DNA of 64,000 bases from Phyllosticta citribraziliensis (lineage: Eukaryota): assembly GCF_038025025.1 (NCBI RefSeq), contig NW_027117348.1:496001-560000 (forward strand), read 5' to 3'. Below, piece after piece: positions 1-64,000 of this stretch (position 1 is the first letter of the stretch; the number at the start of each line of letters is the position of its first letter). A program made the position numbers and the translations under genes. A model generated the notes under the pieces. That model saw only the letters and a list, made by a program, of their open reading frames with translations, ran no database searches and was not told where the DNA came from.

Positions 1-3000
1 CAGAATCTTGCTTGCTTGCGCCTCGCCTCCTGCACACGGCCATCAAAACTGCCAAACAACTCCATTCGCGGACATCACGAGCCACATGTCCGGCACTTGT
101 TGCTTGGCGAGTCGAGACACTAGCCGCCGGCGGGACCTTTTTTCTGTGACTCGAAGGGGCTGGCTTACGATGATGAATCGATGATGATGGCGAGTGCCGC
201 AGAAAAGACCAGCAAGCCTCCCCGAGACCCCGACTTTCCACGTGCAGTCGGTCCCGAACTTCGGCCTTTCCCGCCCGGATGATCTGTACCGATTTGGCCA
301 ATCTTCCGCTTGGCAGTTGTGTAGGCGCGACGGGGGGGATGTGTTGACTGTCGAGAGTTGGAGCAGCACGACAAGCTCCCATCTTTGCCGGAGACGAAGG
401 ACCCAATGTAGGTTCGCAGAGCCCCTGCTCGTCGAGAGCCTGCCTGCTCCGCGGCAAAAGAGTCATGATGAAGACAGAAAGAAAGACGGCGCGTCATTCT
501 GGCGTCAACTTCTCAAGTATTTTGTGCTGACGTCCGTCAGACTTTTGCGGCATTCTGTGTGCTGATCAGCTCGCCAAAAAAAAAAAAAAAAAGATCGTCA
601 GGTACAGCGGCTGACGGTCTCAGCCTGATGCAACATCCACCATCGAGAAACAGGGCTTTGCGAGGGAGTTGCCGTTTCGCCGTGCCAACAACCGAAGAGC
701 CCAGACTATCGGCAAGCCGATCGGGACGAATGCCAACGCCTTGGCTCGCTTGTGTGGCATCCAATACCGCCCCTGAAGACGACAAGGAGAACGCGGTGGA
801 GCGTTTGGTCAGCGAGATTCTGCCTTTTGGATGTCGAGTTGGAGGGGCGCGAGAAGACGTGGCACTGGCTGCGTTAAGCGATCGGGAGCGACAGGCAAGT
901 GGAGACGGCATATGTAACGCTGCAGCTCAATTACGAAAGCAGTCTGAGGGTGGATCTTCTTTGTCGTAAGTGTTTCACATCTTTCTCCGCATCTTTTACT
1001 GCAACAGCGAGCGTTCAAGAACATGGCAGGGCCCAAGCCCAATCGCGATTTCGAACGACTGCTCCAGCCCGCGACGGTGGGTGGCAGCTCCCTTGGTGTA
1101 GTCCGGTGGCGAAGGACAAATCTCTGCCCACATAAAGTCCCTCAGACGGAGAAGCAACCCGAGAGTAGTGAGGGAGCCCTGTTGTGCATTCATCTGTCCA
1201 ATGTCGGCTTCGCTTCTTGATTTCTCAGCCCGGGTCTTTTCTTCTGCCGCCTGTGTTTTGTGAAGACCCACCAGTAGACAATGGATTCGGAAGTGACGAG
1301 TTCGTGTGGTCAACGGCATGAGTAAAGACGATTCTGCGAAAGGTAGAAGCGCGATGACTTTTTGGAACAATTTTCTTCTCAAGGTGGTTTTAGGGGCGCG
1401 GGCGCGGTCGCGGTTGCGTGTCGCGCAGCTCGCGTCGTGTTGGCGTCGGGTGGTTGCAACGTCCTCGCCGCTGGTTGTCACTCACACGATACTCCCCTCG
1501 ACAAGCTTTTGGATAAGCACCGATGCTGGTCTGGATGGCACCCCTTTCCTCAGCCTTCAAGGTCTCAATTCAGCGCTGATGAGGCCGCTTCACAAGGCCC
1601 ACGCCTTCATTCTCCAGGAACGGCGCAGGATTCTTCGAGCGTTTTCGAGAGGTCCCCAGGCGCTAGAGGACAACACAAAGACAGTTTGAGCATGGCCACA
1701 GAGCTTCCAGACATGTTTCCCCTCGGCTAACCACATGCCAATCGCAGGTTCTTGTCTTTTTCCTGATATCAGATTGTGGTCGCTCAGAACCTTCGATAAG
1801 AGTGCGGCATTTTCCAACGTTCCAGCAAACCAGCATCTCCTCGGACGTTGTTCCGTTCTGCCGGGCCGTACCAGTCAGGGCAGCAAGCTTATCTGGACGT
1901 GGGCAACCTTCCGAACAAGCGGATGACGGCGGTGACATTGGATATCCGGCACTTTGGAAACGGTCCAGCAAGACGGCACGGGGCGGCTCGTTCAGGAAGG
2001 AGGTATGCAGGAGGATATTGGAGCGAAATGACGCACATGCAATGCAGGGCTTGGGTGGAAACAGAGACGAGCTGCGCGTAGTCAGCCTCGGCCTGGGCAT
2101 CAGCGACAGCTTGCTTGCAAATCTGTATCAGGAGTCCAGGCGAGAGAAGGTTGGATGCCAAGAGAGAAGGCCGCGAGAGTTGCGGAGAAGGGTCCTGAAT
2201 AAGGGGGGGTTGTCCATGGAGATTGATTGATGAAGCTAGGGCAGGGCAGGGCAGGCCGAATCATGTTCCTGGCGCCACGTGGCGAGCTTCGGCCTGGCCC
2301 GTCGTCTCCGCGCCAAACTTTCTGGAACATGGGAACACCAGGCACCGCGTCCTCTATTTCGACCTCAGCTCGCCGCAAACGCCCATCCACGCAGCCACAG
2401 CGAGCAGCAAATCCGCAGGCTTCTATTGAGATGACCCACGGAATCTCGGGCCGTTCCTCTTCGCAAGCCGTTCCGCCGCGAAGAGCCCGCGACCGCGTTG
2501 AGGGTGACCCCTGCGAGCCCCGGACGACGTCTGCTGCATTGGCGACCCCCGATCTTATGTAACTTGTGAGGACGTCCGACAGCGCAAGCCTGCTCCGACA
2601 ATTGTGCAGAGCGACCCCTCCGCGTTGACCCCAAACGGCGCATGCGGCGCAGCAAAAAGCAATCATAACCCGCGGTGACGAGTCCGCAAGCCAGGGGAGG
2701 AGCGGGAACAAGACTGGACGATCACGCTGGATGAGGAACAGAGGCCAGAGGTGATTTTTGCCGCCGCTGGTTGGGCTGGGGCTGGGGTGCCTGAGGGACC
2801 ACCCATATCCGACGCTGCTGCGTCATCCGATCACACCGCTCTCTTTAAGTCTCAAGTCTCAAGTCTGCTCCTATTTTTCTTTCCAAAGCCGCCTTGAGAA
2901 CCACCCAGTAGGAAGCACCAAACATTGGCGTCAGCCTTGACATCGTGCCCGAGAACTTCTGCGCTCAAATTGTCCCCAGCCCGTACCCGAGTCATTCGAG

Positions 3001-3850
3001 TCTCGGCCTCTTGCGCTTGGACGCGCTGATCCGAGTCCCCTTCACACTCGAAATAGCTGTCCGACCGCACCTCCAACCAACCTCGCCTATATTACGAAAT
3101 GTATTATGGACTTCGTCTCCCACCAAAAGTCTGTGGCAACAGATGTGAGCGAGGCTCCATTTTTTTTCAGCTTGCAGGAGCTTGACGTGTGCAGGAGACT
3201 TCGCTTGCACACCGTTTCGAAATCATGGACTGCTCGATGACTGCATCATCAAGAGCAGGAGCCGCGTCGCCCGGCATTCTTGACACATTCCCCGGTTCGA
3301 AATCTCCTGCCAGACTTGCAGGGCAAAGTCCAGGTGCCAGCGGGCTACAACTTCCGCTGGCCAGGATTTGCAGCCAACCAGCGCTGAGATACGTGGGCTG
3401 TGCGGGTCATTCGCCCGCTTTGGGTTGGCTCGCTATGCGACCAATCTCGCGCTTGGCTGATCTGCTTTGAACACTCCGTAGCTTGGGCCATCGTGGAAAC
3501 GGCAAACCGATGCTCTGCTCCTTTGGGCGTTGCGGGCTCGTGGCCCGCGAGCTCTGTCCCACACGGCTCCATAGGTATCGTTGCCCGGCCGTGCCGCTCC
3601 GCCTGCAAAACTAGTGTCCTTGATTGTGCTTCTGTAAATCCTTTCCTTTGGGAAACTACTTGGATCTCCCGGCCCAGACACGACCCTCTTGCCCGAGAAT
3701 AAGGAACCTTTACTATCCCATGTCCCGCCATCTTGTTTCCATCAGCCCTCTCGCATTGTTCGCCACCTCCAACCCGCATGCTTGGCACCGCCGCTGAATG
3801 ACCCTTACCATCCCTCTCTCATCGCCCCTCGACCCGCGGTCTCCCCAGAC

Positions 3851-5194
3851 ATGGAGGATAGGAGCCAGCAGATCCTGGCTGTTGGAGTTCTCTTCCTCTG
3901 CCTATGCTGGATCTCAGTCAGCCTCCGCGTGTATACACGTGCGGTAATCGTCAACTCATTCGGCTCCGATGACTGGACCATGCTGGCCTCGCTGCTTTTT
4001 ATCACTGGATACCTGGTCTGCCAGCTGGGGGGTGTCTATTACGGGTCCGGCCGAATGGATAATGATCTATCACCAGAGAACAAGAGGAAGGCTCTTCAGG
4101 TAAGTGCCCTCCTTGGTCTGCTCGACACATCTAACATATCGTAGTACTGGTTCTTTTGTGAGCTTTTCTATGCGGTGGGCTCCATGCTCTTGAAGATTGC
4201 CGTCGGAATCTTCTTGTTGCGCATAGCCGTCAAGAGAGTCCACATCCTCATCATCTACTTTGTCAACGCGGCCGCTGGCGTCTTTTCGATGGCCTACTTT
4301 CTCGCGTTCCTGCTGCAATGCAACCCCGTCCAAACATTCTGGACGATTGCGCCAAACAACGAACATTGCCTTGCGCCAACTACTGTGGTGGCCTTTACAT
4401 ATGCTGCTTCTGGACTTTCTTCCTGTGCAGACTGGGTCTATGGTGAGTGGGTTGAATGCTATTTCTGCGATACAAATTAACAGTTCTCAGGAATTTTGCC
4501 CGCTTTCATCGTTTGGGACCTACAAATGAACAATCGCACAAAGATTGTCGTGGTGGGCATTCTCAGTTTTGCGGCCATTGGCAGCACCGCAACGCTTGTT
4601 CGCATCCCCTACATTTGGTCAATGACGAGCGAGCGAGATTTTCTCTGTATGTCCGCACCAGCCAATCAGCGCATCACTTACTAACAGAGTCTAGACAACA
4701 CCACTGACGTCGCCATTTGGTCATCGATTGAGCCCGGAGTCGGTATGACGGCCGCCTGCATAGCAACGCTGCGTCCGCTCTTACAACGCATTCTTCATCG
4801 CACCGGCCTCTCCTCGCATTCGCGCACCCACAGCAGCCACCCCTTTACGCCAAACTGGGGCTCGGCCAATCAAATGGGCTCCAAGAGCCACCACTCACGA
4901 CCTAGCTACTTGCGAAATCCGGACGACATTCACGACCTGGAAACGCTGCGGCCGGACAATTCCACCACCACCACGACGTGCCACGGCGGTGCCCCTGGCG
5001 ATAAGTCGTGGCTGGAAAACGTGTCTGAGCACGGCTCCGAAGAGCACATTATCGAGACGACAGCCGACAACGCCGCCCTCGGCCTCCACATTTCAAAGCG
5101 TGTGCACGTCACCTCGGTCCGCGAGTCGGCTCCTGTGCACCACGAGAGCTATGAGCCAAACTGGCCAATGAAGCCAGACGACAGCATGGTCTGA
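3851..5194 (+). CDS. PTH11-like / rhodopsin-domain integral membrane protein (fungal GPCR-like), 4 exons
   Basis: ATG 3851; GT-AG introns ~4100-4144, 4443-4489, 4647-4694. Spliced product has multiple hydrophobic segments and family-typical motifs: VSLRVYTR, FGSDDWTML, LLQCNPVQTFW, LPAFIVWDLQM, WSSIEPGVGMTAACIATLRPL. Confidence 0.85.
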
Positions 5195-6504
5195 ACAATG
5201 AAACAATGAAAAAAAGAGCAAAAGAAAGAAGAGTTTGGGGAGAAAAACATTGTCGGTTTAATCATTTTATTAATCACCTTCACCGACACGGAGTTTGAAA
5301 GAGGCATCATCACGGCGCAGCGGCGCGAGAGGAGAGCGAAGTCGAGATTCAGAAGATTCCACGCAGCACTTGCCCTCGACTCGACCGCCGTTTGTGCCAG
5401 TGGAGCGGGGCGGGCCCCCGTGGATTAAGGAGCATCCCGCACCAGCGAGCAACCGCCATCGCACCCGTGGGCTCGAGCCGATGCTCTGATGCTGATGTCT
5501 GCTTGCTTGGAGCAATCGGCGGAGAAAGGGAACCAAAAAGATACCCACCACCACATTCCTTTACTTTCTTTCCTTTGTCTTATCATCATCGATACCTCCG
5601 CCTTTCCAATTCTTACGACGATCTACGGCTTTCACGTGCGTACGCGCCGCGTATGTTTGGTACGACTACAAACAGACGGGCAGGGAGGAAGAGGAGGAAT
5701 AAAAAGTAGAATATTTACACTAATAGCTGCCTCAAATACCCACACGCTTATATCATTCCATCAATACCGTTTCCAGAAGAATTACTCCCCGCAAAAGAAG
5801 ACATACTGGGAGTAAAGCAGTGGATGTGACAGAGGGGAGACTCCCTGGGTCTAGCTGCGCCAACGAACGACTGCTCCCAAAACACAAATGTAGCGGTGAG
5901 TGATTGCTCCCGGAGCACAAGTATGGTAGCGGTTGACGACTTCTTGGGCACAGCTCTGGCAGTGAATGAATGCTCCCTGCACGTAGCCCGATTGCAAAGG
6001 AGCCAGAAACTGAGCATTGTCACTGCCAACGGTTCTAGTTCTCTAGCCGAAGATGTTTCGAACAGTGAGTTATGGATCGACGAACAAACTGGCAGAGTGA
6101 CTTTCCTGACCGCACATTTCAGCAAGTCTCTTTGCAAGTCCGCGTTAAGTCTTGAGGTGCGCACAGAGAGCGTCAAAGCGATGCAGCGCTTTGCGAGAGG
6201 GACGAGGACGAGGTAGTCAACTCCGGGGCAAGATGCAATACTGCACCAGGATTCGCTGAAGGAGCATTCAGGACTCGGATCATTTTGTTGATCTTTGCGA
6301 GGTCGGCCAGATGTTGCACGACAGAGAGAGGATGAGGCTTGAGAGTTGGGGAGGGCGGTGGTGGCAGTCACCTCCGGCGCCTTCCTCCACATGCCGCCGC
6401 CGCCTCGTCGTCTCTGCGTCTTCCTCCTCCTCCACCCACCCACCATCTTCTCTCCCATCCACCCACACCCACCCACCCACATACACCCAACCCAGAATCG
6501 CAAA

Positions 6505-7366
6505 ATGGCAACAATCGTGCCAATCCCTCAAACAATCGGCTTCACCGGCGGCGGAAGCGGCGGCGGCGGCGACCCACCACGTCGACCAAACAGAAAACGG
6601 CCGAGGGAGCACGAAATCGACAATGAGCTCTACGCCAAAAGGCTGAAGGAGATTTACACGTAAGCTACAGTCCTACCACACAGAATTCCCCCTTCGTCTT
6701 ACAACCTTGTCTAATTCCATAAGCAGGAAGGAGTACATGAAGATCAAGTGCTGCTGCTGCATGAAGCAAAAGCACGGCACTTGGGAGACATGCGACAGAA
6801 CCTGCTACTGGTGTGGTAGGAAACACGTCGGCGAGCGGTGCATCAGCAGAGGTCGAAACTTCTACAAGAAGCATGGTGGTCAATGGCAGAGCGACATTCG
6901 TTCCCGGCAAGCCGACTTCGAGGCCTACGACCACGCACCTGCCCCTCAGAACCAACGGTCTGCAGGAGGAGACGTCACTCGGTACGACATGGAGCGTCGC
7001 TCGAACGTTCCCCGTGATGACGCTCGCAGCTGGCTTCATGGAAGCCATGCTGGAAATGCTGACTTTGCTCATCAATACTCCCAGGACAGGTACGACAGGT
7101 ACAACCGATCCCCTCCTCGGCCTGAAACCAACGAGCAAACGGCGCGCACCGAGACCGACGAACTCTGGAGGTCGATCCGCGATTTGCGCCAGGAGTGGCA
7201 GCAGCGATTTGAACAGCAGCAGCAGCAAATAGCGGGCCTGGAACAGAGTCTGAGTAATCTGCAGGCGGGGGTCCAACAGTACATCTATGTTCCGGATCAG
7301 CGGCAGCGACAACAACAGGGAGAGGAGGAGGAGGAGGAGGAGGAGCATTCCAACGCGGAGCCATGA
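6505..7366 (+). CDS. Orphan protein with tandem CCHC-like zinc knuckles and C-terminal coiled coil (paralogue 1)
   Basis: ATG 6505; phase-2 intron 6660-6726 (GTAAGC...CTAAT...CAG) joins EIYT to KEYMKIKCCCCMKQKHGTWETCDRTCYWCGRKHVGERC; Q/E-rich tail; clear paralogue at 8020. Confidence 0.75.
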
Positions 7367-7443
7367 GCAGGGCTACTGCAAAGTGTTTTCGGTGACCTGG
7401 TTTTGGGCAACTACCGTACCATCTTCTGGTGCGAAAGTGCCCA

Positions 7444-7578
7444 GCGTCTACGGACGGCCTCTGCGTCTTCGGACGGTCTCAGACTGCTTGGTGTTGTTAC
7501 ACAAGAACACCGACAGTCTCTGCGTCTTCGGACGGTCTCTGCGTCTACGGACGGTCTCTGCGTCTACGGACGGTCTCT
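7444..7578. repeat. 19-bp minisatellite GCGTCT(A/T)CGGACGGTCTCT, 2+3 copies
   Basis: Copies at 7444, 7463, 7522, 7541, 7560; partial copy near 7607. Confidence 0.9.
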
Positions 7579-8019
7579 CCTGGTCATTTCGTCTCTGTCT
7601 TCCATCTCGGACGGTGACCAGCGAAAGTGCGCCTTCAAGCGGATATCAACAGTAAGCAAAAGCCAATCCATAGAATGCCAATCAATTCAACTGTTGATGC
7701 AAGGTCTACGATTCCTTCAGTGCCATGTCTGTTGACCAAGTGATCCTGTCAGATTCGAATTCAAATCTATTTGAGTTCAGTACCAAAATGAAAAATACGT
7801 GAAAGCTGTTCCGCAACTGCAAACAACAAATGCATGAATAATTCTGAGAATTTTTCGAGCTGGTCCCGAGTTGGGCAAGTTTCCCCAGCAATCTCGGCGC
7901 ATGAATTTCGACACTGACGCCGCTGCTGCTGCGTCGTTCCGTATCGTCTGTGCCTACCCGTCGAAATCTTTCCACGTATCTCCACCCAGCACCAACAACA
8001 CACCCATGCACAAGCTATC

Positions 8020-9015
8020 ATGCCCACCATTCCTCCCAGACCTCCCAGACCTCGAAGAGACGAGTCCCATGGGGGCAGCAGCCTACCGCATCAGCCCAAC
8101 AACAACAAACGTGGCGGAGACCACGCTCTCGAAGATGAACGCGAACGCGAACGTCAACACAAAAGGCGCAAAGATTCGTAAGTCGCGGCGTCTGCCACGC
8201 TTCTTCTGGCTCAAAGCATTTTTTTGCGAAGACTCTTTAACTCATCAGTTAGCAGGGAGTTTATGAGGGGCAGATGTTGCTGCTGCATGCGAACAAAGCA
8301 CAGCGATTGGAGCGACTGCCTACGTACCTGTCACTGGTGCGGTAGAAAACACCCGGGCCACTGGTGCCGTGAGAAAGGCTACAGGTTCTTCGAAGAATAC
8401 GGTGGCGCAAGGTCTCGCGATCGAGAGACGGAAACACGGACTCGGGTCGACGAACGCAGGCCCTCGTTTGCTTCTCAGGACCGACGGTCTCCAGGGCCAG
8501 ACCAGCGTCGTTCGAACGCTCCCCGACAAGACGAGCGCCCCGGTCGCCTGCCTCACGACCAGGCTGATCTCGCTCGTGAGCACTCGCAAGAAAGGTACAA
8601 CCGATTGGCCGCTTGGATGGACAACAACGACATGCAGATCGGAGAACTCGAGCTGACCGTGACTGCCCAAGCCAAATCGATCCGCGACATCCGGCACGAG
8701 TTGGAGCAGCAGCGTCAGCAGCATACCAGGGAGATTGCAGAGTTGCAGAGGCAGAGGCAGGAAGAGATTCAGCAGCAACAGGCCCATGAGATCTCCCAGT
8801 TGCGGGAACGGCTGGAGCGGCTGGAGCAGCAGCAGCAAGAGCATGGTCAGGACATGGCCAATTTGCAAGAGGGAGTTCAGGATGCTCTGCCGTACGTCTT
8901 GATGCAGCAGCGGCAGCAGCAACAACAACAACAACAACAAATACAACAGCGAGAAGACAAAGACAAAGGAGAGGGATGTGAGCCGACACTGGGTTCTCCG
9001 ATCTTGATCGAATAA
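8020..9015 (+). CDS. Orphan protein with tandem CCHC-like zinc knuckles and coiled coil (paralogue 2)
   Basis: ATG 8020 (MPTIPPRPPRP); phase-2 intron 8178-8255; CCCCMRTKHSDWSDCLRTCHWCGRKHPGHWC has the same Cys/His spacing as paralogue 1; also shares RRSNxPRxD, SIRDxRxE and NLQxGVQ. Confidence 0.75.
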
Positions 9016-9256
9016 GGACCCACGGATGGTCTCCTGTCATCGCTGCTCCCCCTTTCTCGGGGCAACTCAGCGTCTTTGACCGTCTCGGGCTACCACGTCT
9101 TTTTCATGCCAGCAAAGGTTGCGTACTTCCGGGCGAGAAGGAGGAACGTGCGTAAACGCCAGCCTTGGTGCTGGGGGGTAAGAGTAATATGGTCCATCCG
9201 CGATGGAAGTTACGTCTCCATACCAAGACCAATATCGAATTAGAAAGGCGGCACCC

Positions 9257-9331
9257 CCATGTCAGAACAAGAGGTGCGCCATATCAGAACAAGAGATGCG
9301 CCACGTCAGAACAAGAGGTGCGCCATGTCAG
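9257..9331. repeat. 22-bp tandem repeat CCATGTCAGAACAAGAGGTGCG x3.4
   Basis: Copies at 9257, 9279, 9301 and a partial at 9323, with 1-2 substitutions each. Confidence 0.9.
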
Positions 9332-9661
9332 GGAAGCGGTCGCCTCCAAATTTTAGGTTGGTGGCGCCGTCAGGGTGCGTTCATACGTCCATATTCCGAC
9401 CATGCAACACCATGGCTCTGTCATCTTGTCGTGGAATGCCAATTGACTCGTACCGAAAAGCATGAAATGCAGGGGTACTCCAGCACACTCGCAAGTCCGC
9501 TCTCGAACTACATAAGGCCGCTTCTTCTGTCAGCCGTATTTCGTTTTCTATCTCTCCGTTTCTTCATTTGCCTGCCTGTCTGAGCTCTCTATCGCCCTTC
9601 TCCTCTCCACCAAAACAAACTAACATTACATTTCCCCTCCCACACGCCTCGACACACCAAA

Positions 9662-10054
9662 ATGTCGAACATTTCTCCACCCCGAGCACCCAGGAGCTTC
9701 TACGGGAAGCGCGGTCGGGAGGACTCGGGAGACGATAAACACTCACGCAAAAGAAATCGGACGTAAGTCGCAACGCCCTTCACATCATTACGCCCCACAT
9801 TACGAATGCCGGTGCTCACAGCCAGCTCCAGCGCTAGCCAAGGGCGGGAGAGTAGAACATCAAGGCCTGAAACCTATTACGGCTGGAGGGACTCTTACCG
9901 TCCGCACGATGGTTCCTGCGACGACGCCCGCGGGGACGAAATCGCTGCTTTAAGACGGGAAAATGAACGACTACAGCAGGAGCTCAGCCAAGACGTTCGA
10001 AAAAACTATCAAACTTTGTGCCGCGAAGGCCTCTTTCTACATCTTCGTCTGTAA
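9662..10054 (+). CDS. Small orphan coiled-coil protein, possible knuckle-less third family member
   Basis: ATG 9662; basic exon 1 (KRGREDSGDDKHSRKRNRT); phase-2 intron 9763-9825 starting GTAAGTCGC as in paralogue 2; exon 2 has RPET and DEIAALRRENERLQQEL. Confidence 0.45.
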
Positions 10055-10164
10055 GCTGATTAGCTACGGCGCTTCCAACGTTTAACCGAATGGCGATTTC
10101 TTGGGCATGGGGCCGAAAAGGTGAGCACGTCATACCCAGCTCCGCTTCGCTCTGCAGCGGATGG

Positions 10165-10336
10165 ACCAGGCACTCTCTCAAGTCGTCGATGAACGGGGAC
10201 GCAGAGAGAGAGAGAGAGGAATTCAGTGCCACGGGTGTCGGCCTCGTCCAAGTAAACAGACCAGGCACTCTCTCAAGTCGTCGACGGACGGGGATGCTCT
10301 GAGAGAGAGAGAGAGGGACTTCGGTGCCATTCAGTG
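10165..10336. repeat. Imperfect direct repeat (~95-bp period) containing (GA)n
   Basis: ACCAGGCACTCTCTCAAGTCGTCGA...GAGAGAGAG at 10165 and 10260. Confidence 0.8.
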
Positions 10337-11373
10337 CGAATCTGCAGCACGAGAGGGCCGATCATGTTCCGAAAGACGAGAACCAGGCACGCAAGTCGAA
10401 AGGCAAAGACGTGGGCGGAGAGCAATGTTTAGCAGCAGGTTGGGAGACTGCGGTAGCAAGCAGTCTTTCTATTAGATCCCAGGAGTTTCAGGGGTAGGGG
10501 TGGTGCGGGACTGACCATAGGCATAGCGACATTTGAATCATCCCGCCCGGGATGCCAACTTAAGAGGGAGAGAAAGATAGGCAGGCGGGCTTCTTTGCAG
10601 CTATGGATTTCTCTCCTTCGATGTGTTGTGGTAGACAAGTCTTCTTCTTTGCATGCATGTGCACACTGGGACGACACGCACATCGTTCGACGGCTCCTTC
10701 AACGTCAGTCTTTCATAGCCAAAACTCCCTTTTGATTTTCATTCAAAAAAAGTATAGACTCGAAGACGACGGACCGACTCTCCCTCCAACAGCGAAAAGG
10801 CGCCGGGGGAAGCATCGACGACCAAAGAAGGTAGACCAAAATCAGGAACGCAAGAACGTAACAACGTAAGACCGGAACCGGAAATACGAGAATCGAAAGA
10901 GGCAACCGAGCGGGCTTCTTTGCTGCAACGTGAATTTCTCTTCTTTGCATGTGTTGGTAGACTAGTCTTCTTTGCATGTGGATCGATATGTGTCTTGAAA
11001 GTTGAATCAAATAAATGGATGATGATCGGTGGAAGAAAGGACAGGTGCGCGGACAGACTGACAGATGGATGGATGGATAGGTATATGCGCAGGGCGGTGC
11101 AGTGCAGCAGTAATGTCTGACAGGCGAATGGCGGACAAATCGACGACGCGACTTGGCAAGAGATTCACGCAAAGGACAGAAAAACCAAAGACGGGGGCGC
11201 CAGACTCCAAACGACGCCATCGAGGTCGCGCGGGAAGATTGAAAGGACGGTAGCGAAAAACATGTCAGAGAGCCTCCCACCACGTAACCGGCTGGTTGAC
11301 CTGGCCAGCGTCAACACAATTTCAAAAACAGCTCGCACAACGCAGCGTATACCACTTTTCTCTTGTGCACCTA

Positions 11374-13010
11374 CTACTTGCCGGAAACCACGGCAGTGCT
11401 GGGAGCAGTGGACGTCGACACGAATAGCCTCCTTCCGATGTTGCCGAAGCAGACACAGCTGCAAAACAGCACACTCCAGAACCACGTCGCGGTGCCGAGC
11501 TGCTCGTAGCTGGGGCCAGCCGCGAAGAGCAGCGCTTCTTTGCCAGCCCCGCCGTTGCCCATGCCCGTCGACTGCCGCCACCGCAACGCAGCAGGGCCAG
11601 TGGTGCTCGGCGCGTTGTTGGACGAGGCCGACACGTTGGCGCCGACTATGGGCGGGGCGGGAATGACGACGGGCGCCGCTTCGCCCAGCAGTAACAGGAC
11701 GAAGGTGCCGGCAAGGCCGACGGCCGAGGAGAGGGTGAAGCCGGGTTTCGAGCGGTCGAGCAGGTACCAGAGGGCGGGGTTGACGAGGGCGAGGGTAAGC
11801 GAGACTTGGAGCGTTGATTGCCAGGGGAGTTTGCGCTGCAAAGTCAGTGTCGTCTCCCGTACAGATGTTGTGGACTTACAATGGCGAATGCTATCCCCAC
11901 AAACGCGCCGATGCTCCTCACGGCTTCAATCCAATCACTCCCGGCAGCATCTCTACCAAAAGCCTCGCTCTTTCTCCTGCCAGCCGGAAGGCGACGGTCA
12001 CCATCCCAGACCCAGTCAACCCAGGGCAATGCACTGCCGAGCGCAACGCCCGCGCATCCCCACAGCAGCAGATACGGCCAGTTGCGGCGGTCAATGCCCT
12101 CGGCCACACGAGCGCTATGAGCGGAAATGTGAATGTTTTCGTGGAGATGGGAGATGATGACGCCGTAGGCGACGCCAATGACGAAGAGGGCTGCGCCGCG
12201 GACGAAGAGCGGCAGGGCGCGTTTCTGGTGGAGATGGAGGTAATCCTGAGAGGCTCGGCGCTGGTGGTCGCGACTCGGCCGAGATTTGGAGTACGACGAC
12301 GCGGACGACGTAGTACTGTTCCTCCTGGCGTCATCGGCTGGCGGCGCCACGGCTCCCCCTAGTGATGCTGCTGCTGCTCCGGCGCCACCAACAATTCCCC
12401 CGCGTGATGATGTTGCTCCACTCTCGGTCGTATCAACCCCGCCGGGCCCCGCATACCCCGACCCCAGCCCCGCGGCCTCTGCAGAAGCGCGCAGTTTGTC
12501 CATGTCCAGCGCGCGGCTGCAGTAGTACGGATTGGACGAGTAGGCGTCTGCGTAGAACGTCGACGAGGGCGTCTCGGCGCCGGTGCCCCAAGGCGTGGCG
12601 GGCTCGGATGAGTCGCGGTTGACGTCGCTGGAACTGCTTCCATTGAAGTAGGCCATGGTGGGTTGGTAGATGCCAAACAGAGTGCTGCTGGTCAGGTTTT
12701 GGGTCGACCGCGAGCGGGGGACGTCGGCGGAGGGTGAATCGGCATCGTCCGAACACGTCGCGTCGAGGGTGTTGTTGAGCCTGGAGCTGCTGCGTCGGAG
12801 GGGTTTCTGGGGTTGGGAGAGACGGGATTCGAGCTGGGCGGAGAGAGATTGACCCAAGTCGCTTGAGAGTCGGGGCGGCGTTGGGGGGTGTGACTGGGCG
12901 GCCGGCGACGAGCCCGAGGATGAGGAGGTGGATCGAAGGTTCAATTCGAACGGTCGTCGAGGGAGAGGACGGAGGATGGGAGGGGCGTCGGGGTTGTGGT
13001 CTGGCGACAT
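11374..13010 (-). CDS. INSIG-domain protein (Nsg1/Nsg2-like HMG-CoA reductase regulator)
   Basis: Exon 1 13010-11880, intron 11879-11836, exon 2 starts RKLPWQSTLQVSLTLALVNPALWYLLDRS and contains WSVLFCSCVCFGNIGRRL; exon 1 ends VRSIGAFVGIAFAI. These motifs are typical of fungal INSIG proteins. Confidence 0.85.
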
Positions 13011-13468
13011 TTTCTGGGTGCAACGTGGTTTTAGGGCGGGAGGTGTTTGCGGCTCTGCGAGAGGAGAAAGCTGTTTTCAGGAACGGGAACGGAACCGAAG
13101 AGGTATATCTGGGAAGTCGGTCGAAGGAGCAATAAGGGCGGATGGCGGCGGGTCGACGTGTGACGGCAAACGTCGGGCGTGGACGAGGGTGGCGGACCAG
13201 TCGAGGCCAGGCCGGGGTCACGATGGTTGGGGGTAGTGTGGGTAGTGTTGGAGGAGAAGTTGTGTGGCATGTGAAAGCGGGAGCGGGCAGATCGCCTGGG
13301 GCTGGGGCTGGGGCTGCTCCTCACAGGGTTCCGGCCGGTCCCGTGCTCCAATAACTACAGTACGCTGTGGGTATTGCTCTACCTGGTACCCAACTCCCGC
13401 CTCGCCCCCTAACAAAACAAACTTTTGCCATATCAGTCATCCTCTGCATATCCCCCGCATGCATTCCT

Positions 13469-15186
13469 TCAGTCCTGCGTCGGGACGAGCGTCGAACCAC
13501 TGCATCGTGTTAGTCTGCCGTGCGACGTGTGTGTGATGGGCGGGGAAGGGAACACTCACGCAACAATGTTGGCCCAGCCGATCAGACGCCAGTGCTTCTC
13601 TATCCTCCGGCTCAATGCAATCTTCTCGCCAATCGTCGTGCACGCAGGGCTGGTCAGCGTCAGACGAGCGGCGTCCGCCTTGACGGCCACCACCTTTGCG
13701 CCCGTTGCTGTGCTGCCAATGTTTACCATGAGAACCTCGTTCTTGGCGAGCTTGGCCACCTTGGCCTGCTTGCCATCCGCAGTCTTGACACCCAGCAGAC
13801 GGCGCAGCAGGAAGTAGTTGACCTCGAGCTCCGTGTAGATTTCGGGGAGGTGGCCGCGGAGACCAAGCACGAAGCCAACCAGACGGTCGGCACGGCAGAG
13901 GGTCGGGTCGACGCGGGTACCGACACCTGTTCGAGTCAGAGACCAAATCCGACTTGTATGGACAAAACTCACCAATCAATCCTCCAGGAACCGCAAACTT
14001 GAGGTCGTTGTGCTCAGCAAACAGCGACACGACCCTGCTGAAGATGGGCTTGGCCTGGATCTTGCCCTGCTCGTCCTTGGTGACGATACCGGGCCTGATT
14101 TCAATCTCGTCGCCCAGCTTGAGCACACCCGTGAGAATCGAGCCACCGGCAACACCGCCCTTCAGGTCCTCAATCTCGGCACCCGGCTTGTTGACGTCGA
14201 ACGAACGAATGACAATCATGTGAGGCTTGGCCGTAAAGTCGCGCATGGGCACGGGAATCTTGGTCACCAGGTACTCGTTGATGGCGTCAATGTTGAACTT
14301 GAGCTGCGCGGAAATGGGGATGATCGGAGAGCCGTCGGCGACGGTGCCGCGGATGAACTTGAGGATCGACTGGTAGTGCTGCTCGGCGCCCTCCTCCCTC
14401 ATCAAGTCGACCTTGTTCTGGAGGATGATGATGTGCTTGAGCTTCATGATTTCAATGGCAGCCAGGTGCTCCGACGTCTGGGGTTGAGGGCACGTTTCTA
14501 CACGCGTCAGCTATGCACCTCTTACATAGAGATTGCCATACCGTTTCCTGCAATCAGGAGCAGGGCAGCGTCCATGACTGCGGCACCAGAAAGCATGGTG
14601 CTCATGAGAATGTCGTGACCAGGGCAGTCGACGAACCTATCCCGTCAGCTTCATCCCCATTGCCCAATTCATCCACTCACGAGACGTGTCTGAGCAGCCT
14701 GTATTTGCCAGAGCAGCCATCGCGCTCACACGGCGGGTCGACCTCCTTCTCGCTCTTGAAGCTCCGGTAGCACGTCGGCCGCGGGCACTCGTCATTGTCA
14801 CACTTGTAAATCTTCGCATTGGCGTATCCCAGCTTGATGGTGATGTTGCGCTCGAGCTCGTTCTTGAAGCGGACCGTCTGGACGCCCGAGATGGCCTTGA
14901 CGACGGTCGACTTGCCGTGTGCGACGTGACCGATGGTACCAATGTTGATTGTGGCCTGGCGCGCAATGATGTAGTCGGTGAGGGGGTTCAGCGAGTCGAC
15001 GTCGAGGTCCTTGGGCTCTGGCTGAGGAGGAAGCTCCGGGCGCTGAATGGCGGGCGCAGCGGGCACCGGAGCCGACCTCTTGAGTGCCGACTTGGGCTTC
15101 TTGTCCTGCTGCTCCGTTTGTTCTTCGACCTCAGACCCGTGCTCTTGCAGCGTTTCGTCGTGCTGAACGTCCGAGTCCGACTCCAT
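13469..15186 (-). CDS. GCD11: Translation initiation factor eIF2 gamma subunit, multi-exon
   Basis: [20 protein letters not shown]-loop, [46 protein letters not shown]. Confidence 0.97.
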
Positions 15187-15604
15187 GATTGCGGTTTGCG
15201 AGATCTTGAGGGCGGGAGAGATGCGGGGTGGTGCCGAGGTAGACGAGTTGTGGAGGTGGTGGTGTTGGTATTGTTGCTGCACAAAGTCAGAGTCACATTG
15301 CCGGAATTTCCCAGAGGCCCAAGCTCGGTGCAAAAAGTCCGCCACACCACACGACGCCACGAATCATCACACTCACTGCAATAGAATAAATGCCAAGACG
15401 GCTGCCACATGAATTTCTACGACCTACGCACCTTTTGACCAACGCCTGCACTCAAGCATGCACCGCAAGCAAGCCAACCCGGCCATGTATTTGCAGCAGA
15501 TTGAAAGAAATGAGTTGGTGACGGGTATACAACGAGAATCAGCCCAAGTGCCACCCCAAGAACTAAACAAGCACCAATCCAAGCAAAGAGATCCAACAGC
15601 CGAA

Positions 15605-18241
15605 TTACGTGGCGACGGTCGTGGGACTATGTGGGGCTTCTTCCGAGAGAGAAATCTCGGGCGGCTCCTCGACAAGATATGTACCTGGTTCCAACACGGG
15701 CGAAAACGTCTCCACCTCTTCGACATCTTCCAATTCGTCCTCGTCCTCCTCTTGGATAATCATTTCGCCGCTGCGTCTGCCTTGAACGCTGCTCGTCCGG
15801 CTGCCGCTGGCATCTCTGCCCCTGGAACCATTGGGACTGCCGTGATGCATTCCCATGTTGAGGCCCGGACCTTTGAACGGGCTTCGTTTCCTTCTGGCAA
15901 ACAATACACCAGGTCCATGGAGAGGAAGACTCCCAAACGCAGCGTTGCCTTCGCTGTTTGCCGTCCCAGCTCCACGAACGAGTCGAATGTCCGAGGGAAA
16001 CGTGCTGCCTGTAGGCGTGTTGGGGAGGACCTTGACAGACTGGTGGGGACTCCGGCCGGTCCTGTTGGAAACAGATGGTGAACTAATAGAGGCAGAAGAT
16101 GTGGATGAAGTTTTGGAATGAGTATGTGCATGGTGAACGGTGCGGATGGATGACACGGAAGAAGAGGTGGATTTTCTGCTTTGCAGACCTGCCGAGGATC
16201 GGCGATACGAAGTCGAACGGGGTGTCATGGGAGACGGAGAGATGGATGTTCTTTTGTAAGAGCTACTGGACGCGCGTGTCGACACCCTGGGCCGTTGGGG
16301 ATATGTTGCGCGCGGCTGCGTGTCCGGACGAGGATGTGTCGAAGGCCTGACCGTGTTCGAGGTGGTGGGCGCTGAGGGCCTCCGTTCCTCGTCTGATTTG
16401 GTGAGCTTGCCTTGGTTTACTTTCGGAGACTTGCTATTTTTCGAACCTGGTGATTTGGACCTTGCGCGCTTGGCCGATTCCTTAAACCAATGCTTGAGAG
16501 ATGCAAGTTGTGCAAAAAACGGTTGCTGGTATTTCCTTCTCCTTTTTGGGACATATCCATTGGTGCTGAGAAGCTCCGGGTTGGTCGTGACCACATGCAA
16601 CATGCTACTCCTCCTGGACCTGGTGTATTCCTTTGGTGGAAGGTTTGGCCTGGTGCGAGATGAACTGACTCTGCGATCTTTTTCCGGAGGGAGGGGTTTT
16701 TGAGTGTTGGATGCTTCAGGGACGAGTGGTAGTTCGGGCGTGGCAGCTATACAGTTAGTCATTGTCGGCAGACGAGATTCAGTACTCACAAGTTGCGGAG
16801 ACGCCCCGATCCCTGTTCCGACCTCTACTCTTTGGAGGGTCTCCGAGAATTGGAACCGCCGATTCATCAACCTCTCGAATGGTGGGAGCAAGCCTGTCCA
16901 ATCTGCTACTTGCTCTACTTGCGGCACTGAGCCTCCGCAAGCTCTTTGCTTCGGCCTCGCGTTCCTTTCGCTTGCGCTCCCGCCTCTTTGCTTTGCGCTC
17001 CTCCTTTTCAATCAGCAGGGCCCACCAACCTGCCAAGCTGTCGCAGCGCTGAGCCAAGACGTTTTCGATTACTTGATCAATGTCGACACCAGCACTCCGC
17101 ATGCGCTGCAAGGTTTCCTTCTCGAGATCCGTGGTGAACGGAGGCGGTTGTTGAAGCTTGAGAATCGCCTGTTGCTGTGGTGCGTGCTCGGAGAGCCAAG
17201 GATGTTGAAGAATTTCGGACAACGACGGCCGTAGTAGAGGTCGTTTCGACAAGAGCTTGACCACGAGCTCCTTGGCTGGCTCCTGCATGTGCTCCGGGCA
17301 TTTTGGCTCTTCCTTTAGAATCCTCATCTTGGTCGTGTTTTCGTCGTCGTCATCAAAAGGAAGCTCCCCGCACAGCAGTGCGTACAGGATGATGCCCAAA
17401 CTCCAGACGTCCACCTTTTCTCCCGCGTATTTTTCCCCTTTGAGCATTTCTGGCGCACTGTAGCATATTGTCCCACACCAAGTCTGCAAATAGTTTGACT
17501 TGCCCTCATACTCGCGGGTAAATCCAAAGTCGACCAGCTTGACGTTGCCGTGTTTATCCAGCAAAATGTTTTCCAGCTTCAGGTCCCGATGCACGCAGGA
17601 CTTGCTGTGGACGTAGGAGACGGCGCCGACGAGTTGGGTAAAGATGCGTTGGACCTTGGCCGATTCCATGGGCCCCGTTTCGAGAAGCTTGTTGTACAAT
17701 TCATCTCCTGTACTGCGTCAGCGACGCCCAATACGTCAAACACCACACTGACCAGGACAGTATTCCAGTGCAAGCCAAACAAGTGTTTCCGTCACGATGA
17801 CCTCATATAGCCGGGCAATGTGTGGATGCAGAAACTGCCGGTGGTGGTGAATCTCGCGGGCGAGGTTGGAATCGTTCTTGTCCGCCGATTTGAGGACAAC
17901 CTGGACGGTCAGCTGCGTTCCTGAATGTCGTGGCTAACCGACCTTGGACCCGTTGGTCAACTTGTGGTAGGCGAGGTAGACTTTTCCAAAAGATCCCTTT
18001 CCTATGAGCCGGCCGAGCTGGTAGTTGCCAACGGTGCGGAGGTCTTTGGAGGCGAATTCCCTAGAACTGATTAGAGCCACAAGACAAGACCAGAAACACT
18101 GTCTCACCCCAAGAGATCATTGTAGGAGTTGGTGAGCTAGAGACATCAGCGGAGGGCGCAACGGGGTTGGGCGGAAGGGGGGCGGACCTTGTTCCTCTGG
18201 GCTTGCAGCTCGGCCTGGCTTCTGACATTGACGGGGGGCAT
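15605..18241 (-). CDS. CAMK-group Ser/Thr protein kinase with long low-complexity C-terminus, multi-exon
   Basis: Several short 5' exons give IGKGSFGKV; then HRDLKLENILL, DFG, TWCGTICYSAPE, DVWSLG; intron near 16730-16788. Start at 18241 inferred from splicing. Confidence 0.9.
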
Positions 18242-18924
18242 AAGTCGCGATACTTTCGAGTTGATCCAACGTCAAGTGAGCGGCATGAGCCCTGTGGGTA
18301 TTGGGCGCGTTAGGATGCGCGTTGTCGAGGCAGAGCTGGACTGGAGCTGGCGGAGGGGGGGCGTCTCAGAAACGCGGCAAAACGAAATGGCGGCTAGGAT
18401 GGTGTGGCGGTGCCTGGCGGGCGGAGCGTGTTCCTGAGAGGAGGGCGAGAGGACGGCCGGGGAGGTGTAGAAGTAGAGTATACATTAGCTACACAGTAGA
18501 ATCTCCTGAGCCGTGGCCATCGTCACTCGACGCAGCTGCAATTGGCCGTGCCCTCGCCATCCTGGTCGCACATCACAGCAATCCATACGCCCTTGGGCAT
18601 CGCGCCCACCACGACGCCGGGTCGACCACCCTGCCGCCTCTGGCTAGCCCACGACTGACAGCTCCCTGACGGCCTCCCTTTGCTCCCGCTTTCCCCGTCG
18701 CCGTCACACAAGGCCTGTCACCCGGGTTGAAATAAAAAGTCAATTGATAGTACAATCCCCACCCATCCTCTACTGCTAATTTGTAGGTAATGCACGAAAC
18801 AAAGGAAAAAAGACGCTCGTGTCTTGTCTTGTGCTGTACAACCAGACGTTTCACTTCGGTGCCTAGACTATGACCGTATCTTGGCTCTAGGTGCCCTCCA
18901 TTCCCTTCGATCTCGACCGATAAC

Positions 18925-20240
18925 TCATTGCTTCGCACCGGGGCGGGGCGCGGCCGGCCTGCTCGAGGTAATCGGCGGGTTGTAGACAATCTGCCTGGTC
19001 TTGATCGTGGCCCACTTGTATCTGTTTTTCCGTCAGCACTCGCTCGTCGCTCTTTTGGTTCGACATACTTCTTGACCCAGATGCTCAGCGCCATGAGGAC
19101 GCTAGAAATGGCCAGCACCTTCCATCCCATCTTCTTGCGCTCGTCCATCTCGGGCTCGGCAGCCCAGTTGAGGAACTCGACAACGTCCTTGGCCATTTGC
19201 GACGTCGTGGCAGGCGTGCCGTCGTCGTACTCGACGAGGCCGTCGTACAGGACACGAGCCATGGCAATACCGGTACCGGGGAAGTAGGGGTTGAAGTTGA
19301 GACCAGATTGGACGACGGCGCCTGCAGGAGGGTCCTCGGGGTAACCGGTGAGCAAGCTGAAGATGTAGTTGCAGCCACCGTGGCGACCCTTGACAATCAA
19401 GCTTAGGTCCGGGGGCAGAGCACCGTTGTTGGCGGCACGGCCGGCCTCGTCGTTCTTGTAGGGAGAGGGGAGGTAGTCGGAGAGCTTTCCGGGGCGCTTC
19501 TCGATTTCACCCTCGTCGTTGGGCTCCGTGTCGTACTCGTTCTCCTCGGCGAGGGCCTTGGCCTCATCGACCGTCATCATGTTGCCGACGAGAGTACGGT
19601 AGGGGACACGGGAGAGCGAGTGGCAGGAAGCGCAAACTTCGCGGTAGACTTGGAAACCGCGGCGAAGACTGGTCAAAATCAGCCCGAGACCCACATCTCG
19701 AAAACATGGTACTTACGCCTGGTGGTCAAAAGTCTTGGACCACTTCTCGTGCTCCCAGGGATATTGAGTAGCGTGAAGACTGTCCGAGTTGAACCGTCAA
19801 TGACTGGCCCTCCAAAAAGCGGCGCGCTGGATGGTTGAGCTGGCCCCTGTGCCGGACCGCCAAAGCCCATACACCGTCCGTCCAGTGGTATGCGAAACTC
19901 ACCCCTCTTCCGCCGGAGTCATGGCGTGAACATTGCGACCGTAGAGATGGTAGTACCAGCCAATCGAGCCGATGGCAACGGCCGTGGCGGCAGACGCGGC
20001 AAAGGTAGACTTCCAGGTCGCGGCCTCCTCAGCGGGTCCGTTGGCGGTGGAGGCGGAGCGCTAGAGAGACCAAGTCAGCCAGCTGTCCCAGTGCGAGCCA
20101 TTGAGGTCGATGGCAACGATGGTGGGCGTCGTCTTGGTTGATGGAATGGGAGTTGACCGTACCGTGCCTATCCTGCTGGCCGAGGAGCGAGCAGAGGCGC
20201 CGAGGGAGCGTGCCGAACGGAGGCTTGACCTTGCCAACAT
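18925..20240 (-). CDS. CYT1: Cytochrome c1, mitochondrial, multi-exon
   Basis: Presequence [29 protein letters not shown] (CxxCH heme motif), [39 protein letters not shown]. Confidence 0.97.
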
Positions 20241-21245
20241 GATGATGTGAAGCTGGCGGCGCGCCGGCGACGGATTTGCAGGTAGAGGGGAGAAGCAATG
20301 GGTGGTGTTGGCTCGCGGATATCGGAGCTGCAACAAGTTGAAGGCGGATCAGAGGAAAAGAACGCTCCTGCGCCCTCGGCCAATGAGAATCGTGCTGACA
20401 GCCCGAGCCTATTTCGTTCCCGTTGGATCGATACGTCAACACCAGCGCACCCTTTTCGTCGCACTCACACTTCGGTCTTGCTCGGAAAAGAGTCCGCCAT
20501 CTATTTCGTCGTCGCTCGCCGTCGGCGCTGGCTTGCCACGCTTCATTCATCACGACCGGCACTCCGACGCATCCCCAGGCTCGCCGGCTTCACGGTATAG
20601 CGCCCCGACCGACTCCCGGGCACCACATGATCCTTGACCTCGAGGTAGTCAAGACCCTGCATGACAAGCGTGGCGATGGCAAACGAAACACCAAGTCGCC
20701 GTATCAGTCTCCCGTCGCCCTTTTCGCGATGGCTCGCCTACGCCGCCCGTTTGGGCAATTCTACTTCTTCACAGCCCTAGCGACCCACTCTTCTAATATC
20801 GCCACTCCAATTGGTGTGCCATCTACAGCGTGTCGATGAACACCGTTTCAGAATGTCATCTCTGTCGACATGGGGTGATGATGTCGCAGATCAAAACGTC
20901 ACTTCTGGGGAGCCTTCTTTTGACCTTCTTCCAAACTTCCATGGCTCGATATCACCTGTTCAATATCCCTTGTCCTTTCTTTATGATGGTGCTACTTTTC
21001 TCTTCTTTCTTCAAAGTGCGAAGACTGCGATTTCCTTTGTTCCTGGTCTAACAAAGCCTCAACCAGAATAGATCACAAAGCCTGGAGACAAGCAGACAAA
21101 GCCTTTTGTTAGAGTCTCATGACTACATCCACCTTGTTATATATCTACTCGACGATTGCTCTGAATGTCTCCCAAAACCTCGCTGAGCGAAAACCCTGCC
21201 AGACAGGTCATCTATACACCCAAGGAACACCAAGGAACCACAACC

Positions 21246-21845
21246 ATGCACATCCCCCTCACCCTCACGCTCCTCACAACCCTCGGCCTCGTCACCGCGA
21301 CGGCTCCATCCTCCTCAGCCCACCCTGTCCATCCCCTAAACCCCCTCGCCGTCAACCTTTCCTTCCCCCTTGCCCGCCGCGCAGAACCAGCATCAGAGCC
21401 AGACTCTGAGCCCACAACCACCAGGAAGCCCATCCGCACCACCCACTCAACAGTCACTGCCACGGGAAGCCATCCAGGTACATCCAACAAGACCAGCAGC
21501 GCCCCAGCTCACCCCACCGCCACCGCTACGTCCACACTTCAGAAGACAAGTACTCCTAGTGTTAGCAACACCACCACGACGTCGCACTCAAAGAAGCCTG
21601 CGTCGTCGGCGGCAAAGATCACACCGTCTACGCCATCATCGACCTCGTCGACCTTCTCAAAGGGTAAGCATTGCCCATACCCGTATCCGGGCGAGCGGTG
21701 CCACGCGCCCAGGACTACGGTGGCGTCTGCGTCTGGCAAGATCACATCTGGGGCGAAGACGACGGCGGTGACTGCGACCAGCAAGGCCAAGGCGACGGCA
21801 ACGGGGAAGAGTTCGGACTGTCCGTACCCTGGGCAGGACTGCTGA
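21246..21845 (+). CDS. Putative secreted Ser/Thr-rich protein with two CPYP-containing cysteine pairs
   Basis: Signal-peptide-like MHIPLTLTLLTTLGLVTA; S/T/K-rich body; CPYPYPGERC and CPYPGQDC motifs. Confidence 0.7.
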   Translation: MHIPLTLTLLTTLGLVTATAPSSSAHPVHPLNPLAVNLSFPLARRAEPASEPDSEPTTTRKPIRTTHSTVTATGSHPGTSNKTSSAPAHPTATATSTLQKTSTPSVSNTTTTSHSKKPASSAAKITPSTPSSTSSTFSKGKHCPYPYPGERCHAPRTTVASASGKITSGAKTTAVTATSKAKATATGKSSDCPYPGQDC

Positions 21846-21986
21846 GCGTGTTCGTGTGGTTATTGTGGTAGCGTAGAAGAGAGACAGCAGAATTCAAAAT
21901 CCGTGTCCATCCCTATTGATTGAACATTACCATGCTAAGCTACTGTACAGCGAGCGCCAGCGCCCTGATTTTCCCCGCGAGATATC

Positions 21987-23092
21987 TCAAATTACAGGGA
22001 CAAAGTCCTCCGCACAATGCTCCAGGAGCTGCTTCTGAGAGGTCATGGCCGTTTTGGCGTATTCATGCATGTCGTAATCCCTGCCCTTGCCGTCTGGGCC
22101 GCCGTCAAACACTTCGTACGAGAACCAGCCTCTGAAGCCCGTCTTCAAGACTGCCTTGGCCACGTCCACAATGGGGAGATATCCGCCCCGGAAGGGAAGG
22201 GGTCTAAAGTCGTGGCTCCATCGTCCGCGCGGACGCATGCCGCTCTCGTCCTCGTCTTTGCTGAATGGCTCCTTGGGCTTGTATGCATCTGAGATTTGCA
22301 GCAGGTATATCTTGTCCGCGGGGATCGTCTCGCTGAGCTCGCGCATGCTACGGTGAAACTTGGCGAGCAACTCCTCCTTGGTGTAGCCTTCGACCAAGCC
22401 AGAGCGCGTCGTGGGGTCGCCCCATTCGCCGCCAGCGGTTTGAAAGGTATCGAGACAAAGACCGACATTTGACCTGTCGACCAACCGCACAATATCCCAA
22501 ACGTCTTTCCAGTCCGGCGCGTGTGTCGACCAACACCAGTTTTCGTATGCAAGGCGGAAGCCGGATTGCGAGAGAAGGGAGGCAAGTTCGCGGAGGTCTT
22601 CGACGAAGCGGACGCGGTCGTGGCCAATCTTGGAGGCCGGGCTGTCTGACGATCCCACCTGCGCTGGTCAGCGGTGCTCATGGAGGATGTGATAGTACTC
22701 ACCTGTAGCAAGTCCGTCCCGCACGCTTGCATGATCCTGATCCAGCCATTTGCGCGTTCGAATGCGTCTCGTCTCTCTGGTGAGCCTTCGGGCCAGCCCT
22801 CAAAGTTGGCAAATGGCTGCAGCATCATGACCTTGAGGCCTTTTGCGTCCGTCTGCGACTTGATTGTTTTGGCGGCGGTACAGAGGTCATCCCAATCCTT
22901 TGGCCCAACCTCTTTTTTCAAAAACTCGGAAGCAAAGGCCAAGACGTCTGGCATGGACAGCTCGATGCCGGTGAAGCCCGCGCTGGCAATGGCGTCCAGC
23001 TTCTTGGGGAGCGTGTGCTCTGGCTTGCAGCCAATGGAGCAGGTGGCGTAGGAAACGGGAATGTCCTGTAGGGTATCAATTGAAAGAGTCAT
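21987..23092 (-). CDS. Xylose-isomerase-like TIM-barrel enzyme, probably 3-dehydroshikimate dehydratase (qa-4/QutC-like)
   Basis: Intron ~22702-22659; KKLDAIASAGFTGIEL, LQPFANFEGWP, LAYENWCWSTH, VGLCLDTFQ, LQISDA, GFRGWFSYEVF. The fold family is fairly secure; the substrate is inferred. Confidence 0.7.
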
Positions 23093-23594
23093 GTTGGCTT
23101 CGTGAGATGTAGTTGTTGTGGCATTGAACGGATGTCAGCTTGATAAGGTCTTGAGCGAGCCTCCGTTCATCATGAGTTCATAGGTAGATTGCCATCCAAA
23201 CAGTGACGTAAGGCATCGAAACATCGAGGGGAAGCGGCAACCGTGCGGAGTACATCACGACCTGACGGCGGGGATTCCAGATTCCACTCGACGCGGGGCT
23301 TGAGGCTCCGCCGTCAGCAGACCGTCTCGACGAATGTTGGATTGAGAGGAGTCTCTTCCATGGGATGACGGAGACGAGTCGTCGTGACAAAAGAAGAGCG
23401 CCGGGTTGGTAGAGGGGCGACAGGGATTGGCGTGGGCTGAGCTGACATGCCACTTTTTGACAACCCACTGTGCGTCCGTGCGCACAGTTACTCATACCTT
23501 TGAGTCGAGATCCGTTTGCACTCTTCCTCCTCCTCACAAAGAACTCTCTTCTCGCCAGATACCCTTCCCCTCTTCTCTTCTCTTCTCTTCTTGA

Positions 23595-24853
<1,259 letters not shown>

Positions 24854-27800
24854 ATGCTACGAGCAGGCTGAAAATCGGATTACGGTTACTCAAAAAATTC
24901 TGGTCGGAAAACAAACTGGCGTTGGTGGTGAATAAAACGGTATGGCCACGGCTGCATGCGGCGGTGCAGGCAGTACTCGATGAATGAACATAATTAGATA
25001 CGTGATCCATTCCCCGCGTTGCTGTGTCACTGATTTGCAACAAGTGGTCGCACAGCTTTGACGGTATCAGAAATTTCTACCCCGCTGATGAAAAGCTATT
25101 GTGGTACAAATACGTGGAGGCCAAGGTCCTATCTTTGACCTTGTTCGTTTCGGGAAGATGGCGATGCCAAATGTCTCAGCCCGACGGGTTTCTTTCACAT
25201 AAACGAATGGCTGCCACTTTTAGACCACGCACACCATCGCCGGAGTCTCGACGATAGTCAGTCCATGGAAGGCATCGGACGTCACGAGCCGGGCGATATG
25301 CACGCTCGGGAGACTGCTATGCACCCCCATTGCCATGCTTTTCCCTGATTGGGGATGAATGCGCGAGCTAATCGCTGCCGACTGAAACAACACACCGGAG
25401 AGCCCGACCTCGAGTACCATTATCCCCAGTGGCGACTATACAGGATTGCCGGAGAGGCTGTGAGCAAGTCGCTGCGCCCAACTAGGGCATAGCCCCATGT
25501 GGCGCTGTACATGCAGTTGAAGGCTGGAAAAACTCCAACCCTAGGGTACACACTCGCGATCTTCGCTGCGGTCAACATCTTCATCCTTTTTATGCAGACG
25601 GCCCAAGATGCCAGTCGTATCTGCAGTCCCTAGAATCGCACCGCCACAGGTGATGGATCTTGCCGACCTTGATGCGGCTCCATGAAGCCCTCAATGCTGA
25701 CGTCTCCAGAGTTGTGCGAGCGTTGGTCAACGTCGTGTAGGTCGACTGCGACGTGCGTGTGCAAGGCCGACGCTGTACCATGTCCGGTCTTCAGCCCACA
25801 ATCCCAAAAACGGGGCGACCTCACATCGTCCTGCGCAATACTCCTTTATGCTTTGCACGCGTCCGCGCACACTCGGCTGCGTATGAAACCGTGATCGAAA
25901 CGCATGGAGTTGAAGAGTCACGACATGTCGGGAGCCTGCAGGTTCACGCTGCCCGTCTGGCTCACCGCAAAATCTTTTCGAGTCAATTGGTTTGGAAGAG
26001 CCGCATCTCTCCATGAGAACACCTGACCGAGCCATTGCGAATCCGAATCCATTACAGCCCTTGTCCGGCTGAGCAGACTGCAGCATGCCTAACCAGGCCG
26101 GCGATTGGGTCGACGAATCAGGTATCTCTCTGAGCTCCAACCTGCAGTCAACTGCTGACGTTTGCGGCTCCAAAGAATATTGTTGCTCATTGGCTACCAG
26201 CTGCATCCTTTCATCATTGATTGGACTGAATATCCGTTTTGTGCCCCTCGGTTGCTACCCTGATACCCCTCGTCTGGCCGCGTCATGCCCTCAGACACCT
26301 GAAGAGATCTTCCTACCCATACACCTTATGATGCGACTACGAAATACTACTTTGATGTAGGCTCATGCACCCTGTATGCGGCGGGAATATCCGTCAAAGC
26401 AGATCAAAGTTGAATTGGTTGGAAGCGGAAGGAAATTCAAGCAACGTCCAGCTTGCATCGGGACATATCTCTCGATACGAAATGTGCTCTTGGTTATCCG
26501 AACCTCTTCTCCCCCACCAGCACCTTCCGCGATAGGAATTCCAAACTCCGACAGACGCCCTACAGACCAAGTACAATCCCAAGCCAAGTGCTTACGCCCA
26601 TGCAGGTTGCAGCTCATGACGGACCAACAGTCGCAACAAGCTGTTGTGGCTTAACAACTGTGAGTTGGCTGCAGCCGCATTCCCTGAAAATAAGCAAAAA
26701 CAGCTTGAACATTTCGGATTCGGAAATTCCGCTGCAATGGCGCTCTTCGACCGCCACTTGCATGTCGGCGTCCCTCTCGGTCACCTGGTCGGTCTACGTG
26801 AAGTGGTGTGTAGTCTGGCTTTCTCCTCGACGCCATGTCAAGTTTAATCGAGATTTGCGGTGCAAGTGTTGTGGTCCTAGTACGAAGCCTCCAGGTAGAC
26901 AGAAAGTTCCTGTTACATGATTGGCCTGGTTTTGGCCCTGATGACGGTCCAGCAAGCGGCTGCAGGGCAAGCCACCAGACATGGGTGTTCGAGCTGACCA
27001 TGATGTTTCTGCAGGACGCACGTAATAATCCATCCAAATCGGCGGGCTCTGATGAAGCGGTCGAGAAGTGGAAAGATGAATTCGTCTTCGAAGCGCGACG
27101 ACGACGGCCATCCGCAAAGCAAAGGCTGTGTCAACGCATTGGCGTCGTAACTGAATTGCGCGAATGCGCAATGCAATCACCAACGGACCGCAGTCAAGCC
27201 AAGAATCCGAGAGGTTATCATTACACGACAGTCATGCGAGGCGGGGAAGCCAGTCGGGCGCATGCCCTCTCGCCCAGCACAGCCTTCTCTCGACTTTGCA
27301 GACAAAAGACATGGGCGGTCTGGATGATCGACAGGGCTTCTTGATGGTTGCTGGCGTGCCCTGCCATTCTTCAAGGGCACCATACGTGGCCAACCACCTG
27401 GCCTGTGACGCAGTTCACAACCGGCCGAGCAGACCGGGGCTCAATCAGAATCCCAGCAGGGCGACATGCTTCCATGCGAACGGTATACCGCTGCGCTGAT
27501 CTCTTTTCCTCGACCGCCTTCGAACGGTGTAGAGATTGATACTCGACATGAGTGGTGTATAAAACATCGAGACTGCCAACGCACAGCATCTTGTACGACC
27601 ATGCATCGTCTGGCCGACTGGGAGAGGCGTTGTGGTCGCATCCTGCTGCCTTGTCCCGTTCCTATCATCCCAATGGCAGCGAAAATGGCCAACCAGCCTC
27701 ACCACACCAGACAACTACGGAGTCGAAGTGCGAACCTTTTGCCTAGTCCTGTTCCTGACCGTCATCCAGTGGCGTATCACCTTTTCCATGGAGCTGCACG

Positions 27801-28206
27801 TCTAACTGGCAACACGAGGACCAAGTCTGCGTCTACGACTTACCCGAATCTTACTTATGCTCCCAAAGGTCCGCCCTTGGATTTGTCTCTCCCTGCGCCC
27901 ACGTTTTTGCATCTACCTCTGTCGGCATCTCCGCTTACATCAGCTTTGAAGTCGTACCAACAACAGAATTGCCTAATCCCCGCCCGCAAAAGCCCAAAGT
28001 CTAACCGGACCGTGTCTCATACAAAAAGTCGACCTTTCCTGGAGTGCCAGTACCGGAGGTCAGAAAGCAACGACTTGGACGCCTTTCATCCTATGCGCTG
28101 TCTGGTATTTTTCCCAAGCACCTCGGTCACCCGGTTGACTCAGTTGGTGGCTCCAGTCCACCACCGATGGGAGTTTTGGGATCCGTACCGACACCAGATT
28201 TTCTAA

Positions 28207-28789
28207 ATGCCCGACATGCACTGTCAGGCCCAAAGAGCCTCTTCAACGTCTTGCCGCTGCCACGAGTGCCACTCTCTGCTCTGCATGGACCGTTGGACCG
28301 ATCACTACCTCGAGGAGCACGGCCAATATCCCCAGGAGCTCGATTTATCACAAGGAAATACCAAAGGCGAAGCAATGGGGAAATCAAGGGACACTGGTCT
28401 CTCAGATACACGCGTCTCTGGCTCTGGTTCTGGACTGTCCCACCGCAGTGGAGGCTCTTCCGTGCCACAGAAATCGAAGCGCTCCCCGCCTCCAAAAGCC
28501 ACTGAGCGGACGAGTATGTTGTTTCTCTTCGGTGTCTCCAATTGTCTGACTCTAGATAGATTCTACATCTTCTTGCGTCATCTTCACACCTGCATCTTCG
28601 CATCACTTGGACTCTCGCCATATTCCAGAGCAACAAAGCCGAGCCTCCGGGACCGTCAGAGGCGGCGACACTGGGCGAGTAGGCACTGCTGCCAGTGATG
28701 ATTACACCATGGAAAAATACCTTGGAAGCTCTGACCAACCGTGGTCATTGTACAACATGCGCTCTGGAAACCTTGAACAGAAAAAATGA
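28207..28789 (+). CDS. Hypothetical protein with possible C2H2-like motif; 5' end uncertain
   Basis: CHECHSLLCMDRWTDHYLEEH; a plausible GTATGT...CTGAC...TAG intron (~28514-28559) joins ORF 28207 to ORF 28607 in frame. Confidence 0.3.
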
Positions 28790-29530
28790 TGGCCGAATTG
28801 GGCCAAAACGCATGATCTGGCAGTGCCATGGCGGAGTTGGGCTCGCAGCCCCGCTGGGCGACTTAACTTCCACCAGGCCTTCCTTTCCGTGGCTCCAGAA
28901 CGAATTTTCGCCATTAGACATCGCCCTTTAGGAGTTTGTCATGCTACAAATGCATACCAACGGCCATGCTCTCGGAAAAACTGAAATCCGCTTTCCACAG
29001 ATCCAAATAAGGACTCTATCATTCATTCTACCTCCTTGAATTTGAATATCACAACACAAGCATATCGAAGAAACGAAAAGGCACTTTGCGCCCATTTACG
29101 ACACTCGCCGCAGGTTTCGGCATTTGACTGAGGATTGTTTGAGCATGAGGAAGTCTCTTTGGTTTCCTAATTTTTGAAGGATGTCATGTATTTTCGGTGG
29201 GATAAAAGTGTCGTCTGCATTGTTTGCGTTTCCAGCGAGTGTTAACACGGGTTGCTGTGCTTTCGTCTTGTTGGAGATATGCATGTGAATTCTTTACATC
29301 TCTCATAGAAAGACTTGAATGAAACTACATCAAGATCAACAGAAAGAATAGAAACAAATTGGTCTGCATCAAAGAAGACGTCATCAACTTGCTAGCCGTC
29401 CGGTTCGTCCGGGGTTTCGGTACCGAGCACGATCCCGAGCCCGCACCCGGAGGATCCCGACCGACGACGACGCTTCCCGAACTTTCATCTCCTCTGCTCC
29501 ACCAAAACCCTTGACACTGGCGAGCAAAGC

Positions 29531-29892
29531 ATGGCAAAACTGTCAGGTTTGCAACGAGACGTCTTGTCCCTCTACCGCAATTGTCTGCGAGCGGCGAGGA
29601 AGAAGCCAGAGGCAAGTGGAGCCCAACGCCAGAGGCGAAACAGGATGTTGACCAAGACGACAGGATACGAGAAGGAACTGGAAGGCGTTCGCAAGGTTCG
29701 CACAGCATCGCCTCCACCCGTTGCAACGTTTCACCAAGGAGATGGGACTAACGAGAAGCACGCAGAGAAGAGTTTGAGAAGAACATGTCGATTGGCAAAC
29801 GCGACTTTGGCGCAATCGAGTACATGCTTCGCAAAGGACATCGTCAATTAGAGATTTACGAGGACCAGGGTATTCGAGACATTCATCGTTAG
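29531..29892 (+). CDS. SDH6: LYR-motif succinate dehydrogenase assembly factor 1 (Sdh6/SDHAF1), 3 exons
   Basis: Spliced product MAKLSGLQRDVLSLYRNCLRAARKKPEDTRRNWKAFAREEFEKNMSIGKRDFGAIEYMLRKGHRQLEIY...; introns 29612-29663 (GC-AG) and 29696-29765. Confidence 0.9.
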
Positions 29893-30121
29893 AGCAATCC
29901 AAAGCAAAGCGAGCATGCAGCATCTTCGAAGAGCCTCATAGGTAAGGCAAAGCCGAGCTGGGACATGTCAGACAACATGTCACGTGATAGAATCGACTAG
30001 AACCCCACACCCCGCTGGCCAGCCCCCGGACGATCATCAGTCGATCGTAGCTTGTAGAAGCCTCTTGGTGATTCATGGCACTGCGCCGAGATTCCACAAC
30101 TCTCTCGAATTTGCCAAATGT

Positions 30122-30190
30122 AGGGGAACATAGTGGTGTCACCGACCTGGCCGAGATTTCTAGAATGGAGCGCTCGAGTATATAGGGGGC
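30122..30190 (+). promoter_or_regulatory. Putative stress promoter of the small HSP gene (HSE-like, STRE-like, TATA)
   Basis: AGGGG at ~30122 and ~30185, GAGATTTCTAGAA at 30153-30165, TATATA at ~30179. Confidence 0.5.
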
Positions 30191-30337
30191 CTCGACCATC
30201 TCCATTGACCAGACCAGACAACAACAAAGCAAATCAATCACTTCATGCAATCACTGCGACCAACACTTCGAAGACTTCCACGAGCTTTCAAAATCACCAA
30301 GTCTCCCATCTCCAAAATCCACACCACACCGACCACA

Positions 30338-30946
30338 ATGTCAATGTTCCCTCGCGCCTTCACTCAGGAGATCTCTCCTCTCTTCCGCCTCCTCGACGAC
30401 TACGACCGCGTCAGCCGCTCCGCCTTCCGCGACGTCCCGCAGTCAATCCGCACTTTCGCCCCCAAGTTCGACGTCAAGGAGACGAAGGAAGCCTACGAGC
30501 TCCATGGCGAACTCCCCGGCATCGCTCAAAAGGACATCAACATTGAATGGAGCGACGGCAACACCCTGACCATCTCTGGCCGCACCGAGCACCGCGCTGA
30601 GCGTGGCGAGCGACCCCAGGGCTTCATCGAGGAGGGCGAGGCATCCGAACAGCACAAGAAGGACTACCACAAGCCCACGGTCGAGGAAGAGAACGCCAAC
30701 GCCTCCAAGGGCAAGCAGACCTCGACCGAAGTCACCACCACCGACAAGAACCAGGAAATCGGCAAGCCATCGGACGAGGCCAAGTACTGGGTCACGGAGC
30801 GCTCGGTCGGCGAATTCCACCGCTCCTTCAGCTTCCCCGGCCGCGTCGACCAAGAAAATGTCAAGGCTAGCCTGAAGGATGGTGTCCTTGCCATCACTGT
30901 TCCCAAGGCCAAGGCGCCGCAGGCCAGGAAGATTGCTATCCAGTAA
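30338..30946 (+). CDS. Small heat-shock protein (Hsp20/alpha-crystallin; fungal Hsp30 type)
   Basis: FAPKFDVKETKEAYELHGELPGI, NTLTISGR, ERSVGEFHRSFSFP, ASLKDGVLAITVPK. ATG 30338 preferred over the upstream in-frame ATG. Confidence 0.95.
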   Translation: MSMFPRAFTQEISPLFRLLDDYDRVSRSAFRDVPQSIRTFAPKFDVKETKEAYELHGELPGIAQKDINIEWSDGNTLTISGRTEHRAERGERPQGFIEEGEASEQHKKDYHKPTVEEENANASKGKQTSTEVTTTDKNQEIGKPSDEAKYWVTERSVGEFHRSFSFPGRVDQENVKASLKDGVLAITVPKAKAPQARKIAIQ

Positions 30947-31183
30947 ACGGGTGCATGAATCCGCCTAACTGCGCAATTCTCTTCCGATATTTTCTCGATT
31001 TCGACCTCCCTCCCTCGTCTTCCTGGTTCAGCGAGAGCTCACACAAACACATCACATTCTACGATTTCAACGCTTCACGACTACTCCTTTTACTCTGTTG
31101 ATGGTGAAAATTTGAGGTGGTATGTACGGGAGTGAAACGAACGGGGACGCTCCTTTGGAATTCAGCAAGGTGTCTTATGGATT

Positions 31184-31525
31184 TGGATAGTTTAATCAAC
31201 ATCTTTTCAAAGAACTTGAACGATCTGAGTCTTCTGTTCTCAAAGTGAAAGTAACAGTGATGCGTGTCTGCCCAAGTTGACAGTTCAATTGCACTAGCTC
31301 CCTTGAGGTCTGTGACTCCACCAAGACTCAATGACTTTAGAATGTTTCAAATAGCTGGATAGTTTAATCAACATCTTTTCAAAGAACTTGAACGATTTGA
31401 GTCTTCTGTCCTTAAAGTGAAAGTAACAGTGATGCGTGTCTGCCCAAGTTGACAGTTCAATTGCACTAGCTCCCTTGAGGTCTATGACTCCACCAAGACT
31501 CAATGACTTTAGAATGTTTCAAATA
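31184..31525. repeat. Tandem duplication, 172-bp period, 2 copies
   Basis: Copies start at 31184 and 31356 (TGGATAGTTTAATCAAC...); the few differences I found are transitions. Confidence 0.95.
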
Positions 31526-31825
31526 GGTCTAGCAAATTACTGAAACTAAATTTTCTGCATGTGCCCAAATCGATGACATCCGGCTGATGGTAACCAAATC
31601 GGTTAGCGCAGAGAGTTGCGGCGAAGTTCAGCCGAACCAGACCGCCCTCTCTGAGGTGGCTCTGCCGCCGCCCGCGACAGCTCGTCCGACCATCAACTTT
31701 GTGTCTGAACAGACCAGCCTCCCTCGACCCACGCCGGAGCCGCCCTTAAAATATATCGTTATCTATCTTGTCCCCTTCTTTTGCATTTTGGAACTCCGTT
31801 TGCGTCTACCGGCAACTTTGACACG

Positions 31826-32757
31826 ATGAACGCCCCGGATAGGTGAGTGCTTCACTCAGCTCATTGCGCCCTTCAGTTGCAAGTCTCAGCGGGCGGCGCG
31901 TCGGAACAATGTCACACCAGGAATTCCCGGCGGGCGCTCGATTGTTGCGCCTGGTGGGCACCAAACGGCAGTCACGAAGTACCCTCATGGCCTTTAAAAC
32001 GCCCATCGACACTCGACCGACCTTACCACTCACCAACAACAAGTCGTCGTCTACTGGATACTGGTGAATAGCGTCACACGACATCATGGTTTCGCCTCTT
32101 CGAGATGTGGTCTACATCGACCAACACTCGCCCCGCGAGCAGGACCCGCCTGAACTCGACTTGACCCCATACGGCCCTGGCAACTTCCCCTTCAACCGGG
32201 ACCGCAAGCTCGACGGCAAAGGTCGCCAGCCCGCGACCTCTGTCGAACTCCACGCCCATCTCAACAAATATTCGTTCCAGACGAAGAACAAGCCGCCTGC
32301 TGAGCATCCGCGCCAGTACCATACTAACGAATCGCAAAGGTTTGAGTTGTTCATTCTCGGGCCGGGAGAGAAGAAGGTTTCTTGGGAGCACGACACTCGT
32401 AAGTGACCCGCTCATCCTGGCGTATCTTGTCGAAAGAGCGCATGAGCTGACCTGAACGACCGCACAGGCGTCCCCAACACGGCCATCTTCACCTTCAACA
32501 AGGAAGACCACACCCTGGGCAACCTTCTCGCGCAGCGCCTGCACAAGTACCGCTACGTCAACTTCAGCGGCTACCAAGTCCCGCACCCGCTTTTTGCTTC
32601 GTTCAAGCTCCGCGTCTCGACCGATGGTAGCGTGACTCCCAAGGACGCCGTCATCAATGCTTGCCGCGACGTCGTCCAGGACCTCGAAGTCTTCTCGCGC
32701 GAGTTTACAAAGGAGATGGAGCTCAAGAAGATTGCCAAGGCCGGTGGTGAGGCATGA
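31826..32757 (+). CDS. RPB11: RNA polymerase II subunit Rpb11, 3 exons
   Basis: Exon 1 31826-31842 (MNAPDR), intron 31843-32339, exon 2 FELFILGPGEKK, intron 32399-32467, exon 3 VPNTAIFTFNKEDHTLGNLL...GYQVPHPL. Confidence 0.95.
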
Positions 32758-33657
32758 GCGGATAATGGGCACGCAACAAGCACACACTGCGCGTGGGCTC
32801 TGTCGGTGCAACCCACGTATGGACGCGTCTTTGTGGAATTGAGGTCGGTGGATCTGGACGCGACACGACGCTATTGGCCACGGCTTCGTCGACCGCCATC
32901 TTGGCCTTTTCGTCGACCTCTACGCAATATCCCACCCGAGTAGGAAACAACACCGAAGACGCCTCCATTGCAAGAGCACGAGGCCACAATCACTCTTCCA
33001 TTGACCACCACTACATCCACCTATTCAGCATAGCGGGCGCCAGCGAGCACGAGCACGCGCACACGAACTCGGACACGGCGCACGGCGTTTGGGCCTACTG
33101 TAAACAAAAGGATCACGGCGTGAGGAGACTGGGCGGAAGGCAGGACACCATCAAAAGCATCTTCGGCGGAATGGCTCGCATGAACTGGGTTGGCCCGGTT
33201 TGCCTTTTAGGTTCACTTGAATTGATTTCTTCTCCCTCGCTGAGCTGTAGTCAGGCAGACGGATTGAAGGACACGTTTCCGACGGAGTTGCATTGAATGA
33301 GTGACTTGGGTGACTTCGATTCGCTTGAGACTTCCGGTGTCTATGTCGCCATACTTTATCAACAAAGCAGCAGTCTTTGCTTTTCATAGTCATGGGTGCT
33401 AGGGCAGGTAAATATTTGGAAGATTGCTGTGCCATTGTTTTTGATGCTGGAAGAAAGATCAACGAAAAGAGCCAACGCTGAAGCAAACAAGCACGCTCAT
33501 ACTGTTATTGGTATTGATTCGACAGGTATATCTCAAAGATGATTCGCGCAAGCAACAAACCAATGTCAAATTTTGTTCGGCAGCGCTATCCACCCATTTG
33601 CTCACTCATCCCTCAATCTACCCATCGCCAATCCACATTCATTCCGTTTGGTAGGTC

Positions 33658-35676
33658 CTAGTGGTGGAACAACCGAATGTGCTGCTCGACAAAGACGACG
33701 CCCAGCTTCTCGGCCGTCTCGAAGACGGCCTTGTCGTTCTGGCTGCCGCTGGGGGCGGCGACGTACTTTGCACCCGAGCGGGCGGCGCGGTAGACGTTGT
33801 CGATGAAGGGGAAGAAGGCGTCGGAGGAGACGGCGACGCCCTTGAGCTGGGCGAGCCAGGCGGCGCGCTCGTCGGGCGTGAAGCTGGCCGGCACGTCGGC
33901 GGGCTCGAACATGCGCTCAAAGTCGGCGCGCTCGGGGCCCGACGCGGGCACGCTGCCCGAGCACAGCAGGTCGATGGCGTTGGACTTGTCCGGGCGCTTG
34001 GTGCCCTTCTTGAACTTGAGGGCGAGGGTGCGCTCGTGGTAGCGCATCCACCAGTTGTCGGCCTTGTCGCCGGCCAGGCGCGTGCAGTGGATGCGCGACT
34101 GCTGGCCGGCGCCCAGCCCGACGACCTGCCCGTTGAGCGCGTAGCACACGCTGTTGGACTGGGTGTACTTGAGGGCGATGGTGGCGACGGTCAGGTCGCG
34201 CAGGGCCGACTCGGGGAGCGCCGTCGACGGCGACGCCGCCTGCGGCACGATGACGTTGGAGAAGGTGGCCGGGCTGATTCTGGCGTCGTTGCGGTGCTGC
34301 GTTAGGCTGATGCCGTACACGGTGCGCTGCTCCATGGTGGCCGGCTCGAACTCGGGGTCCATCTGGAGGACCAGGTACTTGCCGCCCTTTTTGGCCTTGA
34401 GGATTTCGAGCGCCTCGGGGACGTAGCCCGGGGCGATGATGCCGTCGGATACCTCGCGCGAGATGATCTTGGCCGTCGGCACGTCGACCTCGTCCGACAC
34501 GGCAATCATGTCGCCGAAGCTCGACATGCGGTCGGCGCCGCGGGCGCGGGCATAGGCCTGAGCCAGCGCCGACGACTCGATGCCGGCAATGTCGTCGACC
34601 ATGTAGACCTTGCGGTCGGCGTCGGACAGGGGCACGCCAATGGCAGCGCCGGCGGGCGAGACGTGCTTGAAGGAGGCGGCGGCGGGCAGGCCCAGGGCGT
34701 TCTTGAGCTCCTTGACCAGCGGCCACGCGTTGAGGGCGTCGAGCAGGTTGACGTAGCCGGGAGCGCCGCCCAGGACCTTGAAGGGGAGGTTGCCGTCGCG
34801 CACAAAGGCGGCGGCGGGCTTCTGGTGAGGGTTGGTGCCGTAGCGGAGCGTGACCTGCTGGAGGCCATCGCCGGCGTACTGCTTGCGGAAAAAGTCGGAA
34901 ATGGCCGTGTCGTAGTCGGCCGTGTGGGTGAAGGCCTTGAGGGCGTAGAGCTGCCTCTTTTGCTCGGAAATGTCGCCCTTTTGCTCGAGCTCGATCAAAA
35001 AGTCGTGGTAGTCCTCGGGGTCGCTGAGGATGGTGACGCGGCTGTGGTTCTTGGCCGCGGCGCGGAGCAGGGTCACGCCGCCAATGTCAATGTCCTCGAC
35101 AGCCTCGGGGATGGTGACGTTGACCTTGGACACAGTCTCCTGGAAGGGGTACAGGTTGCAGACACAAAAGTCAATCTTTTGGATGTTTTGGTCGGCCTTG
35201 GAGGTCAGTGCGTGTCGAAATGGTGGACGTAGAACTTACGAGGTCCTGCTGGTCCGAGGGAATCTCACGGGCAAGGAGACCGCCGTGGACGGCCGGGTGG
35301 AGGGTCTTGACGCGGCCTCCCAGCATCTCCGGGGCGTTTGTGAGGGCCGAGATGTCTTCAACGGGGAAGCCACCCTCCCGAATCATCTTGGCGGTGCCGC
35401 CCGAGGCGTAGACCCTGAATTGGTTAGATGGATTCCAGTGGGCCAATGGCATGGGAGGAGATTGCTTACTTGACATTGTTCTTGACAAGGCCCTTGGCGA
35501 GGTCCAAAAGACCCTGTACAAAAGGTCAACAACGGCCGGATGGGTGCGGCGGGGCAGACGCACAGTCTTGTTGAAGACGCTGATGATGGCTGTGGATGTG
35601 TCGGGACAGTCAGCGAGGCGGGAGGCGGCGAGGGCCGAGAGCACGTACCCCTCTTCTGGGAAGTTTCGGAAGCCAT
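33658..35676 (-). CDS. ADE17: Bifunctional AICAR transformylase / IMP cyclohydrolase (PurH; ADE16/ADE17 type)
   Basis: [82 protein letters not shown]; several short 5' exons. Confidence 0.96.
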
Positions 35677-36750
35677 TATTGATGGAGGAGTGGTGGAGGA
35701 GAGCAATGCAGACATGAAGTGAATTTTGGCGTCGGGTCGTCTGGATTATTACGCCACCTTTCTGCCTTACAAGGCACCACCAAAAAGACCCCGCCATCCG
35801 GAGGCAGCCCGGCCCGAGACGCGTCACGTGAGCGCCAAAATTGCATTTCTATAGGCCGCGCGCTCGCCGCCAGATTCTTTTCTCCTTCATACCAAACGCA
35901 AAAATACAACGCTCGCAATAAAAGCATTTCTGATTTCGAGGTACCCGTCGTCTACGGACGTCCGAGGCGCCCATGACAACAGAAACCGTCTGTCGAGTGG
36001 AGAACAGCTCCAGCGATGGATCTTGGGTGCGGTCCCTCTCATGCCATGGGAGGGAGCGCAATGATCTGCCGTACATACAACCGTGATGTGATGATTCTGG
36101 TGATTGAGTCTGATGAGCTGCGCAGGCAGGGTTTTGCTGGGCGACGTTCCTTGGCCACGTCTCTACATGGATACGCTGACAGCAAATGTACACTCCGCAC
36201 ACGTCTCTGCATGGATACGCCTGAGCAAATCTACGTGCTGCATCTGCAGTCTTGTGCCGCTTAACCTATGGATGGGCATCCACTCAAGTGATGCTCTCCT
36301 CAAACGCAGGGCTTTCTTCTTCTCGCAAGATGATCATAGGACAGCCAGACAGGTCGAGGGGGACGCTGCCTGGGAGGACTGCTTGCTGTTGTATGTTATG
36401 TGAAGAGGAGAAAGAGTTTGCGCCGGCCGCGCGCAAAAGAAGTGCGGCGGGCGGCGCGTGCGTCCACCACTCAGCGGCTAGCCCTAGTGAAGCTTGCGTT
36501 GCGTGCCGCGATGCTGTTGACCGCTACCAAAGTTTATTCGTAGAAGACCCAGCTGCAGCCTGGGCAATGCATCGAGAATCAATGCCGTCGCCATTGAAGA
36601 CAGTGTTCGCCATGACAGACCTTTCCTAGGAGTAGACCTGCTAGACGTATACCCAGACCAGACCAGCTAAACGAGAAGCTACCTCGGCGGCCTTGCAGCG
36701 CGACGACCACGGCAGACAGCCGCTCAACCTCATCCGTCGTCGTCGCGAGA

Positions 36751-39681
36751 ATGTGGTCCTCTCGACGCGTCGTGGCCAACCGTGGCGCCGCATCACTTCG
36801 CTGGGCTCTCTCGCCGCACGCGCGCCTGACTAGCTGCCTGCGCGCTGCCGCGAACCGGAGCTACATAACCACCCACCTGTCTTCCTCCACCTCCACCTCC
36901 ACCTCCACCTACACCTCTCCCTCTCGCCCCACCACCCGCCTCCCTCCCAGATCCCTCCCCCGCTTCGTCAGGTACTGCTCCCACCGAAGAAACATGTGCA
37001 AACACTTCGACGCCGGCTCCAACCTGGACATTTCCAAGGGCCGCGAGGTCCTGCCCAAGAATGTCAAGCCCCTCCACTACGACCTGACCCTGGAACCCAA
37101 CCTCGAGACATTCGAGTACGAGGGCAAGGTCGTCATCGAGTAAGCCACTCCTCTTCCATCTCTACAAAGCTGACCAGCCAGGCTCGACGTCGCCGAAAAC
37201 TCCAACTCCATCTCCCTCAACACCCTCGACCTCAAGATCAACTCGACCACCGTCTCCTCTGGCGGCGCCACCATCTCCTCCAACCCCGAACTCTCCTACA
37301 ATGAAGACACGCAGACCACCACGGTATCCTTCAAGGAGACGATACCCGCCGGCAGCAAGGCCACCCTCACCCAGACCTTCACCGGCACCCTAAACAACAA
37401 CATGGCGGGCTTCTACCGGTCGTCATACACGGGCTCCGATGGAAAGCAAAAGTACATGGCCACGACTCAGATGGAGCCGACCGACGCCAGGAGGGCTTTC
37501 CCCTGCTTCGACGAGCCGGCTCTCAAGTCCAAGTTTACCGTCACTCTGGTCGCCGACAAGAACCTCACGTGTCTGAGCAACATGGACGCCGTCGCGGAGA
37601 AGGATATCGACTCCAAGATGAGCGGCGACAAGAAAAAGGCCGTCACCTTCCGGGAGACGCCCCTCATGTCCACCTACCTGCTGGCCTTTATCGTCGGAGA
37701 GCTCAACGTCATTGAGAGCAACGACTTTCGCGTCCCCGTCCGCGTCTTTGCGACCCCAGACAAGGACATTTCCCACGGCAAGTTCTCGGTCGACCTCGCT
37801 GCGCGCACGCTCGAATTCTACGAGAAAAAGTTCAACAGCCCATTCCCGCTGCCCAAGATGGACATGGTTGCCATTCCCGACTTCAGCGCTGGTGCCATGG
37901 AGAACTGGGGTCTCGTCACATACCGCGTCGTCGACGTTTTGTTTGACGAAAAGACTAGCGGCGCGTCGACCAAGCAGCGCGTTGCCGAGGTGGTGCAGCA
38001 TGAGCTGGCCCACCAATGGTTCGGAAACTTGGTCACCATGGACTTTTGGGACGGTCTGTGGCTGAACGAGGGCTTTGCTACATGGATGTCGTGGTACTCG
38101 TGCAACGAATTCTACCCCGAGTGGAAGGTGTGGCAGGGATACGTCACCGACAACCTCCAGAGTGCCTTGTCGCTCGACTCGCTGCGCTCCAGCCACCCCA
38201 TCGAGGTCCCGGTCAAGCGTGCCGACGAAATCAACCAAATCTTTGATGCCATTTCCTACTCCAAGGGATCCTGCGTCTTGCGGATGATTTCCAAATATCT
38301 CGGCGAGGAGACGTTCATGGAGGGCATCCGCCGTTACCTCAAGAAGCACGCGTACGGCAACACTCAGACGAGCGACTTGTGGGCTTCGTTGAGCGACGCC
38401 AGCGGCAAGGACGTGGAAAAGGTCATGGACATTTGGACCAAGAATGTCGGCTTCCCCGTCGTCACCGTCACCGAAAAGCCCGAATCCAGCTCGATCCACG
38501 TCAAGCAGAACCGCTTCCTGCGCACTTCTGATGTCAAGCCTGAGGAGGACAAGACTCTGTTCCCCGTCTTCTTGGGTCTCCGCACCAAGGACGGCATCGA
38601 CGAGGACGTCACTCTCAACAAGCGCGAGGCGGACATCAAGGTCAAGGATCTCGACTTTTACAAGCTCAACGCAGACCACTCGGGCATCTACCGCACGTCG
38701 TATGCCCCTGAGCGCCTGCAAAAGCTCGGCGAGGCTGCCAAGCAAGGTCTCCTCTCTGTCGAGGACCGTGCCGGCATGATTGCTGATGCTGGTGCCCTTG
38801 CTGCTTCGGGGTACCAAAAGACGTCTGGCCTCTTGAGCCTGCTTGAAGGCTTCAAGACGGAGAGCGAGTACGTCGTCTGGGACGAGCTCATGGCCCGCAT
38901 CGGCTCCCTCCGCGCGGCTTGGGTCTTTGAGGACGAAGCCGTCAAGGACGCGCTGAAGAAGTTCCAGCTCAAGCTGATCGCCGACAAGGCTCACGAGCTC
39001 GGCTGGGAGTTCAAGGAGAGCGACGGTCACATTGAGCAGCAATTCAAGGCGCTCCTCTTCGGCTCGGCAGGTCTGGCCGGCGACGAAAAGGTCAAGAAGG
39101 CTGCGTTTGACATGTTTGAAAAGTTCAAGAACGGTGACGACTCGGCCATCCACCCCAACATCCGCGGCAGCGTGTATGGCATCGTCCTCAGCTACGGCGG
39201 TGAGGAGGAATACAACGCCATCCTCAACGAGTACCGCAACGGCACCACTAGCGACAAGCGCAACACGGCGCTGCGTTCGATTGGACGCGCCAAGAAGCCC
39301 GAGCTGATCAAGCGGACATTGAGCATGCCGCTCAGCGACGAGGTCAAGGGCCAGGACGTCTACCTCCCGATTGGAGCGTTGCGGACGCACAAGGAGGGTA
39401 TCGAGGCGCTGTGGCAGTGGATGACGGAGAACTGGGCGGAGCTGGAGAAGAAGCTGCCGCCGGGCCTGACGATGCTGAGCTCGGTGGTGACGATTTCGAC
39501 GTCGAGCTTCACGCACAAGGATCAAATGACGCGCATTGAAGACTTCTTCTCCAAGCGCAGCACCAAGGGCTTCGACCAGAGCTTGGCGCAGAGCTTGGAT
39601 GCCATCCGCGCCAAGGCCAACTGGATCGAAAGGGATAGCGACGATGTCAAGTCTTTCCTCAAGCAGCACGGTTACTTGTAG
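36751..39681 (+). CDS. APE2: M1 zinc aminopeptidase (Ape2-like)
   Basis: GAMENWG and HELAH...LWLNEG motifs; intron ~37140-37181; R/S-rich N-terminal extension before a second ATG at 36994. Confidence 0.95.
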
Positions 39682-40209
39682 GTGTTAGGATGGCAGTGCT
39701 CGGGACTGTAGAGCCAGGAATGTGTAGCGATGACGCAAGGCAGTATTGAACGGACAGCAATGAAAATTTTGAGTGCAAAGGGATGATGCCGGTAGACTGG
39801 TGAAGATGTATTGCGAAGGCAACGCTTGGCGGGTGACGTCAAGCGACGAGACGAGACGGGGAGCTCGAGAGTGCCGTCAAGGTTAAGGTAGTGGCCGTAG
39901 TGGCCGAACCCTGAGGGACGAAGTTCTCGTTGTTGACTCCCTGTCCTGTCCTGCCGTGCTGTCAGGTGCATTGCCCCCGCCGTCTTACGTTGCGCTGAAG
40001 GCTGAAGCTGCCCTGCGCCCCAACCGTTCTCCGCGGCATGTGAAGGAAGGCATTGGTTACCTCTGCTCCTACCTATGACCTGCACCTGCACCTGTCCCTG
40101 GACCTGGCCCTGGATTCCTCCCGCGACAAGACACCGTGGCTCCACCGCTGCCTGGTACCACCAAGAAAATGCGAGGCGCCTCAATTGACTGCTAAAACAT
40201 AACACAGCC

Positions 40210-43200
40210 ATGGCCAACCCCGACGCAGACGATCCTCCAGACCTCGACCTCGACCTCCCTCCCCGCGACCCCGTTCCGGACCTGCTCCGACCTGACATGG
40301 CGACTACAACCACCACAGACCGACTACACAAGCTAGACATCTCAAGCGACGACCCTTCTGCCTTGCGCATTCTATCCCGCTCTCCACAACCATACCACCG
40401 CCGACAGAGCCAACGCCGTCAGCGCCCTCGCCTCGACACCACCGCTACAGCCCCCGTCCAACACTCGCACCTCTCGTCAACCTCTGCCTCTGCCTCGGCT
40501 TCGGCCTCCTCTCCCGACGACTATGACCATCTTGCCGCCAGAAGCCCAGCGTCGGCGGGCTTCTCCGGCCGCACCCCGCTGTCGCGCTCCCCGCACTCGT
40601 CCGAGTCGCAGTCGCAATCCGGCTCCGAAGCCGATGACGAGGCCTACAGCTTCGTCAAGCCGTTGCCGGCCCCGCCGTATCGGCCACACAAGGGATTGAT
40701 GGCCGACGGCGCGACGGCCGATGGAGAGAGTGCGGTTGTGAGACGAAGGACGTGGGGTGCTGGCATGGGTCTGGGTGTCGACTCGCCCGCTGACATGGGC
40801 GAGGATTCGGCGCTGTTGACTCCGAGCGTGCTAGAGGACGAGGGGAGGCGGTTGGCCGAACGATTGAAGAGGGCCAGGGCAAGAATGAAAAAAGAGGGCG
40901 ACGGCGAGGTAGAGGTTGAAGAGGACGACGGGGTGAGGAAGGAGAGGGAAAGATGGCTGAGGAGACGGAGAGCCGAACTGTTGAGGCGCGGATGTGAGGT
41001 TGCGCTTTTGGGAGTCATTGGCGCAATTGTGTTTGCCGGGGGAGCAAAAAAGAGAGCAATGGATTTGTGGGCCAGAGGTATGGTTTCTACATCCCTAACC
41101 AGGAAGAATGCTCATGTTGTATTAGCAGAGCTGTGCACCTTTGTCGTCGTCTACGCATTTCTTTTGCTGCTATATCCTCTACGCCTGCTACTCTCCCCGA
41201 AAGACAAGAGTATCCCGCTCAAGAACCGCGTACGCGTGCCGGCCGCTTTTGATCCTGCGCCCCTCCTATACCCGGCTGCAATTCCAATCTTTGTTTCGCT
41301 GTCATTATATCCGCAGATGGAGCATGTGCTGCTTCCCAACATCGTCTTGGGTCTGGCAGCACTTCCGGCGCGCCTATTTCCTTCAGTTGGCCGCGGGGCT
41401 GGCTACAGCGTAGAACATTGGTTCTTTTCAATACTTCCTCTCATCGTATCCGAACACACGGACATGACTTCAAAACTCGCACCCGCAAGGCCATACCTGC
41501 TCAAAGCACCCCAAAATCGCGTCGACCCGGAAATAATCGCATTGCTTTACCCTCTGCATCAGGCTCTTTTGCCGCCGCTGTACTACCTCACCACCACTTC
41601 TCTCTTACCGTCGGAGCTGCAACTTCTCTCCGTCTCGCTCATCAATCTTCTTCTCTTCTCGGAGAGCCCGCAGATGAAGATTCTGAGCTCCATTCTCTGG
41701 ATCGGAGGCTTGCTCCTCTTCATTCTGTGCGGTCCTGTGTTTCGCTGGGGCGTTGCTCTCGCGCGAATCCCCAAGTGGCGCTTTAGACGTCCGGGTCGTG
41801 TCAAGACGCAGCCGGTGTCATTGCTGGCAACTCTCAAGGAAAGCCTGAGACCAGCATCGCAGTCGCGAACGAGATATGCGGATGACAGCGACGCCGACGA
41901 GGATCACCTTCCAGGCTACCATTCCGACGACGATAGACGTGCGTCGATTGTGTCGGCATCAAGTGCTGTCCAGGTCCTCAGCGGCGCCTTTACAACCGCA
42001 TCCGAGACGTTTAGAGGAGCCATTTCCTCGCGCTCTGGGATTGCCAACGGCACGCCATCGAGCTACAAGCCGCGGCGGCGCAACACCATTCAGACCCTCG
42101 CCTCGGAGAGCACAGTCACGACTTCGATATCGACCGCCCGAGAAGGCCGACGCCGTAGTTCGCGCTCGTACGCCTCGTCATTTCTCTCCTTGACCTCTAC
42201 ACAAGCCGTGCTTCGCAAATGGCTCTACGCACTCTACGTCTACGCGACCATTGCCCTCATCGTGCTCATCCCCCTGCGTGTTTACATTGGCACATTCGCC
42301 CTCAACGGCCACGATCCTTTCGGCTGGGCCATCGGCTACCTCTTTGGCAACCAGCGCCGCATACGCTTCCAACTCTTCTCGCTCGGGCTTGAAGCATGGG
42401 CCGCTCTACCACCCCTCTCCGACCCTCTTGATCCCTCGCATCTCCCGCCCGCCGAATTCGCCCGCCTCATCGCTCTCGGAGGCCCTGCAAATACGCGCCT
42501 CGCGCTCGCCGTATACGATGTCTCCGTCCTCTGCGCAGGTCTCGTCACAGTCCTGCTGCTCCTCCCCTCCACCGTCGCCGTCGACACGCGCCGCAAAATC
42601 TTCCACGCCACCATGGTCGCCATGCTGCTGCCTACCGTGTACGTGGACCCGCATTTCGCAGCGCTCGCGACGGCGCTCGTCCTGGTCGTTTTCCTGCTCC
42701 TGGATTTGCTGCGCGCCAGCACGCTGCCCCCGCTTGCCAAATGGTTGGGCAGGTTTCTCGCACCGTTTGTCGACGGCCGCGACTTGAGAGGCCCGGTGGT
42801 CGTGAGCCATGTATTCCTGCTGATAGGCTGCGGCGTCCCGCTTTGGCTCGGCGCGTCGCTTCTGCCCACATCCTCCTCGTCGTCCGCGTCCCTCGACAAC
42901 CACCCCTGGACCGGCTGGGACATCTCCCCCTCTTCGCCGTGGGCCGCCAAAGCCGACCCCTCTCTCGTCGCGGGCGTCGTCTGCGTCGGCATGGGCGACG
43001 CCGCCGCCTCGCTCGTCGGCCGCCGCTTCGGCCGGCGCAAGTGGCCGTGGCTCGGCGGCAAGAGCGTCGAGGGCAGCGCAGCGTTTGCGGCCGCCGTGGC
43101 GCTGGGCCTGGGGTTCGCGAGGGCGTGGGCGTCGTGGGGGTGGGGCAGAGCCGCCGCGCAGGGCGGCGTCGCGGGCATGGGCAAGGTGCTGCTGGCGGGC

Positions 43201-43299
43201 GCCGTGGCCAGCGCCATGGAGGCCGTGCTGACGGGCGGTAATGACAATGTTGTCGTGCCTGTTGTTCTGTGGGTTGTCGTTCGTGGGCTGGGCCTTTAG
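40210..43299 (+). CDS. SEC59: Dolichol kinase
   Basis: DTRRKIFH, FVDGRDLRGPVVVSHVFLLIGC, GMGDAAASLVGRRFG, KSVEGS, NDNVVVP; probable in-frame intron near 41078-41128. Confidence 0.9.
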   Translation: MANPDADDPPDLDLDLPPRDPVPDLLRPDMATTTTTDRLHKLDISSDDPSALRILSRSPQPYHRRQSQRRQRPRLDTTATAPVQHSHLSSTSASASASASSPDDYDHLAARSPASAGFSGRTPLSRSPHSSESQSQSGSEADDEAYSFVKPLPAPPYRPHKGLMADGATADGESAVVRRRTWGAGMGLGVDSPADMGEDSALLTPSVLEDEGRRLAERLKRARARMKKEGDGEVEVEEDDGVRKERERWLRRRRAELLRRGCEVALLGVIGAIVFAGGAKKRAMDLWARGMVSTSLTRKNAHVVLAELCTFVVVYAFLLLLYPLRLLLSPKDKSIPLKNRVRVPAAFDPAPLLYPAAIPIFVSLSLYPQMEHVLLPNIVLGLAALPARLFPSVGRGAGYSVEHWFFSILPLIVSEHTDMTSKLAPARPYLLKAPQNRVDPEIIALLYPLHQALLPPLYYLTTTSLLPSELQLLSVSLINLLLFSESPQMKILSSILWIGGLLLFILCGPVFRWGVALARIPKWRFRRPGRVKTQPVSLLATLKESLRPASQSRTRYADDSDADEDHLPGYHSDDDRRASIVSASSAVQVLSGAFTTASETFRGAISSRSGIANGTPSSYKPRRRNTIQTLASESTVTTSISTAREGRRRSSRSYASSFLSLTSTQAVLRKWLYALYVYATIALIVLIPLRVYIGTFALNGHDPFGWAIGYLFGNQRRIRFQLFSLGLEAWAALPPLSDPLDPSHLPPAEFARLIALGGPANTRLALAVYDVSVLCAGLVTVLLLLPSTVAVDTRRKIFHATMVAMLLPTVYVDPHFAALATALVLVVFLLLDLLRASTLPPLAKWLGRFLAPFVDGRDLRGPVVVSHVFLLIGCGVPLWLGASLLPTSSSSSASLDNHPWTGWDISPSSPWAAKADPSLVAGVVCVGMGDAAASLVGRRFGRRKWPWLGGKSVEGSAAFAAAVALGLGFARAWASWGWGRAAAQGGVAGMGKVLLAGAVASAMEAVLTGGNDNVVVPVVLWVVVRGLGL

Positions 43300-44104
43300 C
43301 CCTCCCTCTCTCCCTTTTTCCCTCCCTCTTCTTTCGCTTCTCTTGCTTCTCTTTCTCATTTCTTGAGCATTTGCGTGCGTGCGTGCGTTTGCATAGATGG
43401 CTGGTTCGCTTTGCTTTGCTGGGGGTCACTTCATCGTGTGCGGTAGGGCGGCGTTCATTTCCTCTGCTTCTTCTCACTATTTCTTGCTCTCGTGGAATCG
43501 TGGTATCATGGCGGCGCTGGCATGCATGGGAGCGTAATGTGCATGGCAGCGGTCGGGATCATCTGGCTGGTGGGCGTTTTTGCTTAGGCGCGCGTGTATG
43601 CATGCTTGCTTGCTTGCTTGCTTGCATTATTTTTCTAGCTAATCATTATAGCCATCATCAACATTGCTGGTTGTCACACTCAAACGAAAAAGTACGACGG
43701 TTTTGGTGTTCTCTGCAGCTTCGTCATGTTCTATTTGACCCAACACTTATTTCTCCATGAGTCTCGCCACCGCGGATCTTCGAGGGTTTGCTCGACGCGC
43801 CGTCCTCGGTCTGAAAGCAGCCTGGGTTGCCCTCGAGGCGAGCCAACAACTTCGCGTCCAACCCAACGACTAGTAAGCGCCACACGTCGCCGAAACAGGC
43901 GGCGAAGTCTGTCGAGACTTGAGATGATTGTTGTGTTGGTGACTCAGCCAACAGGCGTTTGGCAACACCGTCGTGAGAGAGCGTTGGTTTGCTTGGGCCA
44001 CTCCGCCGCGCAGTGTTCTTCTCAACAGCTCTACTCCAGGCAAATCAGCTGTGCTCTCATTTTCTCAGTCTCTTCAAATTTCTTGCCTTCATATCCGCAC
44101 GACC

Positions 44105-46354
44105 ATGGAAGACGAGTCCGCCAAGAACGTCGATACTGATCTGGCTGCCGATACAAATGATGGAGTCATCAAGCTTCCCGGCATCTTTCGACTACCGCGA
44201 GAGCTCCGAGACATCATCTATGGCTACATCATCGATCTCGACCTCAGTCGAGGATTCTGGGGAGATTATGACGGACTGTCTCTAAGCCTCGAGGACTTGG
44301 ACGGAGGGGAGAGCAGGCTGGAAATGAAAGACATTCACAAGGCACTTTCGGTCGTGTATACCTGCAGACAGCTCCAAGAGGAAGTTCAGCATCTCCTATT
44401 CGATCGCTGCAAGGTCGACATATGTTTCAAAAGGAACAGTTCCAGGCCTGTTAGTTTTCTGTGGCCTCTATCGCTATGGAGCACTCCAGCGTGCTAACGG
44501 CAATAGATAAAAGACTTCCATCCTTTTCCATTTAACCTACTCCACCTGTGTCGCGACTTACGAGTTACGATAACAGTACGTCATCAACGGATGCCCGGCC
44601 AATTCCGCGGTGCCCGAAACAAACCCATTGAGGAGCCGTTTTCCATCGTACATGACGGGACCTCCCACCGAAAGGCAACGCTCGTGCGGTCAGCGTTTAG
44701 AAGTCAAGCTACCCCAGACGCCGACCGGGTGGAAGACGGCGCTCAAGATGCTCAAACTCCACGGCTTTGGTCAGCCGTCGTTGCACCCTCTCGCCCTCCG
44801 CCTTCGACTCGTCAAGTCCGGGACTACGACCTCCAAGAGCTGTATCCCCACAGGCTTTGGTCGGATTCGTTCCCACCTTTCGAAAACACCCCATGCGACT
44901 GGCGCTGCGTCCAACTGTTCCGAAACCTGTCCGAGCGTCATCGCTTGAGGCGGCTGGAGGTCGAATTCGTCGGTCTGGGCCACGCGAGAGAAGTCGCCAG
45001 GTTCGTGCACTGGGATCTGAGGATGGGGCCCAAATACCGGCTTCCCCTGCTCACGAGGTCTGATTATGGCGCCCATCCGTACATCGAACTCATTTCCGGA
45101 CTCCGAAAGGTTCCTCGAGTGCAGTTTCTCTACGAGATACCCTACGATGATGATCAAGGGACCTGCGACTACGATTGCCTCCTAATGGAAAACTACTTGA
45201 GGCGCCAAGTCGAAGACACGGACGAGGCGCGTTCGTTGGTCGACTTTGCCGCACAGGGCGAGGGCGACTTCGATGACATTTATCCAGCCTTGCCCCAGTC
45301 AACAGCGACGGGAGTGGAGCCGATCAGATTCGAGTCCGTCACCCCGCTCGACTTGAGGAGCGACGAATTGTTGCTGTTCAAGTGCCCGAATCGCCGGTTT
45401 CGCCTGTTCGACGACCACAACATCTTGATCCCGCCGCCCTTGCGGGAGAATACCTACGATGCTCCTGACGTGCTCCCGTGGATCATGCGCGGCCGAGGGT
45501 ATGACGCTGGAGACACGGACGTCTCGGAGGATTCCGACGCCTCTAGCAGTGGGCTTGGCGGCGATGATGATCTGGGAGACTCTGAAGAAGGCTCTGAACA
45601 TCCTGCGCACTCCGATGGCTGGGAGCCTCCTGAACCTGAGATCCCCGAGGGTTCTGGTGGCGATGCGCTGGGAGGACTTGGCTCAGAAGGTCACGTTGAG
45701 GTCTTGGAAGGACATGATGATCAAGATACTGCCCAAGCGCCGGGGGAGTCCGGCGACGAGGAAAGCTCCGGAATCTTGCAGGTGTTTGATTCGCCGGACG
45801 AAGAAGACGCTCCACACGGCAGTCCCTTCTCGCTGGGACTCTTTCCTGTCGAATGGTTTGACTCGCCAGACGAAGAAGACGTTCAATACAGTAGTCCTCC
45901 GTCGCTGGAACTCTTTCCCATTGAGTGGTTTGACTCGCCGGACGACGAAGTCATTCCGCACGTCAGTCCTTTCTCGCTCGAATTCTTTCCTGCCGAATGG
46001 CTTGACTCGCCTGACGAAGAAGACGCTCAACACGGCAGTCCTCCCTCGCTGGAACTCTTTCCTGTCGAATGTTTTGACTCGCCTGACCTGCCAGAGATGT
46101 ACGACTCGGATTCATCGAGCGACCAGGAGAGCGACTATGAGGAATACATCCCCAGATACTGCCTTGAGATGGGACGCCGGAGAGCGGGATACTCCTGGGT
46201 GTTCGACGACTTGGACGATCCCGAGGGTGGAGAGGGACCTTTAGAATCGGCTGCGCTGATGGAGCCTGCAAAGCCTGAAACCGAGTCCCTTCTTGCGGAA
46301 ATCGGTGTCTCCCCAGAATGGCTTCAAACCAGTTTGCTCCCCGTAGCTCTCTAG
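44105..46354 (+). CDS. F-box-like array gene A, with acidic repeat tail
   Basis: FRLPRELRDIIYGYI...TCRQLQEE; phase-0 intron 44450-44506 joins the two ORFs in frame. Confidence 0.8.
45785..46090 (+). repeat. Coding 72-bp (24-aa) tandem repeat x~4.3 in gene A
   Basis: FDSPDEEDAPHGSPFSLGLFPVEW-type unit, copies starting at 45785, 45857, 45929, 46001, 46073. Confidence 0.95.
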
Positions 46355-46829
46355 CCCTCGAGTAGGTCGGCAATGGGAAGCGTTTCGGCGACTTTTGGAG
46401 CAGACATTTCCGGGATTTTCTGTTTTTCCAAGACTTTGAAGGATTTTCATTCCTTGTATGCTCGTTTTTGACTCCTGATGAAACCAAGAGGTAATTACAC
46501 GCGTTTGATGCATTTTCCCGATGGTGGTGTCTCGTCAGGGGTAAGGGGTAAGCAGCAAAGGTCGTCGGAACCGCTGCAAAATACCTCAGCACTCTTGAAA
46601 AGGCTCTTTTAGTTGGTTGGTGGATCCTCTGTGTTGGATGAGAAGCTTTGTTGCTGGATTGTTCCAAATTTAGTCCGGTGTTGGCTAAGCCAACACCAAC
46701 AGGCTTTTGGCAACCCATCGCGGGAGAGCGCCTCGCGTTTCCGCGTTCGAGAATGTGTTTTATTGTAGCGCCGGTACCTTACAGACATCCTTCATCTGCT
46801 CTCTCTGTCCAAGGCTTTCTCGCTCTCGA

Positions 46830-48206
46830 ATGCTCCCAGTCTCCAACACGCCGATAAACGACACTTGCACTCAGGCAGATGGAGCCCCTGAGCCAGTCAA
46901 CACGCCCGACAAAGTTCCTCTCTTTGGTCTTCCACGCGAGCTCCGGGATGCGATCTGCCATTACTTGCTCCCTGCCGATGAAGTGGTCTTTGCAAAGTAC
47001 AAAGGTCTAACAGTCAGGATGTGGCTTCTTCACGAAGAACCGCTATATGACAGAAGATATCACAGAAAATTCGATTTTTCAATCGTCGTCACTTGCAGGC
47101 AGCTGCGCGCAGAAGTACAAGATCATATCTTCAGAAACTTCTTAGTCGAATTGGACTTTGGATGCGAGCCTGTCAGGCGCGTAAGTGCAGCATGTTCTGT
47201 AGCATCACTTATCGGGGGAAGATGTTTCGGAGGCTAAAGAATTCAACAGAGGGGCCCAACATGTCCACTCGACTTTCGTTTATCTCGTCGACTGGAAGTA
47301 TCTCTCCCGATATATCGTGAGCAAAAGTACGAGTTTCTCGGGGCTGTGCGAAAGCCATCAGTAGAGCCATACTCCATGAAACATGACTGGCTTTCCCCGG
47401 AAGAGGCAACACTTAGACGCTCGGAATTCTTCAGTCTGGGGGCAGCAGGCTCTGGCCGAGCCCAAAAGCGCGACATCCAACATGGACAGCCTAAAGACCT
47501 TTGGTCGAGAGTGGTCTCGCCCTCTCAGGACTCTTCGGACGCAATCAAGGTGCGAGGATATGATTTGCAAGAGCACAATGCAAGGTACATCTGGACGGCG
47601 TCCGGCTATATCCGCCACCCTTCCGTGCCCCTATACAAAGACCCTCGCCACCAGCCTTCGTTCGCAATGTTCAAGAGGATGGCCACAGATGGTCATTACC
47701 TGCAGTATCTAAAGGTCAATTTCGAGGCGATGGAATGTGGTCAGCACTGTCTGGGGAGGTCCTGGTTCCGGTGTGAAGATTTTCAGATTACCAGATCCGA
47801 CTACGGCACCTCCCCATACCTCCGTCTTCTTTCACGGCTTGGTCGCACTGTTCCGAAGGTGCGCATCGATTTGTGGGTGGGCAGGCTGGACGACTACCAA
47901 AAGTCGCGAAGATTCGATCAAACGCTGATGAAAAACTGGCTGCGGCGCCGGATTGAGGATTCGGATGAAGCGAGAGCGTTGCAAGATTTCCCGGGGTGCG
48001 ACAGAATGTCGTACGACGAATGCTTCCCAAGGCTCTCCGATGCGGCTGCCGAGCAAGAGGAGCCTCTCCTGGAAGCTTCTGCACTTGTGTTGCCGCTTTG
48101 TTTTGAAGACATGGGCTTGACGATTGAGGAATTCCATGACCCACGGTTGCGTCTTGTCGATGACTCCAACATACTTTGCCCATTTGAGCGTTTGTCACGG
48201 GAGTGA
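46830..48206 (+). CDS. F-box-like array gene B
   Basis: FGLPRELRDAICHYL...TCRQLRAE; intron ~47181-47249; shares TRSDYGxxPY, LMxNxLRRxxEDxDEARxLxDF and RLxDDxNIL with gene A. Confidence 0.8.
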
Positions 48207-49677
48207 TTGCTGTGCTGTGGTGACGCTGAGAGTTCCTATGAAGGTGTTGGCAACAGTGGACTTTTTTGAGAGCCAGGACTCTTTTTCGAATTTGATTTCG
48301 GCGGAGATGAAATTAAACCTCATGAAGCGGCTTCAGGAGCATTCGCATGTTGGTGTCTCCAGGAATTTGCCGTTGGAAAAACCTCAAGAGCGCGCTCTGG
48401 GAGAATTCGTGCGATTGACGTTTTCATGACTTTGCCGTTTGGCTGCGGGAAGCGTCTTGATGGTTGGACATCCCAGACACGGCTCTGCCAAACGCAAATG
48501 AGTAAAGCAACTCATCACTGGCATATATAAGTGCGAGGAATGGCCAGTTCCAAAGGGATTCCGCACAGAATCCAAGCTGAGGTGAAGTGAAGTGAAACCA
48601 GCCCTGTCTTGACCGCCTTACCAACAACAGATCATGGCGCCAGCTTTGACGTATAGCCTTATAATGCTGCGGCATGTGAATCGATGGGAACTCCCTTTGG
48701 GCGGCCTCATCACGTGCACGCGCACCCACCTACCGGCACCATACCGTGCGGCACTTGCTCGAGTCTGCCTCTATATTATCCTCCCACCCTCTCCACACCA
48801 TCCTTCCACCTCACACCTCTCGAGTTCGACCTCAACAACGAGCCAACCTGGGGCTTCCACCTACATCGACCTTGCCTTCAGCCACTGACCTCACCGTCCT
48901 CCCTGTCGCGCTCGGACCGAACAAGATCACGGTCGACATCTCTCACTGTCGCTCAGTGAGCGGTCAAATGAGCTCTTGCGCCATGACGACCGACGCTGGT
49001 GCTGGTGGTGACAAGTAAGTGTACTGAACGGCTGGACGCTCCGATGCTCACGCTAATATCCTCACTCAACCCGTAGCGCAATGTCTGCACCTGATCCATC
49101 CGGGCTCCAGCTCCCCATCCAGGCCGCAATCTTCCTCAGGGCACCCCGAGAAGTCCGCGACATGATCTACGACCATGTCATCGACGATGAGTACACCGCA
49201 TGTGGATATTGGAGTCTTCCAGATGGCAGGATGCGGGAGTGCGACATTTCGTATCTAGGTTTGCACCATGAAGAATATCAGCCGAGACCAGGACCCACGG
49301 AACGCTTGCCAGCACTGGCCACAACATGCACGCAGATTCGCGTTGAACTTCTCGAGACCTTGTATCGGACCACTCGTTTCAGCCTGGAGGCATCAATGGA
49401 CCATTGCTTTGATGTGAGCTTTTCCTCACTTGGACCAACGAATAGAGACTGACTGAACATTAGGACACCTGTACTCAGCTTGAATTGCGAGTTGGTAGAC
49501 CTTTCATCGACATTGGTCAAGTCTGCCATCTTGACATGGAATTGGGTGTCTGCGGAGTTGCATCTCTTCGCCACATCGCCCAAGCCAAGCCTTTCTTGAA
49601 GGACCCCTTCTCTATTCGATACAGGCAACCCCACGGGAAACTTTCGGACGCCGCTTTGATTCGATCTGATGACAGCC

Positions 49678-49944
49678 TGTTGGTGGTCCTATGTAACAAT
49701 ACTAAGCAGTCTCCCGTCGCGTCGTCTCAGCTATAGTTTGCCTAGATAACTGTAGCTTATCTGGATAATGACTTACTACTTTAGTTAAGATGTACTTATC
49801 TGTTAGCTTTGCGCGTCTTAATAAGTTTAGGACTTATTAGTAGTTAGTACTAGCTACTGCTCCTCCTGGTAGTTTTAGTAGTATATAGATAGCTCTTAGA
49901 GTAGCCTTAAATGGAGTCTTTAGTTCTCTTATCTTACTTTATTA
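49678..49944 (+). repeat. 5' LTR
   Basis: TGTTGGTGGTCC...CTTTATTA; collinear with the 3' LTR. Confidence 0.93.
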
Positions 49945-52900
49945 GGTTATAAGCCCTTATATTATATATATAAATTACTTATCTAGCTTATTTTGGTATT
50001 GTACTGTAACACCATCTATATAATTATTACTAATAGTTATTTTATTATTTTGTTATTTTATCCCTTATTATCTTATATAATTCCTACTCTTTAGTAAATT
50101 TATTAGTATTATCTATCTCTATAACTCTAAGTAATATACTAATAGTTATTACCTTTACTATAACTTTACCTTCCCTTCCTCCCTTATTATCTAGTAGTTT
50201 AGGCTTTACTGCTGCCTTATCTTCTATACTAGCTAAGTAGGCTAAGGCTAAAGAAGAGGTAGACCTAACTATAAATAATAGTAAGTTTAGTATCCCTTTA
50301 AAGAATATCTAGCTACTTAAAGGCCCTGCTAACTAGGTAACCTTTAAGATAATAGTTAAGATGAGGCTTAGTCTATTCTATTATGCCTATCTACTTAAGG
50401 ATGAGCTAAAAAATGCTACTAATTATAAGAAGGATGCGTATATTATCTGCTAGTTTATAATAATTATTATGCTTCCTATTATAATAGCACTATAGGGGTA
50501 TACTAGTTTAGCTTACTCTATATAGTAGAAGCTTTATAATATATATAATACTAAGGGTATCCTCTTTAAGGCTAATATTATTAAGGACTTCATCTTCTAT
50601 TAATATAGTAATTTTATAATAGTAAAGGAATTCTATAATACCCTATATAAATAAAGGTAAGCCTGTATTAGCTATATCTAATAGTAAGTTAAGGACTAGA
50701 TTCTCTATGTTCTACTTCTAGAAAACTTATAGGATAATATTCCTATCTAGTATATAACTTAGTATATAAATTAGTATAATAAGAAGGAGATGCCTAAGTT
50801 TAAGGATCTCTTCTATACTATAACTAATAAGATTAAATATACTAGTAAGAATAGTACTATAGCTCTTACTATTTATACTAGTTAGTAGTCTACTAAGTAG
50901 TCTAAGTCTAACCATGCCACCTATAATTACTATAGAAAGAAGGGGTATATTAAGGCTAAGTATAGCTATCTTTACCTTAAATACCGTCCCACCTATTAGA
51001 AGCCAGTATTAGGGGTATTCTATATACTAGATAATTAAGTCTCTAAACTACTAATAGTAGTAATAGTAATAATAATATTAATAACTAACCCTCTAGTATA
51101 AGGCGCGAACTACTTTACCACCCTATACCTATATCTAGCTTTAATAAAGGATGAATAGATTATTAACACTAGGGCTAATACCTACTATATACTAAATTTA
51201 ACTAAGCTAATAAACTACTTATAGTTCGCGCAGCTAGTCTAGGTATATAGTTTAGGTATAGTAATAGCTATTAGCTATAGTAACGCCGTACTCTACTATC
51301 CTATAAATAGTATAGTTAACACTCTTATAATAGAGGGTATTCTATATATTCTAGTACTAATAGTTAGTCTTATCTTAGCTTTAAAACTTAAGTAGAAGGG
51401 ACTATACCTAGATCAGCTTACCTCTATATTATAAATATAAAACTATAGAATGGCTATTATAGCTTACCCTAATAGTTTAGGGGTAAATATTCTAATAGTT
51501 ATTAATAATAATTATATAGTATAAGTATTTACTATAGCAACTCCTCCTGTAGTGATATATAAGATATGGCACTAGTAATTAGGGTATATCTATACTAGTA
51601 CACTTAATAAGCTCTAGTACTAGGGATAACTTATTATTACTAGTAACTAAGACTTCTATTATAAATCCTACTATATAGCTAAGTCCTACTAGATGGTATT
51701 ATATAAACTAATACCTTAAGTAGACGCACCCTTTAGATACATCTATATTAATATATTTAGACTACTTATAGTTAGCTATAATAGCTGCTATTAGGGGGTG
51801 GTATTTATAGATAACTACTTATATCTATAATACTTATTAGTTATAAAGACTAAGGGCGACACCTTTAATAGCATTTAAAACTTTAGTAAATAGACTAAAA
51901 CCTAGTTCTAATATAAGATCTAAGCTCTCTAAATAGATAATAGTATAGAGTTTAGCGGCTAAAAGCTGCTAGTATAGGTAAAGATAGAGGGTATTAAGGT
52001 TAAAAAGATGGCACTATACTTATCTAAGTAAAATAGTATTAGTAAGTCATCTATATACCTTATTACTAGTATGGCCCGCTCTATAAGTATCGCGTTAAAT
52101 ACACCTTAATTATTATAGATAGAAGCCTATTAATATATAGTATATCTTCTTAACTATCTTCCTACTTGCGCACTTAATAGCAAGATACTAGTTAATATTT
52201 TTAATAATGCTATTAGTAGGTATAAGGATATCTAGTTACTAGTACCAGTCTTTAGTATTACTATATATGCTTATATCCTGGCTGAGAAGCGTCTTAAGAG
52301 CGCTAAATTTAATATAAGAGTAGAGAAAGGATAGTTTATTAGCTATAACTATAAGTATATCTTCTAGGTATATCTCCCTTAAATAAACTAGGTTATTTAT
52401 ACTTAGGATGTATATTTTAGACCTCCTTAGTAGCTAGACTTAATAGCTACTATAAATAATATAGAAGATAGAAAAGTTAAGAATAGTAATAATAAGATGC
52501 TTATTATATATCTTATATTAAAAATAGTTTAAGATGCTCTTAAAGGTAATACTAAAGTAATCTATAATGTAGTAGAATAAGCAATTAAAGTGGTAGAGAG
52601 GTCTAATATGGGTAGTATAGATATTAGTAGTAGAGGTAAGGAGGACGCGTTTATAGATATTATACTATTAGTAGATAAAATAGATTAGATTAATATCTCT
52701 CTAGCTAATAAACACACTAGATCTAATAATTTAGTACTTACTAACCTAACTTTAACCCTACTACCGCCCTTACTATCTCTATTACCTACACCTACTCTAC
52801 TACTAATAGCACCATCATGATACCCTTAGTAGATTCGCACTAAGATACAATTCTTTAATAAGAAATACAGTTTAGATAATACTCAACCTCCTTAACTATC

Positions 52901-54599
52901 TACTTACTACATGCGCGCCTTTACTACTATAGAAAATACTACTTATTACTAATAAGACACCATCCCTACTAATAAGGTTCCGCCTTACTTATAGTATAAG
53001 GCCCTTATAGGGCTAAAATCCATCTATTAGAGACCCTCTATAGATAAGTAGATATAGGAGTTAACTAATACTAGCACCTTTAAAGAGACTAACTACCTAT
53101 TAGATAGCTCTTAGGTACTACTACTATAATAGGTCTAGGTCTATAAGCTTAATAAGCTAGGTAAGAAGGTTATCTATAAGAGCTATATTATAGTTTTAGG
53201 TAATCTTTAATATAAGGGATTTAATATATCTAAAGTATTATTACTAGTTATTATATTTCCTACTTTTATACTATTTTTAGTAATTAACATCTATTATTAC
53301 CTATTTTATAAGTAAGGGGATATTAAGATAGCCTTCCTTAATATACTACTAAAAGACCTGGTCTATACCTATATACCTCCTAGATACCAGGTCCTATAAT
53401 AAGTTTAGCATCTCTAAAGAGCCTTATATAGCTTATACTAGTTACTACTTACTTAGTTTTAGTACCTCTATAATTTCTTATACCACCTAGGTTTCTACTC
53501 TCTCCCTTTAGAACCCTATATTATAAGATACCAGGATGAGCTTATATTTATCCTTATCTATATTAATAATCTCTATATTACTACTAAAACTAAGTCTAAA
53601 GTTAATAAAATTATCTTACTACTTAATACTAAGTTCTACTTTAAAGATATAGGCTAACTATATTACTTCCTTAGTCTTTATATTAATTAATATATAAATA
53701 GCATAATTATACTATCCTAAGGTAGATATATTTAAAACGTTCTTATATAGTTTAGTATAAGTAATGCTGCGCGCATCCTTATACTAATAGATTCCTATAA
53801 ATTACGCGCATATAATAGTAAGAATAACCTAGACTATTAATAGCTTTATAGTAAGATTGTTAGCTTACTTATATAGTATATAATAAGATGCTACCTAGCT
53901 ATTCTTTTCCCTACTACTTATCTCTTATAATACACCCACAACCTATTAAATAAATACCTTACTACTACTTACTAAGTCCTTTAATACTTATAGGGTATAT
54001 ATAATTATAGAATTATTTTATACTCTAGTAATAATAGTACTCTTAGCTTGTAAATCTATATAGATACTACTTTTACTAATAATCTAGATACTTATTAGTC
54101 CTTATTAGGCTATGTTATTATGGCTTTAGGTGGTTTACTATATATAAAGAGTAGGAGATAGAAGCTTATTAGTATATCTATAATAGAAGCTGAGTTTATT
54201 AACCTTACTCCTACTATTAAATAAGCTATCTAGATGACTCAAGTTCTTGCTAAAATAGGTTATAAGGGCCCTGATACTTAACTAATCTAGCTCTATAATA
54301 ATAATGAGAACGCCATCTAATTTACTAATAGTATAGAGTTTAATGCTGCTATAAAATATATTAATCTGTACTACTAGTATGTTAAGTAGGTAGTTATAGA
54401 TAGAACTATAACCGTCTCTTATATCTCTACTAATAAGATGATTACAGACGGGCTTACTAAAGTATTAGTAATAGTTAAGTACTGCTACTTTTATAACCTT
54501 ATTAGGTATGGACTAATGTAGTAAGTTTTCTATTTAGTTAATATAACTACTTATATATCTACTCTACTATAACTGTCTCTTTTCTTATCCTGGGGGGTG

Positions 54600-54866
54600 T
54601 ATTAGTGGTCCTATATAATAATACTAAGTAGTCTCCTATTGTGTTATCTTAGCTGCAGTTTGCCTGGATAACTATAGCTTATCTAGATGATAACTTACTG
54701 CTTTAGTTGAGATGTACTTATCTATTAGCTTTATATATCTTAATAAGTTTAGGACTTATTAGTAGTTGGTACTGGCTACTGCTCCCCCTGGTGGTTTTAG
54801 TAGTATATAGATAGCTCTTAGAGTAGCCTTAAATGGAGTCTTTAGTTCTCTCATCTTACTTCGTCA
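54600..54866 (+). repeat. 3' LTR
   Basis: TATTAGTGGTCC...CTTCGTCA; differs from the 5' LTR by C/T and G/A transitions. Confidence 0.93.
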
Positions 54867-57173
54867 CAGCCTTACTCCCACACCATATTTCGACCTGAAA
54901 AACTACGGCTTCTATTCGGACGTCCAAGTTGCAGAGCTTCTTGAAAAAGAGACCTATTGGGCCTTTCCGACTGCTCAAAATTCTCTCTACGGTAAACAGC
55001 TGGACGAATTTTTCGCTTACCTTAGCGCCCGCGGGAATCTGAAGTCACTCAATGTCAGGATCCTTACCTTGGGGCACAAGCCAGACTACTTCAAGTGGGA
55101 TGAGACCTCAGGCGTCACTGCATTCTTGCGTCCCTTCAAATACGTGCGTGGACTCCAGAATGCCACCATCAAGTTTCCAAACTGGCGAGATCCGAGCACC
55201 CATGAAGCCGAAGTTCAGCAATTCTATCAAGAAGATGCGCACATAGTCGAGAAGTGGATGACTTCCGTTCATGGAGACTGCCAGCAACATCCAGACATCA
55301 TCTGCGCTTGCAAGACTTGCTTTCCCTCTCTGCCCGGCACTCAGGCTGGACGCCGCAACGCGGAGACAAATTCGAGCCATGAAGAGCACGATTCGGGTGG
55401 AAACACGCAACTGCGGATCAACGAGGTTGAGGCGGCCAAGGCACGCCTCGAAGCTGGCGAGGCAGTCCAGGACGGAGCGAATTGGTGGACGACTGAATTT
55501 CCAATTTGGGGCGGCGATGAGTGGGCACATGGACCCCGCGAATACTACATTGGCCTGCAGAACACTCCACACAAGAGGCAGTACAAAGAGCTTTGTGAAG
55601 AATTTGGCAAGATCTGGGCCGTGGAGTGGTGGACCGAGGACGGCTTCGGCATTGGGGATGGTGAGGGGTACTGATGGACTTCTCTCTTACACCGCACTTC
55701 CACCAGATGTTCCTTTTCATTGGAGTAGGCCTTGGACCTTTGGTCGGGCTGAGATTCATTTCCAGCACGCACTTCAAATGCGGAAGATTGCCGAAGGCGT
55801 TGCTCGAAAAGTTTCCTTCTCATCGGTTCTGTTTTTGCTACACGGTCATCGTTTGCGAGCATACAGCCTGATTCACGGCTCGCCAGCAGATCAGTGGCTG
55901 CTTCAAGAAGAAGGCAAGGAAGTACAGGGTCTCACGGAGTTGGGTTGGTCTTCTCTTTTGCTTTTTTCTCTTCTCCTCTCTTGGTTTAAGACTGGATTAT
56001 CCACGACAGTCAGTTCGCGAGGGAAAAATGGCGGCAGTTTCATAGTGATAGAGTTAGATTTGGGTTTACAATGGGAAGTCTGGTTTGTGAATTATTCCCC
56101 CGTAAATGTCCTTCTTTTAGGTCTTGGTTCGCCCAAGCCAGTGATGCTTTTCCCCCTGTCATTCAGAGCTTGAATGCTCCAAATGTCCTTGATACCCCCG
56201 GGTGACTCCATCAATACCGTGGAATAACGGTGACGCCAAGCGTCCTCTGGTTGGATGCACAGATTTGGCGCTCGGAAAACTTCATCATCTGTTACAGGGT
56301 CACAGTCGACTGCTAGAGTGCGAGATTCTCGTTCTTCTTCCAGCATTTTGGCGCCTGTATTCTACCTATGTCTCTTTCGAGTCGAAAGGAGAACGTCTCG
56401 GGGCCTTGTCTTTCGTATCGTACCCCCCCTTTTTTTTTCGGCCGTACAGCTCTCATTCAGAAAAACGTCTCATAGGCCACGTTTTTCGACTCGAACATGG
56501 TTTAATACATTCAAGTTCTTCTACGAGTACTTCCAGCAACCGAGGACCTTGCGGCTGGGAATGTTCAAGACGATATCGCGTCCATTCGTCGATCAGCTTC
56601 TTGGATGGACCGAGAATCAGTACAGTGTCAAAGGTCGAGTCTACTTTCCTCTTTCGAAGATTGCCCCTTTACCAGCAAGAAGATTGGCCAGAATGACACA
56701 CCAAGTGTTAATTCCGGCCCCAATCACTGACACTGCTATAGACCCAGGACTCAGGCCCTGACACTACCGGCTGTTACGTGATCAGGCAAGTAGATGCGCA
56801 AGGAGTTCCGCGAACAGGGAAAGACAGCGGCGGCATCTTCAGGCCGCGAATTCCGGTCAGGCGCTCGGGCAATTTTCCATTTCCCGACTCACAGAGTATG
56901 CGCAAGACTTCGAGTAGCGGGTGATGGCTGACTAAGTTCAAGCACCTTTTTGGGTCTTTGTTTACTTTTCGTCCACCACGCCAACCTCTCCTCTTCGACA
57001 CTCTCATCGTCCTTTTTCAACTCCACCTCCCGGACTGGCTTCGTTACGAGGACGCATCCCAAGGCCGACCAACGACCGGCCACGATCCCCACACGTTCTC
57101 GCTGCTCCCATCCACGAATGCTCCTCATCTCGCTCCTGGTCAAGTAAATTCAAGCTCGCAACCGGAGTGCAAG

Positions 57174-58608
57174 ATGGGCTCTCCGACCCAAGAGCTCGTC
57201 GAGATGGACGGAGCCGCCTGCAGGTAAGCCATGCTATGACCCAATCTCAAGTATTAAGATGTCTTGTTTCTGATTTCTGGTTACGACTCATAGGAATCTT
57301 CCGCCAGCCTTGCTGCACGGCCACACATTGGCCCAACTTCCTGATTTCCTCAATCCAACCAAGGTCTCCCAGGAAATCCGTGACAGCATTTACGACATTG
57401 TAATCAAAGATACACTCGCTCGTGGCACCTACATCTGCGCTGCAGACGGGACGTGGAGGCTGGCGTACTTGTGCCGGCAACCTGAGGGTCTCACAACACG
57501 TTCCTTTCCGTCTCTCCTCGGCGCCTGCAAGCAGACACGGGAAGAGTTCCTCGAAAGGATTTACGCCAAACTGGGTTTCTTGATCGAAGTTGTGAACCAT
57601 GACGAAATCAACGTAAGCTGGTGCTTCCCCCTTCACAATCAAAGCTGACAGTTCCAGTATGGCATTCCGAACCAGATCTCGATCACTCCTCTCTCCAAGA
57701 TTCGTCATCTCTGCCTGCAAGTCCATGTCGAGCCGGCTACTGAGCTCTCCTTCAAGGCGAGCGACAACGGCTTCATCAAAGAGCCCTACTCCATCCGATA
57801 CACCGCGAGTGGAAGACTTTCAGAAGCCAAACTTATTCGGTCTGCAGAGAGCTTGAGCCCGACGGGCTTTTGGGACGTGAAAAAGTACGGGATCCACGGA
57901 AATCAGTCCCTCCCACAACTGGTTCAGGCGGAGGAGATCTCGGTGCTGCCAACGGAGTATAACAGCAAACTGGGCCAATCCCTCGGTCGTTTCCTCAAGA
58001 TGCTAGCGGAAGGGAACAATTTGATGTCACTGGACCTCAAAGTTGTGCTGCCAATGACCCCTCGCAGCAGCTTTCCCGCGAGAATCACAGCCAGCTCCGG
58101 AATGAATGCCTTCATGCGCCCATTGGAGACCATGGATCAGATCAGAGACGTGAGTATCTCCGTCCAGGGTCACCGAGAATTCCAATCAGAAGGCAAAGAT
58201 GTACAAATGTTTCTCGAAGCAGACGCCGAAAGAATTACCGACTTATTGAAGAGCAACCGCCAAGGCTGCAACATCAGCCATGAGACTCTGTGCTTTTGTG
58301 AGAAGTGCTTCCCACCGCTCCGCAGTCGCAAAGAATGGGACGAGGGCAAGGAAGAGCAGGCATACTCCCAGGACGACAAAAACGACGAAGCTTATATTGA
58401 GTATGAGATCGAGAAAATTATTCACAAAAAGCGAGAGCTGGCCGACGATCGCGAGTACTTTGATCCCGAGGACGTTTTTCCAGCACACCACTCTGAGAAT
58501 GCGCACGGAGAAAAGTCACGCTTCTGCGTTGGAATCCAAGACCACGACTCAGAGGACGAGTTTGGTTGCAGCTGTCCGGAGTGCAACATCGGCCGAGCTC
58601 AATGGTAA
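57174..58608 (+). CDS. F-box-like array gene D, 3 exons
   Basis: Introns 57224-57293 and 57613-57657; KVSQEIRDSIYDIVI, CKQTREEF, FIKEPYSI, CNISHETLCFCEKCFP, FCVGIQDH...CSCPEC. Confidence 0.82.
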
Positions 58609-59535
58609 TACGGCCCTCTCGCCACGTGAACGGCATGATTTGATCACAATGGGGTGAACGAACGCAGGGCTGTGAGCCTTTCGCAATAGAGTCACATGCT
58701 TGAGGAGGCAGAGATCTTGCAGATTTCAGCATCACAGAACCAACGGGTGGCTGTGGTATCGACAGATGCAATCTTGAGATGCTACTGCTGGTCTTCAAGC
58801 CAGTCTTTTCTTTTTCTTCTTGAATTCGTCTAGGTCAAAAGACAGAAGCAACAAGGATGATGCGGGTGTAGCTCAAGTAGTATAACTCAAAATCGATGAT
58901 CTTGAACACATGATGCTGGGTAGATTTATTTCGTCAATTGCAGAGGCCGTGGAAATCTTAATCTCCAGCTTGGTAACTCCAGGATTACTCTGTTATTCCC
59001 AACCGTCTTTTATGTGCCAAAGTTCCCTCTCTGTCTCTTTGTGCAGTTGAACGTCCCCTGGCCCATTAAGTTGTAAGAGGTGCACATCCAGAAGTTCCAG
59101 CATCACTGTCGACTATGAAGAAACAAAATTTCCATGGCCGTTTTGTTTTGCCTTTGCCAGGTGATCTGTGTTGTTAAACTGAAAGTGTGGCTGGAGTCCT
59201 TGCCTAGACGCAGCTTTTTAACACTTAGCATGTTATTTCCCACATGAAGCTTTTTTCATGGCGGCCAAGCGACGACTCGCCGGCGCTTTTCGTGGTACAC
59301 ACACACACAGCTTCCCTCTGTCCTAAACAACCTCCCAACTTCAACATCTCCAAGATCTCATGAACCTCCCCCTGCCGTTGTCAGCACTTGTTTGATCCTC
59401 TATCGGCAAATACGCTCAAGGCATACTGATCGACTACTCTCCCGCTATTCTGACACTCTCCTCGCTTTGCGCAACTCGCCACCCAGCTCCGGCCTGCCCT
59501 GGTCCAAAGGCGTCCGCGTCCGGCAATCATTTGCC

Positions 59536-60991
59536 ATGTCAACCCCTCTTGAGCAGACTTCCGAGGTCGCAAAGAAGACAGCCAGGTAAGAGTTCAGAGA
59601 GCTCAAGCCTCGCAACGACGCATGTTGAAAATGACCAGCGACGAAAGCCACTCCGCCACGGCCACGAAAGAGGCTCTCGCCCAAGTTCCGCCTCGCCTGA
59701 TCAACGAAAAGCTGCCTCGCGAGGTCCGCGACAAAATATATGATATCGTGATCAAGGACGAACTTTACCTCGGAACACGCAAGACAGCGTCAGATGGGAC
59801 CTGGCGTCTGACCTACTTCCACCGAAGGCCGGAGAGCAGCTGGGTAGGAAATGACATAGCTCGCGTTTTCCCTTCTATGCTGGCTGTCTGTAAACAGTCA
59901 AGGGAAGAGTTTCTGGAACGAATGTACGCCAGATTGGCATTTCGCATCCGTATTTTCGACTATCAAAACGCGGATGTAAGCTGCTTCCTCCCATCTTCAA
60001 GTTCCAAACTGATGATTTCCAGTTCCTTGGGGTCCCGTCACCCTTTCCATATATCGAATTGTCCAGGATTCAGGATCTCATCTTAGAGCTATGGTTGGAA
60101 CCAGCCCACGAACACTCCTTCGAGGTCAAGGGCCATGATGGTTTCATTAGGGAACCGTTCTCGTTGAATTACGATGCGAGCGGATCTCTCAAGGGAGCGA
60201 CACTTGAACGATCCGAGAGCACTACAAGCCCGACGACGTACTTCGACCTTCAGAAGCACGGCATCTACAGTGACCACGCGCTTCCTGCCCTAGTCGACGC
60301 TGAAAAGAACACCGCTCTCCCGACACGTCACAACTCGAAGTTCGGTGAAGCCCTCCACAAACTACTCGTCGCTTTGGGAGAAAGGAACGAACTGCTATCG
60401 CTGGATCTCCGCATCGTCCTGCCTTTTCGCGGTCGGAGGTCCAACGGCGAAAATGCCCCCGCACCACAGATCAATTCATCTTCTGGAGTGAACGAGTTTC
60501 TGCGCCCACTTGAGCTCTTGCATGGCATGAAAAATGTCAAGATCTCGGTCAAACGTAGCAATGAGCTGTACGAGCGCGGTCAAGATCTTGCGACTTTCCT
60601 CCGTCAGGATGCCGAACGACTGATGGTCCTCCTCAAGAGCGATCGCAAAGGTTGCAGCCTCTCACTCGACAAGATATGCCATTGTGAGGAATGCTTTCCC
60701 TCTCTTGGAGGAAAATACCGACAGCCCGAGGCCGCCACCAAATCAGGGCCCGAGGACGAGTACGACGAGTTCCTGGTCAAGAGTCACCTTCGAGATGTCG
60801 AGTTCAAGAAGCGAGACTTGTCCGACCGCGATGAGAGCTCTACTCTTCCCGATCGTGGAGACTTCCCCGTCGGCTATGAAGAGCATGCAAGTGCTGGAAA
60901 CCCGTACTTTTGCGTTGGTGTCCAGGAACACGACGCAGATAACTGGCAATGCGACTGCCCCGCATGCTGCATCGAGCACAGCAAGTGGTGA
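59536..60991 (+). CDS. F-box-like array gene E, 3 exons
   Basis: Introns 59586-59638 and ~59976-60022; KLPREVRDKIYDIVI, CKQSREEF, FIREPFSL, CSLSLDKICHCEECFP, FCVGVQEH...CDCPAC. Confidence 0.82.
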
Positions 60992-61080
60992 ACATTGGGA
61001 AAAGTATGTCCCAGAACTTAAACGAGATGGTCTCCTGCTAAAGAATCGATGCGCAGGGTCTCGAACAGAAGACGGAATCC

Positions 61081-61360
61081 TGCTGGATCGCCTCCTTCGC
61101 ATTCGGTTTTCCTGGTGGAGCAACATTAAGCAGCTCGCTGTCGTCAGTTCGCCGCTTCAGTCTCCTCGTCTGGTCATCGGTTCATCGGTTTGCCGCACAT
61201 CGAAAAGGGCTCAGTCAACTGCTCAGGCCATCGTGGTCTCTTACAATCCGACGGTTGGTGGTGACTACTTCTCTTAGTGAAAGCAGTGGCTTCAGCAGCA
61301 GTATATAGTCAGCTCTCAAAGTAGCATCGAATGGAGTCCTCGGTTCTCTCATCTTCGTCA
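61081..61360 (+). mobile_element. Putative solo LTR related to the copia LTR, little RIP
   Basis: 3' part GTGGCTTCAGCAGCAGTATATAGTCAGCTCTCAAAGTAGCATCGAATGGAGTCCTCGGTTCTCTCATCTTCGTCA aligns with the copia LTR end; candidate TG start at 61081; flanks AATCC/ATTCC (4/5). 5' boundary uncertain. Confidence 0.6.
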
Positions 61361-61740
61361 ATTCCAATCAACTACAGTCCCAGCTCAAGAGTAAACGCGA
61401 CGGGTGCAATCTCTCAATCGACACCATTTGTACCTGTGAGCGATGTTTCCCTCCTCTCCCCGCGAACAAAATCCGATCACACAAGGCTGTTGCGCCAGAG
61501 CCGGATGACGAATACAGTCCGGGGGAGATTGACCGCGCTATCGAATGCGTCGAATGGGCGAAGCAAGATTTGGTCGACCAGAATAATTCGACCTTGCCCG
61601 TGCATGGCAATTTTCCCATTGGACACGAGGAGGATGCCCTTGCTCGACACTCTCGTTTCTGTGTTGGAATCAATCAACACATCGAGAACGACTTCAATTG
61701 CGGCTGCCCCGAGTGTGCCATCGACCGTGGCCAGTGGTAG
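61361..61740 (+). pseudogene. Array gene F, C-terminal fragment only (no F-box-like N-terminus)
   Basis: Startless frame absent from the ORF track: LKSKRDGCNLSIDTICTCERCFPPL...HSRFCVGINQHIENDFNCGCPECAIDRGQW*, homologous to the D/E C-termini. Confidence 0.85.
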
Positions 61741-62582
61741 ACTTGGTGAAAGGTATGTTGGAGACCTTGAATGTGAGTCGTGAGCTAATCATCCACAAGA
61801 CGGAGTTTTGTCCTGGCGATGTTATGCTCCAGGTGGGTACAGCGCTGTGATGATGTACGGTACAGTCTTTGGCCTAAGGAAATATGAGGGGCAGGAGAGC
61901 ATTTGGATTAGGCTGCACAGTTGGGTTAACAGGGAAAGGATGGAAAGACTCCAGAATGGAAGGATTTGGCGCCATCGAACATCCCAAAATTGAATTTTAT
62001 TCAGTAGCACTGGTTGTTTCATTCCTTCCCTTGCATATTCTTGCTTGACAGAACTTGATCCAGGGGCAGTATTTGCCACAGCGAAATTTCTTGGTAATCA
62101 CTTCATTGAATAAATTTCGCCCTGCAAACGGCTGTTCTGGTCTGCTCGCCATAGCGCTGGTAGCGAGCTTCATGGAAACGACGGCAAAATGGAGGTTGGA
62201 CAGTGCTTGATTTAACATGAAGTGTGTCACATAGTTGGTAAAGTGTGTTGGTCATGTTCTTTACACCACAGTGCTTTTAACACAGAATGTGTCAAATAGT
62301 TGGCGATGCATGTTGCTAATATTTTTAACACCATTGCCGAGACTATTAGGCCAATGTTTTAGGCGCTCTATGATCTGGGGCACATGGCCGGGGCGGAAAG
62401 CTTCCATGCACGCAAAACAACCGCTCCCCTTCCACAACCTTTTCCGCCACCTGCTCTGAAACCCTACACCTGACAACTCGCCACAAACAGAGCCCCACCT
62501 GGTATCTTCCGAGACGAAACATTCCATCCGAAGGCCTTGGATTTTCATATTTAGCTCTACCGCCACAACCTGTGCCTTCAAC

Positions 62583-63971
62583 ATGAGCTCAGCTACGGTT
62601 CCAGATATCAACTTCACAGCTCAGAACAGGTGAGCCCAGTAAGATCTCAACACAAAGCCTTGCTGACCGAATCCGTGCAGTGATCTGGCGATCATGAAGG
62701 AGCAGCTCACCCCTCAAACCTTGCCCTTCTTCAGCCTCCCTCGCGAAATTCGCGACAACATCTACAAGGAAGTGATTGCCTTTGATTTCAGTCGCGGATG
62801 TCGAAGAAGAGCCACGAACGGCACATTCAGTCTCGAGTCATTTGATGACCGGGCTAAATTCAGGTTTGACAAAGTGGCATCTCTGCCGCAAGTGTGCCCT
62901 GCGATGCTTTCTGTCTGCAAGCAAACACAAAAGGAGTATGTGGAGCGGATGCATGAAACATTGGCTTTTCGGATCGTGATTCAGGACTACGAGGATTTGG
63001 ATGTAAGATGTCTTCTCCATCGGGCCGCGAATGTCAAGGTTGATGTTTTACAGTTTCTCGGTCCCTCCGCCCATATTCCCTTTGTCGACTTAGCGAGGAT
63101 TTCCGACCTTTCAATGCAGTTTTCCCTGATACCTGCCATCGAAACTGTGTTCCAAGCAAAAGAGAAAGCTTTCATCAAAGAGCCCTTCTCCATAAACTAC
63201 AACGCGGATGACTCCTTGCACCTCTCTCGGTCAGAAAGCAGCATGAGCCCTACACCCTTTTTCGACCTCAAGCGATACGGATTTTACAATGATCAATCCC
63301 TCCCCGACCTTCTCGAAGTTCAACAGGTCTCCGTCATGCCCACAAACTCCCAATTTGGACGATCCATGCAGGAGTTGTTTGCGTGTATCGGGCAAACCAA
63401 CAATCTCAAGAGGCTGGATCTCCGTATTTTGGTGCCTTACATCGGAAGGTGGTTCCCCCAAGGCGAACCCGGTTTGACGATTTGGACTGTTTCCGGCATA
63501 GAAGCATTCATGCGCATCTTTGCAACAACTGATCGACTTGAAGACGTTCGAATTCGTATCAGGGGAGACAAGTACTTTCAACCCGAGAACGGTCTCGGAA
63601 TCTTGACTTCAAGACTGCGAGCCGCAGGTAGGAGACTTGCCGCACTTTTACAGAGCAATCGCCAATCCTGTCAACGCGATGCAAGGATCTGCATGTGCGA
63701 GCGGTGCTTTCCCCCTCTTATCAGCAGCCGTCCTGATCACGCACAACGTCCTGTTGACAACTTTGAGGCCAAATCCGACAAAACCATCCAGAGTGCGATA
63801 GCAGACGTCGAACGGAAGAAGAGACTTTGGCTCGAGGACAATACGAAGAACGAGCAAGCCGAGTCTGGCCGCGAGTGCCGCACGTACTTTCCGTACGTCT
63901 TTGAGGAGCATTCATTTGCGGAATATTGCGGATTTGTTCTTGGCCTTCAAGAGCACACGGGGACCTGGTAA
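62583..63971 (+). CDS. F-box-like array gene G, 3 exons
   Basis: Introns 62630-62680 and 63003-63053 (the second is in frame); FFSLPREIRDNIYKEVI, CKQTQKEY, FIKEPFSI, CQRDARICMCERCFP. Stop lies near the window edge. Confidence 0.8.
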
Positions 63972-64000
63972 AAGACAGCAGGTCGAAACCCAAGAATGTA

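Follow-up and report, generated by a model that had tools for sequence, protein, structure and literature searches.

A genus-restricted tandem array of divergent 2EXR/DUF7730 genes in Phyllosticta, probably encoding SCF-type receptors

In Phyllosticta citribraziliensis, a citrus endophyte (PMC9073689), one locus raises the question of what a row of very divergent genes with F-box-like N-termini encodes and how it has evolved. The locus lies in a window of 64,000 nucleotides (G000:C11:496001-560000 of a 31.35-Mb fungal assembly), whose numbering is used below. A sequence-only reading had described it as a 20-kb array of seven same-strand paralogues. Exon models bear out seven plus-strand genes, A to G (44105-63971), and for A, D and G they agree with public gene models at every aligned residue from end to end (730/730, 439/439 and 428/428); the array is larger than proposed, however, as two further genes, H and I, lie in the first 4.4 kb beyond the window, giving nine members over about 24 kb. 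The array is situated mid-contig, with housekeeping genes on both sides: a nitronate monooxygenase (PF03060, E = 3e-52) on one flank and, on the other, a long membrane-protein frame (40189-43299), without a match in a Pfam search, that we take from its motifs to be a dolichol kinase. Elsewhere in the window (6647-9015), two small adjacent frames, paralogous to each other, form a tandem pair in which an N-terminal Cys/His cluster (CCCC..H..W..C..TC.WCG.KH) is combined with a Gln-rich coiled-coil tail.

Gene A (730 aa; 44105..46354, exons 44105-44449 and 44507-46354; public model P0011) belongs to the A/B subfamily and carries a long acidic tail built on 24-aa repeats, encoded by four 72-bp tandem repeats at 45784-46087, fewer of which are present in its P. 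citrichinensis orthologue. Gene B (435 aa; 46830..48206, exons 46830-47180 and 47250-48206), with a start codon set at the first in-frame ATG, has orthologues in P. citricarpa, P. citriasiana and P. capitalensis. Gene C is cut by a retroelement into a 5′ part (48968..49677, exons 48968-49014, 49077-49413 and 49464-49677) and a 3′ part (54867..55674), the latter recognized by alignment with D, E and G. It is followed by D (439 aa; 57174..58608, exons 57174-57223, 57294-57612 and 57658-58608; public model P0006), E (451 aa; 59536..60991, exons 59536-59585, 59639-59975 and 60023-60991), F, a C-terminal fragment of 127 codons that is 41% identical to E and whose 5′ part is kept in relatives (61357..61740), and G (428 aa; 62583..63971, exons 62583-62629, 62681-63002 and 63054-63971; public model P0049), for which a structure was predicted. 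Beyond the window lie H (L009:1541-3190) and I, the last array gene (L009:4071-5385). The frame of H (L009:2051-3190) runs about 58 codons beyond the tryptophan where D, E, F and G end, possibly through stop loss or an unrecognized intron. Gene I has a GC3 of 0.90, against 0.56-0.64 in A-H, and, at 72%, is the member best conserved in P. citricarpa; by eye, its 3′ end appears to switch frame ahead of an acidic tail, which may reflect a frameshift or an assembly error.

Shared motifs and intron positions tie these genes together. The proposed N-terminal motif, LPRE(L/I/V)RDxIY, does cluster in the array, as its relaxed form [PS][RQ]E[LIV]RDx[IV] occurs eight times in 44001-69000, always on the plus strand, and not once in the other 93 kb examined, but it is looser than first written: in D it is degenerate and reads VSQEIRDSIY, C reads APREVRDMIY, and B ends in AIC. 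The later helix, given as C(K/R/T)Qxx(E), is found as CxQxxxE in all six genes having an N-terminus (A-E and G), and the phase-0 intron said to occupy an equivalent position lies after codon 115 in A, 117 in B, 123 in D, 129 in E and 123 in G, being also of phase 0 in C. Another intron, of phase 2 near codon 15-17, is common to the C-I group (codon 15-16 in C, D, E and G). The division into A/B and C-G likewise holds, A and B being 34.5% identical, and C, D, E and G sharing 27-43% identity with one another; across the two subfamilies BLAST is marginal (E 0.001-2.4), and profile-profile comparison gives a probability of 79% (E 1.6e-5, 186 columns). Nucleotide similarity among paralogues is limited to seven patches of 29-79 bases each, and all array duplications are thus old. 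RIP acts against near-identical duplicates; it is active in this genome, as shown for the retroelement in C, and would be likely to penalize young copies, which may be why only very divergent ones remain.

The N-terminal domain places the array within a catalogued pair of fungal families, 2EXR (PF20150) and DUF7730 (PF24864), which have no assigned function and share with it an LPxExR ... LLxxCRQxxxE ... F domain (hhalign probability 98.3, E 1.2e-14, 89 columns). Two stretches exceed the curated Pfam cut-offs, an exon of E for 2EXR (27.1 bits versus 24.8) and an exon of C for DUF7730 (29.2 versus 27), whereas most array members score below them, including the other 12 of 14 stretches and all 16 full-length proteins. 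The genome holds 13 matches to 2EXR and 19 to DUF7730. Several of the other genes lie in close pairs (G000:C11:248581-251224, C4:276978-279481 and C2:1423186-1424133), and in one frame the 2EXR domain occurs twice. What sets the array apart is the region after about residue 150, which was detected in Phyllosticta alone and in none of 23 other 2EXR/DUF7730 loci compared. Literature searches by title or abstract start returned no paper on 2EXR and none on DUF7730, broader searches found none on such a fungal array, and the term 'F-box' is absent from the main text of three Phyllosticta genome papers. In the related Macrophomina, 31 F-box proteins are described, 61% of them without a second domain, the available part of that source reporting no duplication (PMC7991009). 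To call the locus an undescribed system was an overstatement, as no second component was found.

Does this domain act as an F-box? The suggestion that the genes begin with one is right in that the N-terminus is F-box-like, but none of them is among the genome's 47 matches to the canonical F-box model PF12937, and PF13013 scores the array proteins below its cut-off (E 0.05-0.08). The same guess already stands in databases, as UniRef labels A and the orthologues of B 'F-box domain-containing protein'. Failure against the canonical models would fit F-box-derived proteins outside the SCF pathway, serving as scaffolds or decoys, whose polar and invariant ExRD/Q/E surface contacts some other conserved partner or does no more than stabilize the fold. 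Such an origin would also accommodate the insertion of 40 residues within the motif and the residue after PxE(L/I), which is R in 17/17 family rows and mostly hydrophobic in the canonical F-boxes of the genome (L in 10/21, R in 1/21). We nevertheless regard it as rather doubtful, because both motif halves, F-box helix 1 (LPxE) and helix 3 (LxxVCK), match in order once the insertion columns are set aside (the unedited comparison is not significant), and because F-box/LRR chains align along the whole core, in a colinear if weak structural match.

We lean, by a little, towards a Phyllosticta-specific subfamily of 2EXR/DUF7730 kept as a tandem array, whose intact proteins are SCF receptors of the F-box/LRR type. 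The array protein is soluble and its F-box-like module conserved. As in FBXL-type receptors (Skp2, FBXL3 and plant D3/MAX2), an N-terminal helical motif appears to precede parallel beta-alpha repeats; unlike in these, a hairpin interrupts the F-box, the repeats number no more than about four and carry long insertions, and there is no sequence match. Helix 1 (LPxExRD, spanning residues 34-51 in G) together with helix 3 (LxxCKQxxxE, 90-109) would form an F-box, split by a beta-hairpin insertion of about 40 residues, that may dock on Skp1/Cul1. Substrates would then be selected by the four beta-alpha repeats, with their long variable insertions, by a CxCxxC site of the C-I subfamily that could bind zinc, and by the variable tail; having diverged long ago, the paralogues probably differ in target. 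The C-terminal domain had been left unrecognized, and indeed domain and profile searches match it to no characterized enzyme family, but in the model it resembles a degenerate beta-alpha repeat of short length and not a novel fold; that it should be an enzyme domain, such as a radical-SAM-like partial TIM barrel, is hardly credible. If Skp1 is bound, 2EXR/DUF7730, with at least 13-19 loci in this genome, would amount to a large class of ubiquitin-ligase receptors that has been overlooked in fungi, and the array would offer a compact set for testing, in which broken and intact alleles occur naturally; otherwise the array simply adds to the orphan families arranged in tandem.

Two copies had been reported as broken next to LTR sequences, and both are. 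C is split by an LTR retrotransposon of 5,189 bp on the plus strand (49678..54866), with LTRs at about 49678-49944 and 54600-54866 and a 5-bp target-site duplication, CAGCC, at 49673-49677 and 54867-54871. It is degraded by RIP (GC 0.29, composite RIP index 1.46), all 32 differences between its LTRs (262-bp stretches) being transitions. Genome-wide, the LTR is matched at least 29 times, and since one pair, on contig C5 (G000:C5:724163-729346), encloses an uninterrupted 1516-aa frame with RVT_2, the family is copia-type; the window's own copy is absent from the genome's 11 RVT_2 matches. The other RVT_2 matches listed carry stops, whereas the C5 frame has none. An empty-site allele of C exists, on one low-depth contig of run X1 that passes from 54866 into letters matching the 5′ part of C up to the insertion point (29/30 listed letters by eye; core at 49642). 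F adjoins the 3′ remnant of a related LTR (61254..61355, plus strand), which ends at the junction. F was formerly complete, as indicated by a contig of run X2 that joins 61355 to sequence resembling E at 59707 (80% likeness, to be treated cautiously) and by a protein of P. citriasiana, grouped with F in the tree (100/99), in which the part missing from F is present. The relative has the LTR-like piece as well, and the LTR is therefore not established as the cause of the deletion. Single array copies are thus shown to be dispensable, having been lost through retroelement insertion (C) or deletion (F).

The distribution supports a lineage-specific array, as had been supposed. When a profile built from the C-terminal exons of the two subfamilies was run against 1.84 billion representative proteins (E <= 0.001), 20 proteins matched, all at E <= 1e-10 and some of them rows of the query itself; 18 bear the name Phyllosticta, another is the B fragment of the window, and the last has no name. 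In P. capitalensis, A, B and three C-like genes carry consecutive accessions in four of six assemblies, and the other two assemblies have four of the five genes; in P. citricarpa the genes present, in unchanged order, are B, C, F-like, H-like and I, and P. citrichinensis has A. In a 26-row tree (five rows are fragments, and of 23 internal branches 7 are left open), A/B stand apart from C-I (100/100), A and B each pair with their P. capitalensis orthologues, and the three C-like genes of that species group with C (97/98). Orthologues have diverged considerably over aligned residues, A being 78% identical in P. citrichinensis and I, B, H and C 72%, 57%, 52% and 40%, respectively, in P. citricarpa. 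In P. citricarpa compared with P. citriasiana, with a published ANI of 96% (PMC6965161), array proteins are 92-97% identical. Given that copy sets differ (nine genes here with C and F broken, five annotated in P. capitalensis, five kinds in P. citricarpa) and that orthologues diverge, birth-and-death turnover across Phyllosticta species, another point of the earlier reading, is supported, the absences resting on annotation and not on DNA. Public annotations (P0047, P0048, P0009, P0010 and P0061) often fuse neighboring paralogues or join the 3′ part of C to the retroelement, and protein databases consequently undercount the array.

Fast turnover with deep divergence between species (40-78% orthologue identity) would suit receptors for non-self recognition or defence, whether het-like, antiviral or anti-transposon, as the sequence-only reading had offered. 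Allorecognition genes are expected to show deep allelic classes within a species. The five P. capitalensis proteins, by contrast, are 96.9-100% identical in 19/19 comparisons, a weak test of allorecognition as they come from one homothallic species, and domain searches found no NLR, HET or effector domain in the array or beside it, between its housekeeping flanks. No evidence for such roles was thus found, and we consider them quite improbable. Fast-evolving F-box families of plants reportedly expand by tandem duplication with species-specific gain and loss, as the array does. The same is described for Caenorhabditis, where such adaptors act in immunity and hybrid incompatibility, a precedent for a defence role, according to the portion of the source available (PMC12951971); compared with both, the array comprises nine genes at one locus, only old duplicates, and little polymorphism in the one species sampled. 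An unlikely but bolder conjecture is that 2EXR/DUF7730 is a cryptic hairpin-split F-box defining a large unrecognized class of SCF receptors in filamentous fungi, and that the array, as a fast-turnover set of these, targets foreign or selfish proteins (mycovirus, retroelement) as the counterpart of the nematode immune F-boxes.

A plainer possibility, compatible with either biochemical reading and plausible, though we would not bet on it, is that the array largely reflects neutral drift in a genome that tends to build tandem arrays, copies persisting under weak selection without any special conflict. The broken C and F, the F- and H-like copies that P. citricarpa shows solely as pieces of fused gene models, and the pairing of other DUF7730 genes are all in keeping with it. 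In a close relative, 13 of 15 listed codon changes are non-synonymous, which would point toward weak constraint, in a biased subset of 40 of 974 rows. Drift accords less well with the preservation of invariant residues, and of where introns lie, among proteins less than 30% identical, with the retention of A and B orthologues since the split from P. capitalensis, or with the six of nine frames that bear no sign of disruption. The array forms a branch, confined to Phyllosticta, of a large family that is already in the catalogues; it probably encodes SCF-type receptors and evolves by ordinary birth-and-death.

In run X2, divergence around E (59820-61461) is uneven, as a contig covering the coding part of E shows differences at 62 of 958 letters and an adjoining contig of similar depth at 5 of 679, possibly reflecting mosaic haplotypes.
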